NCBI GenBank assembly: GCA_020848745.1
Contig: JADLHM010000110.1
Location: 12,688-76,687 of the forward strand
Source of the DNA: Deltaproteobacteria bacterium
GTDB taxonomy: Bacteria; Desulfobacterota; Binatia; UTPRO1
DNA: 64,000 nucleotides
Direction of reading: 5' to 3'
Shown one piece after another: positions 1-64,000 of this stretch (its first letter is position 1; each line of letters opens with the position of its first letter). Made by a program: the position numbers and the translations under genes. Under the pieces are notes generated by a model. The model saw nothing but the letters and a program-made list of their open reading frames with translations. It searched no databases and was not told the DNA's origin.

Positions 1-218
1 GATCTCATCGAGGCGGCGGCGCGGCGCGAGCCCGAAGACCCCTTCGGAGCCGTGCGCCGTGCCGTCGGGGTCACGGCTCCGTGATGCGAATGACGCCGCC
101 GACCTCCGCGACGTCGTCCTGCCCGACGGCGGCGGGACGGGCGGCGGTCGCGCGCGGTCTTGACTTGGCGGCGGCCTTGGCCGACTCAACCGGCGACATT
201 TCCGCGGGAGGTGCGAGC

Positions 219-1070
219 ATGGCGATCTCGAAGGCGGTACTCATCACGGGATGCTCGACCGGCATCGGGCGGGCGACGGCGCTCCGGCTGGCCAGGGCGG
301 GGCACACCGTCTACGCGAGCGCCCGCAAGCTCGACGCGATCCAGGATCTCGCCGCCGCGGGCTGCACGCTCCTGGCGCTCGATGTCTGCGACGAGGCCTC
401 GATTCGCGCCGCCGTCGCCCGCGTGGAGGCCGAGCAGGGCGCCGTCGGCGTGCTCGTGAACAACGCCGGCTACGGCTCGGAGGGGCCGATCGAGGAAGTG
501 CCGATGAGCGAGGTGCGCCGGCAGTTCGAGACCAATGTTTTCGGGCTCGTCCAGCTCACCAAGCTCGCGCTTCCCGGCATGCGCCGGCAGCGCTGGGGAA
601 AGGTCGTGAATCTGAGCTCGATGGGCGGGCGTCTGACGCTCCCGGGCGGCGGCTTCTACCACGCCACCAAGTACGCGGTGGAGGCGATCAGCGACGCGCT
701 CCGCTTCGAGGTGCGGGGCTTCGGCATCGACGTGGTGATCATCGAACCCGGACCCATCAAGACCGAATTCGGCGACACCGCGATCGCGCGCGTCGCCGCG
801 CTCGGCGGTCCGGCGTCGCCCTACCGGGAGTTCCTGAACGTCCTGCAACGGCAGATCCACGACGCCTACGAGGGCCCGATGGGTCGGCTCGCCGCCGACG
901 CGGATGCGGTCGCGAAGTCGATCGAGGCGGCGATCACCGCCTCGCGCCCGAAGACGCGCTACGTGATCACGGCGGCCGCGCACGTGATGATGGGCCTGCG
1001 GCGTTGGCTCGGCGACCGTGGCTGGGACGCCGTCATGCGGACGCAGTTCCCGCAACCCAAGGGCATGTGA
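219..1070 (+). CDS. SDR family NAD(P)-dependent oxidoreductase
   Basis: ORF 81..1070 trimmed to the ATG at 219 with GGGAGG 9 nt upstream. N-terminal TGCSTGIGRA Rossmann motif, NNAG, and the YxxxK catalytic pair of short-chain dehydrogenases. Confidence 0.8.
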   Translation: MAISKAVLITGCSTGIGRATALRLARAGHTVYASARKLDAIQDLAAAGCTLLALDVCDEASIRAAVARVEAEQGAVGVLVNNAGYGSEGPIEEVPMSEVRRQFETNVFGLVQLTKLALPGMRRQRWGKVVNLSSMGGRLTLPGGGFYHATKYAVEAISDALRFEVRGFGIDVVIIEPGPIKTEFGDTAIARVAALGGPASPYREFLNVLQRQIHDAYEGPMGRLAADADAVAKSIEAAITASRPKTRYVITAAAHVMMGLRRWLGDRGWDAVMRTQFPQPKGM

Positions 1071-1071
1071 C

Positions 1072-1881
1072 GTGAGCGCCGGAGTCCGTCGCTTCGACGA
1101 CCGCGTCGCCCTCGTCACCGGCGCCGCGAGCGGCATCGGGCGCGCGACCGCGGTGCTGCTCGCGCGCGAGGGCGCCAAGGTCGCGGTCGTCGACCGCGAC
1201 GCGGACGGCGCCGAAGCGACGACGCGGATCGTCCGCGCTGCCGGAGGCGTCGGCGCGCCGTTCCCGTGCGACGTCGCCAGGAGCGCGGAGGTCGACGCCA
1301 CGGTCGCCGCGATCGCCGCGGCGTTCGGCCCGGTCGACGTGCTCGTGAACGTCGCCGGCATCGGCGACACCGCCGGGCTCGACGGCGTCGCGGGCGTCGG
1401 CGACGAGCGTTGGAACGCGGTCCTCGCGGTGAATCTCAGCGGGCCGTTCTACCTGAGCCGCGCCGTGCTGCCGGCGATGGCGGCGCGCGGGAAGGGCGCG
1501 ATCGTGAACGTCTCCTCGCTCGCGGGCCGATCGAAGAGCGCCATGGGCGGCTACGCCTATTCGTCGAGCAAGGCGGGACTCCTCGGCCTCACGCGCCACC
1601 TCGCCTTCGACTACGGGCCGAAGGGGGTGCGGGTGAACGCGATCTGTCCCGGTGGCGTCGATACGCCGATGCTGCGCGCGGCGAGCGTCGCCGCCGCGCG
1701 CTCGGAGGAGGAGCAGGCCGCCCGCGCCGCCCGCATGGCGGCGTATCAGTTCTTCATGCCGATCAAGCGCGTGTCGCAGCCCGAGGAGCAAGCCGCGGCG
1801 ATCGCGTTCCTCGCGAGCGACGACGCGAGCTACGTGAACGGCGTTTCGCTCGACGTGAACGGCGGCCTGTTCATGGCCTGA
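1072..1881 (+). CDS. SDR family oxidoreductase (3-oxoacyl-ACP reductase-like)
   Basis: In-frame GTG right after the upstream stop. VTGAASGIGRA motif, NVAG, YSSSKAG active-site region. Probably co-transcribed with the first SDR. Confidence 0.8.
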   Translation: MSAGVRRFDDRVALVTGAASGIGRATAVLLAREGAKVAVVDRDADGAEATTRIVRAAGGVGAPFPCDVARSAEVDATVAAIAAAFGPVDVLVNVAGIGDTAGLDGVAGVGDERWNAVLAVNLSGPFYLSRAVLPAMAARGKGAIVNVSSLAGRSKSAMGGYAYSSSKAGLLGLTRHLAFDYGPKGVRVNAICPGGVDTPMLRAASVAAARSEEEQAARAARMAAYQFFMPIKRVSQPEEQAAAIAFLASDDASYVNGVSLDVNGGLFMA

Positions 1882-1896
1882 GCGGCGGGCGCGGCG

Positions 1897-3594
1897 TCAG
1901 GCGCGGAGGTGGGCGAGGCTCCGGAGCGCCGAGCGCCGGCCGAGCGCCCACGCCGTCGCCGTCAACGCGGTGACCGCTCCGAAGGAGATCGCGATGGCGG
2001 CGGTCTCGCCGGTGCCGATCGGCGCGGCGGCGAAGCGCGACCAGAAGAGACGCGAGACGGGCCAGGCCTCGAGGGCGATGACGGCGAAGATGAGGCCGAG
2101 GCAGGTGACCATGTAGACGAGGCCGCCGAAGCCGGTCGCGATCTGCGCGGCGTTCTGCGTGTCGACCCGCGGGTAGGCGGCGCCGAAGGCGAGGCCGAGG
2201 CTCACGATCGCCGCGATGACCAGCAGCAGGGTCGCCATGAAGACGAGCGTGAGACCGGACGTCACGCCGAGGAGCCGTCCGGTGACGACGATCAGGACCT
2301 CCCCGAGGACGGCGAGCGGCAGGAACCCGAGCCAGAACTTCCCCCACCAGATGCTGGTGAGCGGGATCGGCGCGGTGCGAATGGCCCACCACGAGCGACC
2401 CTCCAGGCTGATCGCCGGGAACACGAACCGGACGGCGACGGAGGCCGTGACGAAGGCGGCGAGCCCGAGATTCGCGAACGCGACGATCTCGCGCAGCGTG
2501 CCGGCGAGCGGACTGCCGTCGTCGATCGGCAGCGCCGAGAAGTTGTAGACGTACACCACGACGAGCGCGAGCAGCAGTAGGAGCTGCGACCATTGGCTCG
2601 CGTCGCGGAAGAAGATCGTCGCGTCCTTCACGAAGAGGAGCCCGGTCGTGTGCGGGAGGGGGCGGGCGACGACGTCGAGCCAGCGGCCGAGCATCCGGGC
2701 GCTCCGCGGGCGCTCCCGTCCCTCCTGCGCGCGCGACCAGGCCGTGAGCAGTACGCGCTCGACGAAGAGGCCGCACGCGAGGACGAGGACGGCGGCGGTG
2801 GAGGCGAGGAGCGCGAGGTGGAAGAGCGGCTCGCGCGGCTCGTCGCCGAGAAACGCGAGCAGGACGTTCGCGGCCCAGGTGGTCGGCAAGTAGGGTGACG
2901 CCGGCGCTTCGAAAGCGGCGAGGAACGCGGCGAAGCCGGCGAGCTCGGACGGGCTCGCCAGCCGCTCGGGGCGCGCCAGGCGAAGGGCGAGATAGCCGCC
3001 CGCGATGAGCGCGACGCTCAGGACGACCAGCACGTCGCGCATGCGGCGCGCCGGGAAGACGAGGACGAGCACCGTCGTCAGCGCCACGCCGAGCGCCGCC
3101 GGGATCACGAGGAAGGGAACGACGGTCGCGAGGGTCGCGACGTAGTAGAGCGGGCCGGCGTGGAAGACGACGCCGTAGGCGAGAAAGACGGGCAGCCCGA
3201 AGAGCAGGACCATCCACGACGACGCGACCAGCGTCTCGACGAAGCGCGCCTGGTGGAGGCGTCGGCGCGGGATCGGCGCGACGAGGAGGAAGCGGACGTC
3301 GGCCGAGAGGTAGTAGGTGGTGAGGGCGGTCACGACGTTCGAGATCAGCAGGATCGCGAAGAAGCTCACGAACAGCATCACGAGCAGGCGCTGGGTCAGC
3401 ACCGGCCCGAGCGCCGTGATGGTCTGGAAGAAGCGCAGCGTGTGCGCGAACAGGAAGTAGCAGCCGACCCAGAACGCCGCGGTGAGGACGGCCAACGTCC
3501 AGGCGCGGGCCGGGCGCCGACGGAGCGCGTTCCGCGTGGCGAGCACGCGTGGCGCGAGCAGCGTCGCAAGCGGAGCAGCGCCGGCGTCGTTCAC
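1897..3594 (-). CDS. ABC transporter permease, large polytopic membrane protein
   Basis: 565-aa ORF dominated by hydrophobic helices. GTG start overlaps the ATPase stop (GTGA) on the minus strand, indicating translational coupling with the ABC ATPase. Confidence 0.6.
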   Translation of the reverse strand: MNDAGAAPLATLLAPRVLATRNALRRRPARAWTLAVLTAAFWVGCYFLFAHTLRFFQTITALGPVLTQRLLVMLFVSFFAILLISNVVTALTTYYLSADVRFLLVAPIPRRRLHQARFVETLVASSWMVLLFGLPVFLAYGVVFHAGPLYYVATLATVVPFLVIPAALGVALTTVLVLVFPARRMRDVLVVLSVALIAGGYLALRLARPERLASPSELAGFAAFLAAFEAPASPYLPTTWAANVLLAFLGDEPREPLFHLALLASTAAVLVLACGLFVERVLLTAWSRAQEGRERPRSARMLGRWLDVVARPLPHTTGLLFVKDATIFFRDASQWSQLLLLLALVVVYVYNFSALPIDDGSPLAGTLREIVAFANLGLAAFVTASVAVRFVFPAISLEGRSWWAIRTAPIPLTSIWWGKFWLGFLPLAVLGEVLIVVTGRLLGVTSGLTLVFMATLLLVIAAIVSLGLAFGAAYPRVDTQNAAQIATGFGGLVYMVTCLGLIFAVIALEAWPVSRLFWSRFAAAPIGTGETAAIAISFGAVTALTATAWALGRRSALRSLAHLRA

Positions 3595-4343
3595 GCGCGG
3601 CGATCCTCGGTGCCGGTGAGCGAGAGGAACACGGATTCGAGCGAGTCGCTGCGCACGAGGTCGGGGATCTCGCTCGCGTGGGCGCGCAGCTCGGCGAGCG
3701 TGCCCTGGGCGATCAGCCGGCCGTGGTCGAGGATGCCGATGCGGTCGCAGAGCTCCTCGGCGACCGGCAGGCTGTGGGTCGAGAGGAAGATCGTCACGCC
3801 GCTCGCGGCGAGGCCGCCGAGCAGCTGGCGGAGCGCGAGCGCGCCCTGCGGGTCCATCCCGACCATGGGCTCGTCGAGGACGAGGATGCGCGGGCGGTGT
3901 ACGAGCGCGGCGGCCAGCGCCAGGCGTTGCTTCATGCCGTGCGAGTACGTCTCGATCAGCTCCTCCGCGCGGTCGACCAGCCCGAACTCCTCGAGCAGGT
4001 CGACGCTCCGATGGGCGATCTCCGCGCGGTCGACCCGGTACAGGCCGCCGATGAAGCGCAGGAGCTCCATGGCGGTCAGCTTGTCGTAGAGGAACGGCTG
4101 ATCGGGCACGTAGCCGAGGAGTGCCTTCGCGGCCTCGGGCTCGCGGGCGAGGTCGTGGCCGCCGAGCACCACCTGACCGCCGCTCGGCTCGAGCAGTCCC
4201 ACCATCATGCGGATGGTCGTCGTCTTGCCGGCGCCGTTCGGTCCGAGGAAGCCGAAAACCTCCCCGGGCGCGATCTCGAGGTCGAGGTCGTGCACGGCGA
4301 CGAGTTCACCGTACTGCTTGCGGAGCGTGATGCACTGGATCAT
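3591..4343 (-). CDS. ABC transporter ATP-binding protein
   Basis: C-terminal 250 aa of ORF 3591..6098. Walker A GPNGAGKTT, ABC signature YSHGMKQR, Walker B ILVLDEP. ATG at 4343 with GGAGG upstream. The extended ORF is a GC artefact. Confidence 0.85.
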   Translation of the reverse strand: MIQCITLRKQYGELVAVHDLDLEIAPGEVFGFLGPNGAGKTTTIRMMVGLLEPSGGQVVLGGHDLAREPEAAKALLGYVPDQPFLYDKLTAMELLRFIGGLYRVDRAEIAHRSVDLLEEFGLVDRAEELIETYSHGMKQRLALAAALVHRPRILVLDEPMVGMDPQGALALRQLLGGLAASGVTIFLSTHSLPVAEELCDRIGILDHGRLIAQGTLAELRAHASEIPDLVRSDSLESVFLSLTGTEDRRA

Positions 4344-5797
4344 TCCGGCGTCTCCTCCACCACCACGAACGCGAGCCGGCCGATCACGTTCATGAGCGTC
4401 ATCTGCCGTTCGAGTCCGCCTTCGATCAACTTCACGTGCGTGGCGTCGGCGGGCAGCTGATCGAAGACCGCGTCCGCGCTCACCCAGGCGCCGACCCACA
4501 ATTCGTTCCAGGCGTGATAGTAGAAACCGTCGTTCGCGTACACCGCTCCGGCGACCACGCGCGCGGGGATGCCCGCCGCGCGGGCGAGGGCGGCGAGCAG
4601 CACGGCGTGCTCGTTGCAGTCGCCCCGGCGGCTCGCGAGCACCTCGCGCGCGCTCGGGACGGTGACGCTCGGGGTCTTCTCGATCGCCGCGTGGACCCAA
4701 TGGAGGAGGCGCTCGGCGGCGGTGCGCGCGTCGGCCGCGTCGCCGAGCGCGTCCGCGGCGGCGGCCCGGATCGCGGGATCGTCGGCCTCGACGAAGGGGC
4801 CGGCGGCGAGCACCTCGTGTCCGAGGTCGGCGGGGACGTCCCCGAGCCGCGGCCGCGCGTCCGGGAGCGGCTCCCGTGTGATCGTGAGGAGGTCCGCCGC
4901 CCAGCGCTGGCGCGGAGGGTCGCTCGGGATCGCGGCGGCGCCCGCGCCTCGCACCCGCAGCGTCAGCCGCATGGCGGACCGCGGATCGGCGATCGCGCCG
5001 TCGAGGGGGATGGCGCTGGCGGCGACGAGGTCGAGCGGCGCCGCCTCGTCGGGCGCCGCGAGCGCGGTATCGCGCGGCTCGCGTTCGAGCGTGAATCCGA
5101 GCAGGGCCTCCTCGCGGACGACGTTGCCGTCGCCGTCGATCCAGGCGCGCGTCTTCACGCTCTGGTGCTCCTCGGCGAGCCGCAGCGTCTCGACGACGCC
5201 CGCCCGGGTGGCGAGCCGTTCGCGCGCCTCGACCATCACGACCATCGGCTCGGCGCGCGCGGTGAGCGGGTTGAAGACCGGAACCCGATAGCGGGCGCCC
5301 GGTTCCGGGCGATCGGCGAGGACGCGCGGGCGGAGCGTGCTCGGCAGCGCGATCGGCTCGCTGAGCGGCAGGACGAGGTCCGTCTCCCGGCCTTGCGGTC
5401 CATACCGGGCGCGGAGCGTGCGGTCGTCGCTGGTGCCGCTCGCGGTGAAGGTCGCGGCCGGTGTGACCAACGTGTACCCGAAGGTGCGCAGCGCGAAAGC
5501 CGGGTCGGTCTCGGCGCGGAGCGTGCTTTCGAGGCTCTGGCGCGTGCCGAGCATCGCGAGCGTGATGCGCGATTCCTCCGTGAAGACGTAGCCGGTGTCG
5601 CGGCGCGCGACCGCGCGGTGCGCCCAACCGATCTTGCGTCCGTCCTTGTAGAGGCCGAACCACTCGTCGCGGGCGGCGAGGTCGGTCAAGGGCGGCGGCG
5701 TGACGGCGGTCGGATCCGGGGCCGCGTGCTTGCGCACGAGCGTCGCGATCAGTACCACCCACGACGCCACGACGGCGAGGGCGAGCACGCGTCTCAT
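4340..5797 (-). CDS. transglutaminase-like domain protein with N-terminal signal/anchor
   Basis: 485-aa ORF with a hydrophobic N-terminus. C-terminal GDCNEHAVL...YYHAWNE Cys/His core typical of transglutaminase-like cysteine proteases. Stop overlaps the ABC ATPase start (ATGA). Confidence 0.7.
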   Translation of the reverse strand: MRRVLALAVVASWVVLIATLVRKHAAPDPTAVTPPPLTDLAARDEWFGLYKDGRKIGWAHRAVARRDTGYVFTEESRITLAMLGTRQSLESTLRAETDPAFALRTFGYTLVTPAATFTASGTSDDRTLRARYGPQGRETDLVLPLSEPIALPSTLRPRVLADRPEPGARYRVPVFNPLTARAEPMVVMVEARERLATRAGVVETLRLAEEHQSVKTRAWIDGDGNVVREEALLGFTLEREPRDTALAAPDEAAPLDLVAASAIPLDGAIADPRSAMRLTLRVRGAGAAAIPSDPPRQRWAADLLTITREPLPDARPRLGDVPADLGHEVLAAGPFVEADDPAIRAAAADALGDAADARTAAERLLHWVHAAIEKTPSVTVPSAREVLASRRGDCNEHAVLLAALARAAGIPARVVAGAVYANDGFYYHAWNELWVGAWVSADAVFDQLPADATHVKLIEGGLERQMTLMNVIGRLAFVVVEETPE

Positions 5798-5930
5798 CGA
5801 GCGACGGATCCCCGGTCGTACTGGAACTCGGGCGGCGATTCAATTCACCGTCCCCTCCGGGGAAGGCGCCGGCGCGTTGCGCGGGCGGCCGCGTTGCCGG
5901 CGCGCGCCGCGCGGGTGTAGGACACCTCGC

Positions 5931-6194
5931 ATGGCGTCCGCCGTCGACCCGAGCGGGTTCCCGATCGTGCGCTGCGCGACCTGCGTCGCCGAAGTGCTCG
6001 GGTGGCTCGACCTCGACCGCGACGACCGGACGGTCGTGCGCTGCGTCGTCTGCTCGGCGATCGCCGATGCCGCGGCGGTCCGCTTCGGCGATCTGCACGC
6101 GATCGAGGCGCTCGGGTTCGGGTTCGTGCCGCCCGAGGCGGGGTGCGGACGGCCCGACTGCGGCCGTGGCCGCTGCGGCCGCTCCGACGGCTGA
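5931..6194 (+). CDS. hypothetical small Cys-rich (zinc-ribbon-like) protein
   Basis: ATG at 5931 within ORF 5700..6194. Two CxxC pairs (CATC, CVVC) plus a C-terminal CGRPDCGRGRC. No recognisable family. Confidence 0.3.
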   Translation: MASAVDPSGFPIVRCATCVAEVLGWLDLDRDDRTVVRCVVCSAIADAAAVRFGDLHAIEALGFGFVPPEAGCGRPDCGRGRCGRSDG

Positions 6195-6644
6195 TCAGGC
6201 CAGCCCCAGCTGGCGCCGCGCTTCGTAGAGGACGATCGCGACGGCGTTCGCGAGGTTCAGGCTCCGCACGTTGGGGTTCGCGATTGGGATTGCGTAGAGC
6301 TCGGCGGCGAGCTCGTCCCGGATCGCCGCCGGGAGGCCGCGCGTCTCGCACCCGAAGACGAGGACGTCGCCGGGCGCGTACGCGACGCTCGTATATGGCC
6401 GGGTCGCGCGCGCCGAGAAGCCGAGGCGGCGCCCCGGGACCGCCGCCGTGAAGGCGGCCCAGTCGGCGTGCCGGCGCACGTCGACCCACGGCCAGTAGTC
6501 GAGGCCCGCCCGCTTCAGGTGCTTGTCGTCGATCGAGAAGCCGAGCGTGCCGATCAGGTGGAGCGGAGTGCCGGTCGCGGCGCACAGGCGCGCGATCGAG
6601 CCGGTGTTGGGCGGGATCTCGGGCTCGACGAGGGCGACGTGCAT
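6195..6644 (-). CDS. trmL: tRNA (cytidine/uridine-2'-O)-methyltransferase TrmL (SpoU family)
   Basis: 149-aa product starting MHVALVEPEIPPNTGSIARLC. SPOUT-class motifs match TrmL. Start trimmed from ORF 6195..6806. Confidence 0.8.
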   Translation of the reverse strand: MHVALVEPEIPPNTGSIARLCAATGTPLHLIGTLGFSIDDKHLKRAGLDYWPWVDVRRHADWAAFTAAVPGRRLGFSARATRPYTSVAYAPGDVLVFGCETRGLPAAIRDELAAELYAIPIANPNVRSLNLANAVAIVLYEARRQLGLA

Positions 6645-6666
6645 GGGGGCCGAATGGGGGGTGGCG

Positions 6667-7140
6667 TTACTCGCTGTCGTGCGTGGCGGACCGGATCTCG
6701 TGGTCGCGTCCGCCGGCGGCGAGCACGAAGCGGCCGTCGCGCTCCGCGATCGCCGGCGCGAGTTGGTAGTACGCGGGCCGCAAGAAGCGGCCACGGTACC
6801 GCCCATCCTTCACGCGCGTGTAGAGCACGTTGCCGTCGCCGACGGTGAGGCTCGCGGGGTCGAGCCGCTCCTCGCTGTCGTCGTTCAGACGAATCGTGAA
6901 GCCGCGCGCCGCGTCGCCGCCGACGCTCGTCACGACCCAGGGCGTGTCGTGGATCTCGACGAACGCGCGCTCGTCCGCCATCGCGATCTGCCAGCGCCCG
7001 TCGTCGGCCTGGCGCAGGCACTTGCTGAAGAGCTTGGCGATGCGCGCGTTGTTGATGGGCTCGTCGTCCGCGTACCAGCGCCCGTCGCCGCGGAAGCTGA
7101 TCGTACCCGAGGACACCGCCCAGAAGCCGGCTTGCGCCAT
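6667..7140 (-). CDS. DUF1285 family protein
   Basis: 157-aa product from the ATG at 7140 (MAQAGFWAV...). Conserved DGRW and WVVTS stretches as in the DUF1285 family. Confidence 0.55.
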   Translation of the reverse strand: MAQAGFWAVSSGTISFRGDGRWYADDEPINNARIAKLFSKCLRQADDGRWQIAMADERAFVEIHDTPWVVTSVGGDAARGFTIRLNDDSEERLDPASLTVGDGNVLYTRVKDGRYRGRFLRPAYYQLAPAIAERDGRFVLAAGGRDHEIRSATHDSE

Positions 7141-7286
7141 GGGCGGACGTGTAGCACATCCGGCGCGCCGACCGCAGGAGGCGACGCGAACGACATGACC
7201 GCCACGGATGCGGACGTCTCGGGCCATGACTTCGGCTGGGCTTCGGGCCGGCTTGAAGCGCTCCTACTACAGTAGTAGGGTTTGGT

Positions 7287-7562
7287 ATGCCTCGTGGCGC
7301 GCCCGCCGTGAAGCTCGCGATCACCGTCGATCCCGATGTCCACGCTCGCGCGGCTCGCGCGGCCCGTCAGGACAAGGTCAGTTTGTCCGCATGGATGACC
7401 GAAGCCGCGCGACGGGCCCTGCGGATTCGCGATGGGCTCGGCGCCGTGGCCGAGTGGGAGAGGCAACACGGCCCGCTGACGGAGGAAGAGCTCGTCAGCG
7501 CTCGCCGTCGCCTCCTCGGCACGCCGCCGCGGCGACCGACCCGCCGCCGGCGCTCGCGATGA
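7287..7562 (+). CDS. vapB: type II antitoxin (VapB/ribbon-helix-helix-like)
   Basis: 91-aa Arg-rich small protein immediately upstream of a PIN-domain gene. Its stop overlaps the PIN gene start (ATGA). Confidence 0.6.
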   Translation: MPRGAPAVKLAITVDPDVHARAARAARQDKVSLSAWMTEAARRALRIRDGLGAVAEWERQHGPLTEEELVSARRRLLGTPPRRPTRRRRSR

Positions 7563-7939
7563 GGCCGGTCGTCTACGACGCGGGACCGCTGATCGCCGCG
7601 GAGCGGAACGATCGCCGGGTGTGGGCGGAGCACCGGGTGCGCCTCGAGGTGGGTATCGTGCCCCTCGTGCCGGCGCCGATCGTCGCCCAGGTGAGTCGAT
7701 CTCCGCGACAGGCGCAGCTCCGGCGGATGTTGCGCGGCTGTGAGGTCGTGCCGCTCGACGAATCCGGCTCCCATCGGGCCGGAGCCCTGATGGGGTCGGC
7801 TGGGACCAGCGACCTCGCGGACGCTGCGCTGGTGAGCCTTGCCATGACCCGTGGAGCCGACGTCGTCACCAGCGATCGTGACGACATCGAACGGCTGATG
7901 GCGAAGTCGCGCCGCCCGCTACGCATCGTCGACGTCTGA
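7559..7939 (+). CDS. vapC: PIN-domain toxin VapC
   Basis: 126-aa product MRPVVYDAGPLIAAE... with the N-terminal PIN acidic-residue pattern and C-terminal TSDRDD. In frame within ORF 7208..7939. Confidence 0.7.
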   Translation: MRPVVYDAGPLIAAERNDRRVWAEHRVRLEVGIVPLVPAPIVAQVSRSPRQAQLRRMLRGCEVVPLDESGSHRAGALMGSAGTSDLADAALVSLAMTRGADVVTSDRDDIERLMAKSRRPLRIVDV

Positions 7940-8056
7940 CGCGAGCGCCGCGGCCCTGCCGATCGGGATCTGATTTCCTGTGAGCGCTTCGCGATCCGGC
8001 CCCGGAGCGGCGGCCCGCCTCGCGCCGCGCGCCGACGTCGGCTATGGTCGCGCGTC

Positions 8057-8881
8057 GTGTACCCGGTCATCTTCTCGTTCGGCCCGCTCACCGTCTACAG
8101 CTTCGGCGTCATGCTGGCGATCGCGTTCCTGGTCTCCGGCAACGTCGTGCAGCGCGAGCTCGCGCGCAAGGGTATGGACCCCGAGCTCGCGTCCTCGTTC
8201 GTCGTGTGGGCGGCGGTGGGAGGGCTCGCCGGGTCGCGCGTGCTCTCCTTCGTCGACGACTGGGCGGGATTCGTCCGCGACCCGCTCGCCTTCGTGTTCA
8301 CCGGGGCCGGCTTCGTCTTCTACGGCGGATTGATCGGAGGCTTCCTCACCGTCTCGACGGTGATCTGGCGCCGCGGCCTCCCGTACTGGCGGGTGACCGA
8401 CTGCATCGCGCCCGCGCTCGCGATCGGGCAGGCGATCGGCCGCATCGGGTGTCAGCTCGCAGGCGACGGCGACTGGGGCGTGCCGACGACGCTGCCCTGG
8501 GGCATGAGCTTCCCGAACGCGATCATCGGCTGGGAGCAATGGACGCGTGAGAACGGCTTGCCGCTCGACGTCCGGGTCCATCCCGCGCCGGTCTACGAGA
8601 CGATGCTCTACGGCCTCGTGTTCCTCGTGCTGTGGCGGCGGCGCCTGACGCCCCATCCCGACGGCTACATCCTCTGGATGTACTTCTTCCTGAGCGGCGC
8701 GGCGCGCTTCCTGGTGGAGATCGTGCGCATCAACCCGCGATTCGCCTTCGGCCTCTCGGAGGCGCAGTTCATCAGCCTCGCGCTGATGGCGATCGGGGCG
8801 GTGCAGATCTGGCGCGGCTCCGGCGCGACGATGACGGGGGCGCCGGCGGCGAATCCGTCGGAAGGGCGGCGCGCGTCGTGA
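8057..8881 (+). CDS. lgt: prolipoprotein diacylglyceryl transferase
   Basis: 274-aa polytopic protein from a GTG start. Conserved Lgt blocks (YGLVFLVLW, GRIGCQLAGDG-like region). Confidence 0.85.
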   Translation: MYPVIFSFGPLTVYSFGVMLAIAFLVSGNVVQRELARKGMDPELASSFVVWAAVGGLAGSRVLSFVDDWAGFVRDPLAFVFTGAGFVFYGGLIGGFLTVSTVIWRRGLPYWRVTDCIAPALAIGQAIGRIGCQLAGDGDWGVPTTLPWGMSFPNAIIGWEQWTRENGLPLDVRVHPAPVYETMLYGLVFLVLWRRRLTPHPDGYILWMYFFLSGAARFLVEIVRINPRFAFGLSEAQFISLALMAIGAVQIWRGSGATMTGAPAANPSEGRRAS

Positions 8882-9432
8882 GCGCGGAGGCGATCTCGCG
8901 GCGCGCGGCGCTCCGCTGGCTCGCGCGCGGCGCCGTCGCGAGCGGCTTCGCGGCGGTCGGCGTCGGCTGCAAGCAGGACGGGGCGCTCGTCGGCCGATCG
9001 GCTCCCGAGTTCTCGCTCGCCGACCTCGAGGGCAACGCGGTCCGCCTCGCGAACCTCAAGGGGCGGGTCGTCTTCGTGAACGTGTGGGCGACCTGGTGCG
9101 AGCCATGCCGGCAGGAGATGCCGTCGATGCAGGCCCTCTACGCGACGCTCGCCGGACCGGACTTCGAGATGCTGGCGGTCAACAGCGACCAGTCGGAGCG
9201 GAGCGTCGTCGAGCGGTTCGTGCAGACGTATCGCCTCACGTTTCCGGTGCTGCCCGATCCCGACCTCCAGGTGGCGAGTCGTTATCGCGTGACCGGCTAT
9301 CCCGAGACCTTCGTGATCGACCGCAACGGTACGATCGTCGCGCACGAGATCGGGCCGCGGCACTGGGACGCGCCCGACAGCGTGGCCGCCTTTCGCGGCC
9401 TGATCGAGCGCGGCCAGTGGGCGGGACTGTAG
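8878..9432 (+). CDS. TlpA/ResA-like thiol-disulfide oxidoreductase lipoprotein
   Basis: GTG start overlaps the lgt stop (GTGA). RR motif plus lipobox (VGVGC). Thioredoxin fold with WCEPC active site. Confidence 0.75.
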   Translation: MSAEAISRRAALRWLARGAVASGFAAVGVGCKQDGALVGRSAPEFSLADLEGNAVRLANLKGRVVFVNVWATWCEPCRQEMPSMQALYATLAGPDFEMLAVNSDQSERSVVERFVQTYRLTFPVLPDPDLQVASRYRVTGYPETFVIDRNGTIVAHEIGPRHWDAPDSVAAFRGLIERGQWAGL

Positions 9433-9437
9433 CGTCT

Positions 9438-9866
9438 TCAGCGTCGACGGGAGGCCCGCGCCCGCGCGCCGGCCTTCAGCGTGCGCTTCGCCTTCGCGAC
9501 GTCCGAGACGCGTAGGAACACGGTTGCGGGCCCGTGCCCGGCGGCGCGGCTCGATCCGTACATGTAGTCGATGTTGATGCGGGCGCGGCCGAGGGTGCGG
9601 GCGAGGCGCTCGATCGCTCCGGGGCGGTCGGGGAGCTCGACGGCGAGCACGTCGTGAACGATCACGAGCGTCCCCGACTCGCCGATCAGCTGCTGGGCGC
9701 CCCGCGGGTCCGACACGATCAGGCGAACGACGGCGTGATCGACGAGGTTCGCGACGCTGATCGCCTCGATGTTGAGGGCGTGCGCGGCGAGGTCGCGGCA
9801 GAGCGCCGCCAGAGATCCCGGCTTGTTGTCGATGAAGACCGACAGCTGTTTTTCCACCCGCATCAT
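9438..9866 (-). CDS. ACT domain-containing protein
   Basis: 142-aa product MMRVEKQLSVFIDNKPGSLA..., typical of ACT regulatory domains. Confidence 0.6.
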   Translation of the reverse strand: MMRVEKQLSVFIDNKPGSLAALCRDLAAHALNIEAISVANLVDHAVVRLIVSDPRGAQQLIGESGTLVIVHDVLAVELPDRPGAIERLARTLGRARINIDYMYGSSRAAGHGPATVFLRVSDVAKAKRTLKAGARARASRRR

Positions 9867-9927
9867 GCCACCTCCACGCGCGCCGTAGTAGCCACGTGCC
9901 CCCGGGGTTGCAAGATCGCGTCCGGAA

Positions 9928-9978
9928 TTGACAGGCCCGCGGACCGTATATAACGAAACTGATTATCACATTCATTCG
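9928..9978 (+). promoter_or_regulatory. putative sigma70-like promoter (TTGACA-15nt-TATAAC) followed by a Fur-box-like AT-rich element
   Basis: AT-rich island in a GC-rich genome, directly upstream of the FTR1 iron-uptake operon. TTGACA at about 9928, TATAAC at about 9949. TGATTATCACATTCATTC at about 9960-9978 matches about 10 of 14 positions of the TGATAATCATTATC half of the Fur consensus. Confidence 0.3.
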
Positions 9979-9985
9979 TGCATCG

Positions 9986-11347
9986 ATGGTCGGCTTCGTG
10001 GCGCTCGCGCTCGCGGATGGCTGCACGCCTGCTTCCCCCGATGCGCCCGCACCCGTCGTGACGCCGAGCGCGCGCGCCGCCGTCAACCGCGACCTCGCGG
10101 GCGACCTGCTCGGGGCGTTGAAGCTCGTACGGCAGGAGTACCGGAACGCCGTCGCGTCCGGCGGCGGGACCGTCACCGATGCGACCGAATATGCCGAGAC
10201 CGAGCTCTTCGCCGAGCAGGCGGAGCGGAAGGCCGTCACCTGGCGCGCCGCCGGCGGTCTCGCTGACGTTGCGCAGGCCGACGAGCTCGCGCGCCGGTTG
10301 GCCGCGATCCGCGGCGCGGTCGGACGCAAGGCTCCGCACGCGGCGGTGGTCGAGGAGACAACGGCCGTGATCGCGATCGTCCAGCAGGCGATGGCCGGCG
10401 CCGTGCCGGAGTCGATTCGCGGGGTGCTCCTCGCGACGGCCCGCGCCGATCAGGCGATCCAGGCGGAGGAGATCGCCGGCGACTACCGCATCGGCCTCGT
10501 CTCCGACCGGGCGCAGCCGATCTTCGTGCGGAGCGGCGAGTCGCTCGTGTCCGCCGCCGCGGCGCCGGCCGACGCCGCGTACGTGGCGGTCTTGCTGCGC
10601 GAGCGTCGCACCAAGCGCCCGCTCTCGGGGGCCGACGTCGATCTCGTGGTCGAAGGGCAGGGCACGCGCATCGAGGCGCGTCTCGCCGAGCTGTGGGGCG
10701 ATCTGCACCAGTACGGGGCGAACATCGCGCTCCCCGCGGATGGTGCGGTGACGATCATGGTGCGGGTCGCTCCGCCGGCGTATGCGCGCCACGGCGACAC
10801 GCTGAATGTTTTCGTCGCGCCGGAGACTGTCACGTTCCGGGGCCATGTCCGCGGCCGGGAGCTCGCCTTCGACGCGAAGGCGGTGATGCCGGTGGACCAG
10901 GACTACGGCGTCGGTGACGACATGCTGCAGGCGATCGCCGAGGCGGGCGAGCTCCACGACACCGGCGGCTACCGTGTCGGCTTGATCGTCGAGGGCCCGG
11001 AGCCGATCTGGCAATGGAAGGACGGCAAGCCGGTGCTGGAGCCGGTCCCGGCGGACGCCACGAACCACGTCGAGGTGGTGCTGGTCGACCGCGAGAGCGG
11101 CCAGCTCGTGCCGCGCGCCGGCATCGACCTCGTCTTCTTGGCGAACGGCAACGAGGTCGGCCGGGCGATCCTGACCCCGCTCCTCTCCGCGTTCTCGCAC
11201 TACGGACGCACGATCGTCGTGCCGAGGAGCGCGACCTCGGTCCGGATCCACGTGCACCCGCCCGCGATCGGCGCGCTCGGGCGACCGCGGCTGGCGGATC
11301 CGGCGGACGTCGAACTGCGGCTGCCGGCGCAACGGAAGGAATCATGA
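9986..11347 (+). CDS. periplasmic protein of an FTR1-type iron uptake operon (family unassigned)
   Basis: 453-aa ORF, first gene of an operon. Its stop overlaps the FTR1 permease start (ATGA). N-terminal hydrophobic/lipobox-like segment (ALALADGC). Confidence 0.5.
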   Translation: MVGFVALALADGCTPASPDAPAPVVTPSARAAVNRDLAGDLLGALKLVRQEYRNAVASGGGTVTDATEYAETELFAEQAERKAVTWRAAGGLADVAQADELARRLAAIRGAVGRKAPHAAVVEETTAVIAIVQQAMAGAVPESIRGVLLATARADQAIQAEEIAGDYRIGLVSDRAQPIFVRSGESLVSAAAAPADAAYVAVLLRERRTKRPLSGADVDLVVEGQGTRIEARLAELWGDLHQYGANIALPADGAVTIMVRVAPPAYARHGDTLNVFVAPETVTFRGHVRGRELAFDAKAVMPVDQDYGVGDDMLQAIAEAGELHDTGGYRVGLIVEGPEPIWQWKDGKPVLEPVPADATNHVEVVLVDRESGQLVPRAGIDLVFLANGNEVGRAILTPLLSAFSHYGRTIVVPRSATSVRIHVHPPAIGALGRPRLADPADVELRLPAQRKES

Positions 11348-12555
11348 CGCCGATCCGGCGTCGTCTCGCGGCCTTGCTCGCGGCTGCCGTGCTCGCGGTC
11401 GCGTCGCTTTCGCTCATGGCGACGGCCGCGGCCGCGGCGACGCCGCACGACCTCGCGGCGGCGATTCGCGAGGCCGCCGCGCGCTATCCCGCCGGCGATC
11501 CGCACCTCGTGGTCGGCGACGCCTTCCTCCAGTTCGAAACGTCGCCCGCAGACGCCGACCTGAAGGGGCGAAACCCGTCGCGCTATGCGGATCTCGAGGT
11601 GCGATGGCTCGGGCTCGTGGCGGCGATGAAGGCCGGCGCGCCCGCCGGCGAGGTGCGCGAGCAGGCGACGGCACTCGCCGCGATGCTCGACGATCTCGGC
11701 GGCGACGCGGCGGCGACCGGCAGCCGATCGAGTCTCTTCGTCGACGCCTTCCTGATCATCGTGCGCGAGGGCTTCGAGGCGATCCTCGTCCTTACCGCCC
11801 TCGCGGCCTATCTCGTGAAGGTCCGGCAGGGCGACAAGCGCCGGCTCCTCTATGCCGGCGCCGGTCTGGCTCTGGCCGCGAGCGCGGCGCTCGCGGCCGT
11901 GGCTCGCTTCGTGATGCCGGTCGGCGGAGACGCCCGCGAGGCGCTCGAGGGGATCACGATGCTCGTCGCGGCGGGCGTGCTTTTCACGGCGTCGTACTGG
12001 CTGATCTCGAAGTCGGAGGCGTCCCGCTGGCGGGAGTTCGTACGCACCAAGCTCGAAGGGGCGCTGAGTTCGCGCCGGCGCGGCGCGCTCTTCGCGCTGG
12101 CCTTCCTGGTCGTGTTCCGCGAAGGCTTCGAGACCGTGCTCTTCTACGGGGCCCTCCTCGCGCGCGCGCAGGCGGTGACGTCGGCATCGGCGGTGTGGAG
12201 CGGCTTCGTCGCGGGCTCGCTGCTGCTCGCGATCGTCGCCGTGCTGCTCTTTCGCTACGGCATCCGCATCCCGATCCGTCCCTTCTTCGCGGTGACCGGC
12301 GTCCTCCTCTACGTGCTCGCGTTCAAGTTCGCGGGGGGCGGCGTGCGCGAGCTCCAGGAGGCCGGCTGGATCGGTGTCACGCCGGCGCCCGTCCCGAACG
12401 TGGCCTGGCTCCGCGACTGGCTCGCGATCTATCCCTTCGCCGAGCCGCTGCTCGTGCAGGCGGCACTGATCCTCGCGGTCGTCGCCGGCGTGGGGTACGC
12501 CGCCCTGACGCGTCCGGGCTCGGAAGCGGCCGCGCCCGAAGCGCTCCGATCGTGA
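11344..12555 (+). CDS. FTR1 family high-affinity iron permease
   Basis: MTPIRRRL start within ORF 11014..12555. Two REGFE motifs (REGFEAIL, REGFETVL) diagnostic of FTR1/EfeU permeases. Multiple TM helices. Confidence 0.8.
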   Translation: MTPIRRRLAALLAAAVLAVASLSLMATAAAAATPHDLAAAIREAAARYPAGDPHLVVGDAFLQFETSPADADLKGRNPSRYADLEVRWLGLVAAMKAGAPAGEVREQATALAAMLDDLGGDAAATGSRSSLFVDAFLIIVREGFEAILVLTALAAYLVKVRQGDKRRLLYAGAGLALAASAALAAVARFVMPVGGDAREALEGITMLVAAGVLFTASYWLISKSEASRWREFVRTKLEGALSSRRRGALFALAFLVVFREGFETVLFYGALLARAQAVTSASAVWSGFVAGSLLLAIVAVLLFRYGIRIPIRPFFAVTGVLLYVLAFKFAGGGVRELQEAGWIGVTPAPVPNVAWLRDWLAIYPFAEPLLVQAALILAVVAGVGYAALTRPGSEAAAPEALRS

Positions 12556-12974
12556 GCCGGCGCGGCGTCGGACTCGTGGTCGCGCTCGGGGCGCTCACGG
12601 TCGCCGCCTGGCTCGTCGTGGCGTCGGCGCGCGTCCGCGAGGACGTGCCCGGGGAGTTTGCCGGGAAGCGCAACCCGCTCGGCGGAGCCGTGGCGGTTGC
12701 CGCCGGCGCGCGAATCTTCCACGAAAGCTGCGCGAGTTGCCACGGGGACGAGGCGGACGGCCGCGGTCCGGCGGCCGGCGGGCTCGTGCCGCCGCCCGCG
12801 AACTTCGCGAGCGGTCCGATCCTCGGCCGCCACAGCGACGCGTACCTGTACTGGCGGATCAGCGCGGGAAAGCCGGGCACCGCGATGCCGTCCTTCCACG
12901 GCGTGCTCGGCGAGACCGAGCGCTGGCAGGTGGTCGGCTATCTCCGCAGCCTCGCGGTCTCGGCGCGGCGTTGA
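12552..12974 (+). CDS. class I c-type cytochrome
   Basis: GTG start overlaps the permease stop (GTGA). Signal-anchor, single CASCH heme-binding motif, distal Met (AMPSF). Embedded in artefactual ORF 11604..12974. Confidence 0.75.
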   Translation: MSRRGVGLVVALGALTVAAWLVVASARVREDVPGEFAGKRNPLGGAVAVAAGARIFHESCASCHGDEADGRGPAAGGLVPPPANFASGPILGRHSDAYLYWRISAGKPGTAMPSFHGVLGETERWQVVGYLRSLAVSARR

Positions 12975-13060
12975 GGCGCCATCGAATAGCGCTTCTGTCT
13001 TTGCGACGCACCGTCGGTCTTGTATAGTTGCGCGACTTTCCTTCGGAACGGAGCGTAACG

Positions 13061-14434
13061 ATGCCTCGTCGGCGACGCAGTCTCACCCTTTTTCTTGCGT
13101 TCTTCGCGATGCTGGCGTTCATGTTTTCGGGTGGGAACGGCGTGCCGCGAGTGGACGCCGTCGGCAAGGACGCGGCCTACGAGAACCTCCAGACTTTCAC
13201 CAACATCCTCGCCATCGTCCAGAAGAACTACGTCGAGGAGGTCACGACCGAGCAACTCGTCGAGGGCGCGATCAACGGCATGCTGACCTCGCTGGATCCG
13301 CACAGCGCCTACCTCACGCCGGACCTTTACAAAGAGCTGCAGGTCGACACCAAGGGCAGTTTCGGCGGGCTCGGCATCGAGATCACGGTGCGCAACGGCG
13401 TCCTTACCGTCGTCGCGCCGATCGAGGACACGCCCGCCTCGCGCGCCGGCGTCAAGGCGGGCGACCAGGTCATCAAGATCGACGGCGAGTTCACCAAGGA
13501 CATGACCCTCGTCGAGGCCGTGAAGAAGATGCGCGGCCCGAAGGGCAGCAAGGTCGTCATCTCCATCAAGCGCGAAGGCGTGAACTCGATCTTCGACGTC
13601 ACGCTCGTGCGCGAGGTCATCAAGGTCCAGAGCGTCAAGTCGAAGATGCTCGACAAGGGCTACGGCTACATCCGGCTCGCGCAGTTCCAGGAGCGGAGCG
13701 CCAACGACGTCGAGCGCGCGCTCGAGCAGTGGGGTCGCGAGGGCGCGATCGAGGGCATCGTCCTCGACCTCCGCAACGATCCCGGCGGTCTCCTCACCCA
13801 GGCAGTCAAGGTTTCCGACCTCTTCCTCGACGCCGGCATGATCGTCTACACCGACGGCCGCCTCGAGAATCAGAAGCAGAAGTACTTTGCGCGTCGGCCC
13901 GGCAGCTACACCGATTTTCCGATGGTGGTGCTGGTGAACGGCGGCACCGCGAGCGCGTCGGAGATCGTCGCCGGCGCGCTGCAGGACCACAAGCGCGCCG
14001 TGATCCTCGGCACGACGACCTTCGGCAAGGGGTCGGTGCAGACGATCTTGCCGCTCGACGACAACTCGGCGCTGCGCCTGACGACGGCGCGCTACTACAC
14101 CCCGAGCGGGCGCTCGATCCAGGCGACCGGCATCGTGCCGGACATCGTCATGGAGAACGTGCTGATGGCGCGGGTCGGCGAGCCGAGCAAGCGGGCGACG
14201 GGCCTCCGCGAGGCGAACCTGCCGCGGCACTTCGAGAACAGGAAGGGCGGCGCGCCGGCGGACGGCGAGCCGGACGGCGCGTCCGAGCCTCCGGCCGACG
14301 AGCTTCCCGAGCCCGAGGAGGAAGTCGGCATCAAGGAAGGCGAGCTCGGGAAGGACCCGCAGCTCGACCACGCGCTCGAGCTCCTGAAGAGCTGGAAGGT
14401 ATTCAAGACGCTGGTCGCGAAGCGCGAAGAGTAG
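13061..14434 (+). CDS. ctpA: carboxyl-terminal processing protease (S41 family)
   Basis: ATG at 13061 (MPRRRRSLTLFLAFF signal). PDZ region, GIGIEIT, catalytic block TFGKGSVQT, conserved TASASE. Confidence 0.85.
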   Translation: MPRRRRSLTLFLAFFAMLAFMFSGGNGVPRVDAVGKDAAYENLQTFTNILAIVQKNYVEEVTTEQLVEGAINGMLTSLDPHSAYLTPDLYKELQVDTKGSFGGLGIEITVRNGVLTVVAPIEDTPASRAGVKAGDQVIKIDGEFTKDMTLVEAVKKMRGPKGSKVVISIKREGVNSIFDVTLVREVIKVQSVKSKMLDKGYGYIRLAQFQERSANDVERALEQWGREGAIEGIVLDLRNDPGGLLTQAVKVSDLFLDAGMIVYTDGRLENQKQKYFARRPGSYTDFPMVVLVNGGTASASEIVAGALQDHKRAVILGTTTFGKGSVQTILPLDDNSALRLTTARYYTPSGRSIQATGIVPDIVMENVLMARVGEPSKRATGLREANLPRHFENRKGGAPADGEPDGASEPPADELPEPEEEVGIKEGELGKDPQLDHALELLKSWKVFKTLVAKREE

Positions 14435-14493
14435 TCGGTGGGGCGGGCGCGCGCGGATGGGCGCGCGCCTCGGGCGGATGGGACGGAGGGGCG

Positions 14494-15453
14494 GTGGTGG
14501 CACCACGGCGGCAAGCGACACGGAAGCGTCGTCCGACGCGCGGCAAGCGTCGATCGGCCTTTGGCCCGCGTCTCGGCGCGGCCGCGATCGGTGTCGTCGC
14601 GCTCGCGGGCGTGGCGTTCTGGCTCCGGCCGCGCCATCTGCCGCCGCCCTCGTTGACGCCGCCGAAAATGGTGACGTCCGCCGAGCGCGTCGCGGCCGCG
14701 GCGCGGGCGAAAGCGGGAGCGAGCCCGGGTGCCGTCACGGCCGGGCCGGCGGCGACTCGGCAGGGCGAAGCGCCGGCCCCGCGCCGTGTATCGGCGCGCA
14801 TCGCCGTCGTGATCGACGATCTCGGCGACAGCCTCGAGACCGCTCGCAGGGTGCTCGCGCTCGAGCCGGCCGTGACGGTGGCGGTGATCCCGTTTCGCGA
14901 GGCCTCGGCGGCGGTCGCCGCGGCCGCCGTGTCGAACGGACGCGAGGTCATCCTGCACCTGCCGCTCGAGCCGGAGCGCGGGGCGGCGATGGCGGGAGGC
15001 GGCGGCTTCCTGCGGACGTCGATGGAGCCGCAACACCTCGAGAGCCAGCTCGAGCGCGATCTGCGCGCAGTGCCCTACATCGTCGGCGTGAACGGCCACA
15101 TGGGATCCCGTTTCACGAGCGACCCCCGCGCCATGAGGACGTTGCTCGCGGCGCTCCGCGCGCGCGGCCTCTTCTTCCTCGACAGCAAGACCAGCCCGGA
15201 GTCGCTGGCGGCCGAGCTCGCGGCGGGATTGCAGGTGCCGTTCGCCGAGCGGAGCGTCTTCCTCGATCACGACCCGTCGCCGGACGCTATCGTCCGTGCG
15301 CTCGCGGTCGCCGCCAAGACCGCGCGCCAAACCGGGCAGGCGATCGCCATTGGCCATCCGCATGCTTCGACGCTCACCGCGCTCGCGACCTGGTTGCCGG
15401 CAGCGGCGCGCGACGGCTTCGCGATCGTCCCGGTCTCCGCGCTCGTGCGGTGA
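14494..15453 (+). CDS. divergent polysaccharide deacetylase family protein (YibQ-like)
   Basis: C-terminal third of artefactual ORF 12658..15453. N-terminal TM helix then ARIAVVIDDLG...ILHLPLEP...GVNGHMGSRFT motifs of the YibQ family. Start codon (GTG near 14494) uncertain. Confidence 0.65.
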   Translation: MVAPRRQATRKRRPTRGKRRSAFGPRLGAAAIGVVALAGVAFWLRPRHLPPPSLTPPKMVTSAERVAAAARAKAGASPGAVTAGPAATRQGEAPAPRRVSARIAVVIDDLGDSLETARRVLALEPAVTVAVIPFREASAAVAAAAVSNGREVILHLPLEPERGAAMAGGGGFLRTSMEPQHLESQLERDLRAVPYIVGVNGHMGSRFTSDPRAMRTLLAALRARGLFFLDSKTSPESLAAELAAGLQVPFAERSVFLDHDPSPDAIVRALAVAAKTARQTGQAIAIGHPHASTLTALATWLPAAARDGFAIVPVSALVR

Positions 15454-15514
15454 CGGCCGGCGGCGCGGGCCGCCGCGTCGACCTGCCCCGCGATTCAGGC
15501 TAGGGTCGGCGCGC

Positions 15515-16900
15515 ATGGTCGTCGCCCGTTCTCGACGCGCGCCCGCGCCGCTCTCGGTGTCGCAGCTGACGGCGCTCGTGCGCGGCGCACTCGATCAGGA
15601 GATCGGGAACGTCCTCGTCGCCGGGGAGATCTCGAATCTCCGGCCCGCGGGCTCGGGGCACGTGTACTTCACGCTCAAGGACGACCGGAGCCAGTTGCGC
15701 TGCGTGATGTTCCGGAGCGTGGCGCAGCTGCTCGTATTCCGGCCCGAGAACGGCCAGGAGGTCGTTCTCGGGGGCCGCATCGACCTCTATCCCGCGCGTG
15801 GCGAGCTCCAGCTCTACGTCGACCGCATGGAGCCGCAAGGGCGGGGGGCGCTCCAGCTCGCCTTCGAGCAGATGAAGGCGCGGCTCGCAGCGGAGGGCCT
15901 TTTCGACGAGGACCGCAAGCGGTCGCTGCCCTTCTTCCCGTCCCGCATCGGGATCGCGACCGCGTTGAACGGCGCCGCGCTGCACGACATCCTGGTGATC
16001 CTGCGGGCGCGCTGCCCCGCGGTTCACGTGCTCGTGCGTCCGGTGCGCGTGCAGGGCGCCGGCTCCGCCGCCGACATCTGCCAGGCAATCGCGGACCTGA
16101 ACGCGCATCCCGGTCTCGAGGTGCTGATCGTCGGCCGCGGCGGCGGCTCGCTCGAGGACCTCTGGTCGTTCAACGAGGAGTCGGTTGCGCGCGCCATCGC
16201 GGCGTCGCGCGTGCCGGTCGTGTCGGCGGTCGGGCACGAGGTCGACTTCACGATCGCCGACTTCGTCGCGGATCGTCGCGCCCCGACGCCGACGGCTGCC
16301 GCCGAGATGATCGTGCCGCGCCTCGCCGATCTCCGCGCGCTGGTCGTGCGCGGCCAGGCGGGGTTGGCGGGCGCGCTGGCGCGGCGCGCCGGGCGGGAGC
16401 GGCGCCACCTCGAGCAGTTGTCGGGCCGCCTCCGCGACCCGCGGCGGCGGATCCGCGATCTCCGCGCGGCGACCGACGCCGGGGCCGCGCGCCTCGATGC
16501 GGCGATGCGGCGTCGGCTCGTCTCCGTCCGTACGCGCACCGGCGCCGGCGCGCACCGGCTCGCCATGCAGCATCCGGGTACGCGGGTCGCGGCGCTCGCG
16601 CGCGCGGTCGCGCTCTTGCGCCATCGCTTGCACCTCGACGCGCGGCGGGCGCTCGCGACCGCGCAGGACCGGGTGGGGCGCGCGGCGGCTTCGCTGGACG
16701 GTCTGAGCCCGCTCGCGGTGCTCGCGCGCGGCTACAGCCTCGTACGGCGGGTCGACGACGGCGCGATCGTACGCGCGAGCGCGGCGCTCGCGCCCGGCGA
16801 CGAGATCGACATCAGCTTCGCGGTCGGCTCCTCGCGCGCGCGCGTGCTCGCGCCCGCCCGCCGGCGCGCCGCGAAGCGTACCACCGGAGGATCCTCATGA
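15515..16900 (+). CDS. xseA: exodeoxyribonuclease VII large subunit
   Basis: ATG at 15515. OB-fold N-terminus (SVSQLTALVRGALDQEIGNVLVAGEISNL) and conserved XseA catalytic region. Confidence 0.85.
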   Translation: MVVARSRRAPAPLSVSQLTALVRGALDQEIGNVLVAGEISNLRPAGSGHVYFTLKDDRSQLRCVMFRSVAQLLVFRPENGQEVVLGGRIDLYPARGELQLYVDRMEPQGRGALQLAFEQMKARLAAEGLFDEDRKRSLPFFPSRIGIATALNGAALHDILVILRARCPAVHVLVRPVRVQGAGSAADICQAIADLNAHPGLEVLIVGRGGGSLEDLWSFNEESVARAIAASRVPVVSAVGHEVDFTIADFVADRRAPTPTAAAEMIVPRLADLRALVVRGQAGLAGALARRAGRERRHLEQLSGRLRDPRRRIRDLRAATDAGAARLDAAMRRRLVSVRTRTGAGAHRLAMQHPGTRVAALARAVALLRHRLHLDARRALATAQDRVGRAAASLDGLSPLAVLARGYSLVRRVDDGAIVRASAALAPGDEIDISFAVGSSRARVLAPARRRAAKRTTGGSS

Positions 16901-17136
16901 CCGAGACGAAACCCCAGAAGTTCGAAGACGGACTCGCCGAGCTCGAGGCGACGGTCGCACGGCTCGAATCCGGCGAGCTCTCGCTCGAAGACTCGCTCGC
17001 CGCGTTCGAGCGCGGCGTTGGGCTCGTGAAGTCCCTGAACGAGCGTCTCGGCGCGGTCGAGCAGCGCATCGAGATCCTCACGCGCGAGGGCAACGGCGCC
17101 CTCAAGGCGCGCCCGCTCGAGGCGGACCCGGAGTGA
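16897..17136 (+). CDS. xseB: exodeoxyribonuclease VII small subunit
   Basis: 79-aa product with FEDGLAELEATVARLESGELSLEDSL, the classic XseB sequence. ATGA overlap with xseA. Confidence 0.85.
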   Translation: MTETKPQKFEDGLAELEATVARLESGELSLEDSLAAFERGVGLVKSLNERLGAVEQRIEILTREGNGALKARPLEADPE

Positions 17137-18023
17137 ACGTCGAAGCCTACCTGGCCGAGCGCCGCGCGCTCGTCGACGCCGCGCTCGAACGGGCGCTCCG
17201 CCCGGGCGAAGGGACGCCGCCGCGTCTCCTCGAGGCGATGCGCTACGCCGTCCTCTCGGGGGGAAAGCGCGTACGCCCGATCCTCGCGCTCGCGGCGTGC
17301 GAGGCGGTGCCCGCCGACGGTCGGCGCGCGCTGCCGTTCGGCTGCGCGATCGAGCTGATCCACGCCTACTCGCTCGTGCACGACGATCTCCCCGCGATGG
17401 ACGACGACACGCTCCGACGCGGCCGTCCGACGGTACATGTCCGGTACGGGGAGGCCCTCGCCATCCTCGTGGGCGACGCGCTTCTCACCGAGGCGTTCCG
17501 CGTCGCGGCCGAGGGGGCGCGCACGGCCGGCGTCGGCGCCGAGCACGTTCTCACGATGGTCGCGCGCATCGCGGCCGCTGCGGGCGCCGCCGGCATGGTG
17601 GGTGGTCAGGTCGCGGACCTCGAGGCGGAAGGCGGACGTCCCGACCACGCGACGGTCGAGGCCATCCACCGCCGCAAGACCGCGGCACTGATTTCCGCCG
17701 CGATCGACGTCGGCGCGCTCGCGGGCGGGGCCGACGGCGCGTGCCGTGAGGCGCTCGCGGAGTACGGGCGCGCGCTCGGCCTCGCGTTCCAGATCGCCGA
17801 CGACATCCTCGACGCGACGGCGCCGACCGCCGTGACCGGAAAACGCGAGGGCGGTGACGTGGAGCACGGCAAGGCAACGTATCCCGCGGTGCTCGGCATC
17901 GACGGCGCACGCGCTGCCGCGCGGGAGCTCCTCGGGCGCTGTCTCGCGGCGACCGAGACCCTCGGCGAGTCCGCCGACCCGCTGCGCGCGATGGCGCGTT
18001 TCGTGGTCGAGCGCGCCAGCTGA
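17133..18023 (+). CDS. ispA: polyprenyl (farnesyl/geranylgeranyl) diphosphate synthase
   Basis: GTG start overlaps the xseB stop. First DDxxD (LVHDDLPAMDDD) and second (FQIADDILD) aspartate-rich motifs. Confidence 0.85.
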   Translation: MNVEAYLAERRALVDAALERALRPGEGTPPRLLEAMRYAVLSGGKRVRPILALAACEAVPADGRRALPFGCAIELIHAYSLVHDDLPAMDDDTLRRGRPTVHVRYGEALAILVGDALLTEAFRVAAEGARTAGVGAEHVLTMVARIAAAAGAAGMVGGQVADLEAEGGRPDHATVEAIHRRKTAALISAAIDVGALAGGADGACREALAEYGRALGLAFQIADDILDATAPTAVTGKREGGDVEHGKATYPAVLGIDGARAAARELLGRCLAATETLGESADPLRAMARFVVERAS

Positions 18024-18042
18024 CTTCCCCAGGCGCGGGGCG

Positions 18043-18792
18043 ATGGCGAAGGAGCGGGTCGACAAGCTCCTCGTCGAGCGCGGGCTCGCCCCGACGCGGG
18101 AGCATGCCCAGCGGTTGGTGATGGCGGGCCTCGTTTTCTCCGGCGACGCGGCGGTCGCGAAGCCGGGGACGCGGATGGCGGTCGGCGCGCCGCTCGACGT
18201 GCGCGGCGAGCCGCATCCGTTCGTGAGCCGCGGCGGCGCCAAGCTCGACGCCGCGCTCGGCGCGCTCGAGCTCGACGCTACGGGGCTCGTGGCACTCGAC
18301 GTCGGGGCGTCGACCGGCGGTTTCACCGATTGCCTCCTCCAGCGCGGCGCGCGGCGCGTCTACGCGATCGACGTCGGCTACGGGCAACTCGCGTGGAAGC
18401 TCCGGACGGATCCGCGCGTCGTGAGCCGCGAGCGCACCAACGTACGCGACCTCGCGTGCGGCGCCTTCGACGAACCGATCGATCTCGTCACGATCGACGC
18501 GTCGTTCATTTCGCTCCGGCTCGTGCTTCCGGCGGTGCTGCGGCTCCTCGACGCGGACCGGCGCATCGTGGCGCTCGTGAAGCCGCAGTTCGAGGTGGGT
18601 AAGGGCGAGGTCGGAAAGGGCGGCGTCGTGCGCGACGCGGCCCGCCACGCGGAGGTTCTGGCGAGGCTGCAGCGCTCCGTGGCCGAGATCGGCCTGAGGG
18701 TGGACGCCGTCCTCGCGTCGCCGCTCCTCGGTCCCGCCGGCAATCGCGAGTTCTTCCTCGCGCTCACCACGACGCGTCCGCCCGCGCCCTGA
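18043..18792 (+). CDS. tlyA: TlyA family rRNA (cytidine-2'-O)-methyltransferase
   Basis: ATG at 18043 (MAKERVDKLLVERGLA = S4 domain), then FtsJ-like MTase motif LDVGASTGGFTDCLLQRGA. Confidence 0.8.
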   Translation: MAKERVDKLLVERGLAPTREHAQRLVMAGLVFSGDAAVAKPGTRMAVGAPLDVRGEPHPFVSRGGAKLDAALGALELDATGLVALDVGASTGGFTDCLLQRGARRVYAIDVGYGQLAWKLRTDPRVVSRERTNVRDLACGAFDEPIDLVTIDASFISLRLVLPAVLRLLDADRRIVALVKPQFEVGKGEVGKGGVVRDAARHAEVLARLQRSVAEIGLRVDAVLASPLLGPAGNREFFLALTTTRPPAP

Positions 18793-18807
18793 CCCGCGCC
18801 GGGATTC

Positions 18808-19260
18808 TCAGGCGGCGTGCGGATCGGCTCGCGCCAGGAGGTCGCGCACGGTGGCGCTCATGGCGGAGGTCGTGCGGCCGAACTCCGCGAGCGCCGCGGC
18901 GGTCGCGGGGAAGTCGACGTCCCAGCGCAGCGCGAGATCGACCCAGCGACGCTTGAGCGCCTCGAGGTCGGCGAGATCGACGCTGAGGCGCTCCCAGTGG
19001 TTGCGGCCGTCGCGAGGCGAGGTCGGGTCGGCCGGGTCGGCGTTGCCGGCGAGAGCGCGCAGCTCCGCGGCGACGCGGGCCGCCTGGGCGTCCGCTCGGT
19101 CGGCGAGGCCGACGAGGGTCGGGCCGAGCCGTGGATAGGGCACCCGGCCCGCGTGCCTCCGCAGTTGGGCCGCGATACGGCGGGCGTCGAGATACCCGGC
19201 CCTGAGATCGCCCGCGAAGCGGGCCCGAAGTGCCGCGGAGCCCTCGCCCGTCGCGCCCAT
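18808..19260 (-). CDS. hypothetical protein
   Basis: 150-aa C-terminal portion (from MGATGEG) of ORF 18808..19674. The full ORF cannot be real because it overlaps rpoZ on the other strand. No family recognised. Confidence 0.3.
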   Translation of the reverse strand: MGATGEGSAALRARFAGDLRAGYLDARRIAAQLRRHAGRVPYPRLGPTLVGLADRADAQAARVAAELRALAGNADPADPTSPRDGRNHWERLSVDLADLEALKRRWVDLALRWDVDFPATAAALAEFGRTTSAMSATVRDLLARADPHAA

Positions 19261-19375
19261 GGCGGCGAGGTATCGGCGCCGTCGCGGCCTGTCAAACCGG
19301 CGGGCCCGAGTTTCCTTGCCGGACCGATTCGGGTAGAAGGGCCGGAGCCCAACCGATCGCGAGGAGACGCCGCGC

Positions 19376-19597
19376 ATGGCCAGGATCACCGTCGAAGATT
19401 GTCTCGAGAACGTCGAGAACCGTTTCCAGCTCGTGCTGCTCGCCGCCAAACGCGCGAAACAACTCCTCAAGGGGTCGCGTCCCCTGCTCGAGAGCGACAA
19501 CAAAGAGGTGGTGACGGCTCTACGCGAGATCGGCGCCGGCAAGGTCAAGATGGCGACCGAGGGCAAATCCGCGGCGGTGGCCGACCAAGCGAGCTGA
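19376..19597 (+). CDS. rpoZ: DNA-directed RNA polymerase subunit omega
   Basis: 73-aa product [30 protein letters not shown], a near-canonical RpoZ N-terminus. Confidence 0.8.
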
Positions 19598-19664
19598 CCC
19601 CGCGTTCCGCCGGGCCGACGCGTCGGCGTGAGCCGATCCCGCGTCCGACCAGGCAGTGACGTCC

Positions 19665-20780
19665 ATGGCGACACGCGATCTCTACGGTGAGCTCGGGGTC
19701 AAACGCAGCGCGACCGCGGACGAGATAAAGAAGGCCTACCGCAAGCTCGCTCGGAAGCACCATCCCGACGTCAATCCCGGGAACCGCGAGGCCGAGGAGC
19801 GCTTCAAGCGCATCTCGTTCGCGCACGATGTGCTCTCCGACGCGGAGAAGCGCAAGGTCTACGACGAGTTCGGTGAGGAGGGCCTGCAATCCGGCTTCGA
19901 TGCCGATCGCGCGCGCGAGTTCAAGCGCGCTCAGGGGTCGGGGGGCGGCGGGTTCGGCGGCAAGGGCGGCGGCGCTCGCTACTCGAGCTTCGAGGACATC
20001 TTCGGCGACATCTTCGGCGGCGGGCGCGGCGCGGCGCTTGCGGAGCAGGGAGCGGACGTCGAGACCACGCTCGACATCGACCTCCTCGACGCGATCCGCG
20101 GCACGACGGCGACGGTGCAGCTCGCCAAGCCGGGCGAGTGCGCCGTCTGTCGCGGTACCGGTGGGCAGGGGCCCGGGACGACGTGTCCCGACTGCCGCGG
20201 TCGCGGGCAGGTCAAAATGGGGGGCGGCCCGATGTCGTTCGGCCGACGCTGTGAGCGCTGCGGCGGCTCCGGTCGGATCCCGTCCGAACCGTGTCCGGCG
20301 TGCCGCGGTCGCGGCATCACCGAGAAGCTCGAAAAGCTGAACGTGAAGATCCCTGCGGGCGTCGCCGACGGATCGCGCATTCGGCTCGCCGGGAAGGGGG
20401 GCGCGGGACGCGGCGGCGCGCCTCCCGGCGACCTCTACATCGTTGCGCGGGTCCGCTCGCACCCGCGCCTCGAGCGCCGCGACCGGGACCTCTACCTGCA
20501 GGTGCCGGTCACGATCGGCGAGGCGATGCACGGCGCCACCATCGACGTCCCGACGCCGGATGCCACCGTGAAGCTCAAGATCCCTCCGGGGAGCCAGAGC
20601 GGCAGCAAGCTCCGCCTGCGCGGCAAGGGCGTGCCCGCGATGAAGGGGGGCGAGCGCGGCGATCTCTACGTCGTCCTGCAGGTGCACGTGCCGCCCGATG
20701 GCGACGAACGCACGCGCGAGGCGGTGCGTGCCCTCGAGGCGAGCTATCAGGGGAGCCCGCGCGCGGGCTTCACGTTGTGA
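19665..20780 (+). CDS. dnaJ: molecular chaperone DnaJ
   Basis: J-domain with HPD ([16 protein letters not shown]), G/F-rich linker, four CxxCxGxG zinc-finger repeats, C-terminal substrate-binding domains. Confidence 0.8.
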
Positions 20781-20782
20781 TC

Positions 20783-21118
20783 ATGTCGAGCAAGTACCTC
20801 CCGCTATCGGAAGCCGCGGCGCGCCTCGGGTGTTCCGCGGACTTCATCGAGAGCTTGGAGAGGGAAGGCCTGGTCGATCTGAAGCGAACACTCGACGACG
20901 TCGTCGTAATCTCGGCCGACGCGATCGAGCGCGTGCGCTTCATCGCGCTTCTCACCGAGGAGCTCGAGGTGAACTTGCCGGGCGCCGAGGTCATCGTGCA
21001 CATGCGCGACGACATGATCGCGATGCAGCGGCAGTTCGAGGAGATCCTCGCGAGTCTCGTCGACGAGGTGAAGCGTGGCATCGCGAGCGGCGTCCGGCGG
21101 CCGCGGGGCGGCGAATGA
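20783..21118 (+). CDS. MerR family transcriptional regulator (HspR-like heat-shock repressor candidate)
   Basis: 111-aa product from an ATG 2 nt after the dnaJ stop. MerR-type HTH (LSEAAARLGCSADFIESLEREGLV). Position between dnaJ and rpoH. Confidence 0.65.
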   Translation: MSSKYLPLSEAAARLGCSADFIESLEREGLVDLKRTLDDVVVISADAIERVRFIALLTEELEVNLPGAEVIVHMRDDMIAMQRQFEEILASLVDEVKRGIASGVRRPRGGE

Positions 21119-22218
21119 GCCCGCGGCGCGCGCGCGGTCGCGCAACCGGCGTCTCGGCGCCCGCAGCAGGGTCCCATGCCGCGACCGAGCCGGTGCGCGA
21201 TGGTGACGACGAGCGCGAGGTCGCGGTCGAGATCGTCCTCGACGACGCCCCCGACGCCGTCGAGCTGAAGTCCGATGCCGATACGCGCGGGAATGAGGGG
21301 TCCCGCAGTCCCGGGCGCGCGCCGGCGGACGCCGAGCCGGAAAGGGAAGAGCGCGGCGCGCTCGTCACGTACGATCCCCTGCAGCGCTACCTGCAGGAGA
21401 TCCGCCGCTACTCGCTCTTGAGCCGCGAAGAGGAGCACGCCCTCGCCGTGCGCTATCAGGCCGAGGGCGACGTCGAGGCCGCGTACAAGCTCGTGACCGG
21501 GAACCTGCGCCTCGTCGTCATGATCGCACGCGAGTACCAGCGCTCGTTTCGCAACCTCCTCGACCTCGTCCAGGAGGGCAACATCGGCCTCATGGAGGCG
21601 GTGAAGAACTTCGATCCGTACCGCGGCGTCCGTTTCCCGTCGTACGCGGTCTGGTGGATCCGCGCGTACATCATCCGCTACGTCATCAACAACTGGCGCA
21701 TGGTGAAGCTCGGCACCACCCAGGCGCAGCGGAAGCTCTTCTTCAACCTCCAGAAGGAGAAGGACCGGCTCGAGCGCGAGGGCTTCGTCGCCGGTCCCAA
21801 GCTCCTCGCCGACCGCCTCGGCGTGAAGGAGAAGGAGATCGTCGAGATGCAGCAACGTCTCGCCGCGAGCGATCTCTCGGTCGACACGCCGCTTCGCGAC
21901 GGCGAGGACGCGACGATGCTCGACGTCCTCCGGAGCGACGCCGATACCGCCGAAGAGGCCGTCGCCGACGCCGAGTTCCGGACCCTCGTCGGCGCGCGCA
22001 TCCGCGAGTTCGGGCAGATGCTGAAGGACAAAGATCGGGTCATCTTCGACCACCGCCTGCTCGCCGAGGACCCGATGACGCTCCAGGAGATCGGCGATCG
22101 CTACGGCATCAGCCGGGAACGAGTGCGGCAGATCGAGAACCGGGTGAAGCGGAAGCTCCGAGCGCATCTCGAGGAGCATTTTCCCGACCTGCGGGGCGTC
22201 GATCTGAGCTACGTCTGA
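21115..22218 (+). CDS. rpoH: RNA polymerase sigma-32 factor RpoH (with long N-terminal extension)
   Basis: C-terminal 290 aa carry sigma70 regions 2-4 and the RpoH box QRKLFFNLQ. ATG at 21115 overlaps the upstream stop. True start may be further downstream. Confidence 0.75.
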   Translation: MSPRRARGRATGVSAPAAGSHAATEPVRDGDDEREVAVEIVLDDAPDAVELKSDADTRGNEGSRSPGRAPADAEPEREERGALVTYDPLQRYLQEIRRYSLLSREEEHALAVRYQAEGDVEAAYKLVTGNLRLVVMIAREYQRSFRNLLDLVQEGNIGLMEAVKNFDPYRGVRFPSYAVWWIRAYIIRYVINNWRMVKLGTTQAQRKLFFNLQKEKDRLEREGFVAGPKLLADRLGVKEKEIVEMQQRLAASDLSVDTPLRDGEDATMLDVLRSDADTAEEAVADAEFRTLVGARIREFGQMLKDKDRVIFDHRLLAEDPMTLQEIGDRYGISRERVRQIENRVKRKLRAHLEEHFPDLRGVDLSYV

Positions 22219-22227
22219 ACCGCGGAT

Positions 22228-22524
22228 TCAGGCGAGGAGCGCGCGCGCCTCGTCGGACATCATCTCCGGTGCCCACGCGGGCTCGTCGACGAGGCTCACG
22301 AATACGCGGCCGATCTCGGGTATCCGGCGCGCGATCGTGCGGCTCGCGGTGTCGACCAGGTATCCCGATAGCGGGCACGTGGGCGACGTCATCGAGAGCT
22401 GCACGTGTACCGCATCCTCCTCGAGCGCGATGCCATAGACGAGTCCGAGGTCGACGACGTTCACGCCGATCTCGGGATCGATTACCAGCCGCAGCGCGTC
22501 GACCACGTCGTCAACGCGAGTCAT
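22228..22524 (-). CDS. DUF59 / MIP18-family metal-sulfur cluster assembly factor
   Basis: 98-aa product with DPEIGVNVVDLGLVY and a single TSPTCP Cys typical of SufT/PaaD-like DUF59 proteins. Confidence 0.7.
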   Translation of the reverse strand: MTRVDDVVDALRLVIDPEIGVNVVDLGLVYGIALEEDAVHVQLSMTSPTCPLSGYLVDTASRTIARRIPEIGRVFVSLVDEPAWAPEMMSDEARALLA

Positions 22525-23650
22525 GGAGCCTCCCGCGGACGACGGCGGCGATCGTGTTCGCGAAGAAGAGCGCGATCGCGGCGGCGTTCAGCAATGCGGC
22601 CCACTGGCGGATGCTCGCCGCGTCCGCGATGTCGGCGACCAGACGCGCCAGCAGCGAGGCGTGCAGCAGCGCGAGGTGGGCGTAGAAGGCGCGGTGGAAG
22701 GGGATGGCGACTCCGAGCACGGCGGGGAACACGATCGGCGCATGGCCGAAGATCATCGCGAAGACGAAGCCGAGGAAGACGGCGTGCAGCACGGCGTCGT
22801 ACTGCGGCCCCGCGACCACGGCGCCGCCGCCGACCAGGAGTATCCCGGCGGCTGCCAGCCAGGCGTAGCCCGACAGGAGGCAGACCGCCGTGAATCGCGG
22901 CAAGCCGTGCTGTCGGACGGTGCGGCGTGCCAGGTCGTACCGTCCGAGCCAGGCGGCGAGCGCCGCGAGCGCGAGCCCGGTCGCGCGCGCGGAGGTCGGG
23001 CCGCCGACGCCGCCCGCCGCGACCGAGACGAGGAGGAGCGTGGCGACGGCGACGAAGCTCTCACGGCTGCCCCGCGCGGCCGGCAACAGGCGGGTGAGCT
23101 CGAGCCGCTCGGCGGCGATGGTCAGGACAAGGAAGGTCACCCACCACGACACGTAGGCCGGGCTCGCCGCGCCACCGAGCCAGAAGAGGTTGCCCACCAT
23201 CCAGCAGGCGGCTCCGCACGTCATGACACCGAGGAAGAGCGTCGGCCGCGCCGCGACGACGCTGGTGAGCGCCGAGACGAGGACGAGGCTGCCGATCGTC
23301 GCCCCGGCCGGGGCGACGATGGCGGGCGCGCCGGCGACGTGGGCGAGGACGCCGAGGCCGCTCGCGATCGGACCGGCGTAGACCCAGGCGCGTCCGAGCG
23401 CGACCGCGCGTTCGAGCCCGATCAGGGTGCCGAGAAACCCCGCGATCATGAGCGGCCCGTGGTCGATCGGATACGCGGCGCCGGGACCGACGACCTCCCA
23501 GCCGATCCGGCGGAGGCCCGTGGCGATTCCGGCTGCGAGGGCCGCGAACGCGAGCGCGAGGACGGGAAGGCGATGCGCTTTCACGCCGGACGCGGCGAGC
23601 CCGTGCGCGGGGTGCGCGTCCGATCGCGTCGAGGCTGCGGCCCTCGCCAT
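22511..23650 (-). CDS. polytopic membrane protein (His-rich helices; NnrS-like? family uncertain)
   Basis: ORF 22511..23791 trimmed to MARAAAS at 23650. About 10 predicted TM helices with conserved His in IDHGPL, FGHAPIVFP, FHRAFYAHL. Start uncertain. Confidence 0.45.
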   Translation of the reverse strand: MARAAASTRSDAHPAHGLAASGVKAHRLPVLALAFAALAAGIATGLRRIGWEVVGPGAAYPIDHGPLMIAGFLGTLIGLERAVALGRAWVYAGPIASGLGVLAHVAGAPAIVAPAGATIGSLVLVSALTSVVAARPTLFLGVMTCGAACWMVGNLFWLGGAASPAYVSWWVTFLVLTIAAERLELTRLLPAARGSRESFVAVATLLLVSVAAGGVGGPTSARATGLALAALAAWLGRYDLARRTVRQHGLPRFTAVCLLSGYAWLAAAGILLVGGGAVVAGPQYDAVLHAVFLGFVFAMIFGHAPIVFPAVLGVAIPFHRAFYAHLALLHASLLARLVADIADAASIRQWAALLNAAAIALFFANTIAAVVRGRLHDSR

Positions 23651-23886
23651 GCGTTGACGCGGGTGCAAGTTCCACACCGCGCGTCTCGTCGGTACCGTCG
23701 CGCGACGAAGCGCGCGCGCTTTCCCACCACTGCGAGCGGCTTTCGGGGCCGCTTCGCAGCCGTGAGAAAGAGCGGGAGGCAATGGCCTCACGCGGGAGTA
23801 TCCGATCGAGAAGCTCCTGCGCGACGGCCGCGCGACGATGATCGGGGACGGTTGCTCGGAGCGGGGCCCTTGTTTTACCGGCGCCC

Positions 23887-25128
23887 GTGTGGAGTCTCTG
23901 CGGGGTGACCCGCGTCGACATCCCCGTGTCGCTCGCCGGCCTCGGTGAGCCGGCGGCGACCTCGCATCCCTTCTGGGGCCGCGCTTTCCGGCCCTTCTTC
24001 CTACTTGGCTGCGTCCAGGCCGCCTTTCTCGTGCCGCTCTGGACGGCGATGTGGCGCGGCGCGGTGCCGGCGCCCGCGTGGCTCACGCCACCGTGGTGGC
24101 ACGCGCACGAGATGCTCTTCGGCTTCGTTGCGGCCGCGATCGCGGGCTTCCTGCTCACCGCCGCGCCGGTGTGGACCGGACGCCCGGCGCTCACCGGGGC
24201 GCCGCTCGCCGCGCTCGTGGCGCTCTGGGTCGCGGGACGGGCGGCGATGCTCGCCGCCGGCGTCCTGCCGCCCGCGCTCGTCGCGCTCGTCGACGGCGCA
24301 TTCCTCCCGGCCGTGGCGCTCGTCGTCACGCGTACGGTGTGGCGTACCGGTCAGGTCCGCAACTACGGCGTCGTCGCCATGGTGATGGTCCTCGCGGCGA
24401 CGAACCTCGCTGTGCACGCGCAGGCGCTCGATCTCGCCGACGCCTCCGCCGCCCGCGGTCTGCGGTGCGCGCTCGACCTCGTGACGGCGCTCGTGGTGGT
24501 GATCGGCGGACGGATCACGCCGGCCTTCACGGCCAACGCTTTCTTGCGGGCGGGCATCGACGCGGAGGTGCGGGGGTGGCGTTGGCTGGATCGCCTCGCC
24601 GTCGCGACGGCCGTGCTCGTGGTGGTCGGCGACCTCGTGGCGCCGGGGACCGCCGCGAGCGGAGTCCTCGCGGGCGCGGCGGCGCTCGCGGTCGGCGCGC
24701 GGCTCGCTGGATGGCGGAGCCTGCGCACCTGGCGCGATCCGCTCGTATGGTCGTTGCATGCCGGCATGGCGTGGGTCGTCGTCGGCTACCTGCTGGTCGC
24801 GGCCAGCAACCTCGGGGCCGCGATTGCACCGAGCGCCGGCGTCCATGCCCTCACGGCGGGCGCGATGGGCGCGATGATCATGGCGGTCGTGACGCGTGTG
24901 AGCCTTGGCCACACGGGTCGTCCGCTCGTTCTGCCACGCGGCGCGGCGGCCGCGTACGGCCTCGTCCACGCCGGCGCCCTTCTGCGCGTGTGCGCGGCGA
25001 TCCATGCCGGCGCGGCCGGGACCCTCCTCGTCGCAGGGGGACTCGTCTGGGCGGCGGCGTTCGCCGTTTTCGTCTGGGTGTATGCTCCGATCCTCGTGAG
25101 CGCCCGCGCCGACGGGAAGCCGGGGTGA
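23887..25128 (+). CDS. NnrS family protein (NO-response haem/copper membrane protein)
   Basis: 413-aa polytopic protein with the NnrS signature WWHAHEMLFGF near the N-terminus and 12 TM-like segments. Confidence 0.75.
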   Translation: MWSLCGVTRVDIPVSLAGLGEPAATSHPFWGRAFRPFFLLGCVQAAFLVPLWTAMWRGAVPAPAWLTPPWWHAHEMLFGFVAAAIAGFLLTAAPVWTGRPALTGAPLAALVALWVAGRAAMLAAGVLPPALVALVDGAFLPAVALVVTRTVWRTGQVRNYGVVAMVMVLAATNLAVHAQALDLADASAARGLRCALDLVTALVVVIGGRITPAFTANAFLRAGIDAEVRGWRWLDRLAVATAVLVVVGDLVAPGTAASGVLAGAAALAVGARLAGWRSLRTWRDPLVWSLHAGMAWVVVGYLLVAASNLGAAIAPSAGVHALTAGAMGAMIMAVVTRVSLGHTGRPLVLPRGAAAAYGLVHAGALLRVCAAIHAGAAGTLLVAGGLVWAAAFAVFVWVYAPILVSARADGKPG

Positions 25129-25186
25129 TGTCGGTCACGTGGCGCGACCAGCGCCCCTTGCGGCGAATCCACGTGCGTGACGTCAT

Positions 25187-26221
25187 GTGCGGATGAAGAT
25201 GCCGAATCGTCCCCGCTACTGGAGCGTGATCGGTCCGATGCCCGCGGCGGAGCTGACCGCCACGTGCCGGATGCTCGAGGCCGTCGGCGTCGACGGCCTC
25301 TTCGCGCCGCAGGTGCTCGGGCCGCCGTGGATACCGCTCGCAGCGGCGGCGGCGGTGACCGAGCGCGTCCAGCTCGCGAGCGGCATCGCGATCGCGGCGG
25401 CGCGGAGCCCCTTCGAGACGGCGATGGCCGCACTCGACCTCGATCGCCTGAGCGGCGGACGGTTCGTGCTCGGGCTCGGGACGAGCGTGCTCGCGTGGAC
25501 GCGCGGCATCTTCGGGTCGCCGGTCGAAAAGCAGGTCTCGCACCTCAGGGAGACGGTGGCCGCGATCCGGCACGTCATTGCCGGTGCCCACGCGGGGCTG
25601 GCGCCGTTCGAGGGCGAGTTCTATCGCGCGGACTTCCGGGAGCTCCAGCCGACGCCGCCTCCCGTGCGTTCCACCATCCCGATCTGGATCGCGGCTCTGC
25701 GCGAGAAGATGGTGGCCCTCGCGGCCGAGGTCGGCGATGGCCTCATCGGCCACCCGATGTGGTCCATCGAGTGGACGCTCGAGCGCATGCGGCCCGCCTT
25801 CGAAGCGGCGCTCACGCACGCCGGCCGGCGGCGCGCCGACGTCGAGGTGAACCTCTGGTACTGGGCTGCCCCCGGACCGGACGAGCGCCAGGCGCTCGAC
25901 GATGCGCGGCCGACGATGGCGTTCTACGGCGGCGTCGCCCAGTACGAGCCGTTCTTCGCGGCCCACGGCTTCGCCGAGGTCGCGCAGAAGCTCCAGGCCG
26001 CCGTGCAGCGCGGCGACTACCGGAGCGCCGCGGCGCTCGTGCCCGACGACATGGTCCGGACCTTCGTCGCGGTCGGCGAGCGCGATGCGATCCGCGCGCG
26101 CTTCGCGGCGGTCGCGGAGTTTGCCGACTCCCTCTGCGTCGTGCCGCCGGTGTACGCGCTCGCGCCGGAACGGGCGATGGCGTACGGCGCCGGGATCGCC
26201 GAGGCGCTCTATGGGTCCTGA
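25187..26221 (+). CDS. LLM class (luciferase-like) flavin/F420-dependent oxidoreductase
   Basis: 344-aa TIM-barrel LLM family features (GVDGLFAPQ, LGLGTS, IPIWIAALREKM). Confidence 0.75.
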   Translation: MRMKMPNRPRYWSVIGPMPAAELTATCRMLEAVGVDGLFAPQVLGPPWIPLAAAAAVTERVQLASGIAIAAARSPFETAMAALDLDRLSGGRFVLGLGTSVLAWTRGIFGSPVEKQVSHLRETVAAIRHVIAGAHAGLAPFEGEFYRADFRELQPTPPPVRSTIPIWIAALREKMVALAAEVGDGLIGHPMWSIEWTLERMRPAFEAALTHAGRRRADVEVNLWYWAAPGPDERQALDDARPTMAFYGGVAQYEPFFAAHGFAEVAQKLQAAVQRGDYRSAAALVPDDMVRTFVAVGERDAIRARFAAVAEFADSLCVVPPVYALAPERAMAYGAGIAEALYGS

Positions 26222-27149
26222 TACGCCGGCGCCGGCCGATCTCATGCGCGCACGGCTCGGCGGATGCTATCGCGACGACGCCCCGTATCCCGCCGCCGTC
26301 GTGAACGTCACCAATCGGTGCAACCTCGCGTGCACGCACTGCTTCGTGTTCCGTGCCGGCAATCCCAACGAGGCGCCGACGTCGGTGCGCGACGAGATGA
26401 GCGACACGGCCGTCCTCGACACGCTCGTGCGCCTGCGCGACCGCCACGGGATCCGCACCATGCTCTGGATGGGGGGCGAGCCGCTCCTGCGCCGTGCGCT
26501 CCTGACGGCGGGCCTGCGACTCTTCGCGCGCAACGTCATCACCACCAATGGCACCGTGCCGCTCGTGGATTTCGGACCGGACGTCCTCTACGTCGTGAGC
26601 CTCGACGGCCCCGAGGACCTGAACGACGCGCTCCGCGGCGCCGGGACGTATCGGCGCGTCATGCGGACGCTCGACCGTCTGCCGTCCGGCTTCGCGACGC
26701 CGGTGCAGGTGCAGTGCGTGGTGACGCGCCGGAACGAGCATCGGCTCGAGGAGCTCGTGGCTGCGCTGCGTCGCACCTGCGTCCGCTGGCTCACCTTCAG
26801 TTGGTACGTCCCGCGACGCGACGACGCGAGCGGCGACGCGTGGCCGGACAACGCCGCCCGCGCCTGGTCGGTCGGCGAGGTGCAGCGGCTGAAACGCCTC
26901 CATCCCGGCTTCATCCGCAATTCCGCCGAGAGCCTTGCGCTCATGCTGCCGCCCGCGTGCGAGCGGGTGACGACCGCCTGTCCGGCGCAGGCGCACGTGC
27001 TGCCGCTCTGGATGGAGGGCGATCACTTCGCGACGCCGTACTGCTGCTACGGCAACGACGTCGACTGCGCCCGGTGCGGCGCATGGGTGGTCTTCAGCCT
27101 GGCCGCGAAACGCGCGGCCGCGGAGCGGGGCGGGGACGCGCCGGCGTGA
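26211..27149 (+). CDS. radical SAM protein with C-terminal Cys-rich (twitch/SPASM-like) region
   Basis: ATG at 26211 overlaps the LLM gene by 11 nt. CNLACTHC radical SAM CxxxCxxC motif. C-terminal cysteines (ACPAQ...PYCCYGNDVDCARCG). Embedded in artefactual ORF 25902..27149. Confidence 0.75.
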   Translation: MGPDTPAPADLMRARLGGCYRDDAPYPAAVVNVTNRCNLACTHCFVFRAGNPNEAPTSVRDEMSDTAVLDTLVRLRDRHGIRTMLWMGGEPLLRRALLTAGLRLFARNVITTNGTVPLVDFGPDVLYVVSLDGPEDLNDALRGAGTYRRVMRTLDRLPSGFATPVQVQCVVTRRNEHRLEELVAALRRTCVRWLTFSWYVPRRDDASGDAWPDNAARAWSVGEVQRLKRLHPGFIRNSAESLALMLPPACERVTTACPAQAHVLPLWMEGDHFATPYCCYGNDVDCARCGAWVVFSLAAKRAAAERGGDAPA

Positions 27150-27808
27150 AGCTGATCGAGGAGCTCCGTGCCGAGCACGAGCTGATCGAAGCCGTCGTCG
27201 GGGCGCTCCGCACGTGGGTCGAGCGGTACCTGGCCGGCGCGGCTGGCGCGGACGATGGCCTGCGCTTCGTGCGTTTCTTCCGCGTCTACGCCGCCGGGCT
27301 CCACCACGGGCGCGAGGAGGATCTGCTGTTTCGCGCGCTCGTCGGCTCGGCGTGCCTGCCCGACGCAGGTCCGATCGCCGTGTTGCGCGACGATCACCGG
27401 CGGACCGACGTCGTGCTCTCGCGGATCGAAGCGCTGGTGTCGAGCGCGTCTCCGCTCGACGAGACGCGCGCTCACGAGCTGCGGTGCCGCGCCGTCGAGT
27501 ACTCGCACGCCTTGTGGCGGCACATCGACGCCGAGAACTCGGTGTTGTTTCCCGAGAGCGAGCCGCGCCTCCGGAGGGCCGGTGTCTTCGAGCTGCCGAC
27601 TCGCCCGCCGACCGTCGAGGAGGACGAGGCGCACGACCTCGGCCGCGCGCTCGTGGCCGCCTACCCGCCGCTCCACGACCCCGAGGTCGTGCGCGGCGAC
27701 GGCTGTGTCTGCTGCCCGGCCCTCGGCGAGAGCTGTCCCGGCCTTGAGCACGCGTGGTGGAGCGACTCGGAGTGGGAGGAGCTCGACGACCACCTCGGAG
27801 AGGGGTAG
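27146..27808 (+). CDS. hemerythrin-like domain protein with Cys-rich C-terminal tail
   Basis: GTG overlaps the radical SAM stop (GTGA). HHGREEDLLF and HIDAEN hemerythrin cation-binding motifs. C-terminal GDGCVCCPALGESCPGLEH. Confidence 0.7.
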   Translation: MKLIEELRAEHELIEAVVGALRTWVERYLAGAAGADDGLRFVRFFRVYAAGLHHGREEDLLFRALVGSACLPDAGPIAVLRDDHRRTDVVLSRIEALVSSASPLDETRAHELRCRAVEYSHALWRHIDAENSVLFPESEPRLRRAGVFELPTRPPTVEEDEAHDLGRALVAAYPPLHDPEVVRGDGCVCCPALGESCPGLEHAWWSDSEWEELDDHLGEG

Positions 27809-28095
27809 CGGCCCCGCCGCTCTTCACGATCGCGAGCCTTCAGGAGCCGGACCGTTCCTGCGGGAAGACGGCTTGCCGCCTCGGCCCGGCGGATGCCGTC
27901 CCCGCCCCGGCCGAACTCCCGGAAAACACTCCGAGAATGGGAATCGACGACCTTCGTCATGATGATCGCTGACGTTGGTCATAGGTGCATCACTAGCCCG
28001 TGCGTAGAGATGCCTCTAAGTATGGAGTCGTCTCTACGATTGTCGATGCCGGGGGCTCCGGGGCCCTGGCGCTCGAATCCATCGGAGGTGTCGCA

Positions 28096-28491
28096 ATGAC
28101 CGGAGGTGCCGCAATGACGTTGAGCCGGAACGCGGAAGCGGTGGCGCCGCCAGAGGCGCGCCCGACGGTGGTCGCCACCAAGCGCCTGTCCAGCAAGGAG
28201 GAGCCGCCCGGATCGGGCGAGGCCACCGGCTCCCGCGGCGCCATGCTGATGCGGTCGACCGGACTCGGGAAGGCGGAGCTCGTCGCCGAGATCGTCGGGC
28301 TGAGCCGCCAGGGTGACTACCTGATCATGGAGCTGCAGACCACCAAGCCGGTGCGATGGAAGATCCGCGGCGGTCTGAGCCACAAGGACCTGCGCATGCT
28401 CCTGCGGGCGATGATGAAGCGCTCCGTGATGTCGTTCCTGTTCAACGTCCGTGCGTGGTTCCGGGAGCCGGTACATCCAGGGGATTTCTGA
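28096..28491 (+). CDS. hypothetical small protein, translationally coupled to the first flavoenzyme of the array
   Basis: Two tandem copies of GGAGGTG-N5-ATG (ATGs at about 28096 and 28114) in frame with ORF 28000..28491. Stop overlaps the next gene's ATG as TGATG. No family recognised. Confidence 0.4.
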   Translation: MTGGAAMTLSRNAEAVAPPEARPTVVATKRLSSKEEPPGSGEATGSRGAMLMRSTGLGKAELVAEIVGLSRQGDYLIMELQTTKPVRWKIRGGLSHKDLRMLLRAMMKRSVMSFLFNVRAWFREPVHPGDF

Positions 28492-30209
28492 TGGCGGACC
28501 TGTCGTTCGACGCCGTCATCGTCGGGGGCGGTAACAAGGCGCTTCTGCTCGCGCTCTATCTCATCAAGTACGGCGGCATGAGCGTCGGCATCTTCGAACG
28601 GCGGCACGAGATCGGCGGTTGCTTGGCTACCGAGGAGCTCGCGGCTCCCGGCTTTCGCGGGAACACGCACGCGAACATCATCCTCCCCTGGTATTACGCG
28701 CCGATCTGGCGCGATTTCCCCCAGTTCTGGGACTACGGCGCGCAATGGGAGCAGCATACGTGCAGCGACGGATTCGTCTTCAAGGACAAGCAAAACTGCC
28801 TCGCGATCTACAGCGAGAAGCACGATCCCACGTGGGAGCGCACGGCGCAGGAAATCGCCCGCTTCTCGCAGCGGGACGCTGACACCTGGCGAAAGCTCCA
28901 CGCGATCTCCGAATCCGAGGAGTACAAGCGCGTGCTCATCGACTCGCTGTTCTTGCCGGCGGAAGACCGGCTCACCGGCGCCGTCGAGGAACGCAAGATG
29001 ATGATGTTCCCTGGGCTGATGGCCGCCGGCCTGGTTCCCGATTCTTTGTCCATGAAGGCGAGCGGCCTGCGCGCGGCCCAGGAATGGTTCGACAGCCCGG
29101 AGCTGCAGTCCTGCGTGCTGCGCTTCGCCGTGTCGTCCGTCATCGACATCAACGAGCCGGGCTTGGGCATGTACACGATGGGGATGGCGCTGACCCTGCC
29201 GACGATCGGCTTCAATCGCGGCGGCACGCATCAGATCGCGCACGCTGCCCATCAGATCCTCGTCCAGAGCGGATGCCGGTTCTTCACCAACGTGGAGGTG
29301 CAGCGCGCCGTCATCGAGAACGGGACGGTGACCGGCATCCGGCTCGCCGACGGCACCGAGGTCGCCGCCCGCAAGCTCGTGGTGAGCACGCTCTCGCCGC
29401 GGCAGCTGATCTTCGAGCTGATCGGCGAACAGCATTGCGACGCCACGTTGAAGAAGCGCGTCGACCTCCTGGATGACACGTTCGGCTGCCTGATGTGGTA
29501 CAGCTTCGCGGTTCACGAGGCGCCGTCGTACGAGGCCGAGCGCTTCAACCCCGACATCCACGAATGCCAGTGGCTGGGAATGCAGCCGGATCCCGACCCC
29601 ATGCACATCGCGCGCGAGTGCATGTACCAGAAGCTCGGGAAGTTCCCTCCGCTGGAGGATTATGCGCCCACGGTCGGCTGTCACAGCCTCGTGGATCCGG
29701 CCTTCGCGCCGCCCGGGAAGCACGTGGTGTTCAACGAGCAGCTCGGTCCGCCCGCCGGCGCGCACACCGAGAAGGAGTGGTTGGAGATCAAGAAGCGCTA
29801 TGCGGACGAGCTGATCGGCCTCTGGCAGGACTACGCACCGAACATGACCTGGGACAACGTGATCGGCGTCGACACGAACACGTCGTATGACCACAGGCGA
29901 ATGCGCAACCTGGGCATCAACGGAACGATGGCCGGCATCGATCGGTCCCCGTTCCAGATCGAAGAGAACCGTCCGACGCCGGAGCTCGCCAACCATCGCA
30001 CGCCCATCAAGAACCTCTACGCCACGGGCGGCGCGTGGCACGTCGGATCCAATGCCGGCTCGACCGAGGCGTACAACTGCTACCGCGTCATCGCCAAGGA
30101 CCTCGGGCTCGGGAAGCCGTGGGAGGAACCCGGCAAGGAAGAGCCCGATTCGCTCGTCGCGCAGCTCGCGATCGTGAAGCAGCGGGTACGGGAGGCGTGC
30201 CGCCGATAG
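28491..30209 (+). CDS. phytoene desaturase (CrtI/CrtD)-family FAD-dependent oxidoreductase, paralog A
   Basis: 572 aa from MADLSFDAVIVGGGNKALLLALYL (GxGxxG FAD fold, EIGGC). C-terminal NLYATGG FAD-binding motif. Real start inside ORF 28356..30209. Confidence 0.8.
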   Translation: MADLSFDAVIVGGGNKALLLALYLIKYGGMSVGIFERRHEIGGCLATEELAAPGFRGNTHANIILPWYYAPIWRDFPQFWDYGAQWEQHTCSDGFVFKDKQNCLAIYSEKHDPTWERTAQEIARFSQRDADTWRKLHAISESEEYKRVLIDSLFLPAEDRLTGAVEERKMMMFPGLMAAGLVPDSLSMKASGLRAAQEWFDSPELQSCVLRFAVSSVIDINEPGLGMYTMGMALTLPTIGFNRGGTHQIAHAAHQILVQSGCRFFTNVEVQRAVIENGTVTGIRLADGTEVAARKLVVSTLSPRQLIFELIGEQHCDATLKKRVDLLDDTFGCLMWYSFAVHEAPSYEAERFNPDIHECQWLGMQPDPDPMHIARECMYQKLGKFPPLEDYAPTVGCHSLVDPAFAPPGKHVVFNEQLGPPAGAHTEKEWLEIKKRYADELIGLWQDYAPNMTWDNVIGVDTNTSYDHRRMRNLGINGTMAGIDRSPFQIEENRPTPELANHRTPIKNLYATGGAWHVGSNAGSTEAYNCYRVIAKDLGLGKPWEEPGKEEPDSLVAQLAIVKQRVREACRR

Positions 30210-30235
30210 GCGTCGCCGCGGCGAAGGTCCGAGAC

Positions 30236-31861
30236 ATGACGCAGACCTACGACGTCATCATCATCGGCAGCGGACCCAATGGGCTCGCGATCGCCGCCTA
30301 TCTCAGCAAGGCCGGGCAGAAGGTTCTGTTGCTGGAGAAGCGCCACGAAGCCGGCGGCGGTCTCGCGACCGAACAGGTCACGATCCCCGACTTCTACCAC
30401 AACACGCACGCCGTCTACATGATGATGGTGGACTACGCGCCGGTGTACCGGGACTTCGGCTTCGAGGAGCGCGGCGTCCGACACATCTATCCGGAGCTGC
30501 AGGTGGCGCTGTCGCTCGCCGACGGCCGCGCGCTCGCGATCTACCGCGATCTCGAGCGGACCTGCGCGTCGATCGCCGCGTTCTCGAAGCGCGACGCGGA
30601 CAGCTACCGCGACATGCAGCGCGAGCACGGCGAGCTAATGGAGAACATCCTTGCGCCGCAGACCTACGTGCCGATGGATGCCGCGCCGCTGATGGCCGCC
30701 AAAGCGGAGCTGACGGAGCTCGGCCGCGTGCTGTCCGCGTACACCGACAAGACTCCCGAGGAGATCGTCTGCGAGCGGTTCGAGGACGAGCACGTCCGGA
30801 CCCTGATGCTCTACATGGCGTGTCATTGGGGTCTCGACTACGCGCAATCCGGCGTCAGCTACATGGTGCCGATCTATCTCGATCGGATGCGCCACTACCG
30901 CCTCACGGCGGGCGGGTCGCACCGGGCGGCGAGCGTGCTGCTCAGGGCGACCTTCGAGCACGGGGGACAGATCCGGACCACCGCTCAGATCCGGCGCATC
31001 ATCGTGGAGAACGGCGCCGCCACGGGCGTAGAGCTGGAGGATGGCACGCAGTTCCTCGCGGCCAAGGCGGTGGTGAGCACCATCGACCCCCATCAGACGT
31101 TCTTGAGGTACGTCGGGGAGGACGCGCTCGATCGCGAGTTCGTCGAGATGATCAATCTGTGGCAGTGGGAAAAGTGGAGCCTCTGCGTTCAGCATCTGGC
31201 GCTGGCCGAGCCGCCGCGATTCAAGGCCGCCGAGTCCTGCCCCGATCTCGATCGCGCCTTCATCCACGTCCTCGGCTACGAGAGCCTCGCCGATCTGAAG
31301 GGACACTGGGATGCCATGAGCGCGGGAACCCTGCCGGCCCAGGCGGGATTCAACTGCTGCTTCCCGAGCGTTCACGATCCGTATCAGGCGCCGCCCGGTC
31401 GCGCGTCGGGGTTGCTCTCGCAGATGGCGCCGTTCGAGCTCTGCGACGGCGGCTCGGAACGCTGGCTGAGCCACCGGTTTCGCGAGGAGGCGGCCGAGCG
31501 GCAGATCGGCGTCCTGCAGCGCTACGCCCCCAACGTCACCAGGGACAAGGTACTCTGGACCTACCTCACGACGCCCGCGGACATCGAGAACAAGTTCGCG
31601 AACATGGTGCGCGGGAGCTACAAGCAGGGGGCCTATCACCCGCTGCAGATGGGCTACCTCAGGCCGAATCAGGAGTGCTCGCAGTATCGCACGCCCGTGG
31701 AGAACCTCTATCTCGGCGGTGCGAGCGTCGCTCCCGGGGGCATGGTGCTCTTCGGGCCCGGCTACAACTGTGCCAACGCCATCGCCGAGGATTTCGGCAT
31801 CCAGAAATGGTGGACGGAGCCGGAGTACGTCACGGCGGCAAGAGAGAACGGGTACGTCTAA
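30236..31861 (+). CDS. phytoene desaturase-family FAD-dependent oxidoreductase, paralog B
   Basis: 541 aa from MTQTYDVIIIGSGPNGLAIAAYL...EAGGGLATE. Shares HNTHAVYMMMVDYAPVYRDFG and YRTPVENLY blocks with paralog D. Confidence 0.8.
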   Translation: MTQTYDVIIIGSGPNGLAIAAYLSKAGQKVLLLEKRHEAGGGLATEQVTIPDFYHNTHAVYMMMVDYAPVYRDFGFEERGVRHIYPELQVALSLADGRALAIYRDLERTCASIAAFSKRDADSYRDMQREHGELMENILAPQTYVPMDAAPLMAAKAELTELGRVLSAYTDKTPEEIVCERFEDEHVRTLMLYMACHWGLDYAQSGVSYMVPIYLDRMRHYRLTAGGSHRAASVLLRATFEHGGQIRTTAQIRRIIVENGAATGVELEDGTQFLAAKAVVSTIDPHQTFLRYVGEDALDREFVEMINLWQWEKWSLCVQHLALAEPPRFKAAESCPDLDRAFIHVLGYESLADLKGHWDAMSAGTLPAQAGFNCCFPSVHDPYQAPPGRASGLLSQMAPFELCDGGSERWLSHRFREEAAERQIGVLQRYAPNVTRDKVLWTYLTTPADIENKFANMVRGSYKQGAYHPLQMGYLRPNQECSQYRTPVENLYLGGASVAPGGMVLFGPGYNCANAIAEDFGIQKWWTEPEYVTAARENGYV

Positions 31862-31874
31862 TGCAGGAGCGTGT

Positions 31875-33596
31875 ATGAGCAAGGACGAGCGGTTCGACAT
31901 CGTCATCATCGGCGCCGGTCCCAACGGGATGGCGACGGCCGCCTATCTCGCCAAGTGCGGCCTCAGCGTGTGCGTGCTCGAGGAACGCACGGAATGCGGC
32001 GGGGCCTGCGAAACGCAGGAGCCGATCCCCGGCGTGCGCATCTATCCGCACGCGGTGCTGATGTACGCGTCGCCGGCGCCGGGATTCGATCAGCTGGAGC
32101 TGCACAAGTACGGCTTCCGCATGACCTGGTGGCCCGGATACGGCGCCAACGAAGATACCGCCGCGCTGGCATGCACCGACGGGTGGCGGCCGATTTCCGC
32201 CCAGGACAAGATGGGATGGGCGAAGATCGGCGGACTCCTCGGCTCACCGCCGTTCACGCGGGAGCTGATGCGCGCCACTTTCTGGTGTCCGCCGCATCCT
32301 CGCGGGGTCGAGGTCACGGACGACAACGTGCCGTACATGCAGGTGTACAAGCAGCACCAGCCCGACATGTACACGCACGAGCTCCGGGAGATGACGATGC
32401 TCGATCTCCTCGACGAGCACTGCGAGACCGAGCACTTCAAGGCCGCCATGGCCTTCGCGGCGTGGGCGTCCGGAGCCGCGGGCCACTGGGAAGGCGTCGC
32501 GATTCCGGCGGCGCTGTGCGTGCAACTCCTCACGATGCCGAACACCGGGCAGAACAGCATCCCGCGGGGCGGCCTGCACGGCTATTTCCACGCCATCCAT
32601 CGCGCCGCCGTGCACAAGGGGGCGGTCGTCCGGACGTGTTGTCCGGTCGAGGAGATCATCATCGAGGACGGGCGGGCCGTCGGCGTGCGGCTGCGCGAGA
32701 CCGCGGCGTGGGGCGGACGAACGATCCGCGCCAACAAGGCCGTGATCGCGGCGATCGACGTGCACCAGGCCTTCCTCAAGATGATCGGCCCACGGCACCT
32801 GGACCCCGGGTTCATCCAGAAGATCCGGGACATCAGCCTGAAGAACCAGACCCTCTACGTGTCCGTCTTCCACACCAAGACGCAGCTGCGATTGAAGCCG
32901 ACGTGGGCCCGGGACGAACGCGTGACGGGACCCAACAAACAGCCGTTCCTCGGCATCTACCCCTGCGACTCGCGCGAGATCTACTACGAGAACGTCGCCG
33001 ACGTGGACGGCCGCAAGGGACAACCGACGGTACCTCCGGAGCGTGCGATGTGGTTCCAGGCGCCGCCGCAGAACTTCGATCCGACCGACTGCCAGGCGAA
33101 CTACCCGCCCTCACGCGGCTACATTTCGCAATCGTACGAGATGGCGGTCACGTCACCCGACTACCATCAAGAAGGGGAAGACGCGCCGGACAAGTACAAG
33201 GCCGAGATGGATGCGTACATGCGGAAGTCCTACGGCCAGATGCTGGACGGCCTCGAGGACGACAACGTCATCCACCATTGGAGTGCCACCGGTCGCGACG
33301 TGGAGTTCCGTAACTCCGGCATCATCGGCGGTACGTGGTGCGGCAGTCGCCACGACGAGGACCAGCTGTGGACGAATCGACCGATCCCCGAGTTGGCGCG
33401 CTACCGGACGCCGATCGAGGGGCTCTATCACGCGCATCAGACCTCGGGGCACCCCGGCGGGCTCTGCCTCATGGCCATTCCCTACAACCTGATGCACATC
33501 CTCATCGAGGACGGCATCGCCGAGCCTGGTGACTGGTGGTACGCGTCGCCCTGGTACATTCCGGAGCAGGGCAAGATTTCCGCGCGCCGCGGCTGA
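31875..33596 (+). CDS. phytoene desaturase-family FAD-dependent oxidoreductase, paralog C
   Basis: 573 aa from MSKDERFDIVIIGAGPNGMATAAYL with AGGAGC RBS. C-terminal YRTPIEGLY. Most divergent of the A-D group. Confidence 0.8.
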   Translation: MSKDERFDIVIIGAGPNGMATAAYLAKCGLSVCVLEERTECGGACETQEPIPGVRIYPHAVLMYASPAPGFDQLELHKYGFRMTWWPGYGANEDTAALACTDGWRPISAQDKMGWAKIGGLLGSPPFTRELMRATFWCPPHPRGVEVTDDNVPYMQVYKQHQPDMYTHELREMTMLDLLDEHCETEHFKAAMAFAAWASGAAGHWEGVAIPAALCVQLLTMPNTGQNSIPRGGLHGYFHAIHRAAVHKGAVVRTCCPVEEIIIEDGRAVGVRLRETAAWGGRTIRANKAVIAAIDVHQAFLKMIGPRHLDPGFIQKIRDISLKNQTLYVSVFHTKTQLRLKPTWARDERVTGPNKQPFLGIYPCDSREIYYENVADVDGRKGQPTVPPERAMWFQAPPQNFDPTDCQANYPPSRGYISQSYEMAVTSPDYHQEGEDAPDKYKAEMDAYMRKSYGQMLDGLEDDNVIHHWSATGRDVEFRNSGIIGGTWCGSRHDEDQLWTNRPIPELARYRTPIEGLYHAHQTSGHPGGLCLMAIPYNLMHILIEDGIAEPGDWWYASPWYIPEQGKISARRG

Positions 33597-33620
33597 CGCT
33601 CGAGAAGGACGAGGCCGACG

Positions 33621-35303
33621 ATGCCAAATTTCAAGTACACCTCCGAGTTCACCTTCGACCCGAGCAATCCCTTCGGGCACATGCAGGAAGAGTTTCCGCG
33701 GGAGAGCGAGTTCGACGTCGTAATCATCGGCGCCGGTCCCAACGGTCTCATCGCCGGCGCCTACCTCGCCCGGGCGGGCCTGAGCGTCGCCGTCTGCGAG
33801 CGTCGCTTCGAGGCGGGTGGCGGTCTGGCCACCGAGGAGAACCTCTACCCCTGCTACTCCTCCAACCCGCACGTGCTCTACCACATGATGGTGGACTACA
33901 TGCCGGCGATCCGGGACTTCGAGCTCGAAGCGCCCGCGGTGACGTGGATCAAGCCCAATCGCCAGACGGGGATGCTGTTCGAAGACGGCTCCTCCGTGCT
34001 CCTGGCCCGCATGACCCAGGACACCAAGGATTCGATCAGCAAGTATTCCTTCAAGGACGCCGGCACCTTCGGCCGGGTGATTCGCGATTGGCGGCGGATC
34101 GTCGACGACATCATCGCGCCCGCCACCTACATCCCGCCCATGGCGCCGATCGAGATCACCATGGCCATGCAACGCACCAAGGTCGGGCAGCAGATGCTGG
34201 AGCTCGGGGAGCTGAGCCCGTTGCAGCTCATCACGGAGACCTTCGAGCACGACAAGGTCCGTGCCCTGATGCTGTACGCGACCTGCATGTGGGGACTCGA
34301 CCCGCGCGAGACCGGCCTCGGCTTCATGGTTCCGCTCATGCTCGATCGCGCCATGAACAAGTGTTACTGCTACGGCGGCTCCCACAAGTTCGGGAGCGCG
34401 CTGGCGCGACAGGTCGTAAAGTACGGCGGCGTGATCCTCGACGCCGCCACCGTCGACCGGATCATCGTCGAGAACGGCCGCGCGGTCGGCGTGCACATCG
34501 TGCACGAGGATCGCGTGCTGCGAGCCAAGGCGGTGATGTCCACGCTGGACCCGCATACGACGTTCCTCGACATGGTCGGCGAGGCGGCGCTGCCGACATC
34601 GCTCCGGGACGCGGTGAAGGGGTGGGCGTGGGACAAGTGGAGCTTCAACACCCTCCACATCGCGGCCGACGAGGCGCCCAAGTACGTCACCGACGATCCG
34701 TGGATCAACGAGGCGTTCGCCACCGTCGTCGGCATCGAGGGCGTCGAAAGCCTGCTCACCCACTGGGACAACGTCACGCAGGGCAGGCTCGACCTGAACA
34801 ACTTCGGCGGCCACTCGACCTGCGAGAGCCTGTTCGATCCCACGCTGAGCGACCGTCCGGGAAAATTCGTCTCGATGTTCCAGATCCATGCGCCCTACGG
34901 GCTCGAGGGCGGCTGGGTGAATCGTCGCGACGAGATCAAGGCGGCCATGCTCGCCAAGTGGCAGAAGGCGGCGCCCAATCTCGCCGGCACGATCATCAGC
35001 ACGGCGATGGAGGACCCCGAGGAAATCGAGATCCGCTTTCCGAACATGCGGCGCGGGTCGATCAAGCACGGCGACTATCGGCCCTTGCAGATGGGGTGCT
35101 ACCGGCCCAATCAAGAGTGCTCGAGCACCGCCACGCCGATCGAAGGCCTCTACGTTTGCGGGGTCTCGACCTATCCCGGAGGCCTCGTCCTCGGTGGTCC
35201 GGGGTATCTCGGTGCCAACCGTGTGGCGGAGGATCTCGGCGTCCCGAAGTGGTGGAAGCCGACCCCGGTCATGGAACGGTACATCAAGACGTACCTCGAA
35301 TGA
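33621..35303 (+). CDS. phytoene desaturase-family FAD-dependent oxidoreductase, paralog D
   Basis: 560 aa. FDVVIIGAGPNGLIAGAYL...EAGGGLATEE. HVLYHMMVDYMPAIRDFE. C-terminal ATPIEGLYVCG. Confidence 0.8.
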   Translation: MPNFKYTSEFTFDPSNPFGHMQEEFPRESEFDVVIIGAGPNGLIAGAYLARAGLSVAVCERRFEAGGGLATEENLYPCYSSNPHVLYHMMVDYMPAIRDFELEAPAVTWIKPNRQTGMLFEDGSSVLLARMTQDTKDSISKYSFKDAGTFGRVIRDWRRIVDDIIAPATYIPPMAPIEITMAMQRTKVGQQMLELGELSPLQLITETFEHDKVRALMLYATCMWGLDPRETGLGFMVPLMLDRAMNKCYCYGGSHKFGSALARQVVKYGGVILDAATVDRIIVENGRAVGVHIVHEDRVLRAKAVMSTLDPHTTFLDMVGEAALPTSLRDAVKGWAWDKWSFNTLHIAADEAPKYVTDDPWINEAFATVVGIEGVESLLTHWDNVTQGRLDLNNFGGHSTCESLFDPTLSDRPGKFVSMFQIHAPYGLEGGWVNRRDEIKAAMLAKWQKAAPNLAGTIISTAMEDPEEIEIRFPNMRRGSIKHGDYRPLQMGCYRPNQECSSTATPIEGLYVCGVSTYPGGLVLGGPGYLGANRVAEDLGVPKWWKPTPVMERYIKTYLE

Positions 35304-35743
35304 TGGATTCCACGGAGCGGACATCCCTTGCGGCGCAATTCGAGCGCCACGCGGACGAAGAGGGGAAGATCCTGGCGGAGTATCGCGTCCTCGCCGAGAA
35401 GCTCGGAAGCGGCGCCGCGGGGAACCTCGTGAGCCACATCTTGACCGAAGAGGAGCTCCATCACCTCCTCTTGCGGACCCTGGCGACGTGGCTGCGTGCG
35501 GCCCCCGCGGAGCACGCGCGCGCGATTCCACCGGAGGCCGATCGTGCCGAGTTGCTCCGCCTGACGAAGCTCCTCCGCAAGCACGAGCTCGAGACCATCG
35601 AGGCGTGCCGCGACACCCAGGCGCGATTGGCTGGTGCCGGCGACGACGGCGCAATCGTCGGCATCTTGCTGGAGGCCATGACCATGGATAGCGAGAAGCA
35701 CCATCGGTTGCTCGGCGCCGTGGAGCGGATGCTGACGAGCTGA
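35303..35743 (+). CDS. small ferritin-like four-helix-bundle protein with duplicated E..EExHH motifs (putative diiron protein)
   Basis: 146 aa from MDSTERT. ATG overlaps the paralog D stop (TGATG). Two repeats: AEYRVLAEKL...TEEELHH and ETIEACRD...DSEKHH. C-terminal part of artefactual ORF 33536..35743. Confidence 0.55.
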   Translation: MDSTERTSLAAQFERHADEEGKILAEYRVLAEKLGSGAAGNLVSHILTEEELHHLLLRTLATWLRAAPAEHARAIPPEADRAELLRLTKLLRKHELETIEACRDTQARLAGAGDDGAIVGILLEAMTMDSEKHHRLLGAVERMLTS

Positions 35744-35755
35744 GGAGATCCGCCA

Positions 35756-37237
35756 ATGGATGCACGGCACTACGACGCGATCGTGATCGGGAGCGGCCCC
35801 GGTGGCCTTTCGTGTGCGACGCTCCTCCAGAAGCGAGGCATCGCCACCCTGTTGGTCGAGAAGAACGGCTTCCTCGGCGGCAAGATGGTGAGCGTCAAGA
35901 AGGACGGCTACGCCTACGACCTCTTTCCTCACGGGCAGGTCCCCATGCGCCAGCCCGCCTTCGAGTCGATCTTCGTAGAGCTCGGTGTCGGTGACGAGTT
36001 CCGGCCGGCGCTGCAGCCCGACGACACGCGGGACGTCATCAAGATCTGCTACCGCCGCCGGGACTGGAAGGACTACAAGCTCGCCGCGCAGTCGCAGGCG
36101 ATGACCGACGCCACCCCGTTCTTTCGGCTGTGGGAGATCGACGAAGAGGCCCAGCAAAAGGTCGTCGCGATCATGGCCGAGATCGCGACGATGCCCGACG
36201 AGCAGGTCGATACGCTCGACGGCGTCAGCATGCACGAGTTCCTGGCGCGCCGCGACACGCCGGAGGCGCTCTACAGCTACATGGCGTTTCACGCCAACGC
36301 GTCGCTTGCCGAGCCGATCGATCTCGTGGCGGCATCGGAGCAGATTCGCATCCTCAAGCAGATCATGCTGCAGGGAGGAGGCGGCCAATACAAAGGCGGC
36401 TTCGGCTTGCTCACCGACGTCATGGCGCGCGAGTTCGAAAAGAACGGCGGTGTCATCGTCCGCAGCGCCAAGGTCGAGAAGATCATCGTCGAGGACGGCG
36501 CCGTCACCGGCGTGACGACGACGAAGGGGACGTTCGCGGCACGGGTCGTGGTGAGCAGCGCCGGCATCCAGCCGACGGTCCTGAAGCTGGTCGACGCGCA
36601 GCACTTCGATCGCAGCTACCTGAACTACATCAAGGGACTGGCTCCCGGCTGGGGATTCACCAGCATCCGCTACTTCCTGAACAAGCCCGTCATGGACGTA
36701 CCCATGTACGTCGCCTACTCGGACGACAGTTGGTGGAACATGGAGCGCTTCCGGCGCGTCAAGGAGGGTCGGATTCCCGACGAGGTGATCCTCTTCATGT
36801 GCAACCACTCTTTCTACGACGAAGAGGCGGCGCCGCCCGGCAAGCAGGTCCTGGTTTCCGGGACCATCTGCTCACCCAATCCCGAAGCCGAGGAGATCGC
36901 GGGATTGTGGAAGCGCATGGACGAGCAGATGGTGAAGTTCTTTCCGGAGATCTGGAACGCGATCGAACGCAAGGAGTACGCCGGGCCGCGCGACATCAGC
37001 AAGATGACCCGCGACGGCGTGCTCCCCGGTCAGGGCGGCGAGTGCGTCGGCCTCGGGCAGATCGTCGGCCAGTGCGGCAAGATGAAGCCCGACCCGGCCG
37101 CACCCATTCGCGGCCTCTACTACGCGGGAGCCGATGCCGGTGGTGCCGGTATGGGCACGCATCAGGCGGCCTGTTCGGGGATCGAGGTGGCGCGGTTGGT
37201 CGGACACTTTCTCAACAAGCTCCACAAGACCCAGTAA
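35756..37237 (+). CDS. phytoene desaturase-family FAD-dependent oxidoreductase, paralog F
   Basis: 493 aa. MDARHYDAIVIGSGPGGLSCATLL...FLGGK. C-terminal GLGQIVGQCG...GLYYAGADAGG shared with paralog G. Confidence 0.8.
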   Translation: MDARHYDAIVIGSGPGGLSCATLLQKRGIATLLVEKNGFLGGKMVSVKKDGYAYDLFPHGQVPMRQPAFESIFVELGVGDEFRPALQPDDTRDVIKICYRRRDWKDYKLAAQSQAMTDATPFFRLWEIDEEAQQKVVAIMAEIATMPDEQVDTLDGVSMHEFLARRDTPEALYSYMAFHANASLAEPIDLVAASEQIRILKQIMLQGGGGQYKGGFGLLTDVMAREFEKNGGVIVRSAKVEKIIVEDGAVTGVTTTKGTFAARVVVSSAGIQPTVLKLVDAQHFDRSYLNYIKGLAPGWGFTSIRYFLNKPVMDVPMYVAYSDDSWWNMERFRRVKEGRIPDEVILFMCNHSFYDEEAAPPGKQVLVSGTICSPNPEAEEIAGLWKRMDEQMVKFFPEIWNAIERKEYAGPRDISKMTRDGVLPGQGGECVGLGQIVGQCGKMKPDPAAPIRGLYYAGADAGGAGMGTHQAACSGIEVARLVGHFLNKLHKTQ

Positions 37238-37271
37238 TCCCGTTCGGATTGCGAACAGAGCGAGGTGTGAG

Positions 37272-38744
37272 ATGGCAGAGACATCGTACGACGTGATCGT
37301 GATCGGAGCGGGCTTCGGCGGCAGTGCGTGCGCCGGTCTGCTGGCAAAGCGCGGGCTCCGGGTCCTCCTCGTCGAGAAGAACGCCAGGGCCGGCGGCAAG
37401 GCGATGAGCCTCAGCAAGCACGGCTTCACCTACACCGCGTGGGTCGTCATCGGCGCCCCGGTGATCGGCAACCTCTACGAGGCCGTAGCGAAGGAGCTCG
37501 GCGTGGAGGATCTCGTCCAACTGGTCACGCCCGGCGCTCCCGCGAGCCTCTACAAAACCTCGTCGGGCGCGTACACGCGGGTGCCCGACATGCCCGTCGG
37601 ACAGACCGACCCGATGCAGATCTTCGACTGGCTCGAGGTCGCGCCCGCCGATCGGGATGCGGCCCTGATGTTCTTCGCCGGACTGACGATGATGCCGCCC
37701 GAGGAGATCGCGAAACTCCACGGCGTCAGCTTCCAGGACTGGATCGAACGTCAGCACATTCCGCGTTCGCTCTACGCGTTCCTGGTGAGCAATTGCTGCG
37801 ACGGCATGTTCATGGTGCCGGTCGACCAACTGGATGCGGCGGAGGCCATCGCGAGCCTGCAGGACATGTTTCTCCGGCACGGAGGCATGTTCTGTCGAGG
37901 CGGCTTCGGCCGTGTCGCCGAGGCGTATTGCGAGGCGGTGCGCCGCTTCGGCGGCACCGTGCTGATGAAGACCAAGACCGAACGCATCCTCGTGGAGGAC
38001 GGCGCGGTCGCCGGGGTCGTCACCAGCGCCGGGACGTTCCGCGCCCCGATCGTCATCAGCAACGCCGGCCTGCAGCCGACGGTCCTGAGATTGCTCGGCG
38101 AGCGAGACTGTCCGCCCGAATACCGGGAATACGTCGAGCGTCTGGTCCCCTCGTGGTCGCTGCTCGGGTATCGCTATTTCCTGCGCCGACCGGTGATCGA
38201 TGCCGCGTTCGGCGTGGTGTTCTCGGACACCAGCCCGTGGACTCTCGATCGGCTCGAGAAGGCGCATGCCGGCCAGGCCTCACGTGAAGGCGTCGTCTAC
38301 TTCGAGGTTCCATCGAACTACGATCCGGAAGCGGCTCCCGCCGGCAAGCAGATGGTGCTGACGGGCTCCTTCTGCCCGCCGAGTCCGCAGATGACGCGCG
38401 CGGAGATCGAGGCCTGGGCCCAGGCCGGGGAGGACGTGATCTTCAAGGCGTTCCCCGCGCTGGAAGACGCCATCGAGGAGAAGGAGCTCTACACGCCGAA
38501 GGACGTCTCCAACCTCACGCGCGAGTCCGCGATCCATGGCCACGGCGGCGAGACCATCGGCCTCGGGCAGATCGTCGGCCAGTGCGGGCCGAGCAAGCCG
38601 TCCATCCAGGCTCCGGTTCGCGGCCTGTTCGTCGTCGGCTGCGACGCCGGTGGAAGTGGCGTCGGGACGCAGCAGGCGATCGCCTCGGGGAGGAACGTCG
38701 CTGAGGCCGTGTTCCGCCACCATCACGCGTCGCGGGCCGCGTGA
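37272..38744 (+). CDS. phytoene desaturase-family FAD-dependent oxidoreductase, paralog G
   Basis: 490 aa from MAETSYDVIVIGAGFGGSACAGLL (GAGGTG RBS). C-terminal GLGQIVGQCG...GLFVVGCDAGG. Start inside ORF 37134..38744. Confidence 0.8.
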   Translation: MAETSYDVIVIGAGFGGSACAGLLAKRGLRVLLVEKNARAGGKAMSLSKHGFTYTAWVVIGAPVIGNLYEAVAKELGVEDLVQLVTPGAPASLYKTSSGAYTRVPDMPVGQTDPMQIFDWLEVAPADRDAALMFFAGLTMMPPEEIAKLHGVSFQDWIERQHIPRSLYAFLVSNCCDGMFMVPVDQLDAAEAIASLQDMFLRHGGMFCRGGFGRVAEAYCEAVRRFGGTVLMKTKTERILVEDGAVAGVVTSAGTFRAPIVISNAGLQPTVLRLLGERDCPPEYREYVERLVPSWSLLGYRYFLRRPVIDAAFGVVFSDTSPWTLDRLEKAHAGQASREGVVYFEVPSNYDPEAAPAGKQMVLTGSFCPPSPQMTRAEIEAWAQAGEDVIFKAFPALEDAIEEKELYTPKDVSNLTRESAIHGHGGETIGLGQIVGQCGPSKPSIQAPVRGLFVVGCDAGGSGVGTQQAIASGRNVAEAVFRHHHASRAA

Positions 38745-38809
38745 TGGTCCGGCGCGATGGTCAATCCACCGGCACGGGCTTCGGGCTCACCGTTCTCCAG
38801 CCGCCACGT

Positions 38810-38847
38810 CAGTGCCGACGCCGCTGGTCACAGCAACGTCGGCACTG
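38810..38847. terminator. bidirectional stem-loop between convergent genes
   Basis: Perfect 11-bp inverted repeat CAGTGCCGACG-N16-CGTCGGCACTG, 65 nt after the paralog G stop, spanning the stop codon of the minus-strand secreted protein gene. Confidence 0.35.
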
Positions 38848-39745
38848 GCGGTAGCAGGTAACCGGTGCCGAAGGTCCCGAGTGCTTCGGCGAAGAAGATC
38901 AGCCGGGTCGCGCGCGGGGGAAAGACGAACGAGGTGAAGCGGATGCTGCCGCTCGAGCCGCCGACGTCGGCGCCCACGACCGTCGCGAGGTTGGTCACCA
39001 CGACGCCCGTCGCCGTGAATCCGGTGTCGGCGATCGTGGATCCGTCGGCGCCCGCGGCGAAGACGTTCCAGTCCGTCGCGCCGACCTGCGCGCGGAGCGG
39101 CAGGCCCGAGACATCCTCGAAGTTCACGAAGATGAGCTGGTCGCCCCCGAGATCCGAGGAGGCGAGATCGTCCGGGTTGTAATAGGCGGAGAGATCGAGG
39201 CCACTCGGGAGGATCGGCCGCAGCGAGACCATCTGGTTGTCGATGGTGGCGCCGAAGTCGGGAAAGCTGTCGTCGGCGTTCACGGCCGAGCGCGCCGCGG
39301 CGGGGGCGCCCCACGCCGAGCCGGTCGCGAGATTCGCGACCGTGAAGTTGCCGGTGAGGGCGGCGCTCACGATGGCCGTCCCGACCTCGTTCACGCCGGT
39401 TGCGAAGGCGGCGCCGGCCTGCGCGGGGAGACCGCTCGCGCGCAGCTCGCCGACGTCGAGCACGCGGAGCCCGAACGCGGGCAGGGTGATCGTGTGGGCG
39501 AACGGCACACCGTCGAAGCCGGGCGCGTAGAAGAGCACCGTGACCGTCAACTCGCCCGGCATGACGTTCCGCACGGTGAGAAACGTGGTGAAGTTCTCTC
39601 GCGCGTCGTAGTAGAAGACCAGCTGGTCGCCCTGGGTATCGGGCCGCTCGAGCGCCGCCGGCGCTGGAGGGATGAATGCTTCGACCTGCGAGGTCCATCC
39701 CAGGAGCCACCACGCCACGAGGGCCAACACCGTCCGTCTCCGCAT
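38828..39745 (-). CDS. secreted hypothetical protein (Gly/Ala/Thr-rich, signal peptide)
   Basis: ORF 38828..39820 trimmed to MRRRTVLALVAWWLLGWTSQVEA (signal peptide) with GGAGG RBS. No family recognised. Confidence 0.5.
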   Translation of the reverse strand: MRRRTVLALVAWWLLGWTSQVEAFIPPAPAALERPDTQGDQLVFYYDARENFTTFLTVRNVMPGELTVTVLFYAPGFDGVPFAHTITLPAFGLRVLDVGELRASGLPAQAGAAFATGVNEVGTAIVSAALTGNFTVANLATGSAWGAPAAARSAVNADDSFPDFGATIDNQMVSLRPILPSGLDLSAYYNPDDLASSDLGGDQLIFVNFEDVSGLPLRAQVGATDWNVFAAGADGSTIADTGFTATGVVVTNLATVVGADVGGSSGSIRFTSFVFPPRATRLIFFAEALGTFGTGYLLPPVPTLL

Positions 39746-40185
39746 ACCGCCTCCTCGCCGATGGAGTGTCCGTGAAGCGCCCCCGCTGCCGTCGCCGGGC
39801 GGCTGCGGACACGCCTTCACGGATCTCGAACAGCCCTAACCGAGCACGTCCCCGGCGTCTAGTGAGATGAGGTCCATCATGCTTCGGGCTGACGTTCTTC
39901 GCGATGGCGGCGATGCTCTTTCGGCTCACCCCGAGTGCGAGTAGAGCCACAAGCCAAACAAGGCCGCGCTCAGGAGCACCAAGGCCTCACAGCAAGCGAT
40001 GAAGACGATGAGGCGCTCCCCCGTCCGGGCCTTCGGTTCGTCCGGATCGAGCAGGAAGCCGCGTTCCGTACGCTCGACTCCGAACCAACGCGACCATCGG
40101 CTTCCCGCCATGCCGCGGTCCTACCCGGAGCCGCCGACGGAATCCGCGGCGCGGACGTCCACGCCGTACGTCGGCGCGAGCCGCT

Positions 40186-40740
40186 TCACCGCTGCGCGGC
40201 GGCCGACGCCTGCAGGCCCGACGCCGGCTCGTAGGCGAGCACCTCGACCAGGAGGACCCGCCGGCGGGTCGTGCCGACGGTCCGGCGATAGCGGACGAGC
40301 CGCCCCGTTTCGGGGTCGAACTCGGCGCGCAGGTCGACCGCCGGCGTGTCGCCGACCGCCTCGATGGTCGTCCAGCGGAGATCGGTCTGTAGCAGGTCGA
40401 AGATCCCCTGGACCGAGTAGTCGTCGCGCTCCCGGTCGGCGCCGCCGACCGGGTGGCCGTCGCGGGTGCGCTTCACGAGGGTGCCGCCCGCCACCTCGAT
40501 CTCCCATACCTCCACCGGAGCGCGTGGCGGCCGCACCCGCACGACCGCGCGATAGGAGCTGGAACCGTGCGCCTGCCAGCGCTGGCGGGCCGCCGCCAGC
40601 GACGCCTCGGTCAACGGCTCCATCGGGGGCGGCCCGAGCAGTGAGCAGCCGGCGAGCAGCAGCAGGACGGCTCCCCATGCCGTCCTTGCCCGCCGGCTGG
40701 TCGTCGCGTGACCAGGGCGTGCCGTGCCTGAGTCGGTCAC
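40186..40740 (-). CDS. hypothetical lipoprotein
   Basis: 184-aa ORF with signal plus LLAGCS lipobox. No family recognised. Confidence 0.45.
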   Translation of the reverse strand: MTDSGTARPGHATTSRRARTAWGAVLLLLAGCSLLGPPPMEPLTEASLAAARQRWQAHGSSSYRAVVRVRPPRAPVEVWEIEVAGGTLVKRTRDGHPVGGADRERDDYSVQGIFDLLQTDLRWTTIEAVGDTPAVDLRAEFDPETGRLVRYRRTVGTTRRRVLLVEVLAYEPASGLQASAAAQR

Positions 40741-40760
40741 GCGAACCTCCTTACTTCACT

Positions 40761-43175
40761 TCAGGACGTCAGGGCGTGCTCGATCTCTTCCTCGTGGGCG
40801 GCCCAGTCCTTCTCGTAGACCGTCCATTCGCCTTCCTCGAGCTCGAGCTCACGAACGAGCACGCGGCCCCTCGACAGGATGAACCAGAGGAGAGGCAGGA
40901 CGCCGCCGAAGAGGAAGATGACCCCTCCGATCGTGCGCAGCCAGGTCAACTTCACCCACACGGGGCCGGTCACGAAGTCGTTGGTCCGGGCGTACCAGAA
41001 CCCGTGCGTCACGACCGCCGCCATCTGATACAGACCGACGGGAAACAGATCGAGCACCATCATCAGCACGAGTCCAGCCTGGAGCGACCAGAAACTCGTC
41101 CGGAGGAGCTTCTCGTTCCAGGCGGCGCGCGGGAACAAGTGCTGGCAGCAGAACAGTACGCCAGCCAGGGCGATGTTGCCCTTCACCCCGAACATCGCGG
41201 CGTGGGCATGATTGTGCGTCAGGTACGTCCCGTGCTCGAAGTAGTTCACGATCGGAAGGTTGATCAATGAGCCGAAGACCCCCGCGCCGACGATGTTCCA
41301 GAAGTTGCATGCGAGGATGAACAGCCACACGCCTTCCATCACGAATTTCTGCTTCCCTTGGGCCCTGTGCTCGCCCGCCCGGAGCTTCTCGTTCCGCATG
41401 CGCCACGCGTCCAGCGTCATCAGCAGGAGGGGCAGCACCTGCATGGTGGAGAAGACGCTCCCGAGCGCGATGATGCCCGTCGGCTTGGCGATCCAGTAGA
41501 AGTTGTGGGAAATGCCGACGATCGCCGTGATCAGAAACATCATCACGGCCAAGAAGATGACCCGTTCCGCCATGGAGCGGTTCAACAGTCCCATCTGCAC
41601 GAGCAGATAGGCGACGATGCAGGTCGTGAACACCTCGAACGTGACCTCGACCCACATGTGCACGGTCATCCAGCGCCAGTAGTCCGTGATGGCGAAGTTC
41701 CCGCTCGGCGTCGCGCCGAGCCCGAAGAACAGGAACAACACCATGATGCCGCTGCCGTAGAACAGCCATGCTGGCACCGACCACATGTTCTGCTTCGTGA
41801 TCCACGGCCGCACGCCCCGGTAGATGATCGCGATCCAGAGTACGAACGAGGCGAGCATCAGGATGTGCCAGAAGCGGCCGAGCTCCATGAACTCCCAGCC
41901 CTGGCTCCCGAGCCAGTACGACGCGGTGTCGCTCATGTATCCCATGTGTCCGAAATAGATGCCGAACAGCGCGCCGGCGCCGACGATCACGCAGAGCGCG
42001 AACAGCAAATTGATCAAGAAGCGCTGCCCGTTCGGTACGCGCGAGAGCCGCGGCAAGAAGAAAATCGTGTAGCCGACCCAGCACATGAAGAACCAGTAGA
42101 TCTGCAGGATCGTGTGCCACGCTCTGGTCACCGTGAAGGAGAAGGGGACGCCGAGAACCTTGACGATCGCCGTCCCGGGTCCGCCGCTGACGAAGTCCTC
42201 GGCGCTCAGGATGCCGGCGAGGACCTGGGCCAGGAAGAGGATCACGGCGAACGCGAAGAACTTGTAGGTGGCGCGTTGCGTGGGTCGAACGAACTCGTAG
42301 CCGCGCTCCAGCTCCGCGGTCGTCAGCGTTCCGCCGTTGGCGCCGTTGAACGGATCGCCGGGCAACTCCTTCATCTGGCCGTAGACGTAGAGCACCAGCA
42401 TCGCCCCCGCGAACAGCACCAGGATCGACAGGAAGCTCCACATCACGGTCGGCGTGGTCGGCACGTTCCCGGCGTCGGGATCGTACGGCCAGTTGTGCGT
42501 GTAGCTGTAGGGCTCACCCGGCCGCTTGGCGCCGGAGACCCAGCCGCCCCAGAAGAAGTATGCGGAGAGCGCCCGCAGGTCGTTCGGGTCGGTGATGTAG
42601 TTCGCCAACCGGAACTTCGCCGGATACGTCGGGTCCGTGAACACCCGCGCATAGTGCGTCTGCAGATCCTGATACGCGCGGATCTGGGCGTCGTTGATGC
42701 GGATGACGCCCGCGGCCTCGTCGTAGCCGTTCTCCTTGATCTCGCGCTGCACCCGCACCGCGATCGCGTCGCGGTCGGTTTGGCTCGAGGTGCCGCCGCT
42801 CGCCGCTTGGGCCTCGTAGAACGACCGCATGGAGACGACCGTGTGGTGCAGGGCCTCGGCGGTGAAGTCCGGTCCCCGTTCCGCGCCGTCGCCCCAGAAC
42901 GATCCCCAGGACATCAGGCCGCGGATGTGGAACAGCTCCTGTCCGCGCAGGATGTCGGAGAGCGGGATCACCTCCTTGCCGGTGCTGGCCGACACGAACG
43001 GAACGCGCGGCGGAGCGCTGCCGTACGTCCAGGTGCCGAGAGCGATCAACCCGAGCAGGCTGACCGCGGTGACGATCGCGAATTGGGTCAGCCAATTCGG
43101 CTTGGCGAGCATCCATTTGCCGAGGTTCTGCCTCGTCCGGGAGTTTCGGGTGCGTGCTTTCACGTCAGTGTGCAT
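40761..43175 (-). CDS. norZ: quinol-dependent nitric oxide reductase (qNOR, NorZ-type, large single subunit)
   Basis: 804 aa. N-terminal TM plus periplasmic domain fused to a 12-helix heme-copper oxidase core. Conserved His ligands including HNHAHAAMFGVKGN and GHMGYM. Start may be the internal Met (MLAKPNW). Confidence 0.85.
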   Translation of the reverse strand: MHTDVKARTRNSRTRQNLGKWMLAKPNWLTQFAIVTAVSLLGLIALGTWTYGSAPPRVPFVSASTGKEVIPLSDILRGQELFHIRGLMSWGSFWGDGAERGPDFTAEALHHTVVSMRSFYEAQAASGGTSSQTDRDAIAVRVQREIKENGYDEAAGVIRINDAQIRAYQDLQTHYARVFTDPTYPAKFRLANYITDPNDLRALSAYFFWGGWVSGAKRPGEPYSYTHNWPYDPDAGNVPTTPTVMWSFLSILVLFAGAMLVLYVYGQMKELPGDPFNGANGGTLTTAELERGYEFVRPTQRATYKFFAFAVILFLAQVLAGILSAEDFVSGGPGTAIVKVLGVPFSFTVTRAWHTILQIYWFFMCWVGYTIFFLPRLSRVPNGQRFLINLLFALCVIVGAGALFGIYFGHMGYMSDTASYWLGSQGWEFMELGRFWHILMLASFVLWIAIIYRGVRPWITKQNMWSVPAWLFYGSGIMVLFLFFGLGATPSGNFAITDYWRWMTVHMWVEVTFEVFTTCIVAYLLVQMGLLNRSMAERVIFLAVMMFLITAIVGISHNFYWIAKPTGIIALGSVFSTMQVLPLLLMTLDAWRMRNEKLRAGEHRAQGKQKFVMEGVWLFILACNFWNIVGAGVFGSLINLPIVNYFEHGTYLTHNHAHAAMFGVKGNIALAGVLFCCQHLFPRAAWNEKLLRTSFWSLQAGLVLMMVLDLFPVGLYQMAAVVTHGFWYARTNDFVTGPVWVKLTWLRTIGGVIFLFGGVLPLLWFILSRGRVLVRELELEEGEWTVYEKDWAAHEEEIEHALTS

Positions 43176-43214
43176 GTGATGATCCTCCTCACGTGTGCGT
43201 CACTGTGGCGGGGC

Positions 43215-43667
43215 TCACGACGCGAACGCCGTGGGCACCTCGGCGGCGCCGTTGAAGAAGCGCTGCAGGCTCTGGTTGTACCGATAGAAGGCGTCTACCT
43301 CGAGTTGATCCGGTCCGCTGACGCGCATCGGATCGTCGGGGAACGTCAGGTAGTTGAGCGTGTGCGTGAGGTCGGGCCCGGCGTTGGCGCGGATGTTCTC
43401 GATCATCTCGCGCCAGGTCTCGAGCGAGGCCTCGAGCACGAAATGCTCGGACGTCGCTTCCTTCAGGTTGGCCAGCTTCCGCACCGAGGATGTCTTGAAG
43501 CCGTCGAACCCGACCTCGTAGAGCTGCGTGCCCGCGGGAGCCTCGACCTGGACCACCATCGTGCACTCGAGGGGGCCGAGTTCGCGGTACCCTGCTTCGT
43601 CCTGGTCCATGCGGCGCGCGAGCGCCTCGAACCACTGCGTCGACGGAAACAGCGTCGTGTCGGTCAT
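43215..43667 (-). CDS. hypothetical protein (SCP2/sterol-carrier-like?)
   Basis: 150-aa acidic soluble protein MTDTTLFPSTQWFEALARRMDQDE.... Between the diiron protein gene and norZ. Assignment tentative. Confidence 0.45.
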   Translation of the reverse strand: MTDTTLFPSTQWFEALARRMDQDEAGYRELGPLECTMVVQVEAPAGTQLYEVGFDGFKTSSVRKLANLKEATSEHFVLEASLETWREMIENIRANAGPDLTHTLNYLTFPDDPMRVSGPDQLEVDAFYRYNQSLQRFFNGAAEVPTAFAS

Positions 43668-43681
43668 GGGATGGTCTCCTC

Positions 43682-44785
43682 CTAGGCAGCGAGATCTTCG
43701 TACGGGATCTCTTTGGGTATGGTCAGGCGCGGCTCGCGATCGAGCCCCGCGATCTCGAGGCGACGCAGGTATTCCTTCACCTGCTTGGCGTAGATGAACG
43801 CCATGCGCTGCATGCCGAGCTCGATGTTGGCGAGCCCGCCGCCCGCGAGGATCGCGCGCGGCTCCGACGTTTGCGGTTCGAGCGTGAGCGTGAAGATCGC
43901 CTGCTCGCCGAGGTCGAGGATCTTGTGCACCTGCTCGGCGCGGTCGGGATGGCGCTCGAGGAAGTACTTGAGGTGCTTCACGCCGTAGGCGACGTGGCGC
44001 GCCTCGTCCTGCATGCAGAGGCGGAAGATCGCCTTCTCAACCTCGGTCGGGGCGAGGAACTCACCCTGGCGGAAGAGTGTGAGGACGAAGCCCTCGCCGA
44101 AGATGTGCATGAGGGCGCTCGCGGTCGTGTAGTCCGGCGCCTCGAGGATGGTCGCGAGGAGCTCCTCCTGGCCGGGCGACGCCATCAGGAGGCCGCCGCC
44201 GTTGGCGAGCGCGCGCTTGCGGAAGACGTCGAGGTGGCGCGCTTCGTCGAAGATCTGGCTCGCGAGGAAGAGTTTCACCTCGTGGAAGTCGTGGTTGATC
44301 CGGCAGAGCCACTTGGCCGGCATGTCGCCGGCGACGAACTCGACCTCGGTCAAGCCCGTGCACATCTGGCAGACGGCGCGCTCGATGTCGTCGGGGAGCT
44401 TCTGGAGCTTGTCCCACGGGACGTCGGTGACCGAGTTCCACTGCCGAACGACGGCCTCGTCGTAGAGCAGGCCGGCGTTTTCCGCCCAGACCTCGGACAT
44501 CTCGTTCATCGTGTACATGGGGAGGGACCGGGTGCCGGGCGGCACTTCGCAGCCGCGCGGTGCCATGCTGCCGTGCTCCGAGCCGTGCTCGGGCACCTGT
44601 CCGTAGTAGCCCGTCTCGATGTCGCGCATACGGAGCCCCGTGGGGCCCGCCGTGGCCTGGTGTCCCCATCCCGCGGGATTGGCCTGCATCCATTTCAGGT
44701 CGAAGTTGCCCTTCGCCATGTCTCGCATGCGGTCGAGTCCGACTTCGACGGTCGGGGTGTATTTCCCTGGGGGGTAGTTGCTCAT
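43682..44785 (-). CDS. ferritin-like diiron-carboxylate protein (putative diiron oxygenase, AurF/R2-like ligand pattern)
   Basis: 367 aa. Ligand pattern TEVEF ... FDEARH ... GEGF ... QDEARH (E, ExxH, E, ExxH) characteristic of dinuclear iron four-helix-bundle enzymes. Confidence 0.6.
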   Translation of the reverse strand: MSNYPPGKYTPTVEVGLDRMRDMAKGNFDLKWMQANPAGWGHQATAGPTGLRMRDIETGYYGQVPEHGSEHGSMAPRGCEVPPGTRSLPMYTMNEMSEVWAENAGLLYDEAVVRQWNSVTDVPWDKLQKLPDDIERAVCQMCTGLTEVEFVAGDMPAKWLCRINHDFHEVKLFLASQIFDEARHLDVFRKRALANGGGLLMASPGQEELLATILEAPDYTTASALMHIFGEGFVLTLFRQGEFLAPTEVEKAIFRLCMQDEARHVAYGVKHLKYFLERHPDRAEQVHKILDLGEQAIFTLTLEPQTSEPRAILAGGGLANIELGMQRMAFIYAKQVKEYLRRLEIAGLDREPRLTIPKEIPYEDLAA

Positions 44786-44997
44786 CGTGGCCTCCTGTTA
44801 GTGTGTGCGTTGACCGCCGCCGCGGCGCGCCGCCGCGAGAGCAGGATGTCTGCAGGGTCCAGCGTACGGATCACTGTGCAGCCTTCCTACCGGTTGGACG
44901 GCTGCGCGGGATGACGTCGGTCATGGTTCACGATGACGCATCGCCACGGGGTGGCCGACACGGGGCAAGGAGGACTCCGTGGCGGTCCGTGGTCAGG

Positions 44998-47427
44998 TCA
45001 TCCCGCCACTCCCGACGCGAACGGCGCCCCCGTGCCCCCGCCGATGCCGTGCTCGGTGCGCCGGATGATCTCGTCCTGCATCTCGGGTGTGAGGTCGCCG
45101 AAGTAGGCGCAGTAGCCAGAGATGCGGACGAGCAGGTGTGGATGCCGCTCGGGGTGGGCGCGGGCTTCACGCAGGACCGCGGTGTCGAGGACGTTCGTCT
45201 GGAGCTGCATGCCGCCGCGACGGAAGTAGGCGCCGAGCAGGGCGACGAACGCGGCGCGTCCGGTGTGACCGCGGAGCGTGTGCGGATCGAAGCGCGCGTT
45301 CAGGTTGGCGCCGTTCCGGACGCGGCCGAAGTCGATGCGGTTCACCGAGTTGAAGAGGGCCGTCGGCCCCGCGCGGTCCATGCCGTCGGCGGGTGCGATG
45401 CCCGACGCGAAGGGCGCGCCGCGACGGCGGCCATTGGCCGACGCACCCGTCCGGCTGCCGAAGTACTGGTGCGTCGTCATCGAGTAGAGCCCGGTGGTGT
45501 AGGGGCCGCCACGTGTGTTGGCGTACGCGCCGAGCGCGCGGGTGAAGGCGTCGACGACGTACGCGGTCCACGCGTCGGTCTCGGGCCGGTCGTTGCCGAA
45601 CTTCTCGAGTCGGCGGAGGTATCCGCACAGCTCGTCGTCGGGCAGGTCGCGCTTCAGCTGATCGACGAGCGCGGGCAGCCCGAGCCGCTCGTCCGCGAAG
45701 ACGGCACGCGCGATCGCGTGGAGGCTGTCGCCGGTGTCGCTGGCGCCGACGCCCTGGATGCCCGACCCGTTGTAGACGGCGCCCCCGGCCGTCGAGCACG
45801 TGCCTTGCTCGACGCACCCCGCGAGCAACATGCTGGTGAGGGGCGTCGGGTGGAACTTCCGGTGCGCGCGCTCGACGGCCTGCAGATCGCGCACCAGGCG
45901 GTCGACCTGGAAGGCGAGCTGAGTCTCGAAGGCCGCGCGCACGTCGTCCATCGTTCGCAGCCGCGACGGGTGCGGCGTGCGTGGGCCGCTGCGGCGGCGC
46001 ATGCCGAAGCGCCGCCCCTCGTTCAGCGCCAGCTCGAGGACGATCGGGAGATTGAAGAGCGCCGCGTCCGTCGAACCGAACGTGCGGCCCGGCGCGATTG
46101 GCTCGACGCACCCGCAGATCGCGTAGTCGTGGGCGTCGTCGTCGGCATAGCCGTTTGCTCGGAGCGCGGGGACGATGACGGCATCGTTGTAGAGCGCCGG
46201 AGCGTTGGCGCCGCCGCAGAGCACCTCGGCGACGCGCTCGACGTAGGCGCGTGGCGCCTCCGCGTGCAGGCGCGCGTGGAAGTTCGGTTGGCGCATGCGG
46301 AGCTCGTCGGCGAGCTCGAGGAGGACGTAGGTGAGCTCGTTGGTCGCGTCCCGTCCGGCGCGGTCGGTCCCGCCCATCGTGACGGCCTGGCCGCTCATGA
46401 GGCCGCCGTGCATGCGGGTCGCGGTCTCGGAGAACACCGGCACGACCTCGCAGAGCTTGATCGCGAACGCCGCCAGCCACTCCTTGGCGCCCTCGCGGTC
46501 GAGGACGCCGCGCGCGCGGTCGCGCAGGTAGTAGGGCATCAACAGCTGATCGAGGCGCCCCGGACTGATGCCGTTGTCGAGGCTCTCGAGGTTGAGGGCG
46601 ATCTGGGCGAACGTGATCGACTGCACGGCCTCGACGAACGACCGCGCGCCGAAGCGCGGCACGCGGCGGCAGGTCGCGGCGACGAGGCCGAGCTCTGCGC
46701 GCCGCGCCGTGTCCGTCTCGTGGGCGGCGAGCCGTTCCGCGACCGGGGCGTAGCGCTCGCCGAAGCGCGCGAGGGCGTCGGCGATGATGGCGACGCCTTC
46801 GAGGAACGCCCATTGCTCGGACGCGGGCCCGTGGAGCTGCTGGGCGGCGCGCGCCTCCTTCGCGATGCCGTCCGTGCCGATCGCGATCAGCTTCGCGTAG
46901 TCGGGCACGACGTGCGCGATGCCGGCGAGCTCGTTCAGCACGTAGTGCCGCGGCGCGAGCTGCTCGCGCAGGAAGGAGGCCTTGTTCCACGGCGAGCGGT
47001 AGACGCGGAACCCGAGCATGCGCGGCGCCCAGAACGGCATGATGCGCTGCAGGGCGGCGATCTCGTCGCGGCTCACCGCCAGCGGGTTCACGCGCCGATG
47101 GGGAAAAGTCGCGATCTCGCGCAGCATCGCCACGCCGTGCAGCTCGGGATAGATGGCGCCGCCGACGCGCTTCGACGAGAAGTTGCCGACCACGAGCTCG
47201 TCCGGGTGGATGCGGACCTGTTTTTTCGCGAGCACGTGCGCGAGCGCCTCCGCGGCCTGGATCGCGCGCGGTTTCGCCCGGTTGCCGCGGTCCGCGAAGT
47301 ATTCCGTCCAGAGGAGGGCGCGTTCGGGGCACACGGCCGGGGCGGCCTGCTGGACGGCGTCTTTCAGGCGCGCGATGCGCGACGGGGAGACGGAGGCGGG
47401 GCGGAGCTCAGTCGCAGACGACGACAT
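44998..47427 (-). CDS. glycyl radical enzyme, PFL2/glycerol-dehydratase (1,2-eliminase) clade, substrate unknown
   Basis: 809 aa from MSSSATELRPAS (ATG at 47427). Glycyl radical motif RISGYCAYFGDL near the C-terminus. Active-site loop AICGCVEPIAPG (Cys-x-Glu, typical of CutC/HypD/GDH-type eliminases rather than the PFL CC motif). Confidence 0.85.
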   Translation of the reverse strand: MSSSATELRPASVSPSRIARLKDAVQQAAPAVCPERALLWTEYFADRGNRAKPRAIQAAEALAHVLAKKQVRIHPDELVVGNFSSKRVGGAIYPELHGVAMLREIATFPHRRVNPLAVSRDEIAALQRIMPFWAPRMLGFRVYRSPWNKASFLREQLAPRHYVLNELAGIAHVVPDYAKLIAIGTDGIAKEARAAQQLHGPASEQWAFLEGVAIIADALARFGERYAPVAERLAAHETDTARRAELGLVAATCRRVPRFGARSFVEAVQSITFAQIALNLESLDNGISPGRLDQLLMPYYLRDRARGVLDREGAKEWLAAFAIKLCEVVPVFSETATRMHGGLMSGQAVTMGGTDRAGRDATNELTYVLLELADELRMRQPNFHARLHAEAPRAYVERVAEVLCGGANAPALYNDAVIVPALRANGYADDDAHDYAICGCVEPIAPGRTFGSTDAALFNLPIVLELALNEGRRFGMRRRSGPRTPHPSRLRTMDDVRAAFETQLAFQVDRLVRDLQAVERAHRKFHPTPLTSMLLAGCVEQGTCSTAGGAVYNGSGIQGVGASDTGDSLHAIARAVFADERLGLPALVDQLKRDLPDDELCGYLRRLEKFGNDRPETDAWTAYVVDAFTRALGAYANTRGGPYTTGLYSMTTHQYFGSRTGASANGRRRGAPFASGIAPADGMDRAGPTALFNSVNRIDFGRVRNGANLNARFDPHTLRGHTGRAAFVALLGAYFRRGGMQLQTNVLDTAVLREARAHPERHPHLLVRISGYCAYFGDLTPEMQDEIIRRTEHGIGGGTGAPFASGVAG

Positions 47428-48310
47428 CGATGCCTTCCTTTCCGAAATGCCGGGCGAATGGGGCGAGCGCGGCCGGGTCGAGGCGCGGACGGCCGAGCGG
47501 CGCCAGGATGGGCGCGAGGCGCGGAAGCTTGGCCTCGCCGAAGTCGTGGTACGGGAGGCAGCGCAGCGTGCGGTGTCCGTGGCGCGCAAGGAAGCGGGCC
47601 GTCGCTCGGACGTTGTCCGGGTCGTCGTTCAGCCCCGGGATCACCGGCATGCGCGGCTCGACGGCCACCTCGCTCGCGACGAGGCGCGCGAAATTGCGGA
47701 GGATGCGCTCGTTGCCCGCACCGGTCAGGCGCGCGTGCGCTGCGCTGTCCATGTGCTTCAGGTCGAACTGGACGAGGCCGACCCAAGGGAGGAGCGCCGC
47801 GACCTCGCGCCAGCGGAAGAGGCCGCAGGTCTGGAGCACGACGTGGATGCGTTCGGCCGCGAGGCGCGGCAGTAGCGCGCCGAGGTAGCCGGCGTGGATC
47901 GTCGGCTCGCCGCCCGAGAGCGTGACGCCGCCGCCCGACTCCGCGAAGTAGTCCCGGTCCTTCACGACCTCGGCGACGAGCGCGTCGACGGTGTAGCGGC
48001 GGCCGATCACCCGCAGCGCCTCGTGGCCGCACGCGTCGGCGCAGCGCCCGCACGCGTCGCAGCTCGCAAAGTCGATGCGGCGGTCTGGTCCCGACACGAT
48101 CGCGCCACGCGGGCAGGCGGCGGCGCAGCGCCGCTCGCCGGCGCAGCGGTCCGGGTGGAACGCGATTTCCGGTTCGCGCCGGATCGCTTCCGGATTGTGG
48201 CACCAGGCGCAGCGCAAGATGCAGCCCTTGAAAAAGACCGTCGTCCGGATGCCGGGGCCGTCGTGCAGCGAGAAGCGTTGGATGTCGACGACGACGGGAA
48301 GCTCGTCCAT
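47408..48310 (-). CDS. glycyl-radical enzyme activating protein (radical SAM, with two auxiliary ferredoxin-like clusters)
   Basis: 300 aa from MDELPVVVDIQRFSLHDGPGIRTTVFFKGCILRCAWCHN (CxxxCxxC) plus two extra Cys clusters (CAGERRCAAACP, CDACGRCADAC) as in activases of PFL2-type GREs. Alternative start 12 codons upstream (about 48346). Overlaps the GRE start by 20 nt. Confidence 0.8.
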   Translation of the reverse strand: MDELPVVVDIQRFSLHDGPGIRTTVFFKGCILRCAWCHNPEAIRREPEIAFHPDRCAGERRCAAACPRGAIVSGPDRRIDFASCDACGRCADACGHEALRVIGRRYTVDALVAEVVKDRDYFAESGGGVTLSGGEPTIHAGYLGALLPRLAAERIHVVLQTCGLFRWREVAALLPWVGLVQFDLKHMDSAAHARLTGAGNERILRNFARLVASEVAVEPRMPVIPGLNDDPDNVRATARFLARHGHRTLRCLPYHDFGEAKLPRLAPILAPLGRPRLDPAALAPFARHFGKEGIDVVVCD

Positions 48311-48587
48311 CCCCACCAGGCTACCGATCGGTCGGATGGGCTGCATGACGTAGGTCAGCGTGACGGCTGACGTTTGCGGGTCGCTCGGCCGGGACGAGCG
48401 ACGCCGGGACGACGGCGAACCAGTGGGCGTCGTGCGCGGTCCAGCAGCTCGCGAGGAGCACGGCGCGCTGCGTGGGTGTGGGTATCGCGTGCACGTGGGA
48501 CACCGAGACCTCCGAGATCCGTGCCTCCTCGTGCCTCGCGGCGCAAGGAGAGACGGTGACGTCGGTCGCGGCGCGGAGTGACGGTGA

Positions 48588-51500
48588 TCAGCGACAGGCG
48601 AACGTGGCGCCCGTGCTGCTCCACCGGCAGCGCGGCCGCGGCGCGCTCGCGTCGCCGAAGCGGTGCCCGGCGCATTGCCCCGGCGAGGCGCCGAAGGCGA
48701 GCCGCAGCTCGAGCGCGGCGTCGCCGGGCGCGAGCGGGCTCGATCGGCCTCGGCCGCGCAGCGCGACCTCGACGCGCCCGGCGGCCGCTCCGGGGAGGCG
48801 GATCGTCGCGGTACGGATGCCGCCGTGAGCGCCTCCCGGATCGCGATACCGCCACGTCGTCCCGTTGCGATTCCTGCTCCACCCGGCGCCGGTGAACGGA
48901 TCGCGCGCGCCGGCCGGGAGGACGATGCGCTCGCGCAGGTCGCCGGCGCCGGTGCGAAGCTCGATGCGGAGGCCGTGTGCGGACGGGTCGAGGCCTTCGC
49001 CCGGGGGGAGGGCGAGGTCTGCGGCCGCGCGCAGCGCGAGCGTGCCGCGGTTGGCCGTGCGCGCTCCGCCGAGCACGAGCCGCATCCCGGCCCGGAGCGG
49101 CGTGCCCGCGAAGGCGTGCGTGCACTGGCCGCTCGGCGTGCAGGCGTCGGTGGTGCAGGGGTCGTCGTCGTCACAGTCGCCGTCCGCGTCGCAGATCGGC
49201 GGCACGAGCGCCGTCGCGGCGCTCGCCATCGCGATCGGCGCGCCCCGGCCGGTCGCCACCCAGAGATCGTGCAGCGTCGCGCCGGTCGCATCCGTCACGT
49301 TGCCATCGCGGAGCGCCTCGATGTAGTGGCGCGGCGTGTTCTGATAGTAGAGTTCGACGTCGGCGCGTGTGGTGCCGGGGGGGATTCCGAAGCGGACGTC
49401 GTCCCAATACTGCCCGTCCGCGTAGCTCGCGCCCACCACCGGCGCGCCCGCGTCCGCGAACGCGGTGTTCGCGAAGCCGCGCGGCGGAATGCGGTTGTCC
49501 TTCTCGATCGTGTCGGCGAGCGCCATGTGCGTGGTGGGCCCGGCCGGGAGCCCCGTGAGCGCCGCCGCCTCGGCGCTCAGGCCGACGTGCATCTCGTAGA
49601 CGACGGTCGAGGCCTCGTCGAGTTCGGCCGTCGCCGCGTCGTAGCGGCCGTGCTCGGCGACGAGCGCGCCGGTTTCGTCGCGGAACGCGACGTGCAGCCA
49701 GACGCGCCGCCCCTCGATGTGGCCGGTCGGGAGCTTGTGGCCGGTCTCGTTGGTCACGCGCACGACGAGTTGCGCTCCCTCCTGGGTGAGCGCGAGCGAC
49801 GCGGCCCGCTCGAGCATGGCGACCGCGGCGTCGCGTCCGCGGGCGAGCGCGGCCTGGTCGACCGTGGGATCGAGACGCGTTGCTTCCGCGATCAGGTCGA
49901 GCACCGGCGCGGCGGCGCCGGCGAAGTCATGGAGGGCGAGGTCGCCGCGCACGGTGCCGTAGACGCACCCGCGGCCGACCGCGCGCGGCATGTGGCAGTC
50001 CTGGCAGGTCGACACCACGCCTCCGCCCACGCCGCCGAAGCGTCCGCCCGTGTCGACGCCGCCCGCGGCGAAGGCGCTGAGCTTCCATTCCGTGTAGGTG
50101 CGCTCGAGGGGGAACTGCATGCCAGGATCGTGCGTCGGGCTCGGCACCCCCATCGTGTTGTAGCGATACGTGCCGTCGGGGTCGCGCGTGACGGCGAGGT
50201 TGCCGACGTCGTGGCAGGTGCCGCAGAACTCGCCGCGCGCATGGAACGGGGAGACGATCCACGCGTGCATCGCGAGCGGATCGGCGCGCGGGCCCCGGCG
50301 CGTGCCGCTCGGGTCGAGGACGAACATGGCGTTCCCGTAGTGGGCGGGAATCGCCGAGAGGCCCGCCAGGATGTCCGCGTCCGCGTCCGGGCTCGTGCCG
50401 GGTACGAAGAGCGGGTCGACCATGCTGTGGCAGAAGTGGCAGGAGACGCCTTGGCGATCGGTCGCGTCGAGGAGCCGGCCGTCGGGTTCCTCGGCGTGAC
50501 CCGTGACGATGCTGAGGGGGACGTGGCAGCGCAGGCAGTAATAGCCGACGCTCGGCACGTCCTGGACGGCGGTCGTGAGCTGCGCGAAGAAGAGCGGATC
50601 GCGTCCGGCGTGCGCCATCAGGCTTCCCGACCAGCGCGCCACCGGATCCACCGCGGCGTCGTAGCCGCCGTGGCAGGAGGCGCACTCCGAGGGCTCGAGA
50701 AGCACGTGAGGCGGCACGTCGCCCGTCTGGGTGCCGGGGACGTGGAAGTCCTCGCAGAGCGGCGGGACGGCCGTGCAGACGCCGGCCGCGCACGCCAAGC
50801 TGCCGCCGCAGGTGCTGCCGGGACCGCACGCGGTGCCGTCGGAGAGCGGCGCGTGGCCGCAACCGTCGAGAGGGTCACAGGCGTCGTACGTGCAGGGATT
50901 GTGGTCGTCGCAGTCGAGCGCGGGGGCGCCGGTGCAGACACCGGCGAGGCATTGCGCGATCCCGTTGCAGACCGTGCCGTCGTCGCACGACGCGCCGTCG
51001 GACACCGTCGTCCGCACGCAGCCGCCGACGAGGTCGCACCGCTCGTCGGTGCACGGCTCACCGTCGTCACAGTCGAAGTCGTCGTGGCACGCGCTCACGA
51101 ACGCAGCGGTAATGGTTGCGTCGGTGGCTGGCACCGTGAGCGCGTGCGCGCGGAGCCCTCCGTCCGACCACGACGCGAAGAGCCAGTCGACGCCGTCCAG
51201 CGCCTGCGGTGCCGGCGCGTCGACGGCGAGCGCCGCACCGACGACGGCGGTGCGGACGAAGGGCGTCACCGCGGCCGCCGACTCGACCACGAGGGTGAGA
51301 CCGGGCGGCGTGGAAGCGAAGGTGAGATCGACCGTCTCCGGGTCGAGCGCAATGCTCGCGGTATGCTCGAGCCCGCCGGAGTCGGTCGCGGTCAGGTGGA
51401 GCAGGAGGCGCGCGGGGAGCTCGCCGGGATCGGGAGCGGCGAAACTCCCCGAGGCCACGCCGGTCGCCGTGGCGACGGTCTCGGTCGTGCAGGCGCCGGC

Positions 51501-53018
51501 GCAGCGTTCGAGGAGGAGCGTCCACTCGAGCGCCGCGGGCGGCAACGCGCCCTCCTCGGGATCGGTCGCCGCGCCGGCGAAGTCGATGGGCGCGCCGACG
51601 CGCCAGAGCTCGGTCGCGGCGGGCGCCGTGATCACCGCGGTCGGCGGCGTGTTGGTCGAGACCCATTGGACGCGACGCACGCTGCCGCCGCTGAAGTCGA
51701 CGTAGAAGAGATCGCCGCCGGGACCGGTCTCGAGCGCGACCGGCGAGGCGGCGCCGTCGACGAAGACCGCGCGCGTGGCCGGGTCGGGCAGACCGTCGGC
51801 GCCGGCGCGCATCGACCAGATGCAGCCGCGTGAGAAGTCGGCGAAGAAGAGCGCCCCGTCGTAGGCCGCGGGGTAGCCGCCGCCGGCGTGGAAGGCGAGG
51901 CCCGTGATCGCAGAGTTGCCGGCGCCGCACGACTCGTCGAGCGTCATGGGCTCGCCGTGCCGATACGCGAAATAGGGGGGGGTGGTCGCCGCCGGGCTCG
52001 CGTAGATGGCGTCGCACCGGGCCAGGCCGGCCGCCTCGTAGAACGGCTGGCGGTCGGCGCCTTCGTAGCAGGGCCAGCCGAAGTTCGGTGTGCCCGGGTC
52101 GGCGGCGTTCGCGATGCGGTCGATCTCCTCGATCGTGTCCCAGCCGACGTCGCCGACCCAGAGCTCCGCGGTGCCGGGCCGGAAGGCCATGCGGTACGGG
52201 TTGCGGAGCCCGAAGGCGACGACGCGGCCGTCGGCGGGTGCGAGCAGATCGACGCGCAGGATCGTGCCGTCGTAGCCGAGCGGGTCGCCGGCGCTGAGGA
52301 CGTCCTGGCTGCGGAGCGCGCCGCCCTCGGCGCCCGGCGGCGCCGGCGTCGCGCCGCCGCCCGTCGGGTCACCGCAGGGATTGAGCGGGCCGGGACCGAA
52401 CTGCCCGTAATCGACGCCGTTGAAGCTCGCGCCGTCGCCGGCGCCGACGTAGAGCGCGCCGTCGGGACCGAAGGCGAGACTCCCGAGCGAGTGGCTCGGA
52501 TACTGCTGGCACCAATCCTCGAGGAGCACCTGCTCGGGTCCCGCGAGCCCGCCGCCGTCGAGGTCGAGGCGCGCCAGCCTGCCGCCGACGACGCAGCCGG
52601 CGCCGAGCGGATCGGGGCAGCCGTCGGCGGTCGCGCCGACCCATCCCCAGCGCGGCGGTGTGCCGCCAGGCGCCGCGTCGAGCGTGTAGAGGACGAAGAT
52701 CGACGGCACGGCGGGGAAGTCGGGGTGGAGCGCCAGGCCGAGGAGGCCGCGGTCCCAGAAGTTGTGCACGTTGGTGCGGAGGTCGGCGACGATCGTCGGC
52801 GTCGGATCCGCGAGGTCGTCGAACGCCTTCACGATCCCGCTCTTTTCGGTGACGAAGACTCGACCGTCGGGCGCGAAACGTACGGCGGTCGGCTGCTCGA
52901 GCCCGCTGATCGCGATCGACTCCGCGAAGCCGGCGGGGAGCGTCGTGGCGCCGGCACGGGCGAGCGGCAGGCAGAGCAGGACGATCGACAGGAGCGCGCC
53001 GCGGCGGCGAAAGACCAT
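48588..53018 (-). CDS. secreted multidomain protein: PQQ-dependent sugar dehydrogenase-like beta-propeller fused to Cys-rich repeats and a pentaheme c-type cytochrome
   Basis: 1476 aa. Signal peptide. N-terminal sGDH/sorbosone-dehydrogenase-like propeller (NFGWPCYEG). Myxococcus-type cysteine-rich repeats (CDDGEPCTDERC..., CDDGTVCNGIAQC...). Five CxxCH motifs (CASCH, CLRCH, CHFCH, CGTCH, CQDCH). Confidence 0.75.
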   Translation of the reverse strand: MVFRRRGALLSIVLLCLPLARAGATTLPAGFAESIAISGLEQPTAVRFAPDGRVFVTEKSGIVKAFDDLADPTPTIVADLRTNVHNFWDRGLLGLALHPDFPAVPSIFVLYTLDAAPGGTPPRWGWVGATADGCPDPLGAGCVVGGRLARLDLDGGGLAGPEQVLLEDWCQQYPSHSLGSLAFGPDGALYVGAGDGASFNGVDYGQFGPGPLNPCGDPTGGGATPAPPGAEGGALRSQDVLSAGDPLGYDGTILRVDLLAPADGRVVAFGLRNPYRMAFRPGTAELWVGDVGWDTIEEIDRIANAADPGTPNFGWPCYEGADRQPFYEAAGLARCDAIYASPAATTPPYFAYRHGEPMTLDESCGAGNSAITGLAFHAGGGYPAAYDGALFFADFSRGCIWSMRAGADGLPDPATRAVFVDGAASPVALETGPGGDLFYVDFSGGSVRRVQWVSTNTPPTAVITAPAATELWRVGAPIDFAGAATDPEEGALPPAALEWTLLLERCAGACTTETVATATGVASGSFAAPDPGELPARLLLHLTATDSGGLEHTASIALDPETVDLTFASTPPGLTLVVESAAAVTPFVRTAVVGAALAVDAPAPQALDGVDWLFASWSDGGLRAHALTVPATDATITAAFVSACHDDFDCDDGEPCTDERCDLVGGCVRTTVSDGASCDDGTVCNGIAQCLAGVCTGAPALDCDDHNPCTYDACDPLDGCGHAPLSDGTACGPGSTCGGSLACAAGVCTAVPPLCEDFHVPGTQTGDVPPHVLLEPSECASCHGGYDAAVDPVARWSGSLMAHAGRDPLFFAQLTTAVQDVPSVGYYCLRCHVPLSIVTGHAEEPDGRLLDATDRQGVSCHFCHSMVDPLFVPGTSPDADADILAGLSAIPAHYGNAMFVLDPSGTRRGPRADPLAMHAWIVSPFHARGEFCGTCHDVGNLAVTRDPDGTYRYNTMGVPSPTHDPGMQFPLERTYTEWKLSAFAAGGVDTGGRFGGVGGGVVSTCQDCHMPRAVGRGCVYGTVRGDLALHDFAGAAAPVLDLIAEATRLDPTVDQAALARGRDAAVAMLERAASLALTQEGAQLVVRVTNETGHKLPTGHIEGRRVWLHVAFRDETGALVAEHGRYDAATAELDEASTVVYEMHVGLSAEAAALTGLPAGPTTHMALADTIEKDNRIPPRGFANTAFADAGAPVVGASYADGQYWDDVRFGIPPGTTRADVELYYQNTPRHYIEALRDGNVTDATGATLHDLWVATGRGAPIAMASAATALVPPICDADGDCDDDDPCTTDACTPSGQCTHAFAGTPLRAGMRLVLGGARTANRGTLALRAAADLALPPGEGLDPSAHGLRIELRTGAGDLRERIVLPAGARDPFTGAGWSRNRNGTTWRYRDPGGAHGGIRTATIRLPGAAAGRVEVALRGRGRSSPLAPGDAALELRLAFGASPGQCAGHRFGDASAPRPRCRWSSTGATFACR

Positions 53019-53314
53019 GAGACCCCTCGATCATACGGTCACGCGGTGGCCCGCGAAAGGGATGAAACGCGTCGAGATGACGTTCGTCAGCGCCATCGTT
53101 GACGCGCGCCGGACCCCCCGCGACTGCCCCCGACGCTGCGCTCTCCGGGCGGCGGGAATATCGCGTCGCGATCCGTCGCGTCGGCGGGAACGGGCGTCCG
53201 GTCCGCGCGGTCGAATCGAATGGCACTGGCTTTGCTGCTCCGAACCATGCGGCGCACGGCGGCGGTGGACGACCTTCACGTTCACCCGCGTGATCCGCCG
53301 CTCGGGAGGACGGG

Positions 53315-56794
<3,480 letters not shown>

Positions 56795-56806
56795 AGGAGG
56801 GGCGAT

Positions 56807-57932
56807 GCCCAAAGTCTACAACTGGCAGATCGGGCGCGAGATGGACTACCCCTACGAAGGGGCGCGGCCGAAGAAGCAGTTCGCGATGCTCTTCGACACC
56901 AACAAGTGCATCGCGTGTCAGACCTGCACGGTCGCCTGCAAGACGACGTGGACCCCCGGTCGCGGCCAGGAGTACATGTTCTGGAACAACGTCGAGACCA
57001 AGCCCTACGGGTACTACCCGCTCGGCTGGGATGTGAAGATCCTCGAGCAGCACGGCGTCCAGGACGTCGGCGGCCCGGTCTACAAGGGCAAGACGCTCTT
57101 CGAGTCGGCGCCGAGCGGCGAGCGCATCCTCGGCTACCTGCCCGAGGATCTCGACTACGCGCATCCGAACGTCGGCGAGGACGACTCCTTCGGCGACATG
57201 CAGCAGGGCGAGCTGCTGCAGATCCCGCACATGCAGTGGATGTATTACCTGCCGCGCATCTGCAATCACTGCACGTACCCGGCGTGCCTCGCGTCGTGCC
57301 CGCGCATGTCGATCTACAAGCGTGAGGAGGATGGCATCGTACTCCTCGACCAGACCCGCTGCCGCGGCTACCGCGAGTGTGTGAAGGGCTGCCCGTACAA
57401 GAAGACGTTCTTCAATCCGATCACGCGCGTCTCGGAAAAGTGCATTGGCTGCTATCCGGCGGTCGAGGGCGGCCGGCAGACCCAGTGCACGATCACCTGC
57501 ATCGGCAAGATCCGCCTGCAGGGTTTCATCGGCAAGCCCGACGAGATCCGCGAGGACAACCCGATCGACTACATCGTGCGCGTCGCGAAGATCGCGTGCC
57601 CGCTCTACCCGCAGTTCGGGCTGGAGCCGAATACCTACTACATCCCGCCGGTCCACGTGCCGCCGCGCTACCTCGTGCAGATGTTCGGCGCCGGCGTCGA
57701 GCGGGCGATCGCGGGGTATCGGAAGGCGGCTGACGACGAGAAGCTGCTCGGGGCGCTGCTTCTCTTCGGCGCGACCCCGATGATCATCCACCACTACAAG
57801 GTCGAGGCGGGGGTCTCGATCGGCTTCGACGAGAAGGGCGGCGAGCTCGTGCGCGTGCCGCTCAGAGAGGCGATCCACGTGCGGGCCGCCTTCGACGAAC
57901 AGCACCAGGCGTACCGCACCAACATCACGTGA
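56807..57932 (+). CDS. type II DMSO reductase-family beta subunit (four Fe-S clusters, NarH/EbdB-like)
   Basis: 375 aa. KQFAMLFDTNKCIACQTCTVACK N-terminal ferredoxin motif plus three further Cys clusters. AAGGAGG RBS. Confidence 0.85.
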
Positions 57933-57943
57933 GGGATCCACGC

Positions 57944-58798
57944 ATGTCCACCCGATGGGGAACGAGGCTCGTGCTCGCCGCCGCCTTGGCGCTCGTGGCG
58001 GGAGAGGTGGGGGCGCAGATGGCCGAGCTGCGCGTCGTGCGCGTTCGCGAGAAGGGGCCGTTTCGCGACCCCGCCGCGGCGTTCTGGAAGGACGCGCCGG
58101 CGACCCCGGTGGCGTTGCTGCCGCAGGCGATGACGCTGCCGAACAACCTCAAGCCGGCGGTCCAGTCGCTGCAGGCCAAGGCGGTCCACGACGGCAAGTG
58201 GCTCGCGCTGCTTCTCGAATGGCCGGACGCCACCAGGAGCGACCGCATCGTGGTCGACCAGTTCGGCGATCAGGTCGCGATCGAGTTCCCGGCCGAGTTC
58301 AAGAAGGACGCGCTTCCGAGCCCGATGATGGGGAACCCGGGCGGGCGCGTCGAGATCTGGCAGTGGCGCGCCGCGTTCCAGCAGGATCTCGAGCGCGGCC
58401 GGCCGCAGGTCACCAACGACCTCTATCCGAACGCGCACGCCGATGTGTACCCGGACGAGCTCCTGCGGGCGATCGACGCCCGGCCCTACATGGGCGCGGT
58501 CGGCGTCGACAACCTGATCACGCACGCCGACAAGAGCCCCGTGCTCGAGCAGCTCGCGGAGGGCTGGGGCTCGCTCACGATCCAGCCCGACGACCAGCGG
58601 GCGGACGGGAAGGGGGTGTGGGCCGACGGCACCTGGCGCGTCGTCGTCACGCATCCGCTCGCGGGCGGCGAGGGCCATGTCGGCTTCGCGCCCGGCGGCG
58701 AGTCGGCGGTCGCGTTCGCCGTCTGGGACGGCGGCAGCCGCGAGGTCGGCCCGCGCAAGGCATGGTCCACCTGGGCCGCCCTGAAGCTCGCCGAGTGA
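57944..58798 (+). CDS. type II DMSO reductase-family gamma subunit (EB_dh haem b domain, EbdC/DdhC/SerC-like)
   Basis: About 284 aa from MSTRWGTRLVLAAALALVAG (signal). Periplasmic haem-b subunit fold. Start inside ORF 57929..58798. Confidence 0.75.
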   Translation: MSTRWGTRLVLAAALALVAGEVGAQMAELRVVRVREKGPFRDPAAAFWKDAPATPVALLPQAMTLPNNLKPAVQSLQAKAVHDGKWLALLLEWPDATRSDRIVVDQFGDQVAIEFPAEFKKDALPSPMMGNPGGRVEIWQWRAAFQQDLERGRPQVTNDLYPNAHADVYPDELLRAIDARPYMGAVGVDNLITHADKSPVLEQLAEGWGSLTIQPDDQRADGKGVWADGTWRVVVTHPLAGGEGHVGFAPGGESAVAFAVWDGGSREVGPRKAWSTWAALKLAE

Positions 58799-58806
58799 GG
58801 ACGACC

Positions 58807-59556
58807 ATGACCACCGCGAACGCATTGCAGGGGATCCGACGCGACGTTGCCGGCGCGCTCACGCGCGCGGGGGTGCTGCGGGCGCTGGCGCGCGGGCTCG
58901 ACGATCCGGCGGGCGCATGGCGCGCCGAGGTCGCCGACGGTTGGCGCGCGCTGCTCCGCGGCACCGGGGAATGGCCGGACGAGGTTCGCGCCGCGCTGGC
59001 GCGAGCGCTCACGAGCCTGGAAGTCGCGACCGACGACCTGGCGTCGGAGCACGTGCGCTTGTTCGGTCCGGCCGGCCGCGCCGCGCTCACCGAGACGTCC
59101 TGGGGCGACGCGGGGCGTCTGCTCGGGAAGGCGACCGCCCTCGCCGACCTCGGCGGGTTCTATCGCGCCTTCGGCGTCCAGCCCGACGCCGCGAGCCCGC
59201 GCCCCGAGGATCATCTTGCGCTCGAGCTCGAGTTCGTGAGCGTGCTCGCGCTCAAGGAGGCGTGGGCGCGGAGCGGCGGCGAGACGGAGGCGCTCGCGGT
59301 CACGCGCGACGCGACGGCGAAGTTCCTCGCCGACCATCTCGGGACGTGGATCGACGCCTGGTGCACCGCGTTGGCCGAGCAGGGAGCTCCCGATTTCTAC
59401 GTGGCGCTCGGCGAGGCCGTCCGCTGCGCTGTCCGTGCCGAGTGCGAGCGGCTTGCCGTGATCCCGCACACGGTCGCGGCACGGCTCCCGGAGGGCGATC
59501 TCGGTGGCGAGGCGTTCACCTGTCCGCGCGCCGATGCGGCCGACGCCACGGTCTGA
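58807..59556 (+). CDS. TorD/NarJ-family redox enzyme maturation chaperone (delta subunit)
   Basis: 249 aa from MTTANALQGIRRD, all-helical. EDHLALELEFVSVLA motif typical of NarJ/TorD/DmsD chaperones. Last gene of the ABCD operon. C-terminal part of artefactual ORF 57955..59556. Confidence 0.7.
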   Translation: MTTANALQGIRRDVAGALTRAGVLRALARGLDDPAGAWRAEVADGWRALLRGTGEWPDEVRAALARALTSLEVATDDLASEHVRLFGPAGRAALTETSWGDAGRLLGKATALADLGGFYRAFGVQPDAASPRPEDHLALELEFVSVLALKEAWARSGGETEALAVTRDATAKFLADHLGTWIDAWCTALAEQGAPDFYVALGEAVRCAVRAECERLAVIPHTVAARLPEGDLGGEAFTCPRADAADATV

Positions 59557-59731
59557 CGCGCGCGCATCGCGCCGGGCGGACGGCGAGGACGTACGGCTCC
59601 CCGTGGTGACGTCGGTCAGGGCGTTCGCCCCCAAGCGGTCATCGCGACACGGCTGACGATCCCTTCAACATTGAACGATGACCCATCCCCGTCCGGCAGT
59701 TCCGGAAGCTCCGGCGAGCGCCTCCGGTCCG

Positions 59732-60331
59732 ATGCGAAGGCTTCGTCAGCGCAACCAGACCCGCGCCCGTCTCGTGGCGGCGGGGCGGCGGGTGATCGCC
59801 GCTCACGGCCTCGAGGGCGCCGCAGTCTCCGCCATCACCGACGACGCCGACGTCGGCGTCGGCTCGTTCTACAACTACTTCACCTCCAAGCGGGAGCTCC
59901 TGAACGTGATCGTCGCGGAGGCGGCGGCGCTGCTCGGCGAGGTGCTGAACGGACGCACGGGCGCGATGGCCGATCCCGCCGCGCGGGTGGCGGTGGCGGT
60001 CCGCCACGTGGTGCACCTCGCGGGGACCGATCCGACGTGGGCGTGGTTCGTGCTCCGCGCGACCGACGCCGTACCGCGGCTCGCGGCGAGCGTGACGGCG
60101 CCGATCGAGCCGCACGTCCGCGCGGGGATGGCGAGCGGGCGCTTCACGGTGGACGATCCCGAGCTCGCGGTGAACGCGGTCGGCGGGATGATGCTGCACG
60201 TGATGCGCGCCCGCCTGCTCGGTCGGGTCGGTCCGCAGGCCGACCGCATCGCCGCCGAGCACGTCCTGCGGACGCTCGGGCTCGCGCCCGCTGCAGCCCG
60301 CGCCGTCGTGCAGGAAGTCGCGTCTGGATGA
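59732..60331 (+). CDS. TetR family transcriptional regulator
   Basis: N-terminal TetR HTH (ARLVAAGRRVIAAHGLEGAAVSAITDDADVGVGSFYNYFTSKRELL). Start at MRRLRQ (59732) or upstream ATG 59678. Confidence 0.65.
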   Translation: MRRLRQRNQTRARLVAAGRRVIAAHGLEGAAVSAITDDADVGVGSFYNYFTSKRELLNVIVAEAAALLGEVLNGRTGAMADPAARVAVAVRHVVHLAGTDPTWAWFVLRATDAVPRLAASVTAPIEPHVRAGMASGRFTVDDPELAVNAVGGMMLHVMRARLLGRVGPQADRIAAEHVLRTLGLAPAAARAVVQEVASG

Positions 60332-60600
60332 CCGTCACGAGCACTCCGGCCCCGGTGCTCGCCGCCGGCGCGCGGGTCGCGCGCGATCTCGACGTGCGGC
60401 CGATCCTGGCGCGCGGCGAGGAGCCCTTCGCGGCCATCATGTGCGCGATCGACGGCCTCCGGGACGACGAGGCGTTACACCTGATCGTGCCCTTCGAGCC
60501 GCGGCCGCTCTATGACGTCATGCGAGAGCGCGGGTTCGCCGCCCACACTACGGGTGACGGGAAGACCTTTCACGTGTGGTTCTATCGGCGGGCTTCGTGA
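60328..60600 (+). CDS. DUF2249 domain-containing protein
   Basis: 90 aa from MTVTSTPAP. ATG overlaps the TetR stop (ATGA). LDVRPI...PFAAIMCAIDGL...LHLIVPFEP pattern of DUF2249, a domain recurrently linked to NO/hemerythrin loci. Confidence 0.6.
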   Translation: MTVTSTPAPVLAAGARVARDLDVRPILARGEEPFAAIMCAIDGLRDDEALHLIVPFEPRPLYDVMRERGFAAHTTGDGKTFHVWFYRRAS

Positions 60601-60705
60601 TCGCTGCGGCGCTGCGCTGAGGGCTCGGAGGGCTCGGCGGCGCGTCATTCGCCTGGATGACGTCGGTCATGGGATGCCATCCGACCGTTCGGTAGTCGGA
60701 CGTGC

Positions 60706-61374
60706 ATGCGCACCGCCATGAAACCTCGCGTCGCGGACGGCCAGCGCGCCGTCCCTCCCGCTGACGGAAGACGATTCGGTACGCGCGAGGCGATCCTCGC
60801 CGCTGCTGCGCGCTCGTTCGCCGAGCGCGGCTATCATCGCACGAGCCTCCACGAGGTGGCGGAGGATGTCGGCATCCAGAAGGCATCGATCTTCCACCAT
60901 TTCGCGAGCAAGGAAGCGCTCTATCGCGCGGTGCTCGCGGAAGGCCACGGCGAGGGCGAGGCCATCGTCCGCCGGGCGATCGCGGGTGGCGGCTCGTGGT
61001 GGGAGCGGATGCGCGCGTTGCTGGACGCGTACATCGATCTCGTCGCCGCCCGTCCCGAGCAGACCAAGATCCTGCTCCGGCAGTCGCTCGGCGACGCGCC
61101 CGAGGGCTACGACGGGGGGCCGGATTCGGACCGCCTTATTGCGCTCGTGACGTCGTTCATGGACGAAGGGCAACGCGCGGGGGCCTTCGCGCCCTGCGAC
61201 GGCCTCGGCCTGGTGCTCGGCGTGATGGGGATGGTCGTCTTCTTCTTCACGTCCGCGCCGGTCGTCGCCTCCGGGTGGAGTGCGGAGCTCTCGGCAGAAG
61301 GCGTCGAAGCCGTCCGTCACCGCGTGACCGCGATCGTCGAGCGCGTGCTCCTTCAGGCCGTCAGATTGCCGTAG
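60706..61374 (+). CDS. TetR family transcriptional regulator
   Basis: TetR HTH (REAILAAAARSFAERGYHRTSLHEVAEDVGIQKASIFHHFASKEALY). Start could be Met5 (MKPRV). Confidence 0.65.
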   Translation: MRTAMKPRVADGQRAVPPADGRRFGTREAILAAAARSFAERGYHRTSLHEVAEDVGIQKASIFHHFASKEALYRAVLAEGHGEGEAIVRRAIAGGGSWWERMRALLDAYIDLVAARPEQTKILLRQSLGDAPEGYDGGPDSDRLIALVTSFMDEGQRAGAFAPCDGLGLVLGVMGMVVFFFTSAPVVASGWSAELSAEGVEAVRHRVTAIVERVLLQAVRLP

Positions 61375-62072
61375 TGCGCGAGGCGCGTGAGGCGCTCGAG
61401 ATCGAGCACCACGACGCCCTCGTCCTCGATCGAGATCATCTTGTTGCGTTTCAGCTTCGCGAGCAGGCGGATCGCTGTCTCGGTCGAGACGCCGATCATG
61501 TCCGCGAGCTCGCGGCGTGAGTAGGTGAGGCGGATGAGGGGCGGGGCGTCGTTCGTGTCGGCGTCGTGACAGGCGCCGTCGCCGAGCCGCAGGAGGAGGT
61601 CGGCGAGGCGCGCGTCGGCCCGCTTCAGCGCGAGCTCGCCCGCCTTGCGGCGGGTCGCAGCGAGCGCCCGGCTGAGCGTCGCGACCAGCTGGATGCTCGT
61701 TTTCGGATGGCGTTCGAGGAACTTCACGAGCCGCTCGCGGGGCAGGAACGAGAGCTGCGCCTCGGTCAGCGCCTCCGCTGAGGCGGAGAAGGTGTCCTCG
61801 TCGTCGAGGCCGAGCTCGCCGAGGATCGCGCCCGGCGTCGCGACGTCGATGATGAACTCGCGACCGAAGCGGTCCGACTGATAGAGCTTCACGTTGCCGT
61901 GGCAGAGGACGTAGAAGCCTGTCGCCGGCGTGCCCTCGTGGAAGACGACCTGCCGTGGCTTGTAGAGGCCGGTCACGGCGCAGGTCTGGAAGTCGCCGAG
62001 ATCCTCGAAGGGGAGGTCCGCGATGCAGGTATGCGCCCGGACCGTGCACTGTTGACAGGAAATGCGCCTCAT
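61353..62072 (-). CDS. Crp/Fnr family transcriptional regulator with N-terminal Cys cluster (Fnr-like sensor)
   Basis: 239 aa from MRRISCQQCTVRAHTC (C-x2-C-x5-C). cNMP-binding-like beta-roll. C-terminal HTH (RRELADMIGVSTETAIRLLAKL). Trimmed from ORF 61353..62135. Confidence 0.75.
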   Translation of the reverse strand: MRRISCQQCTVRAHTCIADLPFEDLGDFQTCAVTGLYKPRQVVFHEGTPATGFYVLCHGNVKLYQSDRFGREFIIDVATPGAILGELGLDDEDTFSASAEALTEAQLSFLPRERLVKFLERHPKTSIQLVATLSRALAATRRKAGELALKRADARLADLLLRLGDGACHDADTNDAPPLIRLTYSRRELADMIGVSTETAIRLLAKLKRNKMISIEDEGVVVLDLERLTRLAHYGNLTA

Positions 62073-62312
62073 CGCGCTGTTTCCCGCGGCGCGCGGTTCG
62101 CAGGTGCGTGAATCGCGGGCGCGACCCGGCGGCATGGCTGCGAACGATGCGGTTCGGATGGACTCTGGAGTCGCGATTGCGCGTTCATGCGGGTCGTATC
62201 TCTAGCACGGCTAGCAATCGTCACGCCAATTCCGCCACTTGCCTTGCGGCCCGCGAATGGCGGGGGATATAAGTGCCGGGTCTTTGTTCCGGCACGGGGG
62301 GACCCTCACAGC

Positions 62313-63965
62313 ATGAGCCAACTGCACGGCGGGCGCATCGTCGCCAAGGCCCTCAAGAACGAGGGCGTCTCGCACATCTTCACCCTCTGCGGTGGACATG
62401 TGATGTCCATCTACGACGGCTGTCTGGACGTCGGTATCCGCGTCGTCGACGCCCGTCACGAGCAGACGGCGGCTCATGCGGCCGATGGCTGGGCGCGGGT
62501 GACGGGTGAGCCCGGCGTCGCGGTCGTGACCGCCGGTCCGGGGCTCACCGACGCGGTGACGGGTGTGGCGTCCGCGTGGCGCGCCAACATTCCGATGCTG
62601 ATCATCGGCGGGCAGGGCCCGCGGAGCCTGCAGGACATGGGCTCTTTGCAGGACATGAACCACGTCGACCTCATGCGGCCCATCACCAAGTGGTCGCATT
62701 CGATCCCCGAAGCGCGCCGGCTCGGGGAGTACGTGAGCATGGCCTTCCGCATCGCGACCACGGGCGTGCCCGGGCCGGTGTTCCTCGAAATGCCGGTCGA
62801 CTTCCTGTTCGACTCCTACAACGAGGACCAGCTGACGTTCCCGACCGGCGGGCGGACAGCCGCCGGCGCGTCTCCCGATCCCGCCTACGTCGACAAGGCG
62901 ATCGAGCTGCTCGCGAAGGCCGAGAAGCCGGTCGCGCTCGTCGGGAGCCAGCTCTTCTGGTCGAAGCGCCGCGACGCCTATCTGCCGTTCGTCGAGCGGT
63001 TCGGGCTCCCGGTCTACGTGAATGGGCAGGCGCGCGGATCGCTGCCGCCCGACCATCCGAACTTCTTCACCAAGACGCGCAAGGAAGCGCTCCGCGGCGC
63101 CGACGTGATCCTGATCTTCGGCACTCCGCTCGACTTCCGGCTCGGGTACGGGCGCGCGAGCCACTTGAATCCGGAGGCGAAGCTCATCCAGATCGACCTC
63201 GACGGCGGCGAGATCGGACGGAACCGCCACGTCGACGTCGGCATCCCGGGCGATACCGGCATGACGATGGCGGCGCTCACCGCGGCGGCGACCGGCATGG
63301 CGAAGGGCGGGAGCCCCGCGGTTCGCGAGTGGGTGAAGAGCTTGCGGGTGAAGGAATCCGAGCGCACCGAACAGATGCGCGCCGAGATGGAATCCGACGC
63401 GTCGCCGATCAACCCGCTCCGCCTCTGCAAGGAGATCGACGGCATCCTCGACGACGACACGATCGTCATCGGCGACGGCGGCGACTTCGTCGCGACGGCG
63501 GCGTCGGTGCTGCGCATCGCCAAGATCGGCCAGTGGCTCGATCCGGGGCCGCTCGGGACGCTCGGCGTCGGTCCGGGCTACGCCATGGCTGCGAAGCTCG
63601 CGAAGCCCGGCAGCAACGTCATCATCGTCTACGGCGACGGCGCCTTCGGGCTGAACGGGCTCGAATTCGAGGCGTTCGCACGGCAGAAGATCAACGTGGT
63701 GGGCGTCATCGGCAATGACGCGGCGTGGATGCAGATCCGCCGCGGCCAGGTGGAGCTCTATGGCGAGGAGCGGTCGGTCGCGACCAAGCTCGAGTTCACC
63801 CACTACGAGAAGGTGGCCGAGGCGGTCGGTGCGCACGGCGAATACGTCGAGCAGCCGAAGGACATCCGTCCCGCGCTCGAGCGTGCGCTCGGCTGCGGCA
63901 AGCCGGCGCTCGTCAACGTACGCCTCGGGGTGAGCGAGTTCCGCAAGGGCGCGATCTCGATCTGA
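62313..63965 (+). CDS. thiamine pyrophosphate-dependent enzyme (acetolactate synthase/benzoylformate decarboxylase-like)
   Basis: 550 aa from MSQLHGGRIVAKALKNEGVSHIFTLCGGHV (TPP Pyr domain) and C-terminal GDGAFGLNGLEFEAFARQKINVVGVIGNDAAW (TPP PP-domain GDG motif). Start inside ORF 62187..63965. Confidence 0.8.
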   Translation: MSQLHGGRIVAKALKNEGVSHIFTLCGGHVMSIYDGCLDVGIRVVDARHEQTAAHAADGWARVTGEPGVAVVTAGPGLTDAVTGVASAWRANIPMLIIGGQGPRSLQDMGSLQDMNHVDLMRPITKWSHSIPEARRLGEYVSMAFRIATTGVPGPVFLEMPVDFLFDSYNEDQLTFPTGGRTAAGASPDPAYVDKAIELLAKAEKPVALVGSQLFWSKRRDAYLPFVERFGLPVYVNGQARGSLPPDHPNFFTKTRKEALRGADVILIFGTPLDFRLGYGRASHLNPEAKLIQIDLDGGEIGRNRHVDVGIPGDTGMTMAALTAAATGMAKGGSPAVREWVKSLRVKESERTEQMRAEMESDASPINPLRLCKEIDGILDDDTIVIGDGGDFVATAASVLRIAKIGQWLDPGPLGTLGVGPGYAMAAKLAKPGSNVIIVYGDGAFGLNGLEFEAFARQKINVVGVIGNDAAWMQIRRGQVELYGEERSVATKLEFTHYEKVAEAVGAHGEYVEQPKDIRPALERALGCGKPALVNVRLGVSEFRKGAISI

Positions 63966-64000
63966 AACGTGGGGCGGTATGGGTGATCTGTCGGCGGGAG

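Follow-up and report, generated by a model that had tools for sequence, protein, structure and literature searches.

[quoted passage not shown] Which reaction, and on what kind of substrate, is then catalysed by a GRE encoded beside its activase in a genome of the Binatia (Desulfobacterota), within a window of 64,000 nucleotides, the window being the whole stretch of DNA analysed?

The GRE, its activase and their family

The GRE gene occupies 44998..47427 on the minus strand, its lower coordinate having been given correctly in a first-pass annotation of this DNA, and encodes 809 amino acids; the gene for its activating radical-SAM enzyme, the activase (312 amino acids), lies at 47408..48346 on the same strand and overlaps the GRE start by 20 nt. 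The GRE starts at the ATG at 47427, the long TTG open reading frame that reaches 47589 being an overextension. The coordinates of both genes agree with those called on a separate, independent assembly of this sequence, and a protein identical to the GRE is on record (P0001). A Pfam scan finds a PFL-like domain (PF02901, E 3.6e-159) and a Gly_radical domain (PF01228, E 1.7e-25). The translation contains the glycyl radical motif RISGYCAYFGDL (45091..45126, minus strand), within which RISGY, of the RVxG type of the superfamily, includes Gly771, aligned to Gly763 of glycerol dehydratase (GD). It also contains the Cys loop GCVEP (46099..46113, minus strand) with the catalytic Cys440 and the Glu442 of a CxE motif, which is invariant in the clade of this GRE and is aligned to Cys433 and Glu435 of GD; both motifs had been picked out in the first-pass annotation. 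Comparison with an 89%-identical orthologue (locus L005) gives a dN/dS of 0.16 for the GRE and 0.23 for the activase, thus both are under purifying selection. This oxygen-sensitive radical enzyme and its activating partner are real, and both are intact.

The activase has Radical_SAM and Fer4 domains, scores 297.6 bits against TIGR02494 (cut-off 174) and carries the radical-SAM motif CILRCAWC (CX3CX2C) at 48200-48223. It had been thought to have two extra Cys clusters, but its insert does not hold two CxxCxxCxxxC motifs. In this ferredoxin-like insert (48029..48145, minus strand) the second motif is canonical (C96-x2-C99-x2-C102-x3-C106) and the first is degenerate (C68-x2-E-x2-C74-x3-C78-P), with Glu replacing the second Cys, the insert holding seven Cys as against eight for two CX2CX2CX3C motifs. 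About a quarter of the clade activases compared are also without this second Cys of motif 1, the remainder having eight.

The CxE motif is the defining Cys-loop feature of the eliminase and isomerase GREs, with PFL having CC instead (PMC13450708). The GRE has a single catalytic Cys with Glu two residues on, unlike PFL, and its earlier placement in the eliminase lineage rather than with PFL holds. The closest studied relatives of its clade are the B12-independent diol dehydratases. It falls under the cut-off of every curated NCBIfam model, scoring 625.5 bits against TIGR01774 (PFL2/glycerol dehydratase subfamily, cut-off 678.2), 386.7 against the CutC model TIGR04394 (1050), 408.9 against the HypD model NF043068 (1100), 443.6 and 425.3 against the HpsG/HpfG-type models NF048009 and NF048011 (both 1000) and 439 against the PflD-type model NF007437 (1109). 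In a sequence search of the structure database the best solved relatives match at about 465 bits and 34-37% identity, these being AfPFL2 of Archaeoglobus fulgidus (2F3O, 468 bits, 36% identity), GD of Clostridium butyricum (1R8W/1R9D, 465 bits for 1r8w) and the GRM3 propanediol dehydratase (PD; 9RCO, 464 bits), with the Roseburia PD (5I2A) at 462 bits. Weaker matches are PflD (403 bits), YbiW (342), HplG (309), MASS (205) and BSS (184). The claim that no substrate could be assigned is borne out, with all NCBIfam equivalogs missed by a wide margin and a pocket that is that of no characterised GRE.

Catalytic residues and the substrate pocket

GD and the PDs have the GRE fold and the same Gly, Cys and Glu (CxE), and their activases are likewise of the ferredoxin-insert type. 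The dehydratase catalytic set is retained as Cys440, Glu442, His172 (46912..46914, minus strand; the equivalent of GD His164 by alignment), Asp454 (46066..46068, minus strand; the equivalent of GD Asp447, inside a clade motif Ser452-Thr453-Asp454) and Tyr648, and the equivalents of GD His164, Cys433, Glu435, Asp447, Tyr640 and Gly763 are all present and clade-invariant. GD His164 has been proposed to act as general acid towards the hydroxyl that leaves (PMC13450708). In the alignment this position is His in AfPFL2 and in the C-O cleavers GD, PD and HypD, whereas it is Asp in the C-N lyase CutC.

By analogy with these enzymes, the activase would use S-adenosylmethionine to place a radical on Gly771, from which it would move to Cys440. 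The Cys440 thiyl radical would take hydrogen from a hydroxyl-bearing carbon, Glu442 would deprotonate that substrate hydroxyl and His172 would protonate the adjacent oxygen leaving group, which would depart, with the product radical recovering hydrogen from Cys440. The overall reaction would be a B12-independent C-O cleavage of the diol-dehydratase type. We lean, at slightly better than even odds, towards the pair being a working system from a large uncharacterised CxE (eliminase/isomerase) clade, with the GRE a C-O-cleaving 1,2-eliminase of the diol-dehydratase type.

The GRE isomerases PflD, YbiW and HplG have CxE too, and these residues cannot separate them from the eliminases. It may be supposed that the GRE is an isomerase of this type, with ring opening or C-O/C-N cleavage in a hydroxylated substrate and no net elimination; the motif and the first steps of the reaction are common to isomerases (PMC13450708), PflD matches at 403 bits, and the pocket is polar and carbohydrate-like, being rich in Asp, Asn, His, Gln, Ser, Thr and Tyr. 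This is an unlikely reading, as all three isomerases score lower than the dehydratases, the PflD-type model is far from its cut-off, the mapped pocket positions showed no invariant Arg or Lys that could bind a sugar phosphate, and no aldolase or kinase neighbours were found in 76 related loci.

Whilst the catalytic set is that of a diol dehydratase, the pocket, which was mapped by sequence alignment to GD alone, is not. Gly280 of GD is replaced by Asp, Phe333 by His and Asn645 by His, and the residues of the small GD and PD pocket, His281, Ser282, Tyr/Phe339, Trp445 and His446, become Asn285, Gly286 (Gly, Ser or Ala in the clade), Gly346, Ser452 and Thr453. The outcome is a clade-specific polar signature of Asp284, Asn285, His340, Gly346, Ser452, Thr453 and His653, and over 19 pocket positions the signature is essentially identical in 67 of the 76 loci, from many phyla, with position 286 alone varying. 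There is also a three-residue insertion ahead of His172 relative to GD and the PDs. When the pocket residues were aligned to characterised GREs, as the first-pass annotation had proposed, a matching set was not found in any. It is distinctly improbable that the GRE is only a divergent glycerol or 1,2-propanediol dehydratase of the ordinary B12-independent kind, even though GD and the PDs are its best characterised matches and share its catalytic His, Cys, Glu and Asp. Their 34-37% identity is as low as that between GRE classes with different substrates, the GRE is under the TIGR01774 subfamily cut-off, the residue contacting C3 (Tyr339 in GD, Phe in PD) is an invariant Gly in the clade, Trp445/His446 and Gly280/His281 are changed to Ser/Thr and Asp/Asn, and genes for 1,3-propanediol dehydrogenase, aldehyde dehydrogenase or microcompartments were absent from the 76 loci searched.

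The replacements suggest a pocket wider and more polar than that of the glycerol and propanediol dehydratases, and thus the substrate is probably bigger than glycerol, being a polyol, a sugar-like compound or an amino-alcohol that is neutral or cationic. On this reading of the residues the GRE would cleave a C-O bond as a 1,2-eliminase, or would possibly be an isomerase, and its substrate would be polar, hydroxylated and of greater size than glycerol.

The GRE might instead cleave C-N or C-S bonds in the manner of CutC or IslA/HpsG, with an amino-alcohol or a sulfonate as its substrate. In CutC, Asp216 lies at the trimethylammonium site, and an Arg/Gln/Arg triad binds the sulfonate in the C-S lyases IslA, IseG and HpsG and in the DHPS dehydratase HpfG. 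The CxE motif is common to these lyases and four invariant carboxylates (Glu166, Asp284, Glu442 and Asp454) could hold an ammonium group, but the CutC Asp216 position is His172 here, the CutC (387 against 1050) and HpsG/HpfG models (425-444 against 1000 bits) are missed, the expected sulfonate-binding Arg (Cys + 210, residue 650, placed by positional offset alone) is Met or Val, and neither sulfite reductase, sulfite exporter nor amine-handling neighbours were found in the 76 loci, which makes such a lyase highly unlikely. HypD, the trans-4-hydroxy-L-proline dehydratase, is a CxE C-O eliminase and has, as the GRE does, His at the GD His164 and His653 positions. It is however only 27% identical (408.9 against 1100 bits for NF043068), its amine-binding Asp278 is aligned to Asn285, Asp454 is Leu in HypD, and the GRE has no proC neighbour.

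The closest solved structure, AfPFL2, comes from an archaeal hyperthermophile. It has the same three-residue insertion and shares Glu166, His172, Phe450, Ser452, Asp454, Tyr648, Met650, Thr651 and Thr652 with the GRE, with Ser for Thr453 and with Glu270/Gln271 as conservative equivalents of Asp284/Asn285; it differs in having Phe, Asn and Asn where the GRE has His340, Gly346 and His653. Its own function is debated between a dehydratase and an alkylsuccinate synthase (PMC13450708), and so no annotation can be taken from it. Among cultured, annotated records the nearest relative found, at 47% identity, is a Tn3-borne GRE on plasmids of Moraxella osloensis and Acinetobacter towneri, which is likewise uncharacterised and carries no annotation beyond 'pyruvate formate lyase family protein'. 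It retains the equivalents of His172, CxE, Ser-Thr-Asp, Tyr648 and His653 and has Gly, Glu, Leu, Trp and Glu for Asp284, Asn285, His340, Gly346 and Gln347, and its gene is followed by the activase gene, with an AraC-type regulator, an NHL propeller and a CMD-family protein as neighbours.

Distribution, neighbouring genes and a common regulatory box

The clade is tightly conserved, with relatives in at least 570 species-level genomes of Desulfobacterota, Syntrophia, Spirochaetota, Bacteroidota, Myxococcota, Acidobacteriota and others, including MAGs of Smithella, Syntrophus and Desulfosudis oleivorans. A review from June 2026 that covers every characterised GRE has no entry for the clade (PMC13450708), which is widespread in bacteria with no member characterised. 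The activase is the sole widely conserved neighbour of the GRE across the 76 loci, recovered beside it in 49 of them with a crude ORF caller. In these loci the GRE is not accompanied by genes for an aldehyde or alcohol dehydrogenase, for a transporter or for any further pathway step, and the comparison of genome neighbourhoods called for in the first-pass annotation gives syntenic loci without cognate pathway genes. In the window itself, as was claimed, there are no genes for a microcompartment shell and none of the cut, pdu, hyp or sulfonate kind among the called ORFs searched with Pfam, several of which have no match; diol-pathway genes were not found there either. To be without associated pathway genes is unusual for a catabolic dehydratase.

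In about 5-8 loci acyl-CoA dehydrogenase or enoyl-CoA hydratase genes adjoin the pair, which hints at carboxylic-acid or CoA metabolism, for which the polar, acid-rich pocket is no obvious fit. These occasional beta-oxidation neighbours, the Smithella, Syntrophus and Desulfosudis oleivorans carriers, and the standing of AfPFL2 as the top structural match, with several pocket residues in common and a function debated between dehydratase and alkylsuccinate synthase, could be read as pointing to an X-succinate synthase-like addition of hydrocarbon to fumarate, as proposed for Archaeoglobus PflD/PFL2. That would be very surprising, given the weak scores to the true synthases MASS and BSS, the retained eliminase Glu, His and Asp, a pocket that is polar and acid-rich rather than hydrophobic, and the failure to find small accessory-subunit (beta/gamma) genes beside the pair or in the 76 loci.

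In the window the neighbours of the pair had been described as a diiron enzyme, an SCP2-like protein and qNOR, with which Pfam and predicted fold agree. They form a four-gene module outside the GRE system (40186..44785, minus strand; spacing 14, 39 and 20 bp), consisting of a ferritin-like diiron protein (43682-44785, by Pfam), a 150-amino-acid protein whose predicted fold matches SCP2/UbiJ (43215-43667), qNOR (40761-43175, by Pfam domains) and a 184-amino-acid protein (40186-40740). The same module, with a last protein of about 181-184 amino acids, is found without any GRE in another Binatia locus (L093), and therefore it is an independent conserved module and its members are not GRE partners. 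A related arrangement in a gammaproteobacterial genome (L091) has a shorter heme-copper oxidase (COX1-family) gene instead of qNOR, and in L005, the closest relative, an enoyl-CoA hydratase gene lies between module and GRE.

It is known that qNOR is an anaerobic respiratory enzyme. On the plus strand an NxrABC-like type II DMSO-reductase-family enzyme is encoded at 53315..58798 (alpha 53315-56794, beta 56712-57932, EB_dh-type gamma 57734-58798), recognised by its Pfam domains and by an alpha subunit that matches Kuenenia NxrA (7b04_B) over its full length with 858 bits. The diiron-qNOR, Nxr-like and GRE operons are all preceded by a common FNR/HcpR-type box. The supposed odd pairing of strictly anaerobic with oxygen-dependent chemistry thus falls away, the module being independent, qNOR anaerobic, an NxrA-like enzyme adjacent and the box common to all.

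The core of this box, TGAC-N4-GTCA, equals the published HcpR box (PMC1274295), and the window has six exact copies where 0.73 would be expected, each of them in intergenic DNA on the promoter side. The activase-GRE promoter has TGACGTAGGTCA at 48346..48357, at the activase start, with a one-mismatch copy at 48557-48568, and from the position of this box the activase may in truth start from the ATG at 48310. A copy in the gap of 212 bp that separates the GRE and diiron genes (44912..44923) shows the diiron-qNOR operon to have a promoter of its own, another lies ahead of the Nxr-like operon (53078-53089, from a box scan of the window), and behind a further one at 27970-27981 are a small ORF and six CrtO/CrtI-like flavoprotein paralogues (27970..38744, plus strand). 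In a relative (L007), CrtO/CrtI-like flavoprotein genes are directly 3' of the GRE. The boxes are conserved in L005 and L007, with the activase box orthologous to that at L005 9068 and the gap box kept at L005 13186, and also found 5' of the diiron gene in L093 (7913). Outside the lineage of the window a box 5' of the activase is only weakly enriched, being present in 3 of 67 loci where about 0.5 would be expected, and these loci show no enrichment when one mismatch is allowed. A Crp/Fnr-family regulator with an N-terminal C-x2-C-x6-C and cNMP_binding and HTH_Crp_2 domains (61353..62072, minus strand) is a candidate binder of the box. In this organism the GRE operon is probably switched on through the box under anoxic, nitrogen-oxide-respiring conditions.

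What the clade may do

It is possible, although this is more doubtful than the eliminase chemistry itself, that the clade, probably together with AfPFL2, acts by GRE chemistry on a class of substrate new to the superfamily, with one candidate being a polar compound of larger size, whether a polyol, a glyceryl compound or an amino-alcohol, that is ubiquitous where sediments are anoxic. In facultative lineages, that of the window among them, the enzyme may belong to an FNR/HcpR-type anaerobic nitrogen-oxide regulon, and would then be co-regulated with qNOR, the Nxr-like enzyme and the CrtO-like flavoproteins, possibly as one anaerobic catabolic island.

A clade with an almost invariant pocket, carried by so many genomes yet with no assigned function, offers in its pocket signature a practical marker for choosing representatives to express. 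If its substrate were identified, the anaerobic carbon cycle of sediments and groundwater would gain a reaction, and this could also help to settle the twenty-year debate on Archaeoglobus PFL2.

The gene pair and its distance from characterised enzymes

In the window, which has a G+C content of ~70%, the G+C profile by codon position marks an ORF on the minus strand at 44998-47628, within which the glycyl radical enzyme (GRE) gene is read from the ATG at 47427 (44998-47427, minus strand), giving a protein of 809 aa whose PFL-like domain is complete (E 3.6e-159) and which also has a glycyl radical domain (E 1.7e-25). The glycyl radical motif RISGYCAYFGDL (translated from 45091-45126, minus strand) and the Cys loop GCVEP (46099-46113, minus strand), both reported by the first-pass annotation, are present at these places. 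The start of the GRE gene overlaps by 20 nt with the gene of the activase (47408-48346, minus strand), a radical-SAM protein of 312 aa with the motif CILRCAWC and a ferredoxin-like insert, which passes the TIGR02494 model, scoring 297.6 bits where 174 are required. Both gene calls are identical in a second, independent assembly of this sequence. Against an 89%-identical orthologue the GRE has a dN/dS of 0.16 and the activase one of 0.23, so that both genes are maintained by selection. The earlier observation was essentially right, as was its main interpretation of a GRE of the eliminase lineage with an open substrate.

The two extra clusters that had been ascribed to the activase are only partly borne out. 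The second motif of the insert (48029-48145, minus strand) is CX2CX2CX3C as expected, but the first is degenerate, reading C68-x2-Glu-x2-C74-x3-C78-Pro, with Glu in place of Cys and a total of seven cysteines, not the canonical eight auxiliary cysteines found in most activases of the clade. This second Cys of motif 1 is replaced in a subset of activases, by Glu in the window and by Ser or Gly elsewhere (L012, L015, L021, L069, L071-L073, L088 and L090, all clade loci), which suggests that the auxiliary cluster of this subset would be three-Cys-ligated or missing.

The GRE misses every NCBIfam equivalog cut-off by a wide margin, scoring 444 and 425 bits with the HpfG and HpsG models (cut-off 1000), 439 with the PflD-type model (1109), 409 with HypD (1100) and 387 with CutC (1050), and it scores 625.5 bits with the TIGR01774 subfamily model, for which the cut-off is 678.2. 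The top matches among solved structures are nearly tied at 462-468 bits, these being Archaeoglobus PFL2 (AfPFL2, 2f3o, 468), glycerol dehydratase (GD, 1r8w, 465), 9rco (464), which is a GRM3 1,2-propanediol dehydratase (PMC12756279), and the Roseburia propanediol dehydratase (PD, 5i2a, 462). Identity is 36% to AfPFL2, 34% to GD and 37% to 9rco, with 27% to HypD and 30% to CutC; GRE classes with different substrates share 32-41% identity, and the window GRE is equally or more distant. A review of June 2026 lists the characterised CxE enzymes as GD, PD, HpfG, HypD, HpyG, HpzG, CutC, IslA/IseG, HpsG, HplG, YbiW and PflD, with whole GRE clades still unvalidated and the function of AfPFL2 still debated (PMC13450708). 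A search of the literature on Hxd3, Smithella and Syntrophus found nothing relevant to the clade. A link to limonene or other terpenes, prompted by CrtI-like flavoproteins in the window, was rejected, the published limonene GRE being a BSS-type succinate synthase unrelated to the clade.

Gene context and a shared regulatory box

ORFs were called and clustered at 76 loci of the clade and neighbours scanned against Pfam. The sole conserved neighbour of the GRE is its activase, the 135 immediate neighbours fall into 136 different Pfam families, and the commonest of these are GntR/FCD regulators with 7 members, SpoIIE phosphatases with 5 and acyl-CoA dehydrogenases with 3. By clustering and Pfam together GntR/FCD regulators recur weakly, at 7-8 of the loci, as does acyl-CoA dehydrogenase at 5-7 of the 76; by clustering, acyl-CoA dehydrogenase is directly adjacent in ~5 and enoyl-CoA hydratase is nearby in 3-5, a beta-oxidation signal that is weak and not decisive. 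As the genes that follow the GRE in the same direction also differ from locus to locus (LigB, ThiF, a solute-binding protein, a decarboxylase, NUDIX, a cyclase), the context gives no pathway. No Rfam match to a riboswitch or other RNA was found at E <= 1 in 38000-54000.

In the window itself the FNR/HcpR-type palindrome TGAC-N4-GTCA (consensus aTGACGTnGGTCAt) has six exact copies against 0.73 expected, six being reached in 0 of 100 shuffles. All of them are intergenic and on the promoter side of genes: at the activase start (48346-48357), between the GRE and a diiron gene (44912-44923), ahead of a flavoprotein operon (27970-27981), between a secreted protein gene and nxrA (53078-53089) and ahead of two different TetR genes (59607-59618 and 60658-60669), with one-mismatch copies at 25126 and 48557. 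The boxes define a putative local regulon of the GRE, the qNOR module, the Nxr-like genes, the CrtO-like flavoproteins and the two TetR genes. Orthologous boxes occur at the closest relative locus (L005), at the related locus L007 and upstream of the Binatia diiron gene, and a Spirochaetota locus carrying the GRE has boxes at its nrfHA and hemerythrin promoters. The core is that of the HcpR box of deltaproteobacteria and cyanobacteria, wyTTGACnnnnGTCAArw (PMC1274295), and a candidate regulator acting at the boxes would be the Crp/Fnr protein at 61353-62072 (minus strand), which has an N-terminal C-x2-C-x6-C like the FNR-type oxygen sensors. Were the box to act like a class II FNR site, with its centre at -41.5, the transcript would begin at ~48310, where the activase has its second in-frame ATG, although this is speculative. 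Outside the lineage the box is only weakly enriched upstream of the activase (3 of 67 loci against ~0.5 expected); canonical FNR, CRP and NsrR boxes showed no convincing enrichment there across loci, some matches being a coding-sequence artefact.

The diiron gene (43682-44785) opens a four-gene module (40186-44785, minus strand) followed by a 150-aa gene, qNOR and a 184-aa gene at spacings of 14, 39 and 20 bp, with a gap of 212 bp to the GRE. The same set occurs in a Binatia genome without any GRE (L093, 8001-12585), a related pair adjoins a COX1-family gene in a gammaproteobacterial genome (L091, 6233-9556), and the two families of small proteins, both hypothetical and widespread, keep each other's company; the diiron protein and the 150-aa protein have qNOR, and not the GRE, as their partner. 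The earlier labels of diiron enzyme and SCP2-like protein are supported by predicted structures, that of the diiron protein (pLDDT 81) best matching the azoxy synthase VlmB, an aldehyde-deformylating-oxygenase-like protein, R2 and R2lox, and that of the 150-aa protein (pLDDT 80) best matching SCP2 and UbiJ-SCP2 (E 8e-4, TM 0.44-0.55). Binatia, Myxococcota and gammaproteobacterial MAGs carry the module, with a highly conserved, ferritin-like diiron protein of 362-367 aa and a fourth protein of ~181 aa, none of its small proteins being annotated. At L005 an enoyl-CoA hydratase gene, which overlaps the GRE stop codon there, separates the GRE from the diiron gene, and an acyl-CoA dehydrogenase and TetR pair is present; the window is without both segments (44925-44977 against L005 12452-13184, and 39853-39926 against L005 18192-20471), which, in a relative 86-88% identical, are recent indels bordering the GRE and qNOR modules.

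Divergent from the gene of a 1476-aa predicted secreted protein (48588-53018, minus strand), which lies just upstream of the activase, is a three-subunit molybdoenzyme (53315-58798, plus strand). Kuenenia NxrA matches the whole length of its alpha subunit (858 bits), and a reading as an EBDH-like hydrocarbon hydroxylase was discarded in favour of this NxrA-like assignment; the enzyme resembles the nitrite oxidoreductase of the anammox/Nitrospira type, its presumed role in this setting being that of a nitrate reductase. The secreted protein has a glucose/sorbosone-dehydrogenase-type beta-propeller and a Dictyostelium-type repeat and is conserved in the closest relative only. Upstream of the flavoprotein operon are NnrS (23842-25128), a luciferase-like oxidoreductase (25181-26221) and a hemerythrin-domain protein of 514 aa (26264-27808), all on the plus strand, and together with the Crp/Fnr regulator the NnrS and hemerythrin-domain proteins complete a nitrogen-oxide respiration setting. 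At the related locus L002 a luciferase-like gene 62% identical to that of the window lies two genes from the GRE pair.

The first-pass annotation had seen in these neighbours an odd pairing of anaerobic and oxygen-dependent chemistry. With the same box at the GRE, qNOR, nxrA and flavoprotein operons in a nitrogen-oxide setting, the pairing is read instead as an anaerobic regulon and holds no paradox. As glycyl radicals and the clusters of activases are destroyed by exposure to nitric oxide (bioRxiv 10.1101/2025.02.23.639758), co-expression of the GRE with an NO reductase would be physiologically sensible.

The flavoprotein operon (27997-38744, plus strand) consists of a small ORF and six paralogous CrtO/CrtI-like flavoproteins, whose best NCBIfam match, the beta-carotene ketolase CrtO, is far under its cut-off; anaerobic allylic oxidation of an isoprenoid is a guess at its role. 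At L007, where the GRE is 75% identical, Nxr-like genes, activase, GRE, a 126-aa ORF and at least six such flavoproteins (operon at 12653-22391, its flavoproteins 88-93% identical to those at 28317-35303 of the window) follow in this order and are co-directional, whereas the window has the flavoprotein block in the opposite orientation and the qNOR module in between. The Nxr-like/GRE/flavoprotein island may be one functional unit, though among the 76 loci the association was not seen outside the lineage of the window.

Clade signature, proposed reaction and substrate

A large protein database holds hundreds of GRE homologues at 55-60% identity, from Desulfobacterales, Syntrophales, Spirochaetota, Anaerolineae, Myxococcota and other MAGs, and at least 570 loci with clade relatives came up when one genome was scanned for each species, the carriers among loci listed including Bacteroidota, Acidobacteriota, Binatia and Competibacteraceae. 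Mean column identity is 70% in an alignment of fifteen diverse members, and clustering of a library at 50% identity reduces the clade to a few representatives at ~780-800 bits, with sister groups at 659 bits and below. It is marked by a 19-position signature: Tyr162, Glu166, His172, Asp284, Asn285, Gly/Ser/Ala286, His340, Gly346, Gln347, Cys440, Glu442, Phe450, Ser452, Thr453, Asp454, Tyr648, Thr651, His653 and Gly771. Variable at position 286 alone, the full signature is found in 67 of the 76 loci, including members just 46-51% identical.

A sister-clade GRE with a different pocket signature, 47% identical to the window GRE, is carried with its activase on Moraxella osloensis plasmid p4 (L094, 10789-16173) and an Acinetobacter towneri plasmid (L095), inside a Tn3-family transposon of these obligately aerobic Moraxellaceae and accompanied by an AraC-type regulator, an NHL beta-propeller and a CMD-family protein. 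These copies were considered as annotated proxies for the clade and set aside, since they differ at five signature positions and so represent a sister clade that is no guide to function. A beta-propeller association was likewise dropped, the GSDH-like protein of the window having no homology to the plasmid NHL propeller and neither recurring in other loci.

All statements on the pocket rest on mapping the window GRE onto GD by alignment. The catalytic set of GD is intact (Gly763, Cys433, Glu435, His164, Asp447 and Tyr640, GD numbering); in GD, by the account of the review, the C1 hydroxyl is deprotonated by Glu435 and the leaving C2 hydroxyl protonated by His164 (PMC13450708). As the His164 position is His in GD, PD, HypD and AfPFL2 but Asp in the C-N lyase CutC, the His of the window GRE favours C-O cleavage. 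Around this core the pocket-closing residues of GD and PD are replaced: an invariant Gly stands in for Tyr339 (Phe in the propanediol dehydratase PDH), Ser and Thr for Trp445 and His446, Asp and Asn for Gly280 and His281, and His for both Phe333 and Asn645, and three residues are inserted ahead of His172 (window numbering). The pocket is thus predicted to be larger than in GD and PD and lined with carboxylates, histidines, amides and hydroxyls, and at the mapped pocket positions there is no invariant Arg or Lys. Such a pocket would better fit a neutral or cationic polyol, a sugar-like compound or an amino-alcohol than a carboxylate, phosphate, sulfonate or hydrocarbon. The best reading, which we hold to be slightly better than an even bet, is a C-O cleavage of the diol-dehydratase kind, acting on a polar substrate of larger size, the main rival being that the enzyme is a GRE isomerase instead of an eliminase.

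Much of the clade pattern (Glu, His, Phe, Ser-Ser-Asp, Tyr-x-Met-Thr-Thr) is shared by AfPFL2, which has Glu-Gln where the clade has Asp-Asn, thus the two may act on related substrates. Uncharacterised GRE clades are common, but that of the window stands out in being unusually widespread, in having a sharply defined pocket signature and in its relevance to the debate over AfPFL2.
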